Counted from the first letter of the stretch, positions 1 to 64,000 are shown. The stretch is DNA of 64,000 bases from an uncultured Nitrososphaerota archaeon (GCA_964518475.1 CAZFGR010000008.1:1-64000), one strand, 5' to 3'. The notes: a model not told the origin generated them from the letters alone. Program-made: numbers and translations.

Positions 1-412
1 CTAACTTATTAAGAGGAACTTTCTCCCAGAGATAACCAACTACATTGCCATTCCAAATTATTGAGTAATATGGATAACCGGAATATTGTTCGCCCAAAAT
101 TGCTGAAGAGAGAATGTCTTTAACCCGTTTCTTAACATCTTCAGAAGACACTTGAAAATTAAATTGATTCTGAGACTGAGGCGTATATTGTTGGGGAGGA
201 GTATATTGCGGAGTCCATTCAGATTGTGGCGTAGTCTGCTGAGATTGTGCTTGCTGAAGATTAATTGTTGAACTCGTCCATCTCCACCATCTCCATCCAG
301 GAGAATTCCTTCCCCACCATCTCGGCCAGTAATACCCAGCTCCCCACCAGTTCCACCATCTGTAGAATCTTCTACACCAGAATCTTCTACCTCTTCTACC
401 CCATCTAGGCAT
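1..412 (-). CDS. Hypothetical protein (partial, runs off window start) with extremely Trp/Arg-rich N-terminus (DUF5320-like start) and Gln/Pro-rich linker
   Basis: Manual translation: ATG at 412 after a GGTGA RBS; MPRWGRRGRRFWCRRFYRWWNWWGAGYYWPRWWGRNSPGWRWWRW...QYTPPQQYTPQSQ...IIWNGNVVGYLWEKVPLNKL, open to position 1; absent from the ORF track. Confidence 0.75.
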   Translation of the reverse strand, partial: MPRWGRRGRRFWCRRFYRWWNWWGAGYYWPRWWGRNSPGWRWWRWTSSTINLQQAQSQQTTPQSEWTPQYTPPQQYTPQSQNQFNFQVSSEDVKKRVKDILSSAILGEQYSGYPYYSIIWNGNVVGYLWEKVPLNKL

Positions 413-602
413 TTTTAATTCACCAGACTCTCAAGAAGATATTACAATTTAATTTGCAATATTAGAATTTGATTTATAAATATTTGCCATAAGAAAAACT
501 TTGTAAAGTAGCTAATAGGGCTAACCCCATGATAGTTAAAATTAAAAAGAATAACTAAAGTATTAATAATATTACAAATACATTTGTGATGAGGTAATCT
601 CA

Positions 603-914
603 ATGGTGAACTCTCTAATCACTTTCCTCCTTGCTAATAAGTTATTGCTTTATGGATTGCTCGGCGGTATAGGGATCATATTAGTACTTGTCATAAGGAG
701 GAAAAAACGTCGTAACTTTGTCTTGCCTCCACCTGAACCATTCTATGCTTCTCATCCGCCTCAATATAGTTTATGGCAAGGTAATTCCTCCCAACCCGTC
801 AGCCAGGGGTTCGAAACACCGTATTATAATCAACCAGTATATCCTAGGTCTGGATTTGGGAGAATGTCCCAGAGAGGAGGAAGAAGATTAAGACGACGAG
901 GCCGGAGGAAATAG
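603..914 (+). CDS. Small single-pass membrane protein with Pro/Tyr/Gln-rich middle and Arg/Gly-rich tail
   Basis: GAGGT RBS; N-terminal hydrophobic helix followed by RRKKRR; tail QRGGRRLRRRGRRK. Confidence 0.65.
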   Translation: MVNSLITFLLANKLLLYGLLGGIGIILVLVIRRKKRRNFVLPPPEPFYASHPPQYSLWQGNSSQPVSQGFETPYYNQPVYPRSGFGRMSQRGGRRLRRRGRRK

Positions 915-975
915 ATTTTACTGGTTAACGCGGTATTATGAGACCGATTTCATGAGTGCTTGTATTGAGGAGAAA

Positions 976-1235
976 TTGCAGCTCCCTATGCGTGAAGAAG
1001 GGTATCTGGAAGCTATCTATATTCTCCCTCTGAAAAGGAGATTTATTTGAATTAAAGATCTATCAGAGATACTCAACATTAAATCCGCAAGTGTGGTAGA
1101 TTTCCTAAAAGGTTTAAAAAATCGTGGCCTCATCTCATATGAGAGAGATATATATAACACTATGCATTAACACTAGAAGAAGAGAGAATAGCTAGGGAAA
1201 TCTATAAGCGTCATATAATTACTAAAATGTTTTCT
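976..1235 (+). pseudogene. DtxR/MntR-family metal-dependent regulator pseudogene
   Basis: Reads REEGYLEAIYIL...FI*IKDLSEILNIKSASVVDFLKGLKNRGLISYE, then after a frameshift EERIAREIYKRH; in-frame TGA at 1048-1050; GAGGAG RBS upstream. Confidence 0.8.
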
Positions 1236-1309
1236 TCTTGACTTTTTCAATTAGATTATCGCTTATGAAATAAAAATATATAAATGTATAAAGATAGTTT
1301 CTTTTTAAG

Positions 1310-2332
1310 GTGGGGAAGATGTCCGTGTTTTCTGCTATAGCACTTATCTCTACTTTTCTTCAACTTACTTCTCAAGCAGAAGATTTTGTGAATTTTTTAA
1401 GGATTACTAAAAAGTTTTTTGCAAACATAATAAATAAGACGAGGATATCTGAGGCAATTATGTTATGGTTTGAGTCGGTGGAGAAGTTACCTTCAATGAT
1501 ACAGATTAGCGAGACTGGACGGGATAGAGGAGCTCTATCAATTAGAGAATATTATAGAGTGGTGGACAAGTGGGAAGTAGGAGACAAAATCGAGATAGAG
1601 GGCGTTTTTTCGAGGTTCTTCCCACTGATCCTTGACCCTGATCCTAGATCATTGATAAATGATTTAAAAAAGAGAGTTCAGGTGATTCCTAAAAGATTGG
1701 ATGATTATTTGAGAGAGCTAAGAAAAAAGGGCTTAGAGTTATATTCCGACGAATTTCAAGTTTTATTGAATTTTCTGGAGTTTGGGGACGAGTTTAGGTT
1801 CCGGACAACGGCAGTAATTAGAGACATTCCAATAAGAATGCATAATAAATATGGCTACTTATGTGCCCTCTACGTGAACAAATCAACAGTAAATCTTGGA
1901 GCGATACCTCTAATTGTTTTCTCTGCCCAAGAAAGAGAACCTAAGTATCACACTTTTTATGCACGGATATATGGCAGAATAGCTGGAATAAAAACTGAGA
2001 AGAGGCCTCTAAAAGTAATCGTGGTGAATGAGTGGGATAATGTTGAAGAACTAGACAGAGACTCTATCCTATATCTTTCTCAATGGGTATTAGTGAAGGT
2101 AGCGAATAGTGATGAGATTTTCCCGATAGTTCCAAGATGCGATTTAGCTAATCCCACATTTTATGACATAACCAAACAATTCTTACGAAATTTATTAGAG
2201 GTTGAAGAAAAGATATTTGGGACAAAACTGAATACTGTGGTTGAAGCAGACATGGTTAATAGAATCGACAACACAATTAATAGAAACATGGGGATAAAAA
2301 TTCTAAAAGATACGGTGAAGAGAATTCAATAA
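1310..2332 (+). CDS. Hypothetical protein (no recognised family)
   Basis: 340-aa ORF with upstream TATA-like element; no recognisable motif. Confidence 0.7.
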   Translation: MGKMSVFSAIALISTFLQLTSQAEDFVNFLRITKKFFANIINKTRISEAIMLWFESVEKLPSMIQISETGRDRGALSIREYYRVVDKWEVGDKIEIEGVFSRFFPLILDPDPRSLINDLKKRVQVIPKRLDDYLRELRKKGLELYSDEFQVLLNFLEFGDEFRFRTTAVIRDIPIRMHNKYGYLCALYVNKSTVNLGAIPLIVFSAQEREPKYHTFYARIYGRIAGIKTEKRPLKVIVVNEWDNVEELDRDSILYLSQWVLVKVANSDEIFPIVPRCDLANPTFYDITKQFLRNLLEVEEKIFGTKLNTVVEADMVNRIDNTINRNMGIKILKDTVKRIQ

Positions 2333-2339
2333 GTGAATA

Positions 2340-2750
2340 ACATCTTTGCTATCTTTGTTTTCAGGAATTTTATGACGAAACTTTATTAGATACTACTAAT
2401 CTGTCGATATCACTAGCAAATCTATAATTGTTTTCAACCACGGATTCGAGTAAGAATATTTCAGTTTTCTTCTCCAAACTCATTATGAAGGGTTTTCTTT
2501 GTAGGAAAAATAAGTGGAAATATATTCAGAGGCATATAAATAGATGCGCCACTAGAAAACCACTCAGCAAAACCAGAATACCTAGAAGGGTGTAAGTTCA
2601 TCAAAAGATGAGAAAGGTAGATGGCCTAGTGGTCTTCGCATCTCTGCTTTCGATTAAAGAACTTTATCTAGCACTTTCTTGATTTTATCGATAAATTTCA
2701 TCAATATTATCGAAGTATTTTTTCTCATCTATTTTTCGATTTTCACTGAC
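2340..2750 (-). pseudogene. Minimal nucleotidyltransferase (MNT) family remnant
   Basis: 2483-2370 reads MSLEKKTEIFLLESVVENNYRFASDIDRLVVS (degenerate LFGS..G....SDID motif); upstream fragments KKYFDNIDE / FIDKIKKVLDKVL* resemble the N-terminus of archaeal MNTs. Confidence 0.55.
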
Positions 2751-2762
2751 GATTCAAGTATT

Positions 2763-4079
2763 TTAAGTTTCTTCTCCCAGTAATAATTTTACGGCTTTAG
2801 TAATGGTATTTTCTTTTCCAAACCCTCCAGCCTTCGTTACTATGTACAATTCTCTAGATTTCATAGTTGCTTTTGTTAGCGGGACTCCTGGATCTATCTC
2901 ATCCACGATCTCTAGTGCATCTATTAGTAGTTTCCTACATGTATTTATGGCTATATCGCCCCCAGTTATCACCATGCCCGCGAGTTCTTTTCCTACATCG
3001 GTTGCGATCGCTTTGCCTAGTTCTCCAAGAAAACTGGCGATTTTTCCAGCAACCATCTCGCGGCTCAGACCCATGTTTTGCCCAACCTTCTGCGTCTTTT
3101 CTACATCCTCGCGGGATTTAGCGCTTCTAACCACTATACATCTTCTTCCTTGACTAATACTTTCTCTTGCCCTCTTAACTATCTCTTGGAAAACCTTTTC
3201 TGGATTTTTCAGGATCAAGGATGCATCAATATCTATTATTTCGCTATCCACATGCTCTTTCAAGTGCCTGACTTGTTCGAGAGTTGCTGGATTTACGGAT
3301 CCGCATAGACAAACTACATAGCTCCCCTCTATAGAGAGCTTTTTCTCGGACATACTTTCTTTCTCTCCCCAAGCCTTTGGCAGTTCTCTTGCTAAACCAG
3401 CGGATCCTGAATATATTGCTTCGCCATAATAATCTTTTATGGCGAGGGATATGTCTTGGAGATTTTCCTGTGTAGCAGCGTCAAAAACTATTATATTCGC
3501 CTCTCCGCGCAGCTCCTCCACTCTTTTTCTAATACTTTCCACTCCTCCCGAGACGTAATCATACGATACATGGCCTATTGTTCTCCTTGATTGCTTCTTT
3601 ATTATGGACAATACGTTTGCTTCCTTAACGGGTGATACTGGGTCATCAGCGAAGGGTGTGAGGTCTAGTGGAGAACCGTGAACAAGTAAGTAGCCTCCCA
3701 TAACTATCCTCCCATTCAATGGGAAGGCAGGGGTAAATAATGCTAATTCTCTACCTAATCCATCAAGAACCCCATCTAGTTCCACACCTATGTTTCCCCG
3801 CATCGTAGAATCTACTTTCTTATAGACCACTTCAACCACTTCACGTCGCAGTGCCTCCGCGACCTCTCTACATTTTTTATATGCTTTTTCTGGTGGATCT
3901 GCTCTACTCTCTGTGTTAATTACCACAACGTTGGCTAGTCCCCGTAGCCTATCTATTTTCTCGGTGATATTAGTGGGATCTATGATTACGTATGATTTGT
4001 ATTCGTATCTGGTAAACTGTACCCCCGTATCATTGGCTCCCGTTAAGTCATCAGCTATTATCACGTATCTAAAAACCAT
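2763..4079 (-). CDS. Four-carbon acid sugar kinase (DUF1537, DtnK/DenK-like)
   Basis: IADDLTGANDTG, YKKVDSTMRGN, GSAGLA, TGGDIA, TKAGGFG motifs. Confidence 0.93.
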   Translation of the reverse strand: MVFRYVIIADDLTGANDTGVQFTRYEYKSYVIIDPTNITEKIDRLRGLANVVVINTESRADPPEKAYKKCREVAEALRREVVEVVYKKVDSTMRGNIGVELDGVLDGLGRELALFTPAFPLNGRIVMGGYLLVHGSPLDLTPFADDPVSPVKEANVLSIIKKQSRRTIGHVSYDYVSGGVESIRKRVEELRGEANIIVFDAATQENLQDISLAIKDYYGEAIYSGSAGLARELPKAWGEKESMSEKKLSIEGSYVVCLCGSVNPATLEQVRHLKEHVDSEIIDIDASLILKNPEKVFQEIVKRARESISQGRRCIVVRSAKSREDVEKTQKVGQNMGLSREMVAGKIASFLGELGKAIATDVGKELAGMVITGGDIAINTCRKLLIDALEIVDEIDPGVPLTKATMKSRELYIVTKAGGFGKENTITKAVKLLLGEET

Positions 4080-4098
4080 TTCTACCAGCCCTTAATCT

Positions 4099-5127
4099 TC
4101 AGAATCGCTCTCTATACTTTCTACTATTCTTTACCATGAGGGCAGCGTATTTTATGGCGTTTATCATGCTACCTGGGTGCGCAGTTCCTTTACCCGCCCT
4201 ATTAAACGAGGTGCCATGATCCACAGATGTTCTGATAATAGGGAGGCCCAGTGTTATGTTAACGCCCTCATAAAAACCTAAAACCTTTATTGGAATGTGT
4301 CCTTGGTCATGATACATAGCGACAACAACATCGAAATCTCCTCTAATTGCTTTATAGAATATAGTATCCGCGGGCAATGGACCAACAGCATCAATACCTA
4401 ATTCTCTAGCCTCATTCACCGCTGGCTCTATCTCCTCTATTTCCTCCCTACCGAACAATCCCCCTTCTCCAGCATGGGGATTCAGAGCTGCTACCGCTAT
4501 TTTTGGACGTTCTATCCCAAAGAACTTTCTTAGACCTTCATCTGTTATCTTAATAACTGTCAAGACTCTGTCTTTTTGAATCAAGTCACATGCTTCTCTA
4601 AGAGATACATGCGTGGTAACGTGAGAGACTTTCAGATTTTTCGTGGTAAGCATCATTACCGCATGTCGAGCTTTGGTGAGATCTTTTAATAGTCCCGTAT
4701 GGCCATTGTAATGGTATCCAGCCTTGTTTATCGCCTCTTTGTTGATAGGTCCAGTAGCTATAGCATCTATTTCTCCTCTAAGCGCCAGATTAACGGCTTC
4801 TATGATATACTCCACAGAAGCTTTTCCAGCTTCTGCACTAACTCTTCCTATAGGTACTTTGTCGAGATCTACATTGTCTAGATCCAGAACATCTATTACG
4901 CCATGTTTATACTCAGCTTCTCCAACACTCTTGACAGAACGTACTTTCAAATGAGTAAGATTCGTGAATTTTAATGCTCTCTTAATTACTTTAGCATCCC
5001 CTATAACTATGGGTCGGGCGATATCATAGATCTCTCTCAACGAGAGTGCTTTAACAACGACTTCTGGCCCAATACCTGCTGGGTCACCCATTGTTATTCC
5101 TATTATTGGTCTCTCCTCATCGCTCAC
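4099..5127 (-). CDS. pdxA: PdxA-family dehydrogenase (likely PdxA2, 4-phospho-tetronate dehydrogenase)
   Basis: GITMGDPAGIGPE, GHT, LNPHAGEGG, AMYHDQGHIP, RTSVDHGT; GTG start at 5127 after a G-rich RBS; adjacent to a DUF1537 kinase. Confidence 0.93.
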   Translation of the reverse strand: MSDEERPIIGITMGDPAGIGPEVVVKALSLREIYDIARPIVIGDAKVIKRALKFTNLTHLKVRSVKSVGEAEYKHGVIDVLDLDNVDLDKVPIGRVSAEAGKASVEYIIEAVNLALRGEIDAIATGPINKEAINKAGYHYNGHTGLLKDLTKARHAVMMLTTKNLKVSHVTTHVSLREACDLIQKDRVLTVIKITDEGLRKFFGIERPKIAVAALNPHAGEGGLFGREEIEEIEPAVNEARELGIDAVGPLPADTIFYKAIRGDFDVVVAMYHDQGHIPIKVLGFYEGVNITLGLPIIRTSVDHGTSFNRAGKGTAHPGSMINAIKYAALMVKNSRKYRERF

Positions 5128-5140
5128 ACATAACCCCCCT

Positions 5141-6454
5141 CTATTCAAGAATCGGTAATGTGTCACAGCCGTGGGGAATTGCTACTATCCTGGCATTATC
5201 TCCATGCTTCTTAAAGGCCATTTTAAGGGCCTCATCTATGGTTTCCGCATATTTAAATCCGAGTTTCTCTGTCTCTTCTTCACTTATACCCTCGGAGACC
5301 AAGATAATATCCGCTCTTCTCCTTACCTTACCCCATGCGATTGCCAATGAAGCAGCTACTACATCCTTTACTTCTCCCAAATTTACAGCCCTATCAATCT
5401 CCTCCGGCTCCTTCTGAGTAAGCTCCAATACCTCTGGATGGGTAACCGCAACCCCCTCTGGGCACGGAGATACAATAATTATTGTTCCACCATCCTTTAC
5501 AACAATATCCGCTGGGTATAAAGCCTTGTGTGCTTGCCAAAACTCTAATTCGCATGGATAAGAACTCGCTACCACAATATCTGCCTTTCCTGGGGATTTT
5601 ACACCATAAATCTCCCTTGCACTCTCCACCCCTTTTAACCAAGCTTCCTGGAGGTCACCGAAGAAGACCCCGACAACTTCTTTATCAGCGTTTAATGTAG
5701 TATTAAGGATTGTATGAACACCAGTTTTTCTAGCTATCTCATCTATTAAATCCCTCACGGGGTTCCTAGGTATCCCTAACCAATGCCTCCTGCTCCTTAC
5801 ACTCAACATGTGGAAACTAGCGACTGTCTCGGGACTCGAGATTCCCGGCGCCACTATTTTACCTCCACCAGCATAGCCTGGGATGTGATGCGGCACAATA
5901 TTCCCGACACCTATTTTAAAATCGGCTTCGTAAACAATCTTATTCACGATTATTGGTGTTCCTTTCGAGCTCCCACCAATATATACCAGATTCTTGGGAT
6001 CCATCCATTCATGGTTAATAATCTCTACTCTCTCCACAACCTCTTTACCGAATTTTTCCAGAATCTCTTCCTTGGTCATATAGCGGTGAGTACCTAACGC
6101 GATTACAATCGTTATGTCTTCATCGAGGATGCCGGCCTCGTTCAACTTATCTAACAATGGTGGAATAAGATCCTTGGTTGGTGTTGGCCGGGTATTATCA
6201 TCCGCTACAATAACGACCTTATCTCCCCTCTTAACTAATTCTGACAGTTTCTTAGTGCCAATAGGGTTCTCCAGAGCCTTAAGAGTTTTCTGGCGAATCT
6301 CCTCGGAACTCCTTGCTCCGGGAATTTTACTGGGTTCTAAAACAGCTAATAGATTTCTTTTAGGGATCTCAAATGATAAGTATTTCCCTCCATAAGGCAA
6401 AAAAACCTCTACTCGGTCGCCTCGTTCGGCATAAAATCTCATCTTTCTCACCAT
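5141..6454 (-). CDS. larA: LarA-family nickel-pincer-dependent 2-hydroxy acid racemase/epimerase
   Basis: DDNTRPTP, ALGTHR, VPHHIPGYAGGGK, FH, WQAHK motifs. Confidence 0.92.
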   Translation of the reverse strand: MVRKMRFYAERGDRVEVFLPYGGKYLSFEIPKRNLLAVLEPSKIPGARSSEEIRQKTLKALENPIGTKKLSELVKRGDKVVIVADDNTRPTPTKDLIPPLLDKLNEAGILDEDITIVIALGTHRYMTKEEILEKFGKEVVERVEIINHEWMDPKNLVYIGGSSKGTPIIVNKIVYEADFKIGVGNIVPHHIPGYAGGGKIVAPGISSPETVASFHMLSVRSRRHWLGIPRNPVRDLIDEIARKTGVHTILNTTLNADKEVVGVFFGDLQEAWLKGVESAREIYGVKSPGKADIVVASSYPCELEFWQAHKALYPADIVVKDGGTIIIVSPCPEGVAVTHPEVLELTQKEPEEIDRAVNLGEVKDVVAASLAIAWGKVRRRADIILVSEGISEEETEKLGFKYAETIDEALKMAFKKHGDNARIVAIPHGCDTLPILE

Positions 6455-6563
6455 GTGATTCCAAAATAGAGAAGGAGAATAATTAAATAAAAGTGTGATT
6501 CACTATTTACTGATAAAAAGAAAGATAGCTTATTGTGGATTGATTAGTAATTTTAATAAGTGA

Positions 6564-7454
6564 TTAACTCTCAGTCTCTTCTTCCTGGCTTGTTTGTTCT
6601 TGTTGACTTGTTTCGGGAATTATTCCAAGAATTTCCTTAAGGATGTTTATAGCTTCTTCGGAAGAAACTGAGTGTCTGTCTAGCTCTGTATCAAGGTTCT
6701 CTATTATTTTCTCTATTCTGTCACTCCAGAATTTTACAGAGACTAGTGAAGCTATCAGTGATCCTATAGAGATTGTTCCTAGAACGAAGAGTACTAGTTG
6801 TAGGAAAAGTACAGTACCAGAGAATATATCCCAGTTCGCTGTTTTCAGGGAGTCTAGGAATACCCAGAGTAAGACGATTAGGTTACCATATCCAAAAATT
6901 CCTCTCAGAATTCTTCTCAGGGACTTGCCAGGATATTCTATTAGGGCTTTCTTAGCATCTAGTATCCTGTATCTGGAGTTCTCTACAATGTATATGGAGA
7001 TACCTATTGGAGACACTACAAGGGATACAACTACAGCGAGTACTAAAGCAATAATCAGTTGCTGAGTGGTGGCGAATGCCTCTTCTCCAGAAGTTCCTAA
7101 GAATTTAGTGATTAATAATACCGCTATGAAGTTCATTAGGATAATTACTCGTGACAACTCTACAGCATCGCTTAGACTCTCTACTTTCTTTGCATGTGTT
7201 TCCGACAAGCCAACCACTTTATAACCGATTTTTCTTAGTACTACAACTTCTCTTACTACCCAGTCCGTGACTAGTCTTCCTACCCTATCCCATAGGAAGC
7301 GAAAACCCAACAGCATTGCGATTGAAAAACCTATCATTAAGATTGGGGATGCTAATGGGTATTTAGCAACGCTTACAGCCCCGAGAAGAGCGTATATAAT
7401 TATCCATCCAATAGTTTTGAAGTTCGGTCTAGATAACAAACTTGTAACCTCCAA
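6564..7454 (-). CDS. Multi-pass membrane protein, unknown function
   Basis: About 6 hydrophobic segments; acidic C-terminal tail. Confidence 0.7.
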   Translation of the reverse strand: MEVTSLLSRPNFKTIGWIIIYALLGAVSVAKYPLASPILMIGFSIAMLLGFRFLWDRVGRLVTDWVVREVVVLRKIGYKVVGLSETHAKKVESLSDAVELSRVIILMNFIAVLLITKFLGTSGEEAFATTQQLIIALVLAVVVSLVVSPIGISIYIVENSRYRILDAKKALIEYPGKSLRRILRGIFGYGNLIVLLWVFLDSLKTANWDIFSGTVLFLQLVLFVLGTISIGSLIASLVSVKFWSDRIEKIIENLDTELDRHSVSSEEAINILKEILGIIPETSQQEQTSQEEETES

Positions 7455-7626
7455 ACCTCATCTTTGGAATACATAAACGCTTGAAAATTTAAAAAATATG
7501 CTAAATTAGTGATGCATCGGTGAAAGCTTAACGGTTTTACCTCTTTGATTCATAATTATTAATCAAAGCTTATATGTACTGTTTCGAACATCTTTAATAA
7601 CGAGGGGTAGTTTTCTTGGTTCTAAA

Positions 7627-9378
7627 ATGCGTGGAAAAAAAGGTTTGAAACTAAAACCAAGGCCATACCAATACAAAGCAAAGGATATAGCGTTGAAGAA
7701 GAAGAGAGCTGTAATTGTTATGCCGACGGGCACTGGGAAAACCCTCGTTGGTCTCCTCTGGGCTAAGGAGTTACTGGAAAGTGGTAAAGTTAGGAAGATT
7801 CTTATTCTCGAGCCTACCCGAATCTTGGTGGAGCAAGTTGCTCTTTTTTACAGGAAGATAGCTGGGATGAATGCTACTCCTATACATGGTTTAATGTCAG
7901 AAGAGGCGAAGAGGGAGGGCTGGAGAAGTAGTATAGTCGTAACGACTCCTGAAGAAATGTTGTTTAATATCGAGAAATTGGATTCCTTTGACGCGATAAT
8001 TGTTGATGAGTGTCACCACTCTGTTGGCGAAGATGCTTTTAAGAAAGTGCTTGAGAGGGCTTCTGCTGAGTGGAGACTCGGTTTATCAGCTCATATTCCG
8101 AAGAAGTATAAGCGAGAAATAGAGTTTCTCATAGGTGATATTCATGAGTGGAAATCGAGTGATCCGGAGATAGCGCCATATATTCCTAAGTGGATTGGTG
8201 AAATCTACGAGACCCCCCTTAGCGCAGAAGCGATGAGGATTTATAATGAGATAGAGAAGCTATGGATATCAGCTAAGGGGAGAGAAAAAATGTTGTATGC
8301 GTTAGCATTGAGGTTCTTATCTCGAGACGGAGCCTTGGCTCTAAAAGAGAGTGTCTCCAAAGATACTATGTTAGCAAAGTTATTAGAACCTTTTAAAGAG
8401 GATATTTTGAAACTACCAGATCTACACAAATATGATAAACTAAGGAAGGTTCTCGAAAACTATGATTTTGATAAAGCGATAATTTTTGTCGATAGAGTAA
8501 TTGTCGCTAAGAAACTTTTCGATCTTCTCAAGGAGTACGAGCCAGTGCTAATAACGGGTAGGAGAAGCGGTATAAAGGATGCTATGATTAAACAATCCTT
8601 AGAATTGGCTAGGAGACCGGAGCATAGGGTCATAATATCTACCTCAGCGGGAGAGGAGGGCGTGGATTTACCGTCAGCTGATTTATTAGTCCTCTGGAGC
8701 AATGTTGCTAGCCTTCTAAGATTTATTCAGAGACACGGGAGAATACTGAGAAAAACAAAGCCCCTAAAATACGTTGTTTATCTAGTGACCCCTGATACAG
8801 TAGATATGAATGCATTCCTTGACTCGGTTATTCTGGCGAAGAGAGCTGGGGTAGACATGAATATTAGCGAGGAACTCGTTTACCGCTTAGCCAAGAAGTC
8901 CCCCAGGACTCTGATAATTGATTCTCTTGAGGTGCCTATGCCGCCTGAATGGATAAGGGAGATAACTGGATTAACTAGCACAGATGTGCAAAGAGGTTTG
9001 AGATTATTCTTATCGGAGGGCGAGATATTCTATGTCTACACACCACTTGGGAAAACAATAGCAAAGCCTGACCACATACCTTTACTGTATGAAGAGCACT
9101 CCGAATACTTTGATCCAACTGATGTAAAAGCCAAAGCAATCATTACTAATAAGAGGAGAAGATTCGTTGAAGGGGATTTCAAAACTATATACGCTACATT
9201 GTCCAAGATTCTTGAAAAAGGCGGAATAAATGGGTTGAAAATCGTTATTAGGGAGAGAGAAGATGCGGTAGAGTATGTCTATACACTCAGCTATAACTTT
9301 AAGATTACTAGTAAAGAAGTCCTAGAAGCTGTTCTCAGAAACGCTTTCTCGAGAAAAACATACAAAGAGTTTGGCTGA
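7627..9378 (+). CDS. Superfamily 2 DEAD/DEAH helicase, Hef/ERCC4-like helicase core
   Basis: PRPYQ, PTGTGKT, PTRILVEQ, DECHH, STSAGEEGVDLP, QRHGRILR. Confidence 0.9.
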   Translation: MRGKKGLKLKPRPYQYKAKDIALKKKRAVIVMPTGTGKTLVGLLWAKELLESGKVRKILILEPTRILVEQVALFYRKIAGMNATPIHGLMSEEAKREGWRSSIVVTTPEEMLFNIEKLDSFDAIIVDECHHSVGEDAFKKVLERASAEWRLGLSAHIPKKYKREIEFLIGDIHEWKSSDPEIAPYIPKWIGEIYETPLSAEAMRIYNEIEKLWISAKGREKMLYALALRFLSRDGALALKESVSKDTMLAKLLEPFKEDILKLPDLHKYDKLRKVLENYDFDKAIIFVDRVIVAKKLFDLLKEYEPVLITGRRSGIKDAMIKQSLELARRPEHRVIISTSAGEEGVDLPSADLLVLWSNVASLLRFIQRHGRILRKTKPLKYVVYLVTPDTVDMNAFLDSVILAKRAGVDMNISEELVYRLAKKSPRTLIIDSLEVPMPPEWIREITGLTSTDVQRGLRLFLSEGEIFYVYTPLGKTIAKPDHIPLLYEEHSEYFDPTDVKAKAIITNKRRRFVEGDFKTIYATLSKILEKGGINGLKIVIREREDAVEYVYTLSYNFKITSKEVLEAVLRNAFSRKTYKEFG

Positions 9379-9389
9379 AGGACAAAGCA

Positions 9390-10709
9390 TTACGCTTTTT
9401 GGAGAGCCTCTATCAACCTATAATAACCCTCGAGAGCATTCATTAAGTCCTGCTTCCATATCCTCTCATCAGCACCGTGTATTCTATCAATCTCAATCTC
9501 CTTACTTGTTATGAAGAAATGATACGTGGGTATTCCAAGAGACCTTAGCCAAGATGAATCGCTCGACCCAGGCTGAATTGTTGGAATCGGGTTATACCCA
9601 ATCTGCTTTATAGTATCTGTTATTTTCTTAAAGAGTAGTGTGTTTGTTGGAGATATTGTAGCGGGGACATATGTCTGGAGTGTCAATTCATAACTATCCG
9701 TAGCTATCTGAGAGAGTACCGTTTTAAGAAGTCTCTCCACCCACTTATCATCCTGTTCGGGAAAAATCCGCGCATTCACAGTGATTTCCATATAATCTGG
9801 CAAGACATTATGTGCATCCCCCGCCCTTATCATAGTCTTGCTCAATATGATGTGGGAAAGAGCTACTAAGTATCGGGAAAAACTATCACCACGGTTCCTA
9901 GATAGCTTATTTATAAAGAATCTATTCATTAGCAGCTTTATTTTCCAGCCAAAGGTCTCCTCGAGAACATCCTTGAAAGTCTTAGAAATAAAGAATATTT
10001 TACTAGGCAATCTTAGCACGAATTCAGACCCAATTCTCAAGGGACTATACTTATCCTCAGCAATTATTCCTGTGTGTCCCGCGTTCCCCCTACATACAAC
10101 TTTGTACGAGACAGTTCCCTTTTCGCCTATTATAACAGCTTGGCCCTTATTGCCCCTAAATTTTATAAGTCCTCCGAGCTCCCCAACAGCACCATGAATG
10201 TGTTTAAAAATCCTAGGATGTTCTCGTACCAAGAACCTAATTCCATGGTTTTTGCTCTGTATTTCCTCATCAGCAGCTATTATTATTCTTATATTTCCTC
10301 TAAAACTATAATTAATTCTACTGAGAAGTACCGCTAAGTAGGTATAGACAGCGATTTGAGATTTATTATCTAAAGCGCCACGACCGTAAATGTAACCATC
10401 CTTTTCTATGCCAGAGAAGGGATCAATACTCCAGTTATTTCCAGGAGGAACCACATCACTGTGGCCGAGTAATAATAAATTGAACCCCTTTCCTCTTTTT
10501 CCGTTGATATCTATTATTAAGTTTCCTCTTCCCTCTTCGCTTTCTATTAGCTCGAAATCATGAATATCCTCAGCTTCTAGAACATTGATTATTTCGTATG
10601 CTACATCGCTTTCCCTAGCTCCTATAGATGGTATCCTTATAATATTTTTCAGCAATTTGCTGATCTCATCTATCTGTATAAGCTCTTTAGCCTCTTCCCA
10701 AGAAAGCAT
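9390..10709 (-). CDS. M20/M25/M40 family metallopeptidase/deacylase
   Basis: GHSDVVP, YGRGALDNK, ADEE, GSSD, IHGADE. Confidence 0.92.
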   Translation of the reverse strand: MLSWEEAKELIQIDEISKLLKNIIRIPSIGARESDVAYEIINVLEAEDIHDFELIESEEGRGNLIIDINGKRGKGFNLLLLGHSDVVPPGNNWSIDPFSGIEKDGYIYGRGALDNKSQIAVYTYLAVLLSRINYSFRGNIRIIIAADEEIQSKNHGIRFLVREHPRIFKHIHGAVGELGGLIKFRGNKGQAVIIGEKGTVSYKVVCRGNAGHTGIIAEDKYSPLRIGSEFVLRLPSKIFFISKTFKDVLEETFGWKIKLLMNRFFINKLSRNRGDSFSRYLVALSHIILSKTMIRAGDAHNVLPDYMEITVNARIFPEQDDKWVERLLKTVLSQIATDSYELTLQTYVPATISPTNTLLFKKITDTIKQIGYNPIPTIQPGSSDSSWLRSLGIPTYHFFITSKEIEIDRIHGADERIWKQDLMNALEGYYRLIEALQKA

Positions 10710-10873
10710 ATGAAAAACCCATAATTAGTTCTACAATATTCTTTTCAAGAAATATTATAACGTGACAGAGAACTAGCCGTTACTGGATGCTATGAGAAAA
10801 CCTTTAAGAGTTCATTACAAGTTCTAATACTTAGTTTTATCCTAGAAATAAAATCTTGTCATGCGGTGTTGTG

Positions 10874-11851
10874 ATGATTCTTATTAATTATGAAAAGGTA
10901 CAGGATTTTGCTTCTAGACTCAAAAATATGAAGATTTCCGTAAGTGATTTCGCCGATGGCGTCTGTTTTCCTAGAAAGGATGCTAATGAGAAAGATGTTC
11001 TCAATTTCTTTTTCTTCATAGTTGCTATTGATCATAGAACATCTAGAAATGATTCCTTTATAGGGGAAGTTGATGGGGTGGTTTATCGAGGAAGCGATCT
11101 TCTCTATAGATTAGCTATGAATAAATTTATTGAGAATCCCTCATTTTTTGAGCCCTCTCGCATAGCCAAGTTAACTCTTAGGGAGGCTAAGGAGATATTC
11201 TCTGTTAAAAAGCCCGTAGAGAAGGTCGTAGAGGGAATCGAGTTAAGAGTATTTCTCCTACGTGATGCTGCTACGAAACTCATGAAACTATACGATGGTG
11301 GACTAGATTCTTTGTTAAGAAGCACTGATAATTATCTCTACAAAGATCCAGATGGAGGATTTATCGAGAAATTAAGAATCTTCAGGGCTTATGAAGATCC
11401 CGTAGAGAAAAAGCCTTTGCTACTGGCGAAGTTCTTAGAGCGTAGAGGAATTTTAAGAATAAGGGATCCCGAGAACAAACACGTGCCAGTGGATAATCAC
11501 TTAGTGAGGATAGCGATTAGGACGGGACTTGTGAAAATAATTGATAAAAATCTCTACGAGACATTCCGTTGGAAAAGAGAAGCTTCTTGGGAAGAGGATG
11601 TAATTATTAGATTAGTGATAAGGAAAAGTTATGACCTCGTTTCAAAAGAGGCTTCCATTGACCCATTCATACTAGATGACTTCTTATGGAGCTTTGGACG
11701 AACAGTTTGTTTACCAAGAAACCCTAGATGTGAATTATCTAACAAATATGACCCAGTAAAGTGTCCTCTAGCAGAGATCTGCGAAGCATATAGAGAAAAC
11801 GAGAAGAAGACCTTGAGGGAACATCTATACTTCTCTACATGGTATTACTGA
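10874..11851 (+). CDS. HhH-GPD-like / queuosine-salvage (DUF2419)-like protein with C-terminal 4-Cys Fe-S-type motif
   Basis: AIDHRT, DPVEKK, VPVDNHLVRIAIRTG, LDDFLWSFGRTVC-x6-C-x10-C-x5-C. Confidence 0.6.
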   Translation: MILINYEKVQDFASRLKNMKISVSDFADGVCFPRKDANEKDVLNFFFFIVAIDHRTSRNDSFIGEVDGVVYRGSDLLYRLAMNKFIENPSFFEPSRIAKLTLREAKEIFSVKKPVEKVVEGIELRVFLLRDAATKLMKLYDGGLDSLLRSTDNYLYKDPDGGFIEKLRIFRAYEDPVEKKPLLLAKFLERRGILRIRDPENKHVPVDNHLVRIAIRTGLVKIIDKNLYETFRWKREASWEEDVIIRLVIRKSYDLVSKEASIDPFILDDFLWSFGRTVCLPRNPRCELSNKYDPVKCPLAEICEAYRENEKKTLREHLYFSTWYY

Positions 11852-11956
11852 AAAAACATTCACTAACTCAAATCTTGTCAAGAATTTCTAGAGAGTCAGG
11901 CCTTTGGTTAAAAGAGGGATAGATTTTTTAGAATAGTTTTATCACAAGCCTAATAG

Positions 11957-12616
11957 GTGAGGGCTATGGAGGAGTCGGTAGAAAGGTTGAAAGAGGAGAT
12001 TGTTAAGGTCGGGAAATATCTGCTTGATAAGGATCTTACGATAGGTTCTTCAGGTAATATAAGTGTGAGGGTTCGAGAGAAGGAACTTGTCTTGATAACA
12101 CCTAGTGGCGTGCCCTTTGATATCATGAAACCTAATGATATAGTAGTTGTGGACATGAATGGGGAGGTAGTGGAAGGGGAGCGAAACCCGTCAACAGAAA
12201 TGCCTACTCATCTCAGGATATATAAGGAGAGGAAAGATGTAAACGCTATTATTCACGCCCACGCAATCTATACAGGAGCACTCGCAGCCACTCACACATC
12301 AATCCCAGCAGTACTTGATGAGATGATACTTTATCTGGGTGGCGAAGTTGAAGTGGCGGAGTATGCACCACCAGGAACTGAGGAATTAGCTGAGAACGCC
12401 GTAAAGGCGCTTGGTAGAAAAAAAGCGGTCATTCTAGCTAATCATGGCGTACTAGTTTGTGGAAAGGATTTAAAGGACACATTAGAGATTCTTCTCAGAG
12501 TTGAACGTGTTGCTAGAATCTATATCCTATCAAAAATCATTGGAGAGCCTAAGAAATTGCCTAAAGAAGCTATAGAGCATGAGTTAGAGATATACGAGTT
12601 GCTCCTAGAGGGTTAG
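11957..12616 (+). CDS. Class II aldolase/adducin family (FucA-like)
   Basis: GNISVR, ITPSG, PSTE..H, HAH, LANHG zinc-binding motifs. Confidence 0.93.
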   Translation: MRAMEESVERLKEEIVKVGKYLLDKDLTIGSSGNISVRVREKELVLITPSGVPFDIMKPNDIVVVDMNGEVVEGERNPSTEMPTHLRIYKERKDVNAIIHAHAIYTGALAATHTSIPAVLDEMILYLGGEVEVAEYAPPGTEELAENAVKALGRKKAVILANHGVLVCGKDLKDTLEILLRVERVARIYILSKIIGEPKKLPKEAIEHELEIYELLLEG

Positions 12617-12620
12617 GGGT

Positions 12621-13589
12621 ATGGAGTATGCGGAACTTGGTAGAACGGGTATAAAAATCTCTAGGATTGGGATAGGAACTTGGCAGTGGGGCTCGTCTTC
12701 ATGGGGTTATGGAAAAGAATATACTGAGGAAGATCTTAGACAAGCTTTCGAAACGGCTATTGAGTATGGGATAAACTTTATTGATACGGCAGAGATGTAT
12801 GGAGGAGGAAAGAGCGAAGAACTCATAGGAGAGTTTATGGAAGGGAGAAGAGAAGAGGTAATAGTCGCTTCCAAGGTATCGCCTAACCACTTAACTTACC
12901 GAGGCGTTTTGAAAGCTTTTGAATGCAGCAGTATAAGACTGAGAACAGATTATATCGACTTGTACTATGTACACTGGCCGAATCCACTCATCCCAATGAA
13001 GTGGACCGCTAAGGCGTTTCTAGAACTATTGGAACAAGGTAAGATAAGAGCAATAGGGGTCAGTAACTTTAGTTTGAAGAGGATGATAAAGTTTAACGAA
13101 TTAGTCGGGAATCAGCTTGCAGCTAATCAGGTAGAATATAACTTGCTTCATAGAGAGCCCGAGAAGGATCTCCTCCCCTATTGCTTAGAACATGGAATCA
13201 CTCTAGTCGCCTATAGTCCCCTAGCAAAAGGTGCAGTTCTAGGCAAGTATAATGAGAAAAGCCTCCCAAAAGATTTTTGGAGAAGACTTAGCACGATTTT
13301 TACTCCAGTCAATATGAGGAGACTACGACCGTTGATAAATACTATAAAGGAGATAGCCGATAACTATGGCGTAAAACCAGTGAATGTTGTTCTTAGATAC
13401 TTGATAGATAAAGGTGCTATACCTATAATCGGTGTCAAGAGGAAGAGCCATGTAGAGGATCTAGTCCTAACCTTTGACTTTAACATGACCAGTGACGAGA
13501 GAAAGCTTTTAGAAGAAAAATTAGATAGTTTGAGACTTGTTAGATGGAGAGCTTATCCTTGGGTTATAAAAAGGGTTATAAAACCCTAA
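12621..13589 (+). CDS. Aldo/keto reductase
   Basis: GIGTWQWG, IDTAEMYG, SK, DLYYVHWP, IGVSNF, YSPLAKG. Confidence 0.95.
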   Translation: MEYAELGRTGIKISRIGIGTWQWGSSSWGYGKEYTEEDLRQAFETAIEYGINFIDTAEMYGGGKSEELIGEFMEGRREEVIVASKVSPNHLTYRGVLKAFECSSIRLRTDYIDLYYVHWPNPLIPMKWTAKAFLELLEQGKIRAIGVSNFSLKRMIKFNELVGNQLAANQVEYNLLHREPEKDLLPYCLEHGITLVAYSPLAKGAVLGKYNEKSLPKDFWRRLSTIFTPVNMRRLRPLINTIKEIADNYGVKPVNVVLRYLIDKGAIPIIGVKRKSHVEDLVLTFDFNMTSDERKLLEEKLDSLRLVRWRAYPWVIKRVIKP

Positions 13590-15415
13590 GCACCTTCCCA
13601 TAATAGCTCTGCCAAATCCCTTAAGCCTAATTTTTCTAGCACTTCTTTCTTAGGTTTTCCAGTATCCCAGTCCCATCCTCGCAACTTATAGTACTCCATT
13701 AAAGCAGTTTCTAGTTGATCTTTAGGAGATTGCCCAGCAATAGCCCCCTTCTCGTAGGGTTTTAAGACGATTTCTGGTAGTGAGTCATCTTTTCTAGATA
13801 TTCCATATAGGTTGTTTATACCTCTTTTCAAATTATAGATACGCTCTCCGATATTGTATAGTTTTTCTGGAGAAAAGTCCCACCCTGTGGCTAAGCTAAG
13901 TAGCTTAGAGATCTCTTTAGATGTTAGGTTTGTAAAGATGCACAAAATCAGGGAATTGAAGACTTCTCTAAGATTTTGAATCCCGATTATACTTGGGACT
14001 CTCTCAATGAGATTTTGTTGTTCTCCCAGAGTTAGATTGAAATATTCATCCTCTAACACTCCCATATCAACTGTGTAAGCATCTCCCCTTAAGTGGCATG
14101 CTCCTCTATTACCTGTCATGTAAACTAATGCCATGCTAAAGAATGCTCTTGGATCATGCATGGGTATCTCCAAACCCTTCACGTGAGCTGCTTCATTGGC
14201 GTTGATACCGAGTTTCTCAGCAATATTCTTAACACCCTCCGCTAGCAAGTCCCCAATATCTTCCCGATACGCAATCTTCTTAATAACCTCTATCAACCCG
14301 TCACCATCTCCCCAAGAAATCCTGATTTTCTCTCTATTAAATACTCCTTTTTCAATCAAGTAGTTTAGGAAACTAATGCTTACCCCAGTTGAGATCGTGT
14401 CTAATCCAAGATCATTACAGAGATGATTGGCTAGGACAATCTTCTCAATATCCATCACCAGATTTAGTGACCCAAGAGCAGCTAAGGTTTCGTATTCAGG
14501 ACCATGAACTATTTTCTCGCCCAATCTAATCTCTCTACCACAACCAATAGGGCATGCGAAGCAAGCTTTTGGCCTCACTTGGAATAATTCATTTAGTTTC
14601 GACCCAGAAAGGCTCTCTGGGTCAAAATCTAGACTCGTAAAATATTTTCCCGGAATATCGCCTAATTCGTATCCGACCTCGAAGTAACTCGCAGTACCTA
14701 ATTCTCTTAGCGTTCTGGATACTAGCGAATCAGCGATTTCCTTGAATAAATTTCGGGCATACTCATAGAATTCTGATGAGTATACTTGGATACTCTTCTC
14801 CCCTCTTACCGCTATAGCTTTCAGGTTCTTCCAACCCATAACAGCGCCAAGTCCCGTTCTCCCAGCAGCTCTTCCATCATCATTTATAATAGCCGCGTAC
14901 TTAACTAAGTTTTCACCTGCGGGCCCGATGCATGCGATTCTGAATTCCTTACCGTGGTTCTTCTTGATGATTTTCATTGTTTCATAGACTCCTAGGCCCC
15001 ATAATTCTTCCCCATCCTCAAAGATAACATCCTCTCCATCGATAAGAATATATACAGGCTTCTCGCTCTTGCCCACGAACATTAATCCGTCATACCCCGT
15101 TCTCCTCAATTCTGCTCCAAAGAACCCACCGGAAGTAGCCTCTCCTAAGATCCCTGTAAGAGGCGAGAGTGAAATCACTGCATGCCTGCCGCTAGCAGGG
15201 GCTAGAGTCCCAGTTAAGGGACCAGTCATAAATATTAATGGATTTTCCTCAGAGAAAGGAGCGACTTTTTGGCCTCTTGTGTATTTGAGAAAAAGATATG
15301 CTCCTAGTCCTGCGCCGCCAATAAAGTTTTTAAGCATGTTTTCTTTGAGTTCTAGGATCTCTAGATTTTTCTTAGATAAATTAATTATAAGGATTTTTCC
15401 ATGATAGCCGTACAT
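13586..15415 (-). CDS. aor: Aldehyde:ferredoxin oxidoreductase family (tungsten)
   Basis: FIGGAGLG, IGPAGENLV, AGRTGLGAVMG, CFACPIGC, GPEYET, DLGLDTIS, RGACHL. Confidence 0.95.
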   Translation of the reverse strand: MYGYHGKILIINLSKKNLEILELKENMLKNFIGGAGLGAYLFLKYTRGQKVAPFSEENPLIFMTGPLTGTLAPASGRHAVISLSPLTGILGEATSGGFFGAELRRTGYDGLMFVGKSEKPVYILIDGEDVIFEDGEELWGLGVYETMKIIKKNHGKEFRIACIGPAGENLVKYAAIINDDGRAAGRTGLGAVMGWKNLKAIAVRGEKSIQVYSSEFYEYARNLFKEIADSLVSRTLRELGTASYFEVGYELGDIPGKYFTSLDFDPESLSGSKLNELFQVRPKACFACPIGCGREIRLGEKIVHGPEYETLAALGSLNLVMDIEKIVLANHLCNDLGLDTISTGVSISFLNYLIEKGVFNREKIRISWGDGDGLIEVIKKIAYREDIGDLLAEGVKNIAEKLGINANEAAHVKGLEIPMHDPRAFFSMALVYMTGNRGACHLRGDAYTVDMGVLEDEYFNLTLGEQQNLIERVPSIIGIQNLREVFNSLILCIFTNLTSKEISKLLSLATGWDFSPEKLYNIGERIYNLKRGINNLYGISRKDDSLPEIVLKPYEKGAIAGQSPKDQLETALMEYYKLRGWDWDTGKPKKEVLEKLGLRDLAELLWEGA

Positions 15416-15433
15416 GATGTATAGTCCCCCTTA

Positions 15434-16945
15434 CTACAAGTGTTTATTAACTCTCTCATAATAGTCACGCCAATCCATATATTTATTTCTCAAGGCACTT
15501 ACTTTATCATCGTCTGGTTTTATCTCCTTACAAGGTACTAGGGTCTTCAACGCTTCTTCAATACTTGAGAATATGCCTGCGTTGGTATATATTATGGCAG
15601 CACATGCGAGAGCCGAACCATTATGTTTAGAGGTTACTCTACATTTCTCTCCCAATGCTGATGCTAGTAGGGTATTAAAACCACCTATTCTAGTAACTCC
15701 ACCCGTTAATCCTACGCTCGATTCTTTTCTTCCTATAATTTCCCTGACTTGTTCTATATTACCTATCAATGCAAATACTAATGATTCTACAAAACCATAG
15801 GCTAAAGTCTCTAGAGTCTCTTTCTTCCCAAACGGAATGGATGGATTAGGAAGAATTATCGTGGAAAAGATTTTATAATCCATCATACGGCTAGAGTCCA
15901 TTATATTTTCCCCAAAATAGAACTTGGCTAAAGACTGTTCTGGTGCGGCTTTTTCTATAACGTTACTTAGCCACTTGTACGGCTCTTCTAGCTCTTTTAG
16001 AAAGCTTTTTATAAACCAATCAATAAGTCCACCAAAGGTTCCAGTATTGCTTTCGACAACCCACTTGCTTTCCATTATATACTTCTCGGTCCATAATCTC
16101 CTCTTGGGATCTACTACTGGTTTATCATAGATGCCTTGTACAGGAGCGGTATACCCAATAACGCAACCCACATCTCCAACATCAAACGCTTGAGTAGCCA
16201 GAGTCCCGAACTGTGTGTCTCCTCCCCCTAAGAAGACTGGAACATCTCTAAAGATATGGAGCTTATCTTTTACGTCCTCTCTCAGGTACCCAGCTAGTTC
16301 TCCAGTTCTTTTTATCTCTGGTAACAAGCTACCCTCAATCCCAAATATTGATAAAATTTCCTTGTCCCATTTGCAACTTTTGATATTCATGAGCATTGTG
16401 GCCGAGGAAATAGTTGGTTCTGTTAAAAATTCACCCGTCAAGAGATATATTATAGCATCGTGAATAGACATTATTTTGTCTATCTTCTCCACTAATTCTT
16501 TTTCATTCTCCACAAACCACATATAACGATAAGGCGTGAATAGGAATGGTGGATAGTGGCCAGTTTTATTATAGATCTTCTCTAGATCTTCGCTAGATAA
16601 TTGAAAATCAACTAGTGCTCCTCTAGAATCAATATTTGGCCCAAAGTACAGTATATTATCATCCTTGTCCATGAACACAGCGTTCATTCTCTGGGAAATA
16701 CATGAGATCCCGACTAGCTTCTCTCTGCTCTCTCCAACCTCCATAAAGAGTTCATTAATCAATCCTATTAGTAAGTCTCCTAGGTTTTTTTCCCCATATT
16801 CTATAACATTAGGAAAGAGTTCGTCAGATACGATGGTCCATCGCTTTAATACACTTGCTAACGTGTTTCCTTCCTTATCTATCAGAAACATTTTCAAGGC
16901 ACTGGATCCAGCATCGATTATTAGAACAAGCTTCTCCTTTTTCAC
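15434..16945 (-). CDS. FGGY-family carbohydrate kinase, LsrK-like
   Basis: IDAGSS, SQR...GPNIDSRG, GGGDTQ, LTGG. Confidence 0.88.
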   Translation of the reverse strand: MKKEKLVLIIDAGSSALKMFLIDKEGNTLASVLKRWTIVSDELFPNVIEYGEKNLGDLLIGLINELFMEVGESREKLVGISCISQRMNAVFMDKDDNILYFGPNIDSRGALVDFQLSSEDLEKIYNKTGHYPPFLFTPYRYMWFVENEKELVEKIDKIMSIHDAIIYLLTGEFLTEPTISSATMLMNIKSCKWDKEILSIFGIEGSLLPEIKRTGELAGYLREDVKDKLHIFRDVPVFLGGGDTQFGTLATQAFDVGDVGCVIGYTAPVQGIYDKPVVDPKRRLWTEKYIMESKWVVESNTGTFGGLIDWFIKSFLKELEEPYKWLSNVIEKAAPEQSLAKFYFGENIMDSSRMMDYKIFSTIILPNPSIPFGKKETLETLAYGFVESLVFALIGNIEQVREIIGRKESSVGLTGGVTRIGGFNTLLASALGEKCRVTSKHNGSALACAAIIYTNAGIFSSIEEALKTLVPCKEIKPDDDKVSALRNKYMDWRDYYERVNKHL

Positions 16946-17949
16946 GTTTTCAGAGCCTCCTTATTGTAGAGAAATTTCGGTTTCTCTCCCTTCAAGATCC
17001 GTATTATGTCGTAGGCAATCATGTAGGAGTGAATCTTAATAGTCTCGTAACTAGCTCCACCGATATGGGGGGTCAGAACAACATTATCCAATTGGAGAAA
17101 TCTATTAGTAGAATCTATGGGCTCCTCCGCAGAGACGTCCAAACCGGCACCAGCTATCCATCCCTCTTTGAGAGCCCTAAATAACGCATCCTCATCAACG
17201 ACTACGGAACTAGCTGTGTTTATCAAGATAGCATTATTCTTCATCTTTTTCAGTTCCTCTTCCCCGATCATATCGATTGTTTCCTCCGTCGGGGGAACAT
17301 GAATCGTAACAATATCCGATTCTTGGAGAAGCTCTTCCAAAGAAACTCTTCTTGCCCTCACACATCTTATTTTTTCATCACTCACATAAGGATCATACAC
17401 AAGCAGTTTTACACCGAAGCCTCTAAGCTTTTTAGCCACTCTATACCCTATCTTTCCAAGTCCTATAATACCAACAGTCTTCCCAGAGAGTTCTGCTCCT
17501 CTTAAACTTTCGTAAAATTCTGCGAATTTCTCGAAAGAATCAATAACTATTTTCCCAGATCTAAGCAATCGATCAGCACGAATAATTTTTCTAAGAACAG
17601 CCAGCATTAGCGCAATAGTTAATTCAGCGACGGCATTAGCATTTCTCCCTGGCGTGTATAGAACATAAACTCCTTTCCTATTAGCCGCTTCAATGTCAAT
17701 ATTCTTGCTTGGATCATTCCTACAAATACCAATAATTCTTAGAGCCGTGTTATCTATTATTTTATCGGACACATATTCAAGCTCAACAACAAGTATATCA
17801 CAAGAGTCCTTGTTGAGAATCTCTATAAGCTCTTTCTCCCCAAGAATCCGCTTACTCCTGATCCATGGATGATAAGATACCTTGATATCATTCTCCTCTA
17901 ACAACTTAAGAGCTGACGAGTAAAACGGAGCGGTGATAAAAGCCTTCAT
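16942..17949 (-). CDS. D-isomer-specific 2-hydroxyacid dehydrogenase family (SerA2-like)
   Basis: PGRNANAVAE, GLGKIG, YDPY, GLDV..EP, TPHIGG; ATG at 17949 is more plausible than the ORF-track start. Confidence 0.92.
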   Translation of the reverse strand: MKAFITAPFYSSALKLLEENDIKVSYHPWIRSKRILGEKELIEILNKDSCDILVVELEYVSDKIIDNTALRIIGICRNDPSKNIDIEAANRKGVYVLYTPGRNANAVAELTIALMLAVLRKIIRADRLLRSGKIVIDSFEKFAEFYESLRGAELSGKTVGIIGLGKIGYRVAKKLRGFGVKLLVYDPYVSDEKIRCVRARRVSLEELLQESDIVTIHVPPTEETIDMIGEEELKKMKNNAILINTASSVVVDEDALFRALKEGWIAGAGLDVSAEEPIDSTNRFLQLDNVVLTPHIGGASYETIKIHSYMIAYDIIRILKGEKPKFLYNKEALKT

Positions 17950-17971
17950 AGCAACACCGAAAAAAAAATAT

Positions 17972-18298
17972 TTAGAAAAGAACCTTGCGTAGTTTGAGAA
18001 GATCACTAGCAGAGCCTTTTATTTTTATTTTTCCAGTCATGTAGGCTTTGACTGGACTCATAGACTTATTTATTACTTTTACGAAAGTTTCAGAATCCAT
18101 CGTAATAGTGACGTCGGGTGCTTCAATACTTCCCGGCTCAAATTTCTTAAGCTCACCATTCTCAATCTCTAAAATATATGAAGCGTTCCTATCCGGGAAA
18201 TTCAACAAGATAGTCTTTGAGAAACCACTTAAAGAACTTTTAATACTGGGATCAGAAAAACGTTCCTTTACAATATTTATGGCTTCTTCAAAACTCAT
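17972..18298 (-). CDS. SCP2 sterol/lipid-binding domain protein
   Basis: PDVTITMDSETF...MSPVKAYMTGKIKIKG signature. Confidence 0.9.
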   Translation of the reverse strand: MSFEEAINIVKERFSDPSIKSSLSGFSKTILLNFPDRNASYILEIENGELKKFEPGSIEAPDVTITMDSETFVKVINKSMSPVKAYMTGKIKIKGSASDLLKLRKVLF

Positions 18299-18517
18299 AA
18301 GGGTTCCCCACCTAATTAAACCGATTAAGGAACGAAATTCATAGGAAGATGATGGGTTATTGGTTTAAAAAATATAACTAACGACAGTTCTAAACTGATA
18401 TACTTTTAACTCAGAAACAGAACTAGGAATAAAAAACTATTTCATATGTCGGGCAAATTCTAAATAGTATATAGAACTGGTTTAAGAGATACGAACAGAA
18501 GCTTATCAGTAAGGATA

Positions 18518-18769
18518 GTGAAAGAGAAAATTGTGAAGGTAGGAGAGCACTACACAATAGTTATTCCTAAAGAAATTAGGAGGGAGCTAGGAATAAAGAA
18601 GGGGCAATTAATAAGGGTTATCAGTGATGGGAAAAGAATTATCTTAGAGCCTATTTTCGAGAACCCGTTCGAGATTTTCGAGAGAATCTTAGGAGACTTC
18701 GTATACTCCCGCGAAACGCGTAAAGAAGCTGAGGAAGAACTACTGAAAAACGCCCTAGAATTTGCTTAA
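18518..18769 (+). CDS. AbrB/MazE/SpoVT-family antitoxin
   Basis: IVKVGEHYTIVIPKEIRRELGIKKG. Confidence 0.88.
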   Translation: MKEKIVKVGEHYTIVIPKEIRRELGIKKGQLIRVISDGKRIILEPIFENPFEIFERILGDFVYSRETRKEAEEELLKNALEFA

Positions 18770-19100
18770 AAAGATAAGAGATGGGGAATCAAGAAACGTA
18801 TTTATCAGCGACACAGCTATTCTGGAGCTCGTAATGGTGCTGAAGGCTAAGGGGTTCACTATCGATGAGATGCTAACACTATTGGGCGCGCTTAAGGCGA
18901 TTATGAGAAAATACTCTATTAAACAGGTCAAAACATTAGACTTGGATACACTCGTTCTAACACTGGAATTCATGAAAAGAGGAGCATCGCTCTTCGACGC
19001 ATTACTAGCAGCATCCGCGAAATCTCTCGATAATACCATAATATCAGATGACAAAATCTACGACAGACTAGGCATTACTAGAATACCCCTCAGAAAATAG
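18762..19100 (+). pseudogene. vapC: PIN-domain (VapC) toxin lacking its N-terminal strand and first catalytic Asp
   Basis: Has ILELV, FDALLAA and ISDD motifs but no N-terminal DTN motif; in-frame TAG just upstream. Confidence 0.7.
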
Positions 19101-19183
19101 TAAAGAATGTTCGTTACATAATCTAGAGAGCTTTTAGCATTGCCGTTTAAAAACAGGATACTTAGATAGCATTATAGCTTGTC

Positions 19184-19561
19184 TTAAGCAAGGATCGTTG
19201 AGATAGCAGTTTGCAGTATTCGCTTAAGTTTCTTTTTATTCAATGAGTATACTCGATATTTTCCAACTCTCTCTTCCCTGGTGATTCCCAATTTCTTTAA
19301 CACGGATAAATTATGAGAGACGAGTGTTTGATCAACGTTTAAAATTGAGGTCAAAGCGCATACTGGGAGTGCTGCCTGGGATAGGAGTATTAAGATCAAG
19401 ACCCTTATTCTATTTGAGAACAATTTTTTAATAAGCATTAATTCGTCGATGAGTTTATCATCCGGTTTCTTAAGGACCAAATCTTTAAGATAATTATAGA
19501 TTTCTCCAGAGCACTTATCTCCAAACTTTTTCTTAACTACTTCAACTACATCTATTTTCAT
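19184..19561 (-). CDS. ArsR/SmtB-family transcriptional regulator
   Basis: SNRIRVLIL, LPVCAL, DQTLVSHNLSVLKKLG, RVGKYRVYSL. Confidence 0.9.
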   Translation of the reverse strand: MKIDVVEVVKKKFGDKCSGEIYNYLKDLVLKKPDDKLIDELMLIKKLFSNRIRVLILILLSQAALPVCALTSILNVDQTLVSHNLSVLKKLGITREERVGKYRVYSLNKKKLKRILQTAISTILA

Positions 19562-19610
19562 TATTACCTCCTCTGTCTTAGCAATATATTCATTAAGTTT
19601 TAATTCCTAA

Positions 19611-19665
19611 ATATAAAAGTATCTTCATATGAAAAAAATCTCATATGAAAAAGATTTCATATAAG
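19611..19665. promoter_or_regulatory. Tandem 16-bp ArsR-type operator repeats between divergent arsR and tauE
   Basis: ATATAAAAGTATCTTC|ATATGAAAAAAATCTC|ATATGAAAAAGATTTC|ATATAAG, forming overlapping ATATGAA-n-TTCATAT-like inverted repeats. Confidence 0.7.
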
Positions 19666-19679
19666 AGAAAGTGAGAAAG

Positions 19680-20474
19680 ATGAATCCTATATTATTCTGG
19701 ATTTATATTTTAATTATTGCATTAGTGCCAGGTTTCTTAGCTACATGGTTAGGAGTAGGAGGATGTTTTCTTAGAATCCCAATGCTAATGTATTGGTTGG
19801 GATTAAACATAAAGCAAGCATACTTTGTGAATCAAGCAGTAATAGCCGTTACTACCATTCCGGGCGTAATAGAGCACTATAGGAAAAAACATATATATTT
19901 AAAAGGCACTATCATAGCAGGTATAAGTGCAGCGCTTGGCGTGAGTTTGGGAGCATATATAGTAGCAAAGTATTTACCAACCAATATCTTAAAGATAATT
20001 TTTGGTTTTGCATGTATTGGAATAGGCATCTATGTAGCAAGAAACACCATAAAGATGCGCAAAAAACTTACCAAACGTATAACTATCCAAGAAACTAAGC
20101 AGTTAGAATGTGGTCCTAGATTAATCCTTTTAATGTTTTTAGCGGGATTTGCTACAGGAATCTGTGGGTTTGGAGGAGGTATATACTATCTCCCGATATA
20201 TTTCTTTCTACAATACCCGACTCACGTAGCTATAGGAACCTCAAGCGCTCAAATGATTATTACTGCTAGCATAGGAGCCTCTGTACTGGCATATTATGGA
20301 TTCATGAATATCCTTATACTCGTGTATGTTGGAGTCTTCACCCTTATAGCCTCTTGGATAGGGGCACGTTTATCGGCTAAAACGATGCCATGGATTCTTA
20401 GGATAGTGTATGCGGTCTTAATAATTTTAGCAGGAGGATACGTAGCTATTGATGGGTTAACCCGTGTACTCTGA
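19680..20474 (+). CDS. TauE/SafE sulfite exporter family membrane protein
   Basis: Duplicated GVGGC..IP / GFGGG..YLP motifs, AIGTS, about 8 TM helices. Confidence 0.9.
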   Translation: MNPILFWIYILIIALVPGFLATWLGVGGCFLRIPMLMYWLGLNIKQAYFVNQAVIAVTTIPGVIEHYRKKHIYLKGTIIAGISAALGVSLGAYIVAKYLPTNILKIIFGFACIGIGIYVARNTIKMRKKLTKRITIQETKQLECGPRLILLMFLAGFATGICGFGGGIYYLPIYFFLQYPTHVAIGTSSAQMIITASIGASVLAYYGFMNILILVYVGVFTLIASWIGARLSAKTMPWILRIVYAVLIILAGGYVAIDGLTRVL

Positions 20475-20482
20475 TTATTTTC

Positions 20483-21787
20483 CTACTTTTCCTCTTTTTC
20501 AAAGAGATCTTTCAGTTCTATCTTAATTCCATCAAATTCCCCCTTTATTGTTTTCGCTGCCACACCATATATTGCTTCTCTATTGTTAAGTTTTCTTCTC
20601 AATTCCTGGATTATTTCTTCTGCTTCGCTTGCTTTTAAGTCCCTCCATTTTACTTCTATCGCTAACAATTTATCATCCTCCACGCATACTATATCTATTT
20701 CTCTTTCCTTCTCCCAGTATCGTCCACATCTCCCTAAAATTGGTATCTTTCCAATTCTATACAAGTGTCTTAAGGAATGCCCTACTAAATCTTCGAAGAC
20801 TTTTGGTAAGTAATTATTCATTTGTTCCTTTTTAAACCAGAAAGTTCCCCATTCAATCTTATCCTTGTTCGGGTACACGTACCTGACCCAGAACCTTATG
20901 TAATTGTCCTTAATGACATATATTGGTCGAGCCCTACCAATAATTGGTTTCTCTCTCACTACTATATCTAGTTTCTCTAATACATGGAGATACTTGGACA
21001 GATTTGTGATGTTAACCTTTGCTTTATCCGATATCTTAGAATATGTTGTTGCGCCCTCTTCGATTGCTCTAATAATGTTAAGGTAGATATAGGGATCCCT
21101 AACCTCATATCGCAATAGGTTCTCGGCCTCTTCATAGAGGACTCCACCCTTATTGAAGAAGAGTCTGTTAACGTTTTCCTCAAAGCTTTTCCTCGGGTCA
21201 AATAGTGAGAGGTAATAGGGTATGCTTCCTACACACCCATATACCCTTACTAAATCTTCCAGATCATAGTTTGGGAGGAAATACTTAATATAGATAGGCT
21301 CTAATGGTCCAAGTTTCCACTGACCAGTTCTCCTACCATATAATCCGCTACCATAAGAGAAGCTCTTCTCCACAAGAGTAACCGTGGATGCCACTAGTAT
21401 AAGGAATACAGAGCTCTTGCTTAAGTACTCATCCCAGATCCTCTGCAGAATACTTAACACCCTAGGATCTTCCTCAATCCAGTAAGTAAACTCATCAATT
21501 ACAACCACAATCTTCCCAGCTTCACTAAGTGCTGCGAAAATATTATCGAAGTCTGGCCTTACATATCTCCCTAAAGTGCGTGAAACTGCTTCTGCCAGCC
21601 TCTCTAACTCTAACTTAAGTGGTTGTTTCATAGCATAGAAATAAACTCCTTTCTTATCCTCCATAAATTTCTTAACAAGAACTGTTTTGCCTACCCTTCT
21701 CCTACCATAAATAACTACTAATTGAGCCTTATCCTCCCTATACAAGCTCTCGAGATAGCCTAACTCCTCCTCACGATCAATGAACAT
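20483..21787 (-). CDS. Archaeal ATPase (ATPase_2 + wHTH + DUF234 nuclease-like domain)
   Basis: MFIDREEEL, YGRRRVGKT, VVIDEF, LYGRRTG, EIDIV...AIEVKW. Confidence 0.93.
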   Translation of the reverse strand: MFIDREEELGYLESLYREDKAQLVVIYGRRRVGKTVLVKKFMEDKKGVYFYAMKQPLKLELERLAEAVSRTLGRYVRPDFDNIFAALSEAGKIVVVIDEFTYWIEEDPRVLSILQRIWDEYLSKSSVFLILVASTVTLVEKSFSYGSGLYGRRTGQWKLGPLEPIYIKYFLPNYDLEDLVRVYGCVGSIPYYLSLFDPRKSFEENVNRLFFNKGGVLYEEAENLLRYEVRDPYIYLNIIRAIEEGATTYSKISDKAKVNITNLSKYLHVLEKLDIVVREKPIIGRARPIYVIKDNYIRFWVRYVYPNKDKIEWGTFWFKKEQMNNYLPKVFEDLVGHSLRHLYRIGKIPILGRCGRYWEKEREIDIVCVEDDKLLAIEVKWRDLKASEAEEIIQELRRKLNNREAIYGVAAKTIKGEFDGIKIELKDLFEKEEK

Positions 21788-21796
21788 CTCATCCAA

Positions 21797-21842
21797 TAGT
21801 ATCACCATACTAAGTATCAAAATACTAAGTATTATAATACTT
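21797..21842. repeat. 15-bp-period palindromic ATACTAAGTAT array upstream of the ATPase start
   Basis: Full copies at 21807-21817 and 21822-21832; half copies at 21798-21802 and 21837-21841. Confidence 0.75.
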
Positions 21843-22133
21843 AAAAATTCTAGTGCTCCGAGTTCAGACACTTTTTTAGCAAGTCCTATTTATCTTATAA
21901 GCGAGCCTTTTTCTTGCTTCCTAGGAACCTTCAGGTAACTATCAACGCTTTATCTGCCGTCAAGACAATAGTTTTATAGGAATAAAGAAGTACCAGCTTT
22001 ATATCCAATTTTGTCATAATTATTTCATGAACCTGCTAGCCTCAGCTAGGTGTTAGTAGATAACACAGTGATTTTCTAGGTTTTAATAAGCCCCCATAAG
22101 TTCAATGAAGTTAGGAGATGTCCAAAAAGAATT

Positions 22134-22388
22134 ATGCAGGGCTCGGGGTTTCCTATGTCATATAGGGATCGAGTGATCTTCTTTTGCGTTGGTGATTCAT
22201 CTAGGGTTTTTAGGAGGTTTGGAGCTAATCTCTGGAAACTTTTAAGGGATCCTACTTACCAATCCATTATGTTGACTATTGCTGACGAGCCTTTATTCTT
22301 ATCAGATATCGCTTCGAAAGTTTCTCTCAATAAAGCAGAGGTTTCTAAAAAATTTTCTGACATTTTTTCACGAGTAATGTTTATTTAA
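22134..22388 (+). pseudogene. Probable truncated HTH-protein fragment
   Basis: DPTYQSIMLTIADEPLFLSDIASKVSLNKAEVSK resembles an HTH, but the ORF stops abruptly. Confidence 0.35.
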
Positions 22389-22416
22389 ATGCAAGTCTCG
22401 TGGAGGTTGGGAATAA

Positions 22417-22689
22417 TTGTTTGAGAGTTTCAGATATAATATTACGGATAAACGGGTTATTCTTGAGAATGATTTTCCTAAGAAGTACACTGACTATATT
22501 CTCTTATCGGTAAGTCTCTCCTTTCTTCTTCCCTTACTCATCTTCATTATATTAGTGATTCCCGAGGCTCTAGCAACATTGTTAATGTTCAGCACGCTAG
22601 GAGGTATTCTTAGTGGTTTAATCAAGTTATACTTATTGTTGGTCGCTGGGATCTTTGTCTTTATCGTAATTTATTTCATCAGAGAATGA
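22417..22689 (+). CDS. Small membrane protein or gene fragment
   Basis: Two hydrophobic segments; TTG start. Confidence 0.35.
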   Translation: MFESFRYNITDKRVILENDFPKKYTDYILLSVSLSFLLPLLIFIILVIPEALATLLMFSTLGGILSGLIKLYLLLVAGIFVFIVIYFIRE

Positions 22690-22886
22690 TGCGCATATGT
22701 ATTGGTGCAATAGCTCTCCTAAAGTCAAAAGCACTCTTCATAAAAGTATACTACACATTGGAGGTATAGGTGTCTTAAGGAAGTTAGACATTATAGGTCT
22801 TCTTAACATCGATTCTCGAAATACTTAATAACACTCGATAACCTATCTTATATATCGAGTTAAATTGTGATATTCTGGTGATATAG

Positions 22887-23123
22887 TTGCAATTCGAGGG
22901 AAAAGTCGGGTCAAAAGGAGAGTTGTTTATTCCAAAAAAGCTTAGAGAAGCGTTAGGACTTAAGCCTGGAGTTAAGGTACGGTACAAACTAGTAGGGAAG
23001 AAACTGATAGTTGAGCCGATTCCTAGTATCGAGGATATTCTTACTGAAGACCCAAAAATCGTAATTGATCTTAAAGAATTTCTAGCATTCCGTCGCAAAT
23101 TATCAAAGGTGTTAGAGGATTGA
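22887..23123 (+). CDS. vapB: AbrB/MazE-family antitoxin
   Basis: GKVGSKGELFIPKKLREALGLKPG; 4-nt overlap with the PIN gene. Confidence 0.9.
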   Translation: MQFEGKVGSKGELFIPKKLREALGLKPGVKVRYKLVGKKLIVEPIPSIEDILTEDPKIVIDLKEFLAFRRKLSKVLED

Positions 23124-23596
23124 ATATTCTTCTGGATACTTCATATCTATTACCATTAATCAGAGTGGGTATTAAGGGATTCGAGAGAAAAGACCTCATC
23201 AGGCTATTGGTGAAATATCAGATAAGTATTTCTTCAATTTCAATCTTTGAACTCATTGCTAAAGGAGCTAAATTTGTAGCAAATGGAGTCTTAGACTTAG
23301 AAGATGTTATGGGTGGAATAATTGCTATTCTATCTGATAAACGTATAAGAGTTATTGATTATGTGTCAAACAGGGATATTATTGAGATAAGTATTTTTCT
23401 TAGAAAGCTTATGGATGATTTCATTGATTGCATTATTGTTGCTACAGCACTAGCTGAGACAAATATTCTATTAACTGAAGATAATAATATCCATCAACTC
23501 CAGAACAGTAAGGAATTCTTAAAAATAAGAGAAACTGTAAATGATTCATTACAAATTCTCAACTTGAGACAATTCAAAGCAACATTTAAGATATAG
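23120..23596 (+). CDS. vapC: PIN-domain toxin
   Basis: ILLDTSYL, SIFEL, DFIDCIIVATA, LLTED. Confidence 0.92.
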   Translation: MNILLDTSYLLPLIRVGIKGFERKDLIRLLVKYQISISSISIFELIAKGAKFVANGVLDLEDVMGGIIAILSDKRIRVIDYVSNRDIIEISIFLRKLMDDFIDCIIVATALAETNILLTEDNNIHQLQNSKEFLKIRETVNDSLQILNLRQFKATFKI

Positions 23597-23764
23597 GCAT
23601 AATAGCTAGATCTTGATAAAAGCAAAAAGCAGACAATATCTAGAAGGAGAATAGTTAGACATTCTACGAAGACAACCATACAGTTCCGGAGACTGTATAT
23701 CTTAAATAATAAAATTAGGAAAAAGTTGTAGTGTGGGTTACTTTGAAATTTTTCTGGAGTGTTC

Positions 23765-24760
23765 TCAAATTCCGAGATACCCAGGGGCTTTGGGAAACGG
23801 TATCGCATCTATTATATCTCGTACTCCCGTGATGTATCTGGTTAATCTCTCAACTCCTAGACCTATTCCAGAGCATGGCGGTACCCCACTGTACAATAAT
23901 TCGAATAACCATACGTATTTCCTGGGATCCACTCCTGTTTCTAACATTTTCTTCCTCACTCTCACCGGGTCTACTTCTCTTTCCCCTCCAGACGCTGCCT
24001 CACCAAAACCTTCTGGGTATAGAAGATCCATATCTCTTAATTTGTCTCCTTCTCGTCTATAATAGAATCCTCTAACGTGGGGTGGGTAGTCAACTATCCA
24101 CAGAGGCTCCTCATGTATCTGTGATAAGTATCTCTCCGCTTCCTTAGAAAGCTCACCACTTCTGTCTATTCCATAGCCGGCCTCAGAGACGATTTCTAGA
24201 GCCTTCTCGAATGTTATCACCTTGAATGGCTTATGAGGAACTCTTAAATCTCGTCCAAGGGCCTCCAGTTCCTCGCTGCATTCCTTTTTAACGCGCTCTA
24301 TTGTGTAAATTAATAACTCCTCGGTGAGTCTCATGATATCTTCTCTTGTAACATGGGCTACCTCTATATCTATTTGTCTGAACTCTGATAAACTTGTTGA
24401 GAAGTCATCGAGTCTAGGAGGTTCCTTTCTAATGTTAACAGCGACGTAGAATATTTTGTCATGAATCTTGAGACCAGCAAATTTGTAAAGTATAGCGCTA
24501 GTGACGAGTACGGCCTGCTCATCATAGAACTGTACAGTGAATTCTCGTGCCTCACGAATACCTGGATCCGTTACTGGAGAAACTGCTGGAGCTAGTAGCT
24601 CGACGAAGCCTTTATCGTACAAGAAGTCACGAACAGCTTTCAGTATGACTGCTTGGATACGGAAAACATTCTTATATTCGGGGCGGTCTAGAAAGAGATA
24701 ACGTCTATAAATTCTTAGTTCAGGCACAATCTTTTCTAATGTTTTCGCACTCCACTCCAT
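23765..24760 (-). CDS. Archaeal asparagine synthetase A-like protein (AsnRS catalytic-core paralogue)
   Basis: No anticodon-binding domain; SPVTDPG, NIRKE, EFRQIDIE, DMDLLYPEGFGEAASGGERE, GIGLGVERL. Confidence 0.85.
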   Translation of the reverse strand: MEWSAKTLEKIVPELRIYRRYLFLDRPEYKNVFRIQAVILKAVRDFLYDKGFVELLAPAVSPVTDPGIREAREFTVQFYDEQAVLVTSAILYKFAGLKIHDKIFYVAVNIRKEPPRLDDFSTSLSEFRQIDIEVAHVTREDIMRLTEELLIYTIERVKKECSEELEALGRDLRVPHKPFKVITFEKALEIVSEAGYGIDRSGELSKEAERYLSQIHEEPLWIVDYPPHVRGFYYRREGDKLRDMDLLYPEGFGEAASGGEREVDPVRVRKKMLETGVDPRKYVWLFELLYSGVPPCSGIGLGVERLTRYITGVRDIIDAIPFPKAPGYLGI

Positions 24761-24899
24761 TCACCTCCTGGAGGAGGGGGTCGATTTCTATAAACTCTCT
24801 TAACCATTTAAAACTTTTTCTGAACATTCTTGTCAAAAATTAGTTGAGAATCTCCCCACGAGGTCCCCCTACTTTTACCTATTAGCAACTTTTGGATAA

Positions 24900-26120
24900 T
24901 CATGGTCCTATATGACCCATATATGTTTGAACAATCACCGTTTTTAGTCCGCTCTCCTCAAGTATTTTCTTGACCTTTAACATCTCTTCAACACTCGGTC
25001 TACTGATGTCGAGCCTCCTAAACTCTGGTCTATAGTCCAGAACAACCACTTGAACCTCTGGATCCATACGTGCTATTTTTTCACCAAACTTGTACAGTTT
25101 TTCGAGATTCGGGTAAAAAGCTTTGTTGTACGGTATCCCGATACCAAGAAACACTTCGTGTGGGTAATAATTGTCTATGATGTATTTTACTGCCTTCCAT
25201 GAAGTCTCCAGATATTTTCTTGCTAGAGTATCGTCCGAGATATTAGTGATTATTTTAAAGGTTTCAATATCTACTGCTTTTAGATCTGCCCCAATATCGG
25301 TTACTCCTGCATCCACTAATTCATCTATGTAATCGGGCGTTAGTAGCGTGGTGTTTGTGTCTAGGTGCAACCTCGCCTTCTTATCTGGATTCCTCCTCTT
25401 TAATTCCCTGAAAAATTCTACAAGCCATCTGCGATTAAGTGTTGGTTCTCCTCCACTTATAGCTAATCTATCAACACCATATCTTCTCCTATACAAGGAG
25501 AGAATACCAGCAGCTTCACTAGGAGTAAGAGGCTTCGCATTGCTTTTATAAGTCACTAAAAAGTTTTGGCAAGTAGGGCACCTCAAATTACAGCCAGCCG
25601 CAAAACAAGCAACCTCTACGAAGTAACCACTCCCCTTTACCCAATAGGGAGTGCCCACTCCACCCACTGGGTGCGGTTGGAAACCCTCAACAATTCTTAA
25701 TGGGGTTTTATCAGCTACAGCAGTAAGAATAGTAGTTCCTTCCCGCACAGCAGTATGGCATGAAGGTTTTAATTCACCATCAATGATCAATGCGCACGCG
25801 TAACAACCCCCAGTTTCACAAGGAGAAAAAATGGCTCCCTTCTCTGGAAACTTCGTGAATCTATACCCAATGATTTCTAATGCCTTTTTAACAGTAATGT
25901 AAGCCGGTACCGAGAATTCCATGTTATCCACTATTATCCTTACAGTCTCTCTCCACTCCGTATCTATTTCCTCTCTTATAGCCATATTAGGACATGCAAG
26001 ATAGCAAGATGCACAACCTATGCACCTATTAGGGGATGGACAAGCAACTATGCTCCTACAGATTCCACAATTTACGCACTCCCTCGAATCCCTAGAGTAC
26101 TTCTTAAATATTACACTCAT
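24900..26120 (-). CDS. Radical SAM protein (PFL-activase-like) with N-terminal ferredoxin-like Cys motifs
   Basis: CVNCGIC, CIGCASCYLACP, CETGGCYAC..C; CNLRCPTC, SGGEP, DTN, DLK. Confidence 0.88.
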   Translation of the reverse strand: MSVIFKKYSRDSRECVNCGICRSIVACPSPNRCIGCASCYLACPNMAIREEIDTEWRETVRIIVDNMEFSVPAYITVKKALEIIGYRFTKFPEKGAIFSPCETGGCYACALIIDGELKPSCHTAVREGTTILTAVADKTPLRIVEGFQPHPVGGVGTPYWVKGSGYFVEVACFAAGCNLRCPTCQNFLVTYKSNAKPLTPSEAAGILSLYRRRYGVDRLAISGGEPTLNRRWLVEFFRELKRRNPDKKARLHLDTNTTLLTPDYIDELVDAGVTDIGADLKAVDIETFKIITNISDDTLARKYLETSWKAVKYIIDNYYPHEVFLGIGIPYNKAFYPNLEKLYKFGEKIARMDPEVQVVVLDYRPEFRRLDISRPSVEEMLKVKKILEESGLKTVIVQTYMGHIGP

Positions 26121-26195
26121 AGAATGCCCTGTTCCAAAACAATCAATCTCTTATAACATACTTTTGTTTATGAAATATAGTTTTCTATTGAGTTT

Positions 26196-27104
26196 TTGAA
26201 AACTATGACGGAGAGTATTATTATGTATAACAAAATCATTAAGACAGCTACCTTTTCTATTGTGGCTGCTGATCTTGAAAAGGGTGATTGGGGAGTAGCA
26301 GTCTCATCCAAATTCATAGCAGTAGGTGCTCTTGTTCCATGGGCAAAAGCTAAGGTTGGAGCCATAGCTACGCAGGCATGGGCGAATATTTCTTTTGGTC
26401 CCAGAGGTTTAGAACTTCTAGCCAAAGGCTTATCTGCTAAAGAAGTTTTGGATAAATTGCTGGCTGACGATGATATGCGAGATCACCGCCAAGTAGGTAT
26501 TGTGGATTGGAAGGGTGAAGTAGCTGCATGGACTGGTCCCAAATGCTTCGGATGGGCTGGACACGTTATTGGTGAACACTATGTGGCCCTTGGAAATATT
26601 CTAGCAGGACCCGAAGTAGTTGAGGCTATGGCGAAGGCCTTTGAGACAACCAAGGGTGAGCTGGTTGATAAGCTTTTAGCAGCTTTGGAGGCGGGGGATA
26701 ATGCTGGTGGGGATAGGAGGGGGAAACAGTCCGCGGCGATACTAGTGGTTAGGGAGAAGGGTGGTTACGGAGGTTATACTGACCGGTACGTTGATCTGAG
26801 AGTTGATGATCATCCGGAGCCGGTGAAGGAGCTGAAACGAATATTCAGGATATGGGATCTTACTCTCCTCTCCAGGGAGGATCCTAGTGATGTAGTTAAG
26901 TTAGAGGACGTGGCCGAGAAGATTCAATTAGCTCTTAAGAAGCTCGGTTATTACAAAGGAGAAGTAACGGGGAAGCTAGATGAAGAGACGTTAAAAGCAT
27001 TGGAGAATTGGATGCTTATAAACAATTTCGAGAATAAAATGAGGAAGGACGGGTATATTTGGGGAAGCATCTATAGATACCTAATGGATCTAGCAGGATT
27101 ATGA
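26196..27104 (+). CDS. DUF1028 family Ntn-hydrolase-like protein with C-terminal PG-binding-like domain
   Basis: TFSIVA, GAIATQA, RQVGIVD, GGDRRGKQSAA, DLRVDDHPEP, NNFENK. Confidence 0.9.
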   Translation: MKTMTESIIMYNKIIKTATFSIVAADLEKGDWGVAVSSKFIAVGALVPWAKAKVGAIATQAWANISFGPRGLELLAKGLSAKEVLDKLLADDDMRDHRQVGIVDWKGEVAAWTGPKCFGWAGHVIGEHYVALGNILAGPEVVEAMAKAFETTKGELVDKLLAALEAGDNAGGDRRGKQSAAILVVREKGGYGGYTDRYVDLRVDDHPEPVKELKRIFRIWDLTLLSREDPSDVVKLEDVAEKIQLALKKLGYYKGEVTGKLDEETLKALENWMLINNFENKMRKDGYIWGSIYRYLMDLAGL

Positions 27105-27211
27105 AAAACAATTTTTTTCTTACTTATTTTTAGAGTATGTTTTCCAGATTCTTATCTCATCAGCCCGCCAAAAATAGTGTCTAAAAAAGTGGTTTTCATC
27201 TAGGAGTTATT

Positions 27212-28324
27212 CTATACTTGTATTCCTAGGAGGGTTGTGGCTAGTTTACCTATTGTGTAAGTGGCTAAGGTTGCTCCCAGGATTATTGCTACGTTCTCGA
27301 GGGCTTTTCTACCAATCTTGCTTCCTGAGAGGATTGCTGCGAAAATTCCTGCTAGGAAGGAGATTATTGATGCTAGGAGTACCGAGATGATTGCTATGTA
27401 GATTACGTCTATGGATAACCAGTGCCCAATGAAGAAGGGGGTTATTGCTGGGAGTGCGCCTAAGATATAGTAGAGACCCGTGGTGGTGGCTACTTCTTTG
27501 GGATTTGTTGGAGTTTCTGATATGCTTAGACTCTTGGTTAGGGTTTCTAGTGTGGTGGGATCTTCCTTCACTGCCTCAACAATTTTCTCGATAACCTCGA
27601 TGTTCGCTCCCTTGTTCTCAAGCGCCTCTCTCAAATCCTCTGCCAAGACTTCAGGCATGATTATTCTCTTAGCCTCTATCTCTTTTAATGATCCTTTGTA
27701 AACATCGTTCTGGCTCTTAGCTGATAAATAAGCACCAGAAGTCATCGAAAAAGTACCGCCTATGGAGGATATCAATCCAGCGAGGCCTATTGCTAATGGG
27801 TTCGAAATAACTCCCGCAAGACCTATCACGAGGGCGAGTATCTCTACGAGAGAATCCGTCATGCCATATATGGCGTCCTTAACTTTTGCGATTTTGGATT
27901 CTTCTCCCATTATTTTCTTAGCGAGTTCTGATTCGTGTTTTATCTCGTCTATAATGATTTCTTTTACTTGTTTGTACAGCTCTGGCTCATCTTTCAGTTT
28001 CGATAACATATTGGAATAGCTTATTGTAGCGTCTTTTTCCCCAAACTCTAAATAATAAATCATGAAGGTAATTGGTGTGATAGTGGCTAAAACCTTGTTG
28101 AGAAGTTTCTTAATTCTTAGCTTGAGTCCTGGAGTGAGTTTTACACCAAAACGTTCATTGGCGAGGCGGGCCCAGAACTCGGCATGTTTTTTCTCCATCT
28201 GAGCCAATTCGAAGAATGTCTCTTCTTTGCTTTTCTTACCTAAAAAGGAATAGATATCTTGAGCTAGGACCTCGTCTTCCCAAAAACTCTTTATTATTTC
28301 TAGATCCAAGCCCGCTAGTGGCAT
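27212..28324 (-). CDS. Rubrerythrin/ferritin-like domain fused to VIT1/CCC1 transporter
   Basis: DE, EKKH, E, DEIKHE di-iron ligands; KDAIYGMTDSLVE, FSMTSGAYLS. Confidence 0.9.
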   Translation of the reverse strand: MPLAGLDLEIIKSFWEDEVLAQDIYSFLGKKSKEETFFELAQMEKKHAEFWARLANERFGVKLTPGLKLRIKKLLNKVLATITPITFMIYYLEFGEKDATISYSNMLSKLKDEPELYKQVKEIIIDEIKHESELAKKIMGEESKIAKVKDAIYGMTDSLVEILALVIGLAGVISNPLAIGLAGLISSIGGTFSMTSGAYLSAKSQNDVYKGSLKEIEAKRIIMPEVLAEDLREALENKGANIEVIEKIVEAVKEDPTTLETLTKSLSISETPTNPKEVATTTGLYYILGALPAITPFFIGHWLSIDVIYIAIISVLLASIISFLAGIFAAILSGSKIGRKALENVAIILGATLATYTIGKLATTLLGIQV

Positions 28325-28362
28325 ATTTTTATCCCCCTCGAAAAACGTTTATGATCCTTGGA

Positions 28363-31218
<2,856 letters not shown>

Positions 31219-31343
31219 GCCTTAGCCTCCAGAAAAAGATTATTCCTAAAAACTAAAAACATATTTTTAAAAATTTAACCAATTAGGATCAAGATAAAAT
31301 CTAAACGAGACTCTTTCTATATTTTTCCTCTTCTAATCTAACT

Positions 31344-32725
31344 TTATTGGGCCTTATTAGCATATTGTTGTGCTTGAGCTTTCATTACCCCGACTTTATT
31401 GATGATTACTGTTGCCGCCACCACCATCGCTAACTGTGCCATCACCGCCACGCTCCATGTCGTCGTCACGTAGTCCCCAATGCTAACAAGATTGATCCTT
31501 ATTATTAGCATTATTGCTGAGCCCTCTATTTTCCTGATGAATGATTTATGTTTGTGAAAACTATCTTCGATTCTTGGTCTCTCGATCTTTGCACTAATGG
31601 ATATCCATACCACATCGAGTGGCGTTAGGAGTTTTTTCCATTCATCTGGCTTAGTTTTCCTATCCCTACACGAATGCTCCCGAGTTCTGGATGGATCCAA
31701 TATATCCCTATTTCACATATATTTAGTGCATCCATGCTAACTGCTCTGGCCTTAACAAGAATCCACGTCAGCGGGAGATACGTAATCATCAAATCTTTGT
31801 CAATCAACTCACTCACGCGAATGCTCTCGCCAAGCTCGAATATTTCCTCATAAGAATCCTCTAATAATTTGAATGTGAAATTTATTGAGCCGTTTAGTTT
31901 CTCAATATAAAGTTCAACATTCATTAGGGAGAATGTCATCATAGAGACTTTCCTTATAAAAACTCCATTGTTAGTAACGAGTCTCGCCTCAGCAAGTATC
32001 TCTAGGCGAATATCATGTGGTTGGTCGAGAGGTTTAAAACAATCGGCTATCTTTTCCCCAATCATATCATGAGGTTCTATCATGAGCCTTAGAAAGCCTC
32101 TCGGTGATTCTGGAATAATAGTTATTCTTCTCACGAGGATCGAGGCTCTATCCCAAGACGTTACTTTTATGCGAAATCTTATCCAATTCATGCAGGTGTT
32201 ATTCACGAGTGATAAATCAAGTTTTCCTTCATAAGTGATTAATTCTCCAGATTTATTAAACCTAAAAGATACCGTTTCAACAATTATCTCTTCTTCCGAT
32301 GTTAGGTAGCTGATCTGCATGTCAACAACTTCATTACTGCTTAATGCCTCAATCTCGGCATGGACGTTTAGAGGTGATGCTAGGATGTGTATTAATGCCA
32401 GATCGATTATCGCGCCCGCTACCTCGGAATCACTATATATTAGGAGTCCCTGATCAGTAAGATTTAGTTTCGTACCTTGTATTAATGGGTAGAAACCGCC
32501 TCCGTGGTTATATGGGAAGTCTTTAAAGATTGGCTTTTCGATGAATTTTCCACTCCCAGTTAATGTTACTCCTGGAGAATGTTTTGCCTCAGCAACTACT
32601 CTTGATTCGACAATTATTGATAGGCCTCTAAGGGGGTTTGCGAGGAATATTACCGTTGCGAATAAATCTATGAGTGTCAGCAAAATTAAAAAGCCTCTTA
32701 ATTCCTCTCTAGTCACCCTAACCAT
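31344..32725 (-). CDS. Membrane-anchored extracellular protein, probably one gene split by a frameshift at the homopolymer 31632-31637
   Basis: N-terminal TM in ORF 31625-32725; C-terminal TM anchor in overlapping ORF 31344-31700; one extra A in the run fuses them (MNGKKLLTPLDVVW). Confidence 0.55.
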
Positions 32726-35457
32726 GTCTCAACACCTCGAAGCAGTTCTAATGAGTGTGCACACAAATCAGTTATCATATGCTGGAGAGTTGAAAACATC
32801 AGGATGCTCCTAATTCTTAGCTCCCAGACCTGTATGAGAAAGTCCTTGACCAATATAATCTCGGGAAATTCATCATCATCCACATTCAGCATGCGAATGC
32901 CCTTGATATCGCCCTTAGCAATGAGGTGCTTAGTACTACCACCATAGGCTAGATTATGAACAACAATGTAATACTTCTTGATCGACTGGCGTTCTAAGAT
33001 ATTTTCCTCAAGTAATACCTCAACACCAAACAGCTTATTATTCACGATTGCTACATATGCTTTCATTGGAATGATCCATGGGGGTGGCGTTGACCTCCGA
33101 GATACACGCTTATCCACGATTATCGAGCCATCAAGGCTTATCAGCATGAATCTCGTATGTACAATTCCCGAGAATATGTCCCCGTACACGTAGTTTAGTG
33201 ATATAAATCTCTCGCCCCCAACACTAACAATATTTATGAAATCTTTTGATGGTCTAATCTCGCTCATATCCGTTATGTTTGGGTGATCAAGCTTTATTCT
33301 CCAAATTTCGCCATGACCAAGCTTCAAAAGTCTTATTGTGTGGTATATGTCAAATGTTGTCATTATGATCTCACTTGAACTATCACCATCAAGATCCTTA
33401 ACAAACACGCTTATTGGGATAGAGAACATTGCTGACAAATCATATCTCCAAGCAATTGAGCCGTTGCCTGATATTGTCGGTAATGAATACTTGTGAAGAT
33501 TCACCCTATATATTAGCAGAATTACGCGGGAGCCATTCAAGACTCCCGAACCAAAATAAACTAGTCTGAAGTTTTCCTCGTCCCAGTCGACTGCAAGACT
33601 GTTGATTATTGATCCATTATTGTCCCTAAGCTCAATAATCATCGAGTCTGTGGCGAAGCTCTCTCCGAAAATGCCTATCTCATCGAATCCGTCGCCGTCA
33701 ATATCCGTTGCAGCACATTTAATCACGAGGACTTTTTCGTGAAATGGTTTAGTCAAGAATGCTATGGATCCATTGTCTAGGACTCCAATTAGTCTGGATG
33801 CGTAACTGTCCATTATTACGAAGTCCATTAGAGGATCTCCATCAAGATTTGCCGCTACGAACTTTACCAGATTAGGCTGAACAATCGGGATTTTAACTTT
33901 TCTCACAGATCTTTCGACGAAGTCGTATGCGTATATGAAGCCTCCAGACGAAATTATTGATAATTCACATTCATTATCTAGATCGATGTCACTAAATAGC
34001 AATTCTCCCTTAATCTCAGGAACGATCACTTCTTCATTATTTAGGACCCCTAGGACGCTACCCCTTTCAATAGAGTATATACTAATGTATTTCTCTGCAC
34101 CAATCGCAATATAGTATGAGCCTCTTATTTCTGCTAGCGCCTTATAATACCAGACACTTGGAATCGGAAATGATTTGATTATGCTTAAATCATGGTCAAT
34201 AACAAAAAGTTTTGAAAGAGCATTAATGTTTCCAGCAGCCAATATCTCGTCATAGTGGTCAGAATCTATATCATGAACAAATACTATTTGCGTAGAGGAC
34301 GTGTTAAGGTTTATCGAATTCAGGACAGCTCCATTAATGTCCATTAGAATTATTCTTCCCGCCGCGTTAAATAGTAGATGTGTTTCGCCATCATGATGCA
34401 CAAGTGATGCAAATTCTCCTTCAAAACTAAATCTGACTGTCTTTATTATCGAGTTTTCATTTGATGCTAAAATGAGGGCTGTGTTGTTCTCGAGGAAGAT
34501 TGTGAAAACGAGCTCCTCCTTAGAGTCGTTGTTGATGTCCTCGAAAAACATTGAACACGTTCTCATCCCGTCGGGCCCAACATCAATTCTTGAAAGAGTG
34601 TTTATTGATCCGTCATTCCTCATAACGATGAGGGATAGATAACCATTCATCCACGAAGCCATAAATATTTCATCGAGATGATCATTGTTGAGATCCCTAG
34701 CACCAATTAGAATTTCTTCAATAGGGGGTATAATTGGTCCAAAATCGTAAGTTTTCTCCCATAATATATCTCCATGAGATATTGCTAGAATATGAGTCTT
34801 ATGTTCCCAAATCCATCCACCATCCCTCTGCACTCCGAATGATATTAGAGCAAGGATCTCTGGAGACCCATCACCATCCAGTTCAGCTTCAGCAAACGTT
34901 ACAGACCATAGTCTATAATTCTCTTCATCCTCACTCACACCGTATCTAAAAATCTCTCTACCATCAATCCTCCTAACAACGACGTCGCATCGAGACCACC
35001 CTTGCTCACCTTCCACGAAAATTAAATCCTTTAATCCATCTCCATCAACATCACTGAAAAACACATCAAAGAGCGGATCCGTTACGATAACCACCTTCCC
35101 GAGGATTCTTAAATTGTCATCAAATACAACAATCTTATTAGAGCCTCTACAGATAATCTCTGGGAGAGAATCAGAATCAACATCCATAACATCGTAAATC
35201 CTTATGTCGCTTTCCTTTTCTCTCTCATAGACTATGGTAACATACTCATTAGCAAGCATTATTTTTGTGTACTCATCAATCAGGAAGAGATCATCGCTAC
35301 CAATCCTTAGGGTGCAAATACCGAGAAAACGCATCTCATAATAACCTTCAAACTCATGTTCAAGAACCAGCTTAGCCTGCGGAAAAACAACAAAATACAC
35401 GAGTACGGAGAAACAAATAATAAGAATCACGGCGAGAGCCTTGATCTCTCGCCTCAT
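32713..35457 (-). CDS. Secreted FG-GAP/VCBS-repeat (integrin-like beta-propeller) protein
   Basis: Signal/TM helix; more than 10 DxDxDGxxE/D loops (DVDGDGLKDL, ELDGDGSPEI, DIDGDGFDEI, DLDGDSSSEI). Confidence 0.85.
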   Translation of the reverse strand: MRREIKALAVILIICFSVLVYFVVFPQAKLVLEHEFEGYYEMRFLGICTLRIGSDDLFLIDEYTKIMLANEYVTIVYEREKESDIRIYDVMDVDSDSLPEIICRGSNKIVVFDDNLRILGKVVIVTDPLFDVFFSDVDGDGLKDLIFVEGEQGWSRCDVVVRRIDGREIFRYGVSEDEENYRLWSVTFAEAELDGDGSPEILALISFGVQRDGGWIWEHKTHILAISHGDILWEKTYDFGPIIPPIEEILIGARDLNNDHLDEIFMASWMNGYLSLIVMRNDGSINTLSRIDVGPDGMRTCSMFFEDINNDSKEELVFTIFLENNTALILASNENSIIKTVRFSFEGEFASLVHHDGETHLLFNAAGRIILMDINGAVLNSINLNTSSTQIVFVHDIDSDHYDEILAAGNINALSKLFVIDHDLSIIKSFPIPSVWYYKALAEIRGSYYIAIGAEKYISIYSIERGSVLGVLNNEEVIVPEIKGELLFSDIDLDNECELSIISSGGFIYAYDFVERSVRKVKIPIVQPNLVKFVAANLDGDPLMDFVIMDSYASRLIGVLDNGSIAFLTKPFHEKVLVIKCAATDIDGDGFDEIGIFGESFATDSMIIELRDNNGSIINSLAVDWDEENFRLVYFGSGVLNGSRVILLIYRVNLHKYSLPTISGNGSIAWRYDLSAMFSIPISVFVKDLDGDSSSEIIMTTFDIYHTIRLLKLGHGEIWRIKLDHPNITDMSEIRPSKDFINIVSVGGERFISLNYVYGDIFSGIVHTRFMLISLDGSIIVDKRVSRRSTPPPWIIPMKAYVAIVNNKLFGVEVLLEENILERQSIKKYYIVVHNLAYGGSTKHLIAKGDIKGIRMLNVDDDEFPEIILVKDFLIQVWELRIRSILMFSTLQHMITDLCAHSLELLRGVETWLG

Positions 35458-35770
35458 TGGAATCCCAGTAAGTAAATATTTATATCAAATGGTATAATAA
35501 GCTACGTTTCAAATTTATATTTTTACCCCTCGTCTCGTGCGACCTCTTCGAGTCCGATATCAGCCCCATTCATAATCATCAGTAATTTTCCATGGATCCT
35601 CGCCCTCGCCAATCTGTAGAAAGAGAGTCCTAACAAAAAGCCATTAACTGTCAAGAACTTGTGCGGAGAGACGATGATCATATTTTTGATGAATCCCAAC
35701 TACATCTTTTCTTTTTTAAAAAATAAATTTAAAAAATAAAATGATTATGGATAAGAATCTCGACTAATTT

Positions 35771-37072
35771 CTAGTAGGGTAGTCTGTAGTGCTTAATAAC
35801 TATGTCTGCTAATCCTAGTTTCTCTAAAGTACTTATCGGGACTTGTAAGGACACTTGTACTATTCCCGGTAATCTGCCGATTTCAACAGCTCCTGTGATA
35901 GTAACTCGGTTAAGAACTTCTTCGTAACTCATGTTGAATAGTTTCGCAGCTCTCTCAAATCCTCTTTTAGCAGCATCATTTATGGTTGGGCCAGAACCAA
36001 TTACTTGGAGCGGGGCTACTTGTTCGATATCGATACCCAATTTCTTAGCTAATCCACTCACATACTCCCACTCGTCTTTTCGCCACGGTTTTGCGAGAGG
36101 AGGCAAGTCCTCCTCTGGGGGCAGTAGTAATGGACCATCTAAATTCAGGTTCTTCAACACTTCAAGCTTTAGGGTGACCCTTGCTGAAATATCAGTGGTG
36201 TGACCAGCTACTTCTCCATCTCCCTGCATAGCATGTGCGTCACCAGCGTATACCCCCGCTCCCCTTACTTTAACTGGAGCTATAACAATAGCGCCTTCCC
36301 TCGCAGAGTCGATATCTAAGTGTCCATCGGTTAGAGCAGTCTCGTATTGTTCCTTAGTTATTCTGTAGGGGTGAGGAGCATCTATTAAGAAGTATCCGAA
36401 ATCACCAGCATTGTGAGAATCGGGAATATCCACTGCTGGGACTGTTCCTAGTTGACCTAGGAACGGTCTTAATCTGGTAGGCACACCTACCAAATCAGCT
36501 TTATTGAAAATAAGTATCGGGACTTGCTTGGATTTTTCTGGAATAGCTCCCCATTCCCAAGCATTCTCCGCTATTTTCCTCGCAAACTCGGGATTCACTG
36601 TGATAGCGTATTTTTTCTCATCATCAAAAACTATAGTGTATCCGTGAACCATATCAAAAGGCGCTGCCGCTGCCCCGCATTTCTTACATTTTATCGCCTC
36701 TCTGCCAATTCCCTTCACTTCGAATTCCGGCCATGGTTCTCTACAGACTGGGCAACGCTTAGCAACGTATGGATCACCGACAAAAGCTCCCTCAACTGGT
36801 TTATCAACACCTGATGAAGATGCTTTTGAACGCACCTCGATCTTTTCAATCCTTATTACTACAGCATCACCTATTTCCGCCTTCTCAACAGCTACAGGAG
36901 TATTAACCTCATGACCACCTCTCAGCGTTGGCGTAATCATAGGCCCCCAGCATCCAGGGGTCGTAATAAAAACTACTCTTCCCCCATCACTCACCGGACC
37001 CAGCATGCGTGAATGCGGCCCAATAATACCATTTGTATATTCATCCACAACTAACTCGGAAGAGCTAGTCAT
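35771..37072 (-). CDS. Acetamidase/formamidase family protein
   Basis: PGCWGPMITP..GGHEV, DSHNAGDFG, TDGHLDID, GDAHAMQGDGEVAG. Confidence 0.92.
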   Translation of the reverse strand: MTSSSELVVDEYTNGIIGPHSRMLGPVSDGGRVVFITTPGCWGPMITPTLRGGHEVNTPVAVEKAEIGDAVVIRIEKIEVRSKASSSGVDKPVEGAFVGDPYVAKRCPVCREPWPEFEVKGIGREAIKCKKCGAAAAPFDMVHGYTIVFDDEKKYAITVNPEFARKIAENAWEWGAIPEKSKQVPILIFNKADLVGVPTRLRPFLGQLGTVPAVDIPDSHNAGDFGYFLIDAPHPYRITKEQYETALTDGHLDIDSAREGAIVIAPVKVRGAGVYAGDAHAMQGDGEVAGHTTDISARVTLKLEVLKNLNLDGPLLLPPEEDLPPLAKPWRKDEWEYVSGLAKKLGIDIEQVAPLQVIGSGPTINDAAKRGFERAAKLFNMSYEEVLNRVTITGAVEIGRLPGIVQVSLQVPISTLEKLGLADIVIKHYRLPY

Positions 37073-37292
37073 AAAGAAGACCCCTATAAAGCAGTCTATA
37101 AAATGTTGAAGTTAAAAGAGTTAAAAAATGTGTGCATTCTAAAAATTCAGCAATTTTTTCACACCGCATATGGAGAGTTTTTCAACCTCATTATAACGAT
37201 GCTATATTTTCCTAAATGCCAAGTAAAGACTTATAAAATATTGTAAACTTAGCTTATATTGAATAGGATCTCTGTCTCGGAGATGCTTCTCT

Positions 37293-37571
37293 ATGAATTG
37301 CAAGAATTGTAAATTCTACATCCCCTCTGAAATATTTCCAAAAATAGGCACTTGCTCGGCAACGGCAACCACAGTATTCGCCGACGACTCCTGCGAAAAA
37401 ATATCACCCATAGACATAGAAGAAGCAATCAAGGAGACAGGAAAAATCTACTGCCTAACATGCAGAACATGGGTCTTTGAGTGGAACCTAGATAAGCATA
37501 GAGACCATGTATTCTCCTTAGACGTCATTGATGATGAATTCCTCCACGAAGAAATCAACGCTGTTGACTAG
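37293..37571 (+). CDS. Small Cys-rich metal-binding protein
   Basis: CKNC..GTC..SC plus CLTC..H..H. Confidence 0.75.
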   Translation: MNCKNCKFYIPSEIFPKIGTCSATATTVFADDSCEKISPIDIEEAIKETGKIYCLTCRTWVFEWNLDKHRDHVFSLDVIDDEFLHEEINAVD

Positions 37572-37862
37572 AAATTCCCACGCTAGAGACCTCGAGCAAA
37601 GTTGTAAATAACTAATTGACTTGCAACCAAACTAGAAGAAAAGATATATAGTACTTCCTTATAGAATTTTCAGGATCAGAGAAGTCAAGCCTAATATGTA
37701 AATCGGATTCTCTGGGCATAATAAAGAAAATCCTAAAAAGGAATTGAGAGTATTCTAAATCTAATCTATTGGTATTTTCGTAAGGTTTTTAAGGAATTAA
37801 TAATATGTCTATTATGTAATGATTCCCTTCAAGTAATGACTATTTAAGAGAGATAACGATGC

Positions 37863-38213
37863 TTGACCTCAGCTCTATCTTGTCTATTCTTTATAGTGCG
37901 TCTTTATAGTGCGGCTTTTATCGCCCTCTGGTTAATGTTAACAGTTTTTGCCATAATAGGTTACCAAAATAAGAGAAAAACAGGATTTCTACTATTGAGC
38001 ATCTCAGGACTGCTTCTTATAGCTGCCCGTGCTTTTAATCTATACTTGTTTTACCTCCTGATCTCGTCCGAAGGTATTGGAAACATCATAAATACTATAA
38101 CCACAATAAACATGATCACAACTATGACTGCCTTATTAGGGACAATCCTATTAGTTATTGGGGTCGCTCTATTGGCTTTTGAGCGGGAAAGTCCAAGTCA
38201 GTACCAGATGTAA
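37863..38213 (+). CDS. Small membrane protein
   Basis: Three hydrophobic segments. Confidence 0.65.
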   Translation: MTSALSCLFFIVRLYSAAFIALWLMLTVFAIIGYQNKRKTGFLLLSISGLLLIAARAFNLYLFYLLISSEGIGNIINTITTINMITTMTALLGTILLVIGVALLAFERESPSQYQM

Positions 38214-38288
38214 AAGATAGAAAACATAAACAACATACATAATTCTTTTTCCGCAAATCATTTTTTTTCTCTTTGATCAAGCCTAGTT

Positions 38289-39122
38289 TTATACTGTAGG
38301 GGGTATGACTCCTCCTAATCTGAGGACTTCGAGTCCTTCTTTTTCTAATCGGTCTAGGAATGGGTTGATGCCTACGGAGTCGCTCGCGATGTGTCCGGAG
38401 ATTATTAGGTTGCCCTTGTTTTCTGCTCTTAGTTTCATTAAGTCTCCTGGGGATATGTGTATGTAAACAACTGTGTCAATGCCGTATTCGAAGTATTTGG
38501 ATGCTACTTCGTAGCCTCCGTTTGTTAATGCTCCGTGGGATACTACTACTTTCCCTACTGGATTCTCTGGTGATCCAACCTCTACTAGGATCTTTGTTTT
38601 TGCGTATTTGAATTCTTTAAGCGTGTACAGTGCGTCGATAACGTCTTGAACCTTTGGATTCTGCCTTCCCTTTAGGTATTTATCAATTGTTTCCTGCATT
38701 ATTCTGCGGCCTATCTCGTCTAGTGGGTTATGAATATTCATGAATGGTATTTTGAGAAGTCTGGCTATTGAGTCTACTAAATCATAATTGCGGATATGCC
38801 CAGTTATCTTTATTTCCAATAATTTCTTCTGCACAGCTTTTTCAGCTTCTTCTCTAGGAACCCCTGCTTTAACCATCTGATCTACGTGTTTTAGGAAGAC
38901 TTTCCAGGCGTTAACGCAGGCAGATGTATAGTGGTGTGAAATTACTAAATCATAGCCTAGTTGTTTTGCTAGGATGAGGATTGATGGATCCGGATCTATT
39001 GTGAAAATTACTCTGTTAATATCTTTTCCCGGGACATATATGGCGCTGTCAGGGGGCACTTCATCGAAACCAGCCATTTCTAAGGCGATCTGCATGATTT
39101 CTTCAGTATCCAAACTAATCAC
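38289..39122 (-). CDS. Nif3-like dinuclear metal-centre protein
   Basis: DS, ID, VISHH, MNIHNPLD, GHIASDSVG. Confidence 0.8.
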   Translation of the reverse strand: MISLDTEEIMQIALEMAGFDEVPPDSAIYVPGKDINRVIFTIDPDPSILILAKQLGYDLVISHHYTSACVNAWKVFLKHVDQMVKAGVPREEAEKAVQKKLLEIKITGHIRNYDLVDSIARLLKIPFMNIHNPLDEIGRRIMQETIDKYLKGRQNPKVQDVIDALYTLKEFKYAKTKILVEVGSPENPVGKVVVSHGALTNGGYEVASKYFEYGIDTVVYIHISPGDLMKLRAENKGNLIISGHIASDSVGINPFLDRLEKEGLEVLRLGGVIPPTV

Positions 39123-39198
39123 CCATGACTAGGGATTAAACTAGAGAAAGGATTGTAGAATTAAAAATTAACGCACTAACTTTATGGATTACGAATCA

Positions 39199-39483
39199 TC
39201 AAGATCTCAAATGCTGGTATTCCTTTACTTTTCCATGAGCACTACTTTTGAGGAATAATATCCGTCTCTTGTAGGATTCTCTGGTAACTAGGTGTATCGT
39301 ATAGATTATTGAGAAGATTAATAATACACCAAGTTGCATAGAGATCATTAAAAGGTAAGCTGGAGTAGCTAATGCTGGGGCCACTGTTTTTAAGGCTAGG
39401 TACGCGAAGCCTCGTTCTGTTTCTCCGATTATTGATTGAAAAAGGGCTCCTGCGAAAAACGTTGTCGTCAACGCTAGAGTCAT
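39199..39483 (-). CDS. Small membrane protein
   Basis: Hydrophobic ORF co-oriented with 39500-39751. Confidence 0.5.
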   Translation of the reverse strand: MTLALTTTFFAGALFQSIIGETERGFAYLALKTVAPALATPAYLLMISMQLGVLLIFSIIYTIHLVTRESYKRRILFLKSSAHGKVKEYQHLRS

Positions 39484-39499
39484 TGTTGTTATAATTGGT

Positions 39500-39751
39500 T
39501 TAGTCAGTACTTCCGCTTCTTTGAAAAAACACTTTATTTATCCATCTTATCACTATTTCACATCCTACCATTCCAACTATGCCAAATACCATAGTTCCTA
39601 TAGAGGCTGTTGAGATGGGTAATTCAAGTATTTTTAATAGATCCGTGATTAGCCATGAAAAGCCAAAGGCGAAGATAGAAAAGAATATAAACTGAATAAT
39701 CCTAACCCTAAATATGAGGTTTATCCGCCTTATCTCCTGCTCCGAGCTCAT
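39500..39751 (-). CDS. Small two-helix membrane protein
   Basis: Two TM segments; GGTGA RBS upstream. Confidence 0.65.
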   Translation of the reverse strand: MSSEQEIRRINLIFRVRIIQFIFFSIFAFGFSWLITDLLKILELPISTASIGTMVFGIVGMVGCEIVIRWINKVFFQRSGSTD

Positions 39752-39799
39752 AATGGTTCACCGCAACCTGAATTCTCAAAAGCCTTTAAATGACTTGCG

Positions 39800-40135
39800 G
39801 TGATAAAAATATACGGTGTTAAACAATCATGTTCGAAAAACTTGAACAGGTCTAGGGCTAGAGGGCCCGTATTAAAGATTTTTGCGAAATATTTTGTATC
39901 GGGAATCTTTTTAGGTCTCTTACTGGTTCTCAATGCCTATCTTATCTTCGAAAGAACCACTATATCGGGAGAACCATTTCTCGGCAGAGGAAGAAAAGCA
40001 ACTCTTCCTGCTGCTACGCCAATATCTTTTCATACATGGATTATTATCGAGCTTTTCTTGGTACTTCTACTTGTTATTATTCTTCTGGTTAAGTCGTTAA
40101 GGTCTCAGGAGACTCTTCGGTACCTGGAGATCTAA
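39800..40135 (+). CDS. Two-helix membrane protein
   Basis: Two TM segments; start uncertain. Confidence 0.55.
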   Translation: MIKIYGVKQSCSKNLNRSRARGPVLKIFAKYFVSGIFLGLLLVLNAYLIFERTTISGEPFLGRGRKATLPAATPISFHTWIIIELFLVLLLVIILLVKSLRSQETLRYLEI

Positions 40136-40139
40136 TTTT

Positions 40140-40607
40140 TTGGTGGTGATGATGAGTAGTTCCGAGGATATCTTGAGAGGCAATACTTTGAGAATTTACT
40201 TATATATGTTAAGGAAGCGGGAGCCTGTAGGTGTTAGGGAGATTATGCGTGCACTCGGGCTTAGAAATCCAAGCCTTGCTCATTATCACCTAAACAAATT
40301 AGTTCAAGCAGGTTATGTTAAGCAGCAAGGTAGTAAGTATATTTTAGTCAAACAAGTTAAAATAGGTATTCTTAAGCAAATAATGATTATCCAGGGTATT
40401 CTATTTCCCCGATTCGCACTATATTTTGGCCTTTTTCTCAGCTTTTTTATGACGGAGATAGTATTGGTTCTTCATGAGCAATTCCAAATAGCTTCTCTTA
40501 TCTCCCTCGTATCTTTAGGCATAGGAGCTGGCATCATGTTATTGGAGACCGTTAATCTAATAAAGGAACTCCAGCCCTACATAAGAGAGACCAAGGAGAA
40601 TGACTAG
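40140..40607 (+). CDS. Winged-helix regulator with C-terminal transmembrane helices
   Basis: LRGNTLRIYLYML...VGVREIMRALGLRNPSLAHYHLNKL, then two TM segments. Confidence 0.85.
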   Translation: MVVMMSSSEDILRGNTLRIYLYMLRKREPVGVREIMRALGLRNPSLAHYHLNKLVQAGYVKQQGSKYILVKQVKIGILKQIMIIQGILFPRFALYFGLFLSFFMTEIVLVLHEQFQIASLISLVSLGIGAGIMLLETVNLIKELQPYIRETKEND

Positions 40608-41269
40608 AGACCAAATTATTTTGTGGGCAGTTGTTGAAGTTTCCGGACATTCTTTTATCTAATTTTGATTAGTCTAATCATGCTTAGTCTAATCTTATTT
40701 AGACAGCAATTGTGATAGATACTTTTTCATCAATAGGGGGCCGGAATTAGAGTACTTAGAGAAATGCTGGAGGACATATAGGACGGGTTGGTTATTGTGT
40801 GGGATCGTAGACGTGCAAGAAAACGTGTCTATTACTAGAGTATTCCAGAAACAAGAACCCACTTTCCTTTGGTGTTTTTATGAGTCCAAGTCTTCGCTTC
40901 TAAGTTTTTTACCAAAAGAGATTAGGAGACGACTAAATATCTCACTCCCGGCTATATTTTTTCCGATCAGAATAAAACTACAAGATTGAAAATGAAGTCA
41001 AGAATTATTACCTTTATCTAGGGGCATTAAAAAATACGAAAACAAAAAAGTAAAAATGATACAAGAAGAATCGAAGCAAATTAAGCCATAGAGAACTCAA
41101 GTTAGAAAATATATTTTGTAAAAGAGGGATAATTTTTTTGAAACTGGGGAACGAAAATAAAACCATAAAAAATAAATATTCTTTACTAATTTGTCGTCAA
41201 TGATATGTAATAATAACTTACCTATTTATCGTTAAACACCTCTACGGGACTGAAATATAGGGGTGAATT

Positions 41270-42382
41270 ATGAGAAAAAGTATAGCCATCCTTGCAATTG
41301 GCCTAGTTTCTGTTTTGCTCTTGTCTTTGCTTTATACATCTCCCCAAATTCCCATTAATGCTGATCCTGACGGAGATGGATTACCAACTGTAAAAGAGCA
41401 ATCCTTAGGTACTGATCCTAATGACCCAGACACCGATAATGACGGATTAAACGACGGAGAAGAAGTCGATAGATATGGAACTAGTCCAGTAGATTTCGAC
41501 ACTGACGGAGACGGGCTTGGAGACGGAGAAGAAGTTAAGAAATACGGTACAGATCCCAAAGACCTTGATACAGACGACGATGGATTAAACGACGGAGAAG
41601 AAGTAAAAAGTTACGGAACCGATCCGAAAAAAACAGATACTGATGGAGACGGACTAAACGACAGAGTTGAAGTAAAGAATTTTCTCACAGATCCTAATGA
41701 CCCGGATACAGACGACGATGGATTAAACGACGGAGAAGAAGTATATGAGTACAAGACAGATCCCAGAGACCCGGATACAGACGACGATAAACTTTTAGAC
41801 GGCCAAGAAGTAGAGAAAGGGACTGATCCTAATGACCCAGACACCGATAATGATGGATATTCTGACGGTAATGATCTTTTCCCACTATTCGATGCTCATC
41901 TCAAGATACACATGGATTACTGGAAAGAATGGCGAGCAGGAGACACGTTAAACGGTGGGGATCCGTATTTCGTAATCTCAATCTATATTAAACAGGCTAA
42001 TAGCTTAGTTCAATATTACTCTACAACTATTGATGTTCAAGATGATATTATAGAAGCTTGGGACCTATTCACATTAACGGTCAATATTCCAGATAGTGCC
42101 CACTATTTACTGATAGTGATAGATGCTTGGGATGCCGATGTAGATGCCGATGATCACTATGATATAAATGGAAATGATCCATCAAAATATGCCCTTGAAA
42201 TAGAATTCAATGTGCTTTCGAAGAAATTAACAGTTGAAGGAAATGGGCTTTCGGATGGAGAAGAACCGACAGGAGGACTTACAGATGCCTATGCTAAAGT
42301 TACGATAGAAATCGTAAAACCTGTTACTGTATCACTAACTCCTTTCAGTATAGTTTCAACCTTTCCTTTCTTTTTATCCTAA
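41270..42382 (+). CDS. Secreted calcium-binding protein: TSP3-like DxDxDG repeats plus C2-like domain
   Basis: Signal peptide; about 8 repeats of DPxxxDTDxDGLxDGEE; GDPYF and AWDADxxxDD motifs. Confidence 0.8.
41360..41880 (+). repeat. Intragenic ~69-bp tandem repeats
   Basis: Exact 32-bp duplicate at 41411/41822; exact 39-bp duplicate at 41567/41705. Confidence 0.85.
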
Positions 42383-42516
42383 ACTCCAAAACTCGGTGTT
42401 TGAAAAAGAAGAGAGCTTAGAAAGAGAATGCACTTCTTCAGTTTCTAGGGAACGCTAGGAAATTACTATAGCTAAAGAAACTACAAAGTTTTAAGAAGGA
42501 TTAATTAAAAAATTTC

Positions 42517-44253
42517 TCATAATTCTCTTAGCTCATAATAAGTGTTGAGTGCGTGTTTAAATTCTTCTTTGCTCAGTCTACGTTCTTCTGTTCCGATTTT
42601 GATAGGTTCTTTAAAGAATCTTTCTGGAAGATAGTCTTTGGAAAGACCAGTTTTTTCATTAAAGTTTCTGGCTAAAGAAACTATCTCTTTCAGAGCATTC
42701 CTGAAGTTTTCGTAACTTATGTTAAACCCAGTCACGGTATTATAGAGTTTCCACATGAGTTCTAGGGACATGATATCTCTAGAAAACTTGCACAGTATTA
42801 GACTATCGAAACCCGTCATAAAGTCCTCAAATTCCACGAGTTTGGCGATTTTTCTTCTACTTAGATCATTCGGGGGGCCTGCTAGACCCTTAATATCAAC
42901 GTAATAAGCCATCATTCTTAAGTGGCAGGCACCTCTCTGAGACGTAGCGTAGGCAAGAGCCATTCCTTTTAATGTTCTAGGATCATAGCCAGGGGGCTCG
43001 AGTCCTCTTACGTGCACAGCTATGTTTTCAAGTCCCAGCTTTTTTGCTGCCTTGGCTACACCATTAGCTAGTAAATCTCCGATGCCCCGACGATACGTTA
43101 TATCCTCTATTAACTGGATTGCTTTTTCCACATCTCCATAGCTTATTTCAAGCGAGAGTTTTCCTCTCTTAGAAGCCTCAGCGGCAAAACCAAGGACGTT
43201 ACCTAGGGTTATCGTGTCTAACCCATAAGCATCCGCTAGATAGTTAAGGTATACCAATTCTCCTAAATCATCTATTCCGAACAGACCGCCAAGAGCAAAA
43301 ATGGTTTCATACTCTGGCCCATCCATCTCGATTTTTCCCCACTTAGTCTGTACGCTAACGTACCTACCACAAGCAATAAAACAGTTCCAACAAGCATATG
43401 TGCGTTGCAGAATAGACTTCACAGCCTCGGGACCAATATTCTCCCAACGCTCAAAACGACCTTGTGACCAGTAATATGTAGGAAAGAATCCCATCTCATT
43501 AGCTAATGCAACCATAGCTGAGGTTCCATACTCATGCATGCGTTGGATGCCAGGAGTTTTGTTCCGTGCATCTATTAATCCCTTAATGAGATCCTCAAGT
43601 TCTCCTGGATTCGCTGGCTCGATCCAATTATCTCCACTGACAAAGACCAGTGCTTTAAGATTTTTAGATCCCATGACAGCTCCACCGCCACACCTCCCAG
43701 CCTGTCTCCATTTATCGACACATATGGATGCGAAGTATACCTTGTTCTCTCCCGCTGGACCAATTGTAGCTATGCTTGCTTTTTGCCCGTGTTCTCTTCT
43801 TAGAGCTTCATCAGCTTCATCAACCTTCATGCCCCATAAATCCCTAGCATCCCTAAACTCTATCCCATCCTCCGTGAAGAGAATATACACGGGTTTCTCA
43901 GATCTTCCAACTATTATTACTACGTCATATCCAACCCATTTTGGGTATTTAGGTAGAGAACCCCCGACAAAAGATTCCCCATACCCACCCGTAAGAGGTG
44001 AGCGAAAAACGAAAGCCACCTTGGAAGTCATCGGTACTCTAGTCCCATTCAATGGGCCAGCCGCCATAATAAATGGCTGCTCAGGAGCCAAGAGATCAGC
44101 ATCCACTCTGGCTAATTCAAGAAGATAATAAGCCCCAAAACCTTTCCCACCAATAAAACGTCTAGCCAAGCCTTCTTTAAGCTCCTCGACACGCCATTGC
44201 TTTTTAGAAAGATCAATAAACAATGTTTTCCCAGTATATCCATGCAAGACCAA
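42517..44253 (-). CDS. aor: Aldehyde:ferredoxin oxidoreductase family (second paralogue)
   Basis: FIGGKGFG, IGPAGEN, AGRCGGGAVMGSK, CWNCFIAC, GPEYET, GLDTIT, RGACHL. Confidence 0.95.
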   Translation of the reverse strand: MVLHGYTGKTLFIDLSKKQWRVEELKEGLARRFIGGKGFGAYYLLELARVDADLLAPEQPFIMAAGPLNGTRVPMTSKVAFVFRSPLTGGYGESFVGGSLPKYPKWVGYDVVIIVGRSEKPVYILFTEDGIEFRDARDLWGMKVDEADEALRREHGQKASIATIGPAGENKVYFASICVDKWRQAGRCGGGAVMGSKNLKALVFVSGDNWIEPANPGELEDLIKGLIDARNKTPGIQRMHEYGTSAMVALANEMGFFPTYYWSQGRFERWENIGPEAVKSILQRTYACWNCFIACGRYVSVQTKWGKIEMDGPEYETIFALGGLFGIDDLGELVYLNYLADAYGLDTITLGNVLGFAAEASKRGKLSLEISYGDVEKAIQLIEDITYRRGIGDLLANGVAKAAKKLGLENIAVHVRGLEPPGYDPRTLKGMALAYATSQRGACHLRMMAYYVDIKGLAGPPNDLSRRKIAKLVEFEDFMTGFDSLILCKFSRDIMSLELMWKLYNTVTGFNISYENFRNALKEIVSLARNFNEKTGLSKDYLPERFFKEPIKIGTEERRLSKEEFKHALNTYYELREL

Positions 44254-44489
44254 ACACCTATGAAAAACAATCTAATGAAAGCTCAGAAAAATACCAAACT
44301 TAAGAATTACTAATAAACAAGCTGAGACTGAGAATATGAATTACCCTAATACCTTCGATTTTAATTATTTCTTCCAACTTATTACTTTGTCTACTCATGA
44401 GAGAAACTTAACGAAGTGATAAAACTATATAGGAGAAAACATTCCTGACCTATTTTGGTTCGAGAAGACGTAAAACATAGTTAGGATGG

Positions 44490-45209
44490 TTGTTCACCAT
44501 GAATAGACTTGATTACGTGTTTCTCATCGGTGCTGCAACACCCATAATAATTGGAATCCTTTTAGCAATTTTCACAGATTTTGTAGCTCCCACTAGTGGC
44601 GTTGCTGTAGCTTTTCTCGACTTGATAATAAATGTTATAGGTTTCCTCGGGTACATTGGCATCTTCGTACTAGCGTTTCTCGATATCGTAGTTCCTGGAT
44701 TTTTAGGGGAACTTTTTTTGCCTTTTGTGGGATTCCTAGTAGCTAACAAGCAGTTAAATTACATACTATGCGTCTTGATGGCCTCCCTAGGCAATGTCCT
44801 AGGAATGTTCGTTATATACCTTCTAAGCCTCCATTACGGTCGGCTATTCATCATAAAGTACGGAAAATACTTATTAATGGATAGGCGACATATAGAGCTG
44901 ACCGAAGAACTATTCAACAAATATGGTGAGATTGCTGTAATGTTCGGGAGAATACTACCCGTCTATAGAGAGCTCGTATCTGTTCCAGCGGGTCTTGCCA
45001 GAATGAGAGTATCGAAATTCTTCATATTCACATTCATCGGTTGTTTTGTCTGGGACGCAATACTTATCTACACGGGATCTCTACTAGGAGAGCACTACGT
45101 AATCATCAAGTACTGGCTAGATAAACTTGATATTTTCATATGGATATCAGCGATAATAACTATTATATGGTTCATAATCAAGGGAAGAATAGAGCAGCAA
45201 AAGGGCTAA
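44490..45209 (+). CDS. DedA family membrane protein
   Basis: GELFLPFVG, FNKYG, GRILPVYRELVSVPAGLARM. Confidence 0.9.
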   Translation: MFTMNRLDYVFLIGAATPIIIGILLAIFTDFVAPTSGVAVAFLDLIINVIGFLGYIGIFVLAFLDIVVPGFLGELFLPFVGFLVANKQLNYILCVLMASLGNVLGMFVIYLLSLHYGRLFIIKYGKYLLMDRRHIELTEELFNKYGEIAVMFGRILPVYRELVSVPAGLARMRVSKFFIFTFIGCFVWDAILIYTGSLLGEHYVIIKYWLDKLDIFIWISAIITIIWFIIKGRIEQQKG

Positions 45210-45294
45210 ACCAGAAAAAACGCTCACCATATTCTAAATAAAAAACGTGAAAACAAGTTTGTAAAAAAAGGGAAGGAACTTAGCATAAGTTCCC

Positions 45295-45651
45295 TTAGGA
45301 CCTTTTCGCTATTCTCAGTCCTATGTATCCAAATATTATTCCAGTGATTATTGCTATTATAGTTATTATTAAGATGAATATATCTAGGAACGAGTATGCT
45401 ACAAGTATTATTAGAGCGAATAATTGAAGATTTCCTTGCAGGTAATTCAAGAGTAACGGAATTATATAGGGAGATAAGTAAATCCAAGGAGCTGTTAGGA
45501 ACCCTATTGCCCCGCCACCCTTCTTAGACGCTGCTAGTAAAGAACCGATAATTATTCCTAGAAACATTCCAGCTAACTCGTGAACCATCGCTACGGGTAT
45601 ACCTACGACATAGCTAATTAACCAACCAGCCAGAAAACTTTTCTTAGTCAT
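45295..45651 (-). CDS. Small membrane protein
   Basis: Gly-rich hydrophobic helices; 2 nt downstream of 45654-46649. Confidence 0.7.
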   Translation of the reverse strand: MTKKSFLAGWLISYVVGIPVAMVHELAGMFLGIIIGSLLAASKKGGGAIGFLTAPWIYLSPYIIPLLLNYLQGNLQLFALIILVAYSFLDIFILIITIIAIITGIIFGYIGLRIAKRS

Positions 45652-45653
45652 TT

Positions 45654-46649
45654 CTAATACCTCCTCCTCACAACATATACCAATACTACAGCCATTATTA
45701 CCCCAACGATCACGAACGTAGTGTAAGCTGGCAATCCAATTATCTTATCAATAAGTGTTCTCCCGCCAACCATTACGGTTCCGGATTTCTCCAGTGTCAA
45801 TCCACCACTTATATCCGTGGACACCTCTAAGTCGCTATTTCCTGTACTACTTCCTAGCACGTATGGAACCACCTTCAGTAACCACCCAGATCTCTTCTCA
45901 TAGTAAAAGTCCACTCCAAAATCAAGACTAGGTGGCAAATCTATAGGTACGCCATTGATTAATTCTATAACTTCTAGTATGTCTTGTGCCGTGATTTTAA
46001 CTACCCACGCAGAGAAAGTACCTTCTGGAACACTAACACTATCTTCTCCTGCGATTGTCCCATTAATTATTAGTCCCTTCTTAGCTGTTTCATTATATAC
46101 TCCATATGGTATTTTATCGCCAACTCCAGAATTTATTGGGATATAGAAAGGATTATAGATATAGAAGCCTGGAACTGGTTTATTGTACGGTAATCTTCTT
46201 ATTATTTCAGAAAAACTAGTGTTTTGCAATCCACCTCCCAAAACATCGAGAATTATCTGTGTAAGATATATTTTCCTAGTACCTACTTTCACAGCTAGAA
46301 TAGGAGGGACAGGCACTTGCAGTTCTGCTTGAGAAGTTATAGTGTTGTTCTCCTTCACAACGTATGAAATACTCACATTCGCGCCCCATGCATAGTGATT
46401 AAGATCCAATCGCTTACTAACAAGCATTATAGAGCCATTAATTGATATTCTGAGATCGTACACATATTCTCGCGCTGATGTATTATACGCACTTATGTGC
46501 CCAGATATTTTGATATCGTATATCACGTTATTAGGCGAGAAAACAGTCATTTCATAAGCTGGTGCTGCTACTGTTACAGTTATAGGACTAATAAATAAGA
46601 TCACTAAAAGTGTTACATACAAAACTATACTTCGCATTTTTCTCAACAC
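45654..46649 (-). CDS. Secreted protein with C-terminal TM anchor
   Basis: Signal peptide; VSVPEGTFSAW motif; TM plus RRRY. Confidence 0.75.
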   Translation of the reverse strand: MLRKMRSIVLYVTLLVILFISPITVTVAAPAYEMTVFSPNNVIYDIKISGHISAYNTSAREYVYDLRISINGSIMLVSKRLDLNHYAWGANVSISYVVKENNTITSQAELQVPVPPILAVKVGTRKIYLTQIILDVLGGGLQNTSFSEIIRRLPYNKPVPGFYIYNPFYIPINSGVGDKIPYGVYNETAKKGLIINGTIAGEDSVSVPEGTFSAWVVKITAQDILEVIELINGVPIDLPPSLDFGVDFYYEKRSGWLLKVVPYVLGSSTGNSDLEVSTDISGGLTLEKSGTVMVGGRTLIDKIIGLPAYTTFVIVGVIMAVVLVYVVRRRY

Positions 46650-46791
46650 ATTTTATTAAAAGCAATAAAATAAAAGGAGTTTAGAGTATATAAAGACATC
46701 TGTGCTAGTGTTGAAAGTATGAGTACAAAAGCAAAACCTTTTATTTTGTATTAACTTATATATGGTGACTAATTATAAATAGCTATTAAAA

Positions 46792-47799
46792 GTGCTCGGA
46801 ATGCGCGTGCATCGTCGTGTTATTCTTGCTGTATTAATGATTGGTCTCTTCTTTATCGTCGCAGCATATTCTTTCACTAATTGGTTTTTGTCAAGCAAGT
46901 TGGTTGAGGAGAAAACATATCTCTTCAGTGGAGACTTCTCCTTTTATGTTTGTAAAGCATACATCCATGATCCACCAGGGGACCACAGTTTCCAGAATTT
47001 CACGATAATCCTTAACAATTCCGAGTACATAGTTAGGGCCTACCTAAATATTTCAGCTAGTGATGGAGCAAAAGTCGTAGCTACCTACACACCACCAGAG
47101 GACTCCGAGGAATGGTACTTTACTTCTGTATTGGGAAAAGACAATTATTTCTACATATCGGAAACTGTGGAAAAACCCAGTGAAACGATTCAAATGAGAA
47201 CTAGATCTAGCATAGTGACTAATTATACCAAGTATATGGGACCCACAAGGATAGTAAATAATACTATCTACTCAGGTGCAACTTTTTGGGGATTCAGGAT
47301 TAGACTAAAGTACAAGCTATATCATGTAAAAATAATCAATAGATTCAGAGAAAAAGTCGATGAGTACTTACTCTTCGAGTTTTCTCCATACCTTGTAAGC
47401 GAAGTACTGACGTCTTTCGATAGAACAGTTTCTACGTTATCAGATAAGAAAGTCTATGAAGTGTTCGACTCAGCCTACAAAGGTCTATTCGAGAAACTTA
47501 TTGATGAATACCAATTTAATGGTACACCCGTATATTCTCCTGTATATTCTTACGAGAATTTCCAGGGAGCACCAATATCCTTCAAGGTCGGAAAGATCAT
47601 TACGCGGGATCGCACCCTATCGATAGTTCTTACCCAGATCGTTGAAACAAGAGGTTTAGCAGCCAAAGCTTCCTTCGTTCTCAACGATGACGAAAGAGAT
47701 GATTACCATGACGTAGAGGTTTACCAAGACCCATTCTTCCCATGCTTAGTATTCAAGGTAGTGAATGCAAAATCAACAAACCCTGACGAGATGTACTAA
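46792..47799 (+). CDS. Membrane-anchored hypothetical protein
   Basis: N-terminal TM; aromatic, beta-rich extracellular part. Confidence 0.7.
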   Translation: MLGMRVHRRVILAVLMIGLFFIVAAYSFTNWFLSSKLVEEKTYLFSGDFSFYVCKAYIHDPPGDHSFQNFTIILNNSEYIVRAYLNISASDGAKVVATYTPPEDSEEWYFTSVLGKDNYFYISETVEKPSETIQMRTRSSIVTNYTKYMGPTRIVNNTIYSGATFWGFRIRLKYKLYHVKIINRFREKVDEYLLFEFSPYLVSEVLTSFDRTVSTLSDKKVYEVFDSAYKGLFEKLIDEYQFNGTPVYSPVYSYENFQGAPISFKVGKIITRDRTLSIVLTQIVETRGLAAKASFVLNDDERDDYHDVEVYQDPFFPCLVFKVVNAKSTNPDEMY

Positions 47800-47954
47800 A
47801 ATCACCAATATTTTTACTTGTGGTAAAAAATTTTCTCATCACTATTTTTTCGAAGTTAGGTAATTACTCTAATTATTAAAATGGGAAAATATCCAAACTT
47901 TTTATTCATTTACAGTTTTTCTACATCATGATTCATCGTTTCGGGTGATTACGT

Positions 47955-49178
47955 TTGTTCGCAATAAAAGCTACTACTCTATTTGATGGAGTAACTAAGC
48001 GCGAAAACGTCTATATAGTTATTGAGGGAAACAAGATTGTTAAGATTGCGGAGAAAAAACCAGATACTGAAATACTGTTCGAGGGGGTAGTAACTCCTGC
48101 TTTTATCGATGGTCACAGCCACATTGGAATGGCGAGGCATGGAGAACCATCCGACGAAGAAGAAACTAATGAACCCGCGGACATCTTCTTACCCACACTG
48201 AATCCTCTAGATAGTATCTATTTCGATGACAAATATTTCCAAGACGCTATAGAGTTTGGTGTTTTATACTCTTGCGTAACTCCTGGAAGCGGTAACTTGT
48301 TAGGAGGTAGAGCATTAATAATAAGAAATTTTGCAAAGGCTAGGGACGAGGCTCTTGTTAGGGATCATGGATACAAAATGGCTCTCGGTTTCAATCCGAG
48401 AAGCACTTGGGAATGGAAAGGAAAGAGATACAAGACTCGAATGGGAGTCTATGATCTCCTCAGAACAGAATTAACGAACGTTCTAAGGAAGAAGAGGAAG
48501 CTTGAGATTGAGAAGAAGGAAGAGCTTAGAGAAGCCAAGAAAAAACTTGATAAAGGAGAGATTACCAAGGAAGAGTATGAGGAAATCGTGAGAGATGCGG
48601 AAGAAAAAATGAAGCTCGAATTCGAACCGTATGAGAAAGCCTTGTTAGAAATTCTTGAGAGAAAGAAAGTTTTAAAGACACATGTTCATAAGGAAGACGA
48701 CGTGCTATTCCTGATAGAGCTTGTCAAAGAATTCAACCTACGAAGCACAGCCGATCACCTAGGAGATGTGCACAGAGTAGAGATCTTCAGAAAATTAAAG
48801 GATGCCGGAATTCCAATAGTGTATGGTCCAATAGACTCCTTCGCATACAAGACAGAGTTAAAGCACGATACCTACAAAAATGTGAAGGCCCTGATAGAGT
48901 CTGGTGCCAAGTATACACTTATGACCGACCACCCAGTAGTGCTTGCAAGAAATCTACATCTCCAGTTGAGATACTTCTTAATGTATGGAGTAAGCGAGGA
49001 AAAAGCAATATCAATAATAACTAAGGAAGCCGCAGAGATCCTCGGCATATCAGATATCTTAGGAACTATCGAGCCAGGAAAATTAGCAAGCCTAGTAGTA
49101 TGGAATACAAACCCATTCTACCTAGGCGCCCACCCCATCGCGGTAATTGCGGAAGGAGAAGTAATATACAAAGTATAA
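47955..49178 (+). CDS. Amidohydrolase family protein
   Basis: TPAFIDGHSH, KMALGFNP, THVH, DH, TDHP, GTIEPGKLA. Confidence 0.92.
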   Translation: MFAIKATTLFDGVTKRENVYIVIEGNKIVKIAEKKPDTEILFEGVVTPAFIDGHSHIGMARHGEPSDEEETNEPADIFLPTLNPLDSIYFDDKYFQDAIEFGVLYSCVTPGSGNLLGGRALIIRNFAKARDEALVRDHGYKMALGFNPRSTWEWKGKRYKTRMGVYDLLRTELTNVLRKKRKLEIEKKEELREAKKKLDKGEITKEEYEEIVRDAEEKMKLEFEPYEKALLEILERKKVLKTHVHKEDDVLFLIELVKEFNLRSTADHLGDVHRVEIFRKLKDAGIPIVYGPIDSFAYKTELKHDTYKNVKALIESGAKYTLMTDHPVVLARNLHLQLRYFLMYGVSEEKAISIITKEAAEILGISDILGTIEPGKLASLVVWNTNPFYLGAHPIAVIAEGEVIYKV

Positions 49179-49199
49179 TTTCCTCTTTAATTTCTTATT

Positions 49200-50168
49200 T
49201 TAGACCCCTAGTCCGTGCTTCCATAGAGTTAATGGTGCTGCCTCGTTTGGGAATGAATCCAATTGCTTACCCTTCCCCAACATATTTAATAAATTTCCAA
49301 TAGGCTTAGCCGCGGTGATAATTGTTATCATAATCGCTACTAGACCTGCCCATTGCCCCCATTTCTTCTTAGCGAATTCCTCTACCTTCTTAATACTCCA
49401 CTTTTCCTCTCCAGCATATACCCGAGGAATAAGTGTTGCGAACCATCTATCAACCGGGAATTCTCTGTAATCCCTTTTTCCAAGAACCTTGGCTAGTCTA
49501 GCCGAGTACTGGCCTATCCCCTTAATTTCTAGGAGATCAGGCTCTTCTTCTCTGATAAACGCTTTTGCCGCATTTAGAAACGTCTTCTCCCTATAACCAA
49601 CGCCACATCTTCTTAAAGACTTCGACCTTTCAATTATTGTTCTTGGTGTAGGATACGTGTAAAATACTGCATCGCATTTGGGAATCCTTACTTCTTCTCC
49701 GAGATTTTTCCTTATCAGAGATAACATTCTCCAGCCTTGCTTGAAGCTAGCGTTTTGTTGAGATATACTTATCAAAACACCTTGCCATAGATTCTGAACC
49801 CCCCTCATGTGTATACCATACAGATTCTTGCTCAGAGGATCTAGGAGAGGATCACCTCTACATAATTCATAAAACTCGGTTAAATCCTCCTTAAGCCCCA
49901 TAATAAATTCCGTATCACGGATAGCACTCTCTATTAGAGTGGAATCATGAGAAACCGAATAAACATCCGCCTTAATCAGACTATTGCTGAGACTCAGTTT
50001 TACAACGACGGGATAATCATCGTAACTCAATACAATATATGCGTGCTCACCATCATACTCATAAGGCATCGCATAACAAGCCGCGGTCAAATGGAAATTA
50101 TACGGTCCAAACCATTTCAGTTTGGTACTATACACAAAATCCAGCAACATAAAGACCCTCTCGTTCAC
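49200..50168 (-). CDS. AlkA/OGG1-like HhH-GPD DNA glycosylase
   Basis: ISQQNAS, YPTP, GVGYR, IKGIGQYSA, FPVDRW. Confidence 0.85.
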   Translation of the reverse strand: MNERVFMLLDFVYSTKLKWFGPYNFHLTAACYAMPYEYDGEHAYIVLSYDDYPVVVKLSLSNSLIKADVYSVSHDSTLIESAIRDTEFIMGLKEDLTEFYELCRGDPLLDPLSKNLYGIHMRGVQNLWQGVLISISQQNASFKQGWRMLSLIRKNLGEEVRIPKCDAVFYTYPTPRTIIERSKSLRRCGVGYREKTFLNAAKAFIREEEPDLLEIKGIGQYSARLAKVLGKRDYREFPVDRWFATLIPRVYAGEEKWSIKKVEEFAKKKWGQWAGLVAIMITIITAAKPIGNLLNMLGKGKQLDSFPNEAAPLTLWKHGLGV

Positions 50169-50410
50169 GAATTAATTAGGTCTAATAAAAAAAGATTCAA
50201 AAGAGAAATGTTCTAAGTAATCATGTATAGATAGATAATTAATCTTGATGCATAGTGAATAACTAGGGGCAAAAGAATACTTCTCTTCATATTCACTTTA
50301 TAAACAACGCTTATCCCAGAACTAAATATTATCAAGGAGAGAGTTTGGAAAAAGGATAAGAATAATTAAACCTTTTAAAAAAGGAGAAATGAGAGCAGAG
50401 CATCTTGCCT

Positions 50411-51835
50411 CTAGAATCCTGGTGTTATCAGGTCGCCTCCGCCTCCTGTACCTCCACCGCCCCCTCCATATCCCAGCTCGTCAATGAAGATGCTCGTCAA
50501 AGGCACGTAGAAACTCTTCCCATACCTATCAAAGTACCATCGCGTACCAGTGGAGTAGACATAGACATTAATCGTCGTACCCTCCGCCCCATCAAGACAG
50601 ACCCAGAAACCATAGAACTCGACACCAACCGTCAGATAAGTAAGAATAAATGACGGGTCGAAGGGAACCACGTAGCCGAGGAATTTCAAGATGAGATTGA
50701 TAGGCACGCCTACGGATACCTCATTAACGGAGACGCCGAAGATATGGCTACCAACGTCCTTAGCAGTAAAATCATTGGGTGAATCCCATACATCACCGGT
50801 ATCGTTGTGTTCTCCTGTCCCTATGTATGTCTTGTACAATGTCTTGTCGAATCCCTCTGGCTCGACAAAATAATTGAACCTCCACGATATCTCGTTTGTC
50901 TCGAAATCCTTCACATAGACCTTCTCAACATCGTACAGATGCCTCCCAGTCCAATAGTCGAAATAACTCCATTTCTCATAGGCAATAGTAACATTAACAT
51001 AAAACGTCAAAGCATACCTAATAGAGGGATCGTAAATACCAAGAGTCTCGCAAAAATCATTCGTCCAAATAACCTTAGAATCAACGTCACTGAATTTCCT
51101 CTGGACAGTCAATCCACCTATATGATACTCGGTCTCCACACCTGTCGTGACACTATACGCCAACTCCCAACCAGACGATGAACCAACAATAAAATATACC
51201 GATGGGTCGACGACTAGGGTGTCTTCATCAATCGTAGTGTCCTTCTCCAGCGAGTTATCGTCAAGCAGAATGGATAAGAGGGGAAACATTACGTTGGTCC
51301 ATTCCTCATAATCCGTCAAGACCGGAACCGGGGCCTCCAAGAACGAGTTAGTACTGATCTCAGCGGATGCCCTTAAGTACTCGCTGGGCGTACTCCTATC
51401 GTGAACCCATGTTGGTTTGAGTACGACTCTCCTATACACGTATTCCCTAGACAGGGGATCCACCAAGATGGTGTTTCCTAGACTCGCTACAATCTTGGTC
51501 TCGTTCACCCAGACAGCATCAATCATGATTGCGATTCTAAAACCACGAGCCAATCCACGCCTAGAAACATACTCCCTCCAAGACTTAAACAGCTTGGCCT
51601 TATCAATCCTCACCCTCAAAGTGCCGGTATCCGTCGTCTCATTAACCACTATAATCGGCCTCGCCTCCCCAGGAGGTTGAGGAATAGTTACTAGAATCCT
51701 AGCCCCACTCAAGACTTTACCATCCTCACCAGTAACGACTATAACAATGTCGGCTCTGTCATACAGAGTAGTGAGGGAGAGAGAGGGTATGATCATCGCC
51801 ACGATGATCATCGTGGCGATGATCATATTTTTCAT
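50411..51835 (-). CDS. Secreted hypothetical protein with Gly-rich C-terminus
   Basis: Signal peptide; long ORF; visibly more GC-rich than its flanks. Confidence 0.7.
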   Translation of the reverse strand: MKNMIIATMIIVAMIIPSLSLTTLYDRADIVIVVTGEDGKVLSGARILVTIPQPPGEARPIIVVNETTDTGTLRVRIDKAKLFKSWREYVSRRGLARGFRIAIMIDAVWVNETKIVASLGNTILVDPLSREYVYRRVVLKPTWVHDRSTPSEYLRASAEISTNSFLEAPVPVLTDYEEWTNVMFPLLSILLDDNSLEKDTTIDEDTLVVDPSVYFIVGSSSGWELAYSVTTGVETEYHIGGLTVQRKFSDVDSKVIWTNDFCETLGIYDPSIRYALTFYVNVTIAYEKWSYFDYWTGRHLYDVEKVYVKDFETNEISWRFNYFVEPEGFDKTLYKTYIGTGEHNDTGDVWDSPNDFTAKDVGSHIFGVSVNEVSVGVPINLILKFLGYVVPFDPSFILTYLTVGVEFYGFWVCLDGAEGTTINVYVYSTGTRWYFDRYGKSFYVPLTSIFIDELGYGGGGGGTGGGGDLITPGF

Positions 51836-51972
51836 GAAAAGGCACCTTTTTAAAAAAAAGCGAGATTTTTTCTTGAAATATCCTTGTTATTGATAACAGA
51901 AAAATGATAATAAAAAGGTTTTTTTAACAATTATTTGTTAACTCCCTTATGTATGTGTTTGGAGGTATGTTT

Positions 51973-52965
51973 ATGCGAAAGATATATGTTGGAATAGATG
52001 TTGGGGCTACATGGACGAGGCTTGGATTAGCGGATTCTGGTAAGATTCTCCAGACGGCAAAAATAAGAACGCCTAGAAGAGGGGGAGAGTTAGTTAACGT
52101 ATTGATTGAAAGCACTTACAAGTTATTATCGAGGCTAGATAAGAAGGGAGTAAGGCTGGAAAGTATAGGTATAGGCTCTATCGGGCCTCTTGATCTCAGA
52201 AGAGGTGCTTTAAAGAATCCACCTAATTTACCAGTAGGAGAGGTGGAGATTGCAAAACCACTTAGAGATGAGTTTGGTGTTCCAGTATATCTCCTTAATG
52301 ATTGCTCTGCGGCGGTGATTGGGGAGAAATTCTTTGGCCGTGGTAAGAATATTTCTAATCTCGTCTACATAACCATAAGCACTGGGATTGGTGGAGGGGC
52401 TATAGTAGATGATCACTTACTTCTTGGTAAAGATGGTAATGCTGTTGAGGTAGGGCATATAGTCGTTGATTTTGAGGGTAGATTACGGTGTGGTTGTGGT
52501 GGTTATGGTCATTGGGAGGCTTACGCTTCTGGCAATAATATACCTAGGTTCGCTAAATGGCTTATCGAGAACAAGTATACCGATCTTTTAGAACAAAGCA
52601 TGCTCCGCAACCTCATTAAGAATAATCTCGAAGAATTGGACGCCAAAACAATATATAGTGCTGCTAGGAAAGGTGATGAATTAGCATTGAAGATCGTAGA
52701 TGAGATAAACAGGATAAACGCTGCTGGTATAGCAAGTGTGGTAAATATTTATGATCCAGAACTCATTACTCTCGGAGGAGGTGTCTTGCTCAACAATAAA
52801 GACTTAATACTCCCACGCGTCATGGAACTCTTACCTACTTATGCCACTAACAGAATTCCTCGAATAGAAATAACATCTCTTGGGGATGAAATTGTTCTGT
52901 ATGGAGCAATAGCTCTTGCAATGAATCCAGACGTCATTCCAGAAGAATTTAGAAAATGGGAATAG
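51973..52965 (+). CDS. ROK-family sugar kinase (glucokinase-like)
   Basis: GIDVGAT, NDCSAA, STGIGGG, EVGH, CGCGGYGHWEAYASG. Confidence 0.93.
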   Translation: MRKIYVGIDVGATWTRLGLADSGKILQTAKIRTPRRGGELVNVLIESTYKLLSRLDKKGVRLESIGIGSIGPLDLRRGALKNPPNLPVGEVEIAKPLRDEFGVPVYLLNDCSAAVIGEKFFGRGKNISNLVYITISTGIGGGAIVDDHLLLGKDGNAVEVGHIVVDFEGRLRCGCGGYGHWEAYASGNNIPRFAKWLIENKYTDLLEQSMLRNLIKNNLEELDAKTIYSAARKGDELALKIVDEINRINAAGIASVVNIYDPELITLGGGVLLNNKDLILPRVMELLPTYATNRIPRIEITSLGDEIVLYGAIALAMNPDVIPEEFRKWE

Positions 52966-52989
52966 AGATAAAAAAAAATAATGAAATTC

Positions 52990-55605
52990 TTAAGAGTTGT
53001 TGGCTCTACTCCTTAGTCGGAGGGCGATTGTCTCTATTCTCCAAGGCTTTATTTCTAATCTAATACTGTCTTCTGAGGAAGTTATTCTTCTTATTCTTTC
53101 CTCTTTTAGATTAGTTATCCAGGCCTCTTCTATCGGGAAATAGGATTTTATTACTGCTTCTTTAGTAGTATTTGATCGGTTAAATAGCCTTAGTATTACA
53201 TAGTTACCGTCTTCGCTCATCTTTAGAGCTGAGACATAAACTGTGTTAGGGGAAATTTCGAAGAAACTATTCTTGGGCGGTAATGAGCCTTTTTTCTCAG
53301 CAAATACTCCCACGAGTGGCTGTGTAAAATTCTTCGCTTCTTTGACCCCCTCATCTAGATCGATTATCGGAATTATTGAGTACTCTACCTCTATCTTACC
53401 GATGCATTGGGCTTCGGGCACCGGTAGTGGTGGTCCAGCATGACCCTTACGGCTCCTTAAATTATCCTTAGATAGACTACCCACGCTCCTTAACAAGGTT
53501 ATGTAGAGGAGTACCTTATTTCCATTCTTCTTGACGGAGTACTCATGTAACCCTCTAGTAGCGATTAATATTCCTCCTTCATCATCAAAGACCGCGACAT
53601 AATCCTGCATTGGGTGAACTTTAGGAGATTGCTCTATCCAATCACTTTCCTCTGGTTCCTCGATTTTTCTGTAATAATCATAGAAATGGACTTCAGACAA
53701 TGCTTTATCGCTTCTAGTATCTATTGGGAATAATGCCCTCATTCTATGGTCGCGAGCTGTGTTAGTGATTACGATTCTCGTATCTATCCGCGGGATATCT
53801 TTGTAGAACGTATAGTATACCTCTACTTTCACGGGTACTTTCTCGGAACTCCTTTCTCGATTAATGGCTTTTTCAGGAATCATCATCACGTACTCGGCTT
53901 TAATTATCGCATATTCGGGATTCTTCTCTATAAGCTCGATGCTTGCTTTCGCATCTAAACTCGATACATCCTCTCCCTCATCTGGTCTATCATAGTTATA
54001 AACGTCGCCCACGTCTCCCTCATCAACGATAATATTTAGTCCTGAGTACACTCTTCCATTTCTTTTATCCTTTATTACTAATGAAGCACCGTGCTCCATG
54101 TCAATGAAGACTTCGAAAAATCTCGTCTCAACTCTGGATTCTTGAATCCTTAATCCATTGTTTATGGATGGTTTATCTCTCGTGATTCCGTATACTTTGT
54201 ATCCCATAGGGGGTATATCCCGTGCAATAAACGTTACCTCTTTAAACTCTCCCTCTGGTAGCTCTCTTGTATTAACAGGTACTACTGAACTATCAGGATC
54301 TACTACCGCGTCTACATCAACGAAACCTGGGACAATTACTTTAACTGGTCCCGTGACGTTCCAGTTATTGGGGTTAAACACCAGTATTTTCGGCCCTTCC
54401 TTGTTTGTGAGATTTCCTAAATAATAAAGCTCTTGAAGCATCATGTTACTTGCGGCGGCGATGACTTCTTGGAACCTAGCAACGTTCTCTCTGTGTACTT
54501 CATCCACACTAGTGCCACAAATACTATCATGTGCGTGATTCAGAAGAAGCTTAATCCATAAAGTTCTGATTAGGGGTTGGGGATACTCGTAACCTAGCTG
54601 AGAAACTATAACGGAGACCGGCTCGAGATACTTCTCCAACAATTTCTGAGCCTTGAAGTTTAGTTGTTTAAGATAGATTCTTGTGGAGAGAACATCCGCT
54701 AGAATTGGTCTATATTTGCATTTCCGAAGTTCTCCTCTATAGACTGGGAGATCCGGTATAGCCTTTATATGATCAAAGAACTCTTCTAATCCACCAACTA
54801 TTATATCAATCTTGAGAGTCTCCTTTATCTTCTTGAGGTACTTCATTAGTTTTATCTGAGCTGGTAAGTGGTCACATCCATTCATGATAAGGTAATAATC
54901 TCCTCTCCCACATTCACGCTCTCTCTTAATTATTTGGGTGATTCCCTCAATAATCTTACCAAGATCCGGCTCTGGCTCCTCGAAATAGTAGGTATAATAA
55001 ATCGTTTTCCGAGAATAAGGATTCGTGAACACTCTCATGAATCGTCTATACGGTTCCTCAATCCCTAGGAAATGACCATTGCAGTAACCATCTCTCATGA
55101 AGTAAGAGAAAACCCTAGAACCATCAGGCGCTTCCCATATAAACTGGCAAGGGACCTCATCATCCATGCCTCTGGAAAAAAGAAACGTATCTATTCCAAA
55201 ACCTCTAAGAATCTGGGGTAATTGTGGAGTGTGGCCGAACGCATCTGGTAGGTATCCAATCCTAAATACGCCACCGAATTCCTCAGCTATCCTAATCCCT
55301 AGCAACAAATTTCTTATGAGAGATTCCCCAGATACTAAGAATTCATCGGGTTGTGTGAACCAAGGGCCTATGCTTAGTTTTTTCTCTTTCACGAGTCTCT
55401 CTACTCTTCCTCTCATCCAAGGTCTCAGCTCTAGATAATCTAGTAAGGCGGATACTTGACCATCAAGCAAGAAATAATCTATGTCGCCTCTTTCTAATCC
55501 CTCAATGACCTTATCTAATACTCTAACAAGATATAGCCTGTATTCATTAAACGTTAGGTACCATTCCCGATCCCAGTGAGTATGGGGAATTATGAAGACT
55601 CTCAT
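52990..55605 (-). CDS. GH38 alpha-mannosidase (MngB-like)
   Basis: HTHWDREW, LLDGQ, YLPDAFGH, NGCDH, HAHDSICGTS. Confidence 0.94.
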   Translation of the reverse strand: MRVFIIPHTHWDREWYLTFNEYRLYLVRVLDKVIEGLERGDIDYFLLDGQVSALLDYLELRPWMRGRVERLVKEKKLSIGPWFTQPDEFLVSGESLIRNLLLGIRIAEEFGGVFRIGYLPDAFGHTPQLPQILRGFGIDTFLFSRGMDDEVPCQFIWEAPDGSRVFSYFMRDGYCNGHFLGIEEPYRRFMRVFTNPYSRKTIYYTYYFEEPEPDLGKIIEGITQIIKRERECGRGDYYLIMNGCDHLPAQIKLMKYLKKIKETLKIDIIVGGLEEFFDHIKAIPDLPVYRGELRKCKYRPILADVLSTRIYLKQLNFKAQKLLEKYLEPVSVIVSQLGYEYPQPLIRTLWIKLLLNHAHDSICGTSVDEVHRENVARFQEVIAAASNMMLQELYYLGNLTNKEGPKILVFNPNNWNVTGPVKVIVPGFVDVDAVVDPDSSVVPVNTRELPEGEFKEVTFIARDIPPMGYKVYGITRDKPSINNGLRIQESRVETRFFEVFIDMEHGASLVIKDKRNGRVYSGLNIIVDEGDVGDVYNYDRPDEGEDVSSLDAKASIELIEKNPEYAIIKAEYVMMIPEKAINRERSSEKVPVKVEVYYTFYKDIPRIDTRIVITNTARDHRMRALFPIDTRSDKALSEVHFYDYYRKIEEPEESDWIEQSPKVHPMQDYVAVFDDEGGILIATRGLHEYSVKKNGNKVLLYITLLRSVGSLSKDNLRSRKGHAGPPLPVPEAQCIGKIEVEYSIIPIIDLDEGVKEAKNFTQPLVGVFAEKKGSLPPKNSFFEISPNTVYVSALKMSEDGNYVILRLFNRSNTTKEAVIKSYFPIEEAWITNLKEERIRRITSSEDSIRLEIKPWRIETIALRLRSRANNS

Positions 55606-55706
55606 TTACTAATCCCCGAATCAGATAACTCAAGAAACAGCCAGTAAGTTTTAGTGATTATAAACCATACCTATTAACGCGGATAATCCCTAGCATCACT
55701 ACAGCT

Positions 55707-56513
55707 TTATTTGCTAATACTTTTTGCCGCATTAACAAGTTTTTTGACCTTATCCTTCACTACTGGGCTGAGAATCCCTTTCTCTTTAAAATAAGTGCCT
55801 ACTATAGCGCCATCAGCATAGCGGAGAAGTTTCGTGTTCTCTGGTGTTAAACCGCTACCTATTAGAACAGGACCCTTCCCAAGCTCTTTTACCTTGCGTA
55901 GATCCTCCATAGATGGTGGCTCCCCTGTTCTCGACCCAGTTATAACTACTGCAGTAGCTAGGCCTCTTTCAAAAGCATCCATAGCCGTATCTTCGAGTGA
56001 TCTCTCAACTAAAGGTCTTGCATGTTTTACATGAATATCGGCGAGAATCCCTATCTCCGCCCCTAAGATTCGTGCGTTCCTAAGAACTCTTGGTGCGCAA
56101 GGTTCTATGATCCCACTATCAGTTACTATTGTTTCTACATACGCGTTTGCCCTGATAAACTTTCCTCCAGTAACATAAGCTATCGCTAATGCTTCCTCTG
56201 CACTATTCCTTAAAACATTCACTCCTACGGGAACACTTAATTCCCTAACCACTTCTTTAACGATTATCGCCATAGCCGCTACTGTCTCGGGGGATCGAAT
56301 TCTCTTGAGAAATGGTCTGTCTCCAAAATTCTCTACAATTACCCCGTCTACTCCTCCATCTTCAAGAGCTTGTGCATCTCGTAAGGCACTTTCAATAATA
56401 TCTTCAAAGTTTCCTTCATATAAGGGCGCACCCGGTAGAGGTTTTAAATGGACTACTCCTATTATTATTGGGCGGTTTTCTCCAAAGATCTCATCTAGAG
56501 AAAGAATCCTCAC
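55707..56513 (-). CDS. BtpA/SgcQ family protein
   Basis: GVVHLKPLPG, VENFGDRPF, GVNVLRN, ADIHVKHA, IGSG, IVGT. Confidence 0.93.
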   Translation of the reverse strand: MRILSLDEIFGENRPIIIGVVHLKPLPGAPLYEGNFEDIIESALRDAQALEDGGVDGVIVENFGDRPFLKRIRSPETVAAMAIIVKEVVRELSVPVGVNVLRNSAEEALAIAYVTGGKFIRANAYVETIVTDSGIIEPCAPRVLRNARILGAEIGILADIHVKHARPLVERSLEDTAMDAFERGLATAVVITGSRTGEPPSMEDLRKVKELGKGPVLIGSGLTPENTKLLRYADGAIVGTYFKEKGILSPVVKDKVKKLVNAAKSISK

Positions 56514-56601
56514 TCATAATCCCTCAGTAAAAATTTTAGTCTATGTAAAAGTATTAATTAAAAGCGTTGTAATGCCTTTTTGGTTATAGAGGTTAGGGAT
56601 A

Positions 56602-57726
56602 ATGACTATAAATATAGCTCTTATAGGCTTTGGGGATGTAGGATCAAGAAAATTTGTTCCCGCATTAAAAGAGTACGCATCATTAGCACTCAAGAAAAAC
56701 TATCCCTTGTTAAAGAAGAACCGAGAGATCACTCTATACATTGTTGAAATTGATGAGGAAAAGCGTAGATCTGCCGAAGACCTTTCCAGGGAATGCAAAG
56801 AAAAGAATCTCTCATTAAAGATTGTTTTTCTTAACCCTAGGGTGCAAAAAGATAAACAAGTGTTGCATGAATTATTGCAGGAGGAGAGTTTCACCCTTAC
56901 CTATATCGCGTCTCCTAACAAAACCCATGCAAAGTATATCACGGAATTCCTGAATGCCTCCGAGAGGATAATTGTAGAGAAGCCATTATCGGACACTACT
57001 GATGATTTGAGGAATCTTTTAGATACTGACGCACCATCAAAGGTCAGAATGATGGATCATTACTTATACAAGGATGCTATTAAGCAGTTTCTAGAGTTTT
57101 ATTCTACATACTTGCCAATAAATGATCTCCGAGAAATAGAGTTCTATCTCCTAGAAAAGGGCCCAATTTCCTTATCAAGATCATGGCTCTACGAGAGTGG
57201 AGTTATTAGGGACTTACTCCCACACTTCCTCTCGCTACTCTTCAAACTATTCGAGAAAGGTGTAAAAATCTTCGACCCAGAAAAAATCGAGATAAAAAAC
57301 GTCTTTAAGGCAATATACCAGAGAAACGCTATTCCACCACACATTAAAGAGGTCAAGGAAACGTTCGCTTCAATAGAGTTGCTAATGAATAATATTCCAG
57401 TAAAAGCAGTGGTTGGTAAAGGAGTACCAAGTGACAAGAAGCAATTCGTTTTTCGAGGAGAAGAAGTAACAGTCGTCATCAATACTATAGAGAACTCTAT
57501 CAGATCTATACGGAAAGGAAAGGTGGAGATGATGTATCACAGATATGTCAAGAAGGGTCACGAGTACGTATACTTGATGGATGATATATTCAACATGCGA
57601 TGGGATGAGATAGGTCTAAGCTTCTATTCAGCATATAAGGAAGTCGAGATTATGGAAAAAATGGATGCTTACCCAATCGTTCGAGAGTATAAACTCGGGA
57701 CCGCTCCGATACCTATCGAGTTCTAA
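56602..57726 (+). CDS. Glucose-6-phosphate dehydrogenase-like / Gfo-Idh-MocA oxidoreductase
   Basis: GFGDVGSRKFVPAL, IVEKP, RMMDHYLYK, YESGVIRDLLPH, ETFAS, GK. Confidence 0.75.
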   Translation: MTINIALIGFGDVGSRKFVPALKEYASLALKKNYPLLKKNREITLYIVEIDEEKRRSAEDLSRECKEKNLSLKIVFLNPRVQKDKQVLHELLQEESFTLTYIASPNKTHAKYITEFLNASERIIVEKPLSDTTDDLRNLLDTDAPSKVRMMDHYLYKDAIKQFLEFYSTYLPINDLREIEFYLLEKGPISLSRSWLYESGVIRDLLPHFLSLLFKLFEKGVKIFDPEKIEIKNVFKAIYQRNAIPPHIKEVKETFASIELLMNNIPVKAVVGKGVPSDKKQFVFRGEEVTVVINTIENSIRSIRKGKVEMMYHRYVKKGHEYVYLMDDIFNMRWDEIGLSFYSAYKEVEIMEKMDAYPIVREYKLGTAPIPIEF

Positions 57727-57751
57727 ATTCGCTATGAACCTCCTTGAATAA

Positions 57752-58319
57752 TTATAAATCCTTCTTTTTCAAGCCTCTTTGTAATCCCTCTAAGCCAGTA
57801 CAAAGAGGGAACTTATTAAACTCGGGACAACTACTACATGTCTTATATATAGAGTATAGCCTAATACCAGAAATCGCACCATTGAACGATCCGAATAGGA
57901 TAATAAAAAGCGCTACTTTATCAAGCGATGAGACGAGGAGATAAAATACGCTTAACAAAACGATGCTAGCGAAAAAAACCGAGGAAAATCTTGGAGATTA
58001 TCTTCAGAGTTTTATTTCTTCTCCAGACACCATAATAAAAGACTTGAACAATAAGAGTGATTATCAGAAGTTGGAGAATATGTTTTCCAAAAACTTCCCA
58101 GAGATCGAATATAACACCGACTACAAGAGTGATTAACGCGGGAATATATCCAAATGTGCAACCAATACAGAGTTTAGTGCCACGAATAACAATGTAGTCA
58201 TTGATGTAATTGGAGCATTCGGGGTGATAAGAAAGAATAAAAGGTTTAGCGGATGAAAAGAATACGAAAGGCCTCCTAAGTATGCACTTGAAACATATCC
58301 TTATTGTTTTGTTCTCCAA
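57752..58319 (-). CDS. Cys-rich (DUF2085-like) membrane protein split by a frameshift at the homopolymer 57972-57978
   Basis: YHPEC, LCIGC, CSSC motifs; removing one base gives a continuous ...FLGFFASIVLLSVFYLL... Confidence 0.65.
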
Positions 58320-58359
58320 GAAATCACCATAAAAAGGAAAAATGTGTAAGAAAGATCCC

Positions 58360-58722
58360 CTAATATCCAGGTGGGGCGACAGCGTACGTTGGGATTATCC
58401 ATATGAAGTATAGTGTTCCGATGATTATTGCTGGAATGATTATGGATATCAACCAAGCTAGAATAGCTTTGCCCCAAGAGTCCGTGTGGCGTATTTTAAT
58501 TATATACCAAGCAATTATACAGCCGATTATTGGGATAAATGATTCAACAAGAGACGCCAGTAAAGCTGTAATCATTACACTACCAAAACCTAGCTTTTCT
58601 TCCGGAGTGCCTGCTAATTTAAGCCCCAACAATAGGAAGATAGAACCAATGATCCAACCAATTATGAAAGAAATACCCATCAGCATTATGAGCGCTGCCA
58701 TAGGAAGGGCCGGAAATTGCAT
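58360..58722 (-). CDS. Small membrane protein
   Basis: Four hydrophobic segments; WGKAILAW. Confidence 0.75.
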   Translation of the reverse strand: MQFPALPMAALIMLMGISFIIGWIIGSIFLLLGLKLAGTPEEKLGFGSVMITALLASLVESFIPIIGCIIAWYIIKIRHTDSWGKAILAWLISIIIPAIIIGTLYFIWIIPTYAVAPPGY

Positions 58723-58902
58723 TATTTACACCTTGTTATAGTAGAATTTATAGATGTGCAGAATAATAGAGAAATTTCTGTTTTAAAAATTTTCCTATTA
58801 AGGAACAACTCTCAAAATAAGAAGTGCAAAAATTGATCTTTTTTTTAAAAAAAGAAGGAATAAAAAGAGTATGTGAGTAAAACTATTCATAACTTTTCTA
58901 GC

Positions 58903-61900
58903 TTATTTCTTCCTAGCGTGCTTCAGAGCTATGAGAATTACTATTCCTGCTCCAACGATACCTATTACAATAGCTATAACCGTGGATATCGTGATTGGAG
59001 GTCGAGGCGGTGGATTTTGAGAACCAGGCGGTGGTTGTTGAGGTACTACCTCTACTGTTAAGGAGATACTAGCTATGTTCTCTAAGCTATCTGTTGCTTT
59101 GATAGATATTATATGAGTACCTATCTCCAAGTTATCAAGGGAAATATTTACTATTTGTCTTTCCGCTGGTGTCGTATTCTCATAGATAAGTGTTTCGTTT
59201 CTGAAAACTGTTATTTCTGATAGGTGGGGATCCTCGACTACGGATTCCAGGTAATTTCCTGTTGTTCCATTGATTATCTCTGTTGGGTACGATAGAGGTG
59301 TTATGCTGGGGGCTATCTGATCTCCTGTGGAGTTTATGAATACGGAATACACTGAGCTATCCCTTATTTCTCCTATGGATTCTCCAAGGAAGGCAAGGGA
59401 TGTGTTTACCTCATGCACTATTGCGTCCTCTAGCGAGAATAAGTATGTATATTCTCCACTTAACAATCCAGAATCCATGTATAGTTCGTCTCCAGTATAG
59501 GCCAGAGTCTCTGTCGAGTTTATTTCGGTAGCACTAATCGTTATCGTTCCAAAATCTGTCTGTGCGACTGTAGAGTGGTGGAGGTAATAGATATTCAAGG
59601 TATCTATTAAGCAATTCTGAATACTAGCGGAGATATCCATTCCTAGGAATAGTTCAGTTATATTCGTGTCTATGAGTAAGAGTGAGGAATATTCATTCAC
59701 AGTCATATACTCTACCTTTGAGTCTTGGACAACAAGATCCGATGAGCCACTAGTCGTCATATCCATAATTTGAGAAGTATAGATGTAGGATTCCGTGGAC
59801 TCTATCCACATCCACTTAATCTGACTTCCCCGTATTTCCGCAAAGCAACTGCTACCATAACTAGCAAAACTTGCTATGTTTGATTTATCTAGATTAGCGT
59901 AAGCAGCTCCGTAAAGGTCTAGAGATTCTATTGTTGTGCTGTCTCCAGTCAATGCTGAAGTGTAATAAGCTACTACACTCCCTATGCTTGAATCGTAGAT
60001 TTCTAGATCGCCTGAGTAGAGGTATAGAGAATATATTCCGAGAGAACTCATGCTTGTGTTTACTATTACTAGCCTAGAACTGTTATATAACTCGATTGCA
60101 TTGCTAATAACTCCACCAACTAGTACATTATCGCTGTATTCTACAGGAATCTCTAGTACTCCATCTATCGTGTTTTCTGTGATATTAACGTCTGAGGATA
60201 CGTAACGGTTGTACTGGATATTATTGACTACTTGGCTATCATTTATTTGCGCCCGTGCTAGTGTGTCTACGGTTATTTTATCTATCGATGAGTTATATAT
60301 CCAAGCTATTGATGAGTTTCTAAGTGTAATTATTCCCCCACTACCATCAAATGCTGTTCCGCATTTTTCAATCAGGATCGTACTGTTATATGCTGTTAGA
60401 TACCCTACCAGATACGGTTCTCCCCAGAACCATGAAGCGGAGTAAACGTCAGAGTTTCTCATCTCAAGATCGCTGGAATATATAGTAATCGATGATAAGA
60501 TTTGAGTACTGTTGATTGTTAAGCTTGAATCGTAGGCTGTAATACTGTCTATAATTGACCCAGTTATTTCAACCTCTGAGTCATGTAGATTCATCGCAAT
60601 ATCATTTATATCGGAATTTACAATGGTCAGTCTCGAGTTTTCAAGTATCCACGAGTTAGTTAGGTAACCCCATAAGACAGTATTGTTCACCGTGACCGTT
60701 GAGGAAATCACATGTAACCATCCATTTGACATATCGACATTATCCAAATAAGCTATTGTGTTCCCTATAAGGAATTCTCCTTCAAAAGCTACTGAGAATA
60801 CTGAGGAATCAGAGAATGTTGTTCCAGGAATATCTAAACTATCAATACCACTAACCAATTCCCCACTATGTATAATTACTTCTTTAACGGCTCTAGCATA
60901 AGTAGTTCGCAGATTTGTTATATTCGTGGATATAATTTCTAGCCCCTCGTTCTGCTCCACGTATAACTCATCAATTAATGAATCAAATATTCTGCCACTG
61001 CTATAATGCGCACCCAGCATCGTAATGTTGCTTGCAGTAATAGTTATAGAGGAATTGTAGATACTTAGATAATGGCTATTAAGTACTGCTACATCAGCGA
61101 GACACGCGTAAATATATACGCTATCAAATGTTGTATCATTTAGAAGAATATTAGCGAATAGACCTCCTACCTGATAACCAATCGAGTTACTAACAATCAT
61201 TGACATGTTATAGGCGGCGAGTGTTGTACCCGTTAGATTCGATCCAAATACCTGGATATCGGGATTCGCAAAGGAGTCTTCGGCCAAAGGTAATATGGTC
61301 AGTCTCCCTCTTAGGCCAGATACCATACTATCGATTAAGCTAGTATTATTTATCAAAAGATACGAGGCTCGGAGAGCTACTCCTATATTCGAGGAATTCT
61401 TTATTACTATTGTTGAGTCTATTGCTCCATATTTGTACAATCCAGTAGCACTACCGTTAACGTTTCTTATTTCGAGAGAACCGCTCTCAAGAACAATACC
61501 TGTTACATTTCTGATATTATAGGTTGTTGCAGAGTCCAGACTCACATAGTAGTTATTGCTAGGTGCTGGGCTTATCGTTGCCCCATTCACTATCACATCG
61601 AGCTCACGATAAAACCATGCATCTTCTAGATAATCTATGTGTGAGGATTTTACAGTAATGTTTGCGAAATCATTAATGATCAAGGATGATATGTTTGAAT
61701 CCATTATTTGTACGGTTAAGTCGCTGTATGGGAGAGGGTACTCATACCCAATTTCTAGAGCATTTCCGATGGTTACGTTGTCGAGTAGCACGGTTCCAAA
61801 ACCAACCATATAAAGCTTGTCAAAAATTACGTCTTGGAAAACACCGTTCTCCAGAATCTCAAAGGATCCACTCGAAAGATTTGTTCCGCGTACCTCAAGA

Positions 61901-62577
61901 ATCCTTGCCCTTAAACCGAATATATCGGAGATATTTGCTACGTTATCAAGAACTACTTTATCAATCGCTCTTCCTTCTGAAATCTCATCTCCCTCTCCGT
62001 ATGTCACTTCGAAAGAAACTGAGGAGGCCCATATATTCCGAAGCACTATGTACGTAGTGGCATTGCTCATAGCCCATATGGAGACTGTTTCCGCAGAGAC
62101 TTTCTCGGCATGGAACCTTGCTGATGTTGATAATAAAGATCCTTGAAGCTCCATATTTGTAATATTGATCATTGTATTTTCTGTGCAAGAAAGCTCGAAA
62201 GCCGTGACGTTATTAAATGTTGCAGATACGTTATCCCAGACATCAATATATCCATCTACATGAACATTATTTAGGGATATTTTGGTGTTCCCACCAATTA
62301 TTAAGTCCCCGACAATGGTCGTATTAGTTACTAGTACTCTTGCCGATCCATAAATCATTACATCGTGCATGATTTCTACATCTTGAATCACTATGTCGTA
62401 AATGAGAGAAGTACTAGAAGGTACTGAGTAATTACTTATCTCTGCCGCTTTAAGTTCTTCATTAAGGAGCGGTTTATCAGGCATTGTTGCGAGAGGAAGC
62501 ATCGCTATGGTTAAGATAACCAGAACGGCTGCTAGTATTCTTATATTATTCTTCTTACTTACCAATGTTCGCACCAT
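58903..62577 (-). CDS. Large secreted right-handed beta-helix-like surface protein with C-terminal TM anchor
   Basis: Signal peptide; about 1000 aa of I/V/S/N-rich short repeats with many NxS/T sequons; Ig-like domain, Pro-rich linker, TM, KHARKK. Confidence 0.8.
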   Translation of the reverse strand: MVRTLVSKKNNIRILAAVLVILTIAMLPLATMPDKPLLNEELKAAEISNYSVPSSTSLIYDIVIQDVEIMHDVMIYGSARVLVTNTTIVGDLIIGGNTKISLNNVHVDGYIDVWDNVSATFNNVTAFELSCTENTMINITNMELQGSLLSTSARFHAEKVSAETVSIWAMSNATTYIVLRNIWASSVSFEVTYGEGDEISEGRAIDKVVLDNVANISDIFGLRARILEVRGTNLSSGSFEILENGVFQDVIFDKLYMVGFGTVLLDNVTIGNALEIGYEYPLPYSDLTVQIMDSNISSLIINDFANITVKSSHIDYLEDAWFYRELDVIVNGATISPAPSNNYYVSLDSATTYNIRNVTGIVLESGSLEIRNVNGSATGLYKYGAIDSTIVIKNSSNIGVALRASYLLINNTSLIDSMVSGLRGRLTILPLAEDSFANPDIQVFGSNLTGTTLAAYNMSMIVSNSIGYQVGGLFANILLNDTTFDSVYIYACLADVAVLNSHYLSIYNSSITITASNITMLGAHYSSGRIFDSLIDELYVEQNEGLEIISTNITNLRTTYARAVKEVIIHSGELVSGIDSLDIPGTTFSDSSVFSVAFEGEFLIGNTIAYLDNVDMSNGWLHVISSTVTVNNTVLWGYLTNSWILENSRLTIVNSDINDIAMNLHDSEVEITGSIIDSITAYDSSLTINSTQILSSITIYSSDLEMRNSDVYSASWFWGEPYLVGYLTAYNSTILIEKCGTAFDGSGGIITLRNSSIAWIYNSSIDKITVDTLARAQINDSQVVNNIQYNRYVSSDVNITENTIDGVLEIPVEYSDNVLVGGVISNAIELYNSSRLVIVNTSMSSLGIYSLYLYSGDLEIYDSSIGSVVAYYTSALTGDSTTIESLDLYGAAYANLDKSNIASFASYGSSCFAEIRGSQIKWMWIESTESYIYTSQIMDMTTSGSSDLVVQDSKVEYMTVNEYSSLLLIDTNITELFLGMDISASIQNCLIDTLNIYYLHHSTVAQTDFGTITISATEINSTETLAYTGDELYMDSGLLSGEYTYLFSLEDAIVHEVNTSLAFLGESIGEIRDSSVYSVFINSTGDQIAPSITPLSYPTEIINGTTGNYLESVVEDPHLSEITVFRNETLIYENTTPAERQIVNISLDNLEIGTHIISIKATDSLENIASISLTVEVVPQQPPPGSQNPPPRPPITISTVIAIVIGIVGAGIVILIALKHARKK

Positions 62578-62588
62578 GCATTTCTTAT

Positions 62589-62638
62589 CCCCGCCTCCAC
62601 TCCTCTCCTAGAAAAAGAAGAATGGAGATGCTTGGGGG
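62589..62638 (-). promoter_or_regulatory. Long G-U-containing 5'-leader hairpin of the beta-helix gene
   Basis: mRNA CUCCAUUCUUCUUUU-UCU-AGGAGAGGAGUGGAG forms 15 contiguous pairs (4 G-U), extended by GC/GC and CCCC/GGGG; TATA-like TTTTATAG at 62663-62670. Confidence 0.6.
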
Positions 62639-62716
62639 CTGGATTAAAAAGAAAGAAAGAAACTATAAAAAACTTATGATAGTAAAGAGCTCTAAGAAAT
62701 GATTATTTTTGGCTAT

Positions 62717-63307
62717 TTAGGATGTTTCTAGGAGTCTTTTTATTGCTAGGATAATCACCCATATGGATCCTGTCAGGGAGGATAAGAACTCTGGTATAGC
62801 TACCCCTATTACTCCGTAGTTTTTCCATGGAAAGGTCCATATTATTAGACATGCGATGAAGACGAATATTCCGTAGATCCCTAGTAATATATCTTTTCTC
62901 CGAAGAATATTTGATCCGCTTATTATACCCATGCCAATAGGGAACGTTACGAAGAAACCTACTGAGACATAGTAATGGATCCTCCCAGCGGTCTCTGGGA
63001 ATAGTCCTATCAGGAATAAGAATACGGCACTTAGTAATAAGATGAATACTCCTATTTTTTCCACGATGGTCTCAAAATCCTTCATAATACCGATTAAAGA
63101 GATGAAAAACAGGATTCCAGAGATTATTAAGCCGCTGTTAAATATTATATTGGCTCCATATCTGATCCCGAGGGGTCCTCCAAGATCACTTAAGGCGTTA
63201 TGGATCCAAGAGAATTCGGGAGTTTTAGCGATGGCGATGAATATGAAGGTATAAGCTACAATGGGAGTAAGAATCGCGAAGTAGTAGAATATCTTCAAAT
63301 TCTTCAT
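62717..63307 (-). CDS. DUF998 family membrane protein
   Basis: FSWIHNALSDLG, FNSGLI, IGLFPE, IHYYVS, AIPE. Confidence 0.88.
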   Translation of the reverse strand: MKNLKIFYYFAILTPIVAYTFIFIAIAKTPEFSWIHNALSDLGGPLGIRYGANIIFNSGLIISGILFFISLIGIMKDFETIVEKIGVFILLLSAVFLFLIGLFPETAGRIHYYVSVGFFVTFPIGMGIISGSNILRRKDILLGIYGIFVFIACLIIWTFPWKNYGVIGVAIPEFLSSLTGSIWVIILAIKRLLETS

Positions 63308-63439
63308 AGAACTCCCTCCTGTAAATGTTAAACATCTTTTTTAATATGCAATACCCAGAACTTGTTTATTTGATACCTTTTATTCATGATTATGTATATA
63401 TCCATGAGTGTTTAGAAGTTACCCTTAATAGATAGGATC

Positions 63440-63705
63440 ATGACTATTCGCGTCCCTAAAGAATAAAAAAGGAAGATGCGGGTGCTAAGTGGTAAGGTCA
63501 ATTGGAATGCTGAGGTTTAAAAATTTTTAGAAAAAGGAGGTAAAGAAGTTGTGGCGAGAAAAAACTCTAGAAAAAATAGATGAGTTAATTAATCGATTAC
63601 CAGAAACTCCTCGGGGCACCGCTAGTAAGTATGTGAGGGAGGATCGTGATAGTCATTGACACATCTGCGTTGGCTAAATATTTAGTGAGAGAAGAAAATG
63701 ATTAG
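63440..63705 (+). pseudogene. Decayed VapBC toxin-antitoxin pair
   Basis: Antitoxin MTIRVPKE*KRKM...VNWNAEV*KFLEK / ...ASKYVREDRDSH* (two stops and a frameshift) overlaps a 19-aa toxin stub VIVIDTSALAKYLVREEND* at 63646-63705. Confidence 0.8.
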
Positions 63706-63735
63706 GTATAAAAACTCATTATGTTCCCCAGAATT

Positions 63736-64000
63736 CTAGGAAGTTCTTAATGAGAGTTCTTCACGTAACTCTTCATGTTCTAAACCTGATATATTTTCCT
63801 CTATAATTACTATTTTAATAGGTAAACTTCGCTGAAGAGCCCTAAGTGATTCCCTAATGAAGAGGTAGAAAAACGTTATTCCAAGTGCGAATAATGCTCT
63901 TTCTGGCAATACGTAAGGTATAGCCGTGATCCAGTAGATTGGAGGAATATTTAGGTAGTACAAATACATAACCGAGCCCACAGCATGATCAATGAAGGTC
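63736..64000 (-). CDS. Membrane protein C-terminus, ECF S-component-like (partial)
   Basis: Frame is open to the window end; DHAVGSVMY...PERALFA. Confidence 0.5.
   Translation of the reverse strand, partial: TFIDHAVGSVMYLYYLNIPPIYWITAIPYVLPERALFALGITFFYLFIRESLRALQRSLPIKIVIIEENISGLEHEELREELSLRTS

Follow-up and report, generated by a model that had tools for sequence, protein, structure and literature searches.

The window analysed here, a 64,000-nucleotide stretch of DNA from an uncultured Nitrososphaerota archaeon, carries six closely packed genes between positions 11,957 and 18,298, four on the minus strand and two on the plus strand:

17972..18298, minus strand: small protein of predicted SCP2 fold, 108 aa (Pfam SCP2, PF02036); opens the minus-strand operon
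16942..17949, minus strand: D-2-hydroxyacid dehydrogenase family, YoaD/SerA2-like subfamily, NAD-type, 335 aa (Pfam 2-Hacid_dh_C)
15434..16945, minus strand: FGGY-family kinase, YoaC-like, LsrK sister clade, 503 aa (Pfam FGGY_N/C and trees)
13586..15415, minus strand: predicted tungsten-type aldehyde:ferredoxin oxidoreductase (AOR), 609 aa (Pfam AFOR_N and AFOR_C)
11957..12616, plus strand: class II (Zn) DHAP-type aldolase, FucA/DrdA-like, 219 aa (Pfam Aldolase_II)
12621..13589, plus strand: aldo-keto reductase (AKR), 322 aa (Pfam Aldo_ket_red)

Read directly from the sequence, 22 nt separate the SCP2 and dehydrogenase genes, the dehydrogenase (ATG start at 17949) and kinase frames overlap by 4 nt (GTGA), and 18 nt lie between kinase and AOR; on the opposite strand the aldolase and AKR genes are 4 nt apart, and the stop codons of AKR and AOR overlap tail-to-tail by 4 nt. 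The kinase frame opens with GTG, 11 nt 3′ of AAGGAGG. An initial annotation had described these six genes with their domains and junctions, all of which match our ORF and Pfam calls, and the motifs it quoted are present in the dehydrogenase (ITAP, YHPW, LVVE and CRNDPSKNID) and the aldolase (IPAVLDEMILYLGGEV). A weak Qng1-like N-glycosidase gene lies directly upstream of the aldolase gene, and a canonical acid-sugar operon of DUF1537 kinase, PdxA and LarA genes is found elsewhere in the window (2763-6454).

Family assignment of the encoded proteins

The dehydrogenase matches Pfam PF02826 (2-Hacid_dh_C) at 201 bits and PF00389 at 45 bits. It keeps GLGKIG...YDP, TPHIGG and the acidic residue in DVxxxEP, which place it in the D-2-hydroxyacid family, and it retains the catalytic His295; its family signature is TAP, Y.PW, VVE, R..P.N.D and P.RN..AVAE. 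Glyoxylate reductase and PGDH are the best NCBIfam and PDB matches, and both were rejected as equivalogs (272 against a cut-off of 455 and 242 against 454, respectively), no NCBIfam equivalog cut-off being reached. The canonical substrate-carboxylate arginine (N-x-A/S-R-G) is replaced by serine, the window protein reading NTASS and a congener NAASS; this arginine, which in the 2-hydroxyacid dehydrogenase family binds the substrate carboxylate, is retained in most other relatives. An invariant glutamate in these dehydrogenases probably occupies the position that, in comparison with human PHGDH, belongs to the phosphate-binding arginine of PGDH. An aspartate after the second β-strand of the Rossmann fold is the usual sign of NAD preference, and its presence here (YDP) suggests such a preference and hence an oxidative role. 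We know of no enzyme of the D-2-hydroxyacid family that oxidises free polyols or polyol phosphates.

The kinase scores 135 bits for FGGY_N and 25.4 bits for FGGY_C, the latter slightly below the Pfam cut-off of 27, and its full-length alignment to LsrK and XylB places it in the FGGY family. It had initially been described as LsrK-like, and LsrK is its closest relative, both as the best NCBIfam match and among solved structures (5ya0, with gluconate kinase second). However, it scores 157 bits against the LsrK cut-off of 528, and trees place it in a clade that is sister to true LsrK (separation support 0.99-1.0) and distinct from FucK; identification as LsrK proper was therefore rejected.

The aldolase covers the full length of Pfam Aldolase_II (PF00596; 191 bits against a gathering threshold of 22.2) and no other class II aldolase was found in the genome. 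Its best solved matches are S. pneumoniae FucA (3e-53) and 6btd (7e-46), the latter deposited as a fuculose phosphate aldolase and, as we take it, the 5-deoxyribulose-1-phosphate aldolase DrdA of B. thuringiensis. The three zinc-binding histidines, Glu73 and the phosphate site (Asn29, Thr/Ser43-Gly44, Ser71-Ser72; FucA numbering) are kept, and SGNIS, ITPSG, PSTE, HAH and NHG align to FucA residues and are invariant in 14 relatives. In FucA, Tyr113 from the neighbouring subunit is the acid/base for the aldehyde; here IPAIHYM of FucA aligns with IPAVLDEM, such that Asp-Glu replaces Tyr113. E122 is likewise invariant in 14 relatives, and an acidic residue (Glu or Asp) occupies this position in 55 of the 57 cluster aldolases. 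Identity is 34% to E. coli FucA against 26% to E. coli YgbL. Assignment as a FucA equivalog was rejected (PRK06833, 217 bits against 264; TIGR01086, 122 against 400), as was OtnC (130 bits against 250, in a module that has no OtnI or DUF1537 gene).

The AOR can be assigned to the tungsten AOR family from its Pfam domains (AFOR_N 260 bits, AFOR_C 384 bits), its full-length match to P. furiosus AOR (1aor, E = 4e-124) and its 4Fe-4S cysteines (Cys285, 288 and 292 in CxxCxxxC at 285-292, with Cys492). In a tree, most cluster-linked AORs form a single clade, separate from the four AOR paralogues in the genome. The AKR scores 238 bits for Aldo_ket_red, and its Asp-Tyr-Lys-His tetrad is readable (DTAEMY, SK, VHW), with positions assigned by eye. 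The small protein reaches 53.8 bits for Pfam SCP2 against a gathering threshold of 21.3, and 46.5 bits for Alkyl_sulf_C; its nearest solved chains are SCP2 domains, and its Atlas model (pTM 0.84) aligns with SCP2 clusters at TM 0.8-0.9, so that it is modelled with the SCP2 sterol/lipid carrier fold.

Conservation of the module across genomes

Among loci found via the kinase, the dehydrogenase adjoins it in 75 of 78, and this adjacency persists in loci without AOR or aldolase nearby. Of the 88 loci in the clustered set, 52 have a FucA-like aldolase, 28 a tungsten AOR and 25 an SCP2 homologue, and 20 have all three. Each SCP2-bearing locus also has the aldolase and 21 of the 25 have AOR, while no aldolase-less locus among the 88 was seen to carry SCP2. 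The genes stand in at least four orders, including AOR-SCP2-aldolase-kinase-dehydrogenase, and the taxa include Asgard, Bathyarchaeia, Thermoplasmata, Chloroflexota and Bacillota. Co-clustering of the module genes is far above chance. The initial annotation had made its pathway depend on the six genes clustering in other genomes; five do so, and the AKR, with homologues beside the module in 6-7 loci only, is an accessory member. SCP2, by its constant association with the aldolase and as the sole SCP2 gene found in the genome, proves to be a genuine member, as had been proposed.

The module core is a YoaD/SerA2-type NAD-dependent dehydrogenase with a YoaC-type FGGY kinase, to which a FucA-like zinc aldolase is usually added; the full form adds a dedicated tungsten AOR and SCP2, and the genome studied adds an AKR. 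About one third of the 88 loci have no aldolase nearby, so the core pair may serve a different pathway in those genomes. Dehydrogenase::aldolase natural fusions (560 and 557 aa) occur in two Asgard MAGs, and NfnAB-like genes follow AOR in four loci. A PlsC-type acyltransferase lies next to the module in four related Asgard loci, and ABC-2 exporter genes adjoin some clusters. MFS transporters adjoin some clusters as well; these are mutually unrelated and so give no shared clue to the substrate.

Two bacterial gene sets are related to the core. High-GC actinobacterial loci, chosen by an aldolase passing the NCBIfam PRK05874 FucA cut-off, have a dehydrogenase gene followed by an aldolase gene and a divergent FGGY gene, as in mycobacterial fucA-serA2-xylB (Rv0727c-Rv0729); we take them to be of the Mycobacterium fucA/serA2 type on the basis of the NCBIfam model and the gene order. 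The likeness to serA2 and fucA that had been suggested for the window genes holds for the dehydrogenase (37-40% identity) and the aldolase (37-38%), which share signature motifs with the actinobacterial proteins, including Asp-Glu in place of FucA Tyr113, but not for the kinase, as the actinobacterial FGGY protein falls in a different clade, which lies towards LyxK/XylB in the tree. The 13-14 kb examined around these loci yielded no homologue of SCP2 or AOR. The appearance in the same context of a non-orthologous FGGY kinase and of a second class II aldolase clade, which groups towards E. coli YgbL, suggests that the three activities are needed together.

The second set is a Bacilli operon of SAM riboswitch, dehydrogenase, kinase and MFS transporter, whose kinase nests inside the window kinase clade and whose dehydrogenase has the same motifs as the window enzyme and 37% identity to it. 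Its layout is that published for B. subtilis yoaD-yoaC-yoaB (S-box), and this architecture suggests that it is of the yoaDCB type; unlike the full module, it has no aldolase, AOR or SCP2. SAM riboswitches are absent from ten other bacterial loci. B. subtilis yoaD carries a SAM riboswitch (PMC12121620), and the only published functional idea for yoaDCB, conversion of cysteine via glycerate to phosphoglycerate, is a guess (PMC2885750).

Proposed route and competing explanations

Given that these genes recur together in numerous sediment archaea and bacteria, and given their yoaD-yoaC and serA2-fucA relatives, the module most likely encodes a pathway in which a sugar-like compound is cleaved to DHAP and an aldehyde. 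From the sequence evidence we lean towards the view that it is a widespread catabolic or salvage unit yielding these products from a polyhydroxylated compound; we found no paper that assigns the module or an activity of any member. We infer the chemical steps and their order as follows, and the substrate as discussed below. The kinase would phosphorylate the primary hydroxyl at a free -CHOH-CH2OH terminus of a polyhydroxylated compound, the dehydrogenase would oxidise the carbon next to the phosphorylated one, and the aldolase would split the resulting ketose-1-phosphate-type intermediate into DHAP and an aldehyde, R-CHO. R-CHO would then either be oxidised to the acid by AOR, using ferredoxin, or be reduced to the alcohol by AKR, and SCP2 would carry a poorly soluble substrate or aldehyde. 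The net conversion would be substrate + ATP + NAD+ + oxidised ferredoxin to DHAP + R-COOH + NADH + reduced ferredoxin. In favour of this reading are the conserved linkage and the fusions, the separate clade of cluster AORs, the NfnAB-like neighbours, the retained catalytic residues of aldolase and dehydrogenase and, as a hint from regulation, the SAM riboswitch of the Bacilli operon. Against it weigh the want of a known polyol-oxidising enzyme in the D-2-hydroxyacid family, the glutamate at the probable PGDH phosphate-site position, the loss of FucA Tyr113 from the aldolase, the loci with no aldolase nearby and the ten bacterial loci that have no SAM riboswitch.

That the kinase acts before the dehydrogenase is favoured by analogy with PGDH chemistry on a -CHOH-CH2OP end, and the dehydrogenase::aldolase fusions suit the order kinase, dehydrogenase, aldolase at least as well as a dehydrogenase-first order. 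Catabolism of glycerol (GlpK/GlpD) and of Brucella erythritol (EryA/EryB) proceeds by phosphorylation of a primary hydroxyl by an FGGY kinase and subsequent oxidation of the neighbouring carbon by a dehydrogenase, which is the order favoured for the module; GlpD and EryB, however, are flavoproteins outside the 2-hydroxyacid family, and direct aldolase cleavage does not follow.

One competing explanation, which we regard as unlikely, is ordinary catabolism of the fuculose, rhamnulose or ribulose type: the kinase would form a ketose-1-phosphate, the aldolase would release DHAP and lactaldehyde or glycolaldehyde, AOR would produce lactate or glycolate, and the dehydrogenase would act downstream (lactate to pyruvate, glycolate to glyoxylate), with SCP2 incidental. 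The E. coli L-fucose branch (fucK, fucA, fucO/aldA) similarly joins an FGGY kinase and a class II Zn aldolase to give DHAP and an aldehyde that undergoes reduction or oxidation; the module aldolase is nearest to true FucA, AOR adjoins it in many loci, 2-hydroxyacid dehydrogenases normally use such acids, and the best matches to the module dehydrogenase are glyoxylate reductase and PGDH. Yet the kinase's most faithful neighbour is the dehydrogenase, even without AOR or aldolase nearby, and it is to the aldolase, not to AOR, that the dehydrogenase is fused. No ketose-supplying isomerase is conserved among the cluster loci, a 2-hydroxyacid-family dehydrogenase being the kinase's constant partner instead, and that enzyme has serine for the carboxylate-binding arginine in the window. 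The kinase clade is not FucK, the aldolase has Asp-Glu for Tyr113, and no curated FucA or FucK cut-off is reached; moreover, a ferredoxin-dependent tungsten AOR would handle the aldehyde, and SCP2 strictly co-occurs with the aldolase.

More doubtful still is a CoA-independent variant of the Lsr pathway (LsrK, LsrG, LsrF) for DPD (AI-2) or similar 1-deoxyosones, in which the kinase would phosphorylate the diketone, the dehydrogenase would reduce one carbonyl, and the aldolase would yield DHAP and acetaldehyde, to be oxidised by AOR. No solved or curated family is closer to the kinase than LsrK, the Arg-to-Ser change suits an alpha-diketone, which is like a 2-oxo acid that has lost its carboxylate, and the SAM link in Bacilli would suit a product of the SAM cycle. 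The idea of an AI-2/DPD-like ketose, already raised in the initial annotation as an alternative, nevertheless loses weight, as a search of the 91%-complete genome found no LuxS; MtnN was not found either, LsrG, LsrF, LsrACDB and LsrR are not among the conserved neighbours of the loci, the NAD-type cofactor site suggests oxidation and not reduction, and SCP2 would be left without a role.

We also find little reason to favour an Otn-like acid-sugar route, in which AOR would convert an aldose to an aldonate, the dehydrogenase would oxidise C2, the kinase would phosphorylate the keto acid, and the aldolase-family protein would act as an OtnC-like beta-keto-acid decarboxylase to give DHAP or a pentulose phosphate. 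This would be canonical chemistry for the dehydrogenase family, FGGY kinases use acid sugars (compare the gluconate kinase match), and both the aldolase's score on the OtnC model and the second aldolase clade near YgbL point the same way. Against it, the aldolase is closer to FucA than to YgbL, no OtnI-like isomerase is conserved among the cluster loci, the window already has its DUF1537 kinase, PdxA and LarA operon, and the carboxylate-binding arginine is missing from the window dehydrogenase. Least probable of all is a biosynthetic direction, in which the aldolase would join DHAP to an aldehyde (from reverse AOR or delivered by SCP2) to build a polyol head group or backbone that the dehydrogenase then reduces: class II aldolases and AORs are reversible, SCP2 suggests lipid and the PlsC-type neighbours would fit, but the kinase would have no role after an already phosphorylated aldol product, the NAD-type dehydrogenase and NfnAB neighbours fit catabolism, and the lineages that carry the module are widely divergent and differ in their lipids.

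Candidate substrates and significance

For the favoured route from a polyhydroxylated compound to DHAP and an aldehyde, our tentative first candidate is a small deoxy or 5-substituted pentose-derived polyol or ketose, such as a by-product of SAM or nucleoside metabolism. The DHAP shunt and 5-deoxyribose salvage (MtnP or MtnK, MtnA, Ald2; DrdK-DrdI-DrdA) similarly end in a FucA-like aldolase that yields DHAP and acetaldehyde or (methylthio)acetaldehyde, on which an alcohol or aldehyde oxidoreductase acts next, and the genome has MTAP and MtnA with only the one class II aldolase. Known DHAP shunts differ in using an anomeric kinase or phosphorylase and an isomerase, with neither an FGGY kinase plus dehydrogenase nor SCP2.

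A polyol with a hydrophobic tail is a weaker candidate, and the remaining weight falls on other classes; the lipid-linked polyol first suggested for this locus is a possible substrate. Within this class, a long shot is that the full module takes the three terminal carbons of lipid-bound, ribose-derived polyol chains as DHAP in anaerobic sediment archaea and bacteria, with bacteriohopanetetrol as the obvious candidate. C35 would be phosphorylated and C34 oxidised, and retro-aldol scission of the C33-C32 bond would yield a C32 hopanoid aldehyde, which AOR would convert to C32 hopanoic acid or AKR to C32 hopanol. Such a substrate would fit the sterol-carrier-type protein, the ABC-2 exporter genes that adjoin some clusters and the sediment taxa in which the module is found. 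In one anoxic deposit the ββ-C32 acid exceeds all other hopanoic acids in abundance (PMC11884234), and the hopanoid reading, if true, would give this dominant sedimentary hopanoic acid an enzymatic origin.

Uncultured groups that are dominant in anoxic sediments, namely Asgard lineages, Bathyarchaeia, Thermoplasmata and Dehalococcoidia, commonly carry the module, yet the metabolic reconstructions examined do not include it. It links three long-standing puzzles, namely the S-box yoaD-yoaC genes of Bacillus, the serA2-fucA pair of mycobacteria-like genomes and the role of SCP2 in archaea, and it offers experimental handles in a cultured carrier (Pelolinea submarina), the natural fusions and the riboswitch-controlled Bacilli homologue. 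Should the substrate prove to be a lipid polyol or a by-product of SAM use, the module would represent a new salvage or lipid-scavenging pathway. Identification of the substrate would give a function to thousands of genes and would add a ferredoxin-yielding DHAP route to models of anaerobic carbon turnover.

Gene content and surroundings of the module

All six genes of the module proposed in the initial annotation, including those for a tungsten aldehyde:ferredoxin oxidoreductase (AOR) and an aldo-keto reductase (AKR), were recovered by ORF listing and Pfam search, and the claimed junctions proved exact: 22 nt between the SCP2 and dehydrogenase genes, a 4-nt GTGA overlap between dehydrogenase and kinase, 18 nt between kinase and AOR, and stop codons overlapping by 4 nt where the AOR and AKR genes meet tail-to-tail.

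Genes of the module in the window (ORF listing and Pfam)
17972-18298, minus strand, SCP2
16942-17949, minus strand, 2-hydroxyacid-family dehydrogenase
15434-16945, minus strand, FGGY kinase
13586-15415, minus strand, AOR
12621-13589, plus strand, AKR
11957-12616, plus strand, class II aldolase

The kinase and AOR starts each have an upstream Shine-Dalgarno-like box (GGAGG/GGGGG). The contig (C8) belongs to a MAG of 2.33 Mb that is 91% complete, in which SCP2, kinase and aldolase occur in one copy each and AOR genes number five; a second AOR paralogue in the window (42517-44253, minus strand) is 39% identical. DNA of the window was also found in sediment and hydrothermal-vent metagenomes, the runs listed being all DNA and none RNA. 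None of the four central enzymes (0/4) reached a curated NCBIfam equivalog cut-off and, judged by sequence, they are members of known superfamilies with no named function.

Directly upstream of the aldolase gene lies an ORF of 325 aa (10874-11851, plus strand) with no Pfam match above threshold. It weakly resembles queuosine-salvage (Qng1/DUF2419) N-glycosidases (Pfam Q_salvage E = 0.003), a likeness also suggested by model-based comparison (Atlas feature score 0.97-0.98, structure TM 0.88), and none of the other loci showed a homologue of it next to the module. At 19184-20474, upstream of the SCP2 operon, a divergent gene pair encodes an ArsR/SmtB-type regulator and a TauE/SafE-family exporter; because homologues of these two and of the gene labelled unk331 are absent from every other locus, the three were not counted as module members. 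An M20-family peptidase/deacylase gene (9390-10709, minus strand) lies on the aldolase side of the module, a position in which it recurs in 6-7 related loci of other genomes (L014, L103, L105, L161, L162, L178) from various Asgard and Chloroflexota lineages. Finally, three genes running in one direction at 2763-6454 (minus strand) encode a DUF1537-type kinase of four-carbon acid sugars (SBD_N/NBD_C), PdxA and a racemase resembling LarA; they have the look of a catabolic operon of the threonate/erythronate type to which a nickel-pincer epimerase has been added, and are distinct from the SCP2-dehydrogenase-kinase-aldolase-AOR module.

Linkage across genomes

Within the phylum, all eight loci examined from other families combine dehydrogenase, kinase and aldolase genes, and a scan with a dehydrogenase alignment added Thermoplasmata, Thorarchaeota, Nitrososphaerales, Hermod-, Heimdall- and Atabeyarchaeia, and one Chloroflexia genome. 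The kinase search used an alignment of 7 sequences; a 14-sequence version was too diverse, and a single-kinase pattern scan of genome contigs gave no match. The co-clustering expected by the initial annotation was borne out by the 78 further loci that this search returned, where the kinase stands beside the dehydrogenase in 75, the aldolase in 49, AOR in 25 and SCP2 in 19. When all ORFs of 88 non-redundant loci were clustered, aldolase, AOR and SCP2 occurred jointly in 20; SCP2 was found in 25 loci, every one with the aldolase and 21 with AOR, while AKR is a looser member (6-7 loci).

Gene order varies between lineages: SCP2-dehydrogenase-kinase-aldolase-AOR in Thor, Njord and others; AOR-SCP2-aldolase-kinase-dehydrogenase in a Hod/Hermod group; SCP2-AOR-dehydrogenase-aldolase opposite the kinase in Bathyarchaeia; and kinase-dehydrogenase-AOR-SCP2-aldolase in one Chloroflexia genome. 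The cultured Pelolinea submarina (L146) has kinase, dehydrogenase, aldolase and AOR. The genes have thus stayed linked despite changes of order, and the linkage spans at least seven lineages and two domains, among which related lineages are non-independent samples. Chance adjacency of unrelated genes is ruled out by these synteny counts; the clustering is real, and strongly so.

Further evidence of a functional unit comes from single-protein dehydrogenase-aldolase fusions in one Hermodarchaeota and one Promethearchaeota MAG (L025:8001-9683, plus strand, 560 aa; L177:8945-10618, plus strand, 557 aa), each preceded by kinase and SCP2 genes, and from the cluster-linked AORs, most of which form one clade without the four other AOR paralogues of the window's genome. 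Some 5 kb downstream of the fusion, both loci also encode a further class II aldolase as a gene of its own.

Other neighbours recur in subsets of loci. An NfnA/NfnB-like pair (DHODB Fe-S domain; Fer4_20 and Pyr_redox_2), through which reduced ferredoxin could be coupled to NAD(P)H, lies downstream of AOR in L019, L126, L132 and L151, and a PlsC-type acyltransferase gene (PF01553) lies beside the dehydrogenase gene, convergent to the module, in related Hod/Hermod-type Asgard loci (L159, L162, L168, L178). Genes for an ABC ATPase and an ABC-2 permease stand just upstream of, and divergent from, SCP2-dehydrogenase in Thor-type loci (L128, L130, L133, L134, L136, L144, L145, L155), and three Chloroflexota loci (L123, L127, L137) have a comparable pair close to the module. 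MFS transporters adjoin the module in three lineages; they are mutually unrelated and so provide no common substrate clue.

Enzyme families and bacterial relatives

Among solved chains, the aldolase is closest to FucA of S. pneumoniae (3e-53), followed by 6btd (7e-46). Each was deposited as a fuculose phosphate aldolase; we take 6btd to be DrdA, the 5-deoxyribulose-1-phosphate aldolase of B. thuringiensis. The window's aldolase is 34% identical to E. coli FucA and 26% identical to the decarboxylase YgbL/OtnC, as it is to the epimerase SgbE. The three zinc-binding His residues, Glu73 and the phosphate-binding residues are retained, and Asp-Glu occupies the site of FucA Tyr113; Glu122 is invariant among 14 relatives, and 55/57 cluster aldolases have an acidic residue there. 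In Hod, Bathy and some bacterial clusters, the place of the aldolase is taken by members of another, more distant class II clade. The AOR is nearest to P. furiosus AOR proper (4e-124), with the four cluster cysteines present. SCP2 has the standard fold of its family, and its predicted complexes with the dehydrogenase and aldolase scored 0.00, which we take neither for nor against binding.

The kinase had been called LsrK-like, and LsrK is indeed its top solved and curated relative; in trees, however, all dehydrogenase-linked kinases fall in one clade that is sister to true LsrK. Its closest named relative is from 'Candidatus Njordarchaeum guaymaensis' (44% identity), which places the window's organism among the Asgard archaea, in the same genus-level group. 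The dehydrogenase represents a distinct 2-hydroxyacid-family subfamily with invariant motifs (TAP, Y.PW, VVE, R..P.N.D, P.RN..AVAE), the catalytic His and an NAD-type YDP, and in the window's genus Ser replaces the canonical substrate-binding Arg. Two loci of an actinobacterial class (L207, L208) have a related dehydrogenase gene directly before a true-LsrK-clade kinase, and the pairing therefore reaches into the LsrK clade itself.

The likeness to mycobacterial serA2 and fucA was upheld for the dehydrogenase-aldolase pair but not for the kinase. A search with NCBIfam PRK05874 of 251 genomes of one actinobacterial class passed the cut-off in three high-GC genomes of 5.0-5.6 Mb, presumably mycobacterial given this model and the Rv0727c-Rv0729 gene order; the comparison rests on these genomes, as the label Mycobacteriales was attached to a locus from an order of three genomes. 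The dehydrogenase gene directly precedes the aldolase gene in all three, and a divergent upstream FGGY gene was found by tblastn in two, the third being called from ORF size, position and tree grouping with the L227 kinase. These dehydrogenases (37-40% identity to that of the window, full length) and aldolases (37-38%, with IDEF at the Tyr113 site) keep the family signatures, whereas the kinases fall on the LyxK/XylB side of the FGGY tree. A common pair with a swapped kinase argues that kinase activity is required. Papers mentioning serA2/Rv0728c gave no function, only expression tables.

Among 201 Bacilli genomes sampled, one locus (L205:1284-5276, minus strand) has dehydrogenase, FGGY kinase and MFS transporter genes, in that order, behind a SAM riboswitch (89.6 bits), the published layout of B. 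subtilis yoaD-yoaC-yoaB. Its dehydrogenase is 37% identical to that of the window over full length, with the same motifs, and its kinase nests within the window kinase's clade. The riboswitch, documented for yoaDCB (PMC12121620), was found in 1/20 Bacilli loci and in none of ten other bacterial loci searched (Chloroflexota, Bacillota, Deltaproteobacteria, Binatia). A literature search found no assigned function for the triad, yoaD/yoaC or such an Asgard cluster; the sole functional idea in print for yoaD/yoaC is an explicit guess (PMC2885750).

Proposed route and substrate

The most parsimonious explanation for these observations is that kinase and dehydrogenase jointly make a 2-keto, 1-phospho intermediate, which the aldolase would split into DHAP and an aldehyde; the dedicated AOR would then oxidise the aldehyde with ferredoxin, or AKR would reduce it. 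We consider this general route somewhat more probable than improbable. The initial annotation placed the dehydrogenase first, converting a polyol to a ketose. We favour the kinase acting first, because the dehydrogenase is fused to the aldolase, because its carboxylate-binding Arg is dispensable, and because the nearest characterised chemistry of its family, that of phosphoglycerate and 4-phosphoerythronate dehydrogenases, is oxidation at the carbon adjoining CH2-O-phosphate.

For the substrate, hints point two ways. Small SAM or nucleoside by-products are suggested by the SAM riboswitch in Bacilli together with the kinase's kinship to LsrK, by the aldolase's resemblance to 6btd, by the presence of MTAP and MtnA in a genome whose only class II aldolase is that of the module, and by the weakly Qng1-like gene just upstream, though this is not conserved elsewhere. 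A hydrophobic compound is suggested by the strict tie of SCP2 to the aldehyde-forming version of the module, and by the ABC-2 transporter genes adjoining Thor and some Chloroflexota clusters. The 91%-complete genome yielded neither LuxS nor MtnN, which weakens an endogenous source of DPD, the alternative substrate type raised initially.

The module draws on known families of enzymes and has parallels in kinase-aldolase routes for sugars and in the DHAP shunt. Three of its features have no counterpart in any described pathway familiar to us or met in our literature search: the constant 2-hydroxyacid-family dehydrogenase, the aldolase with Asp-Glu in place of Tyr, and the dedicated AOR with its SCP2 partner.
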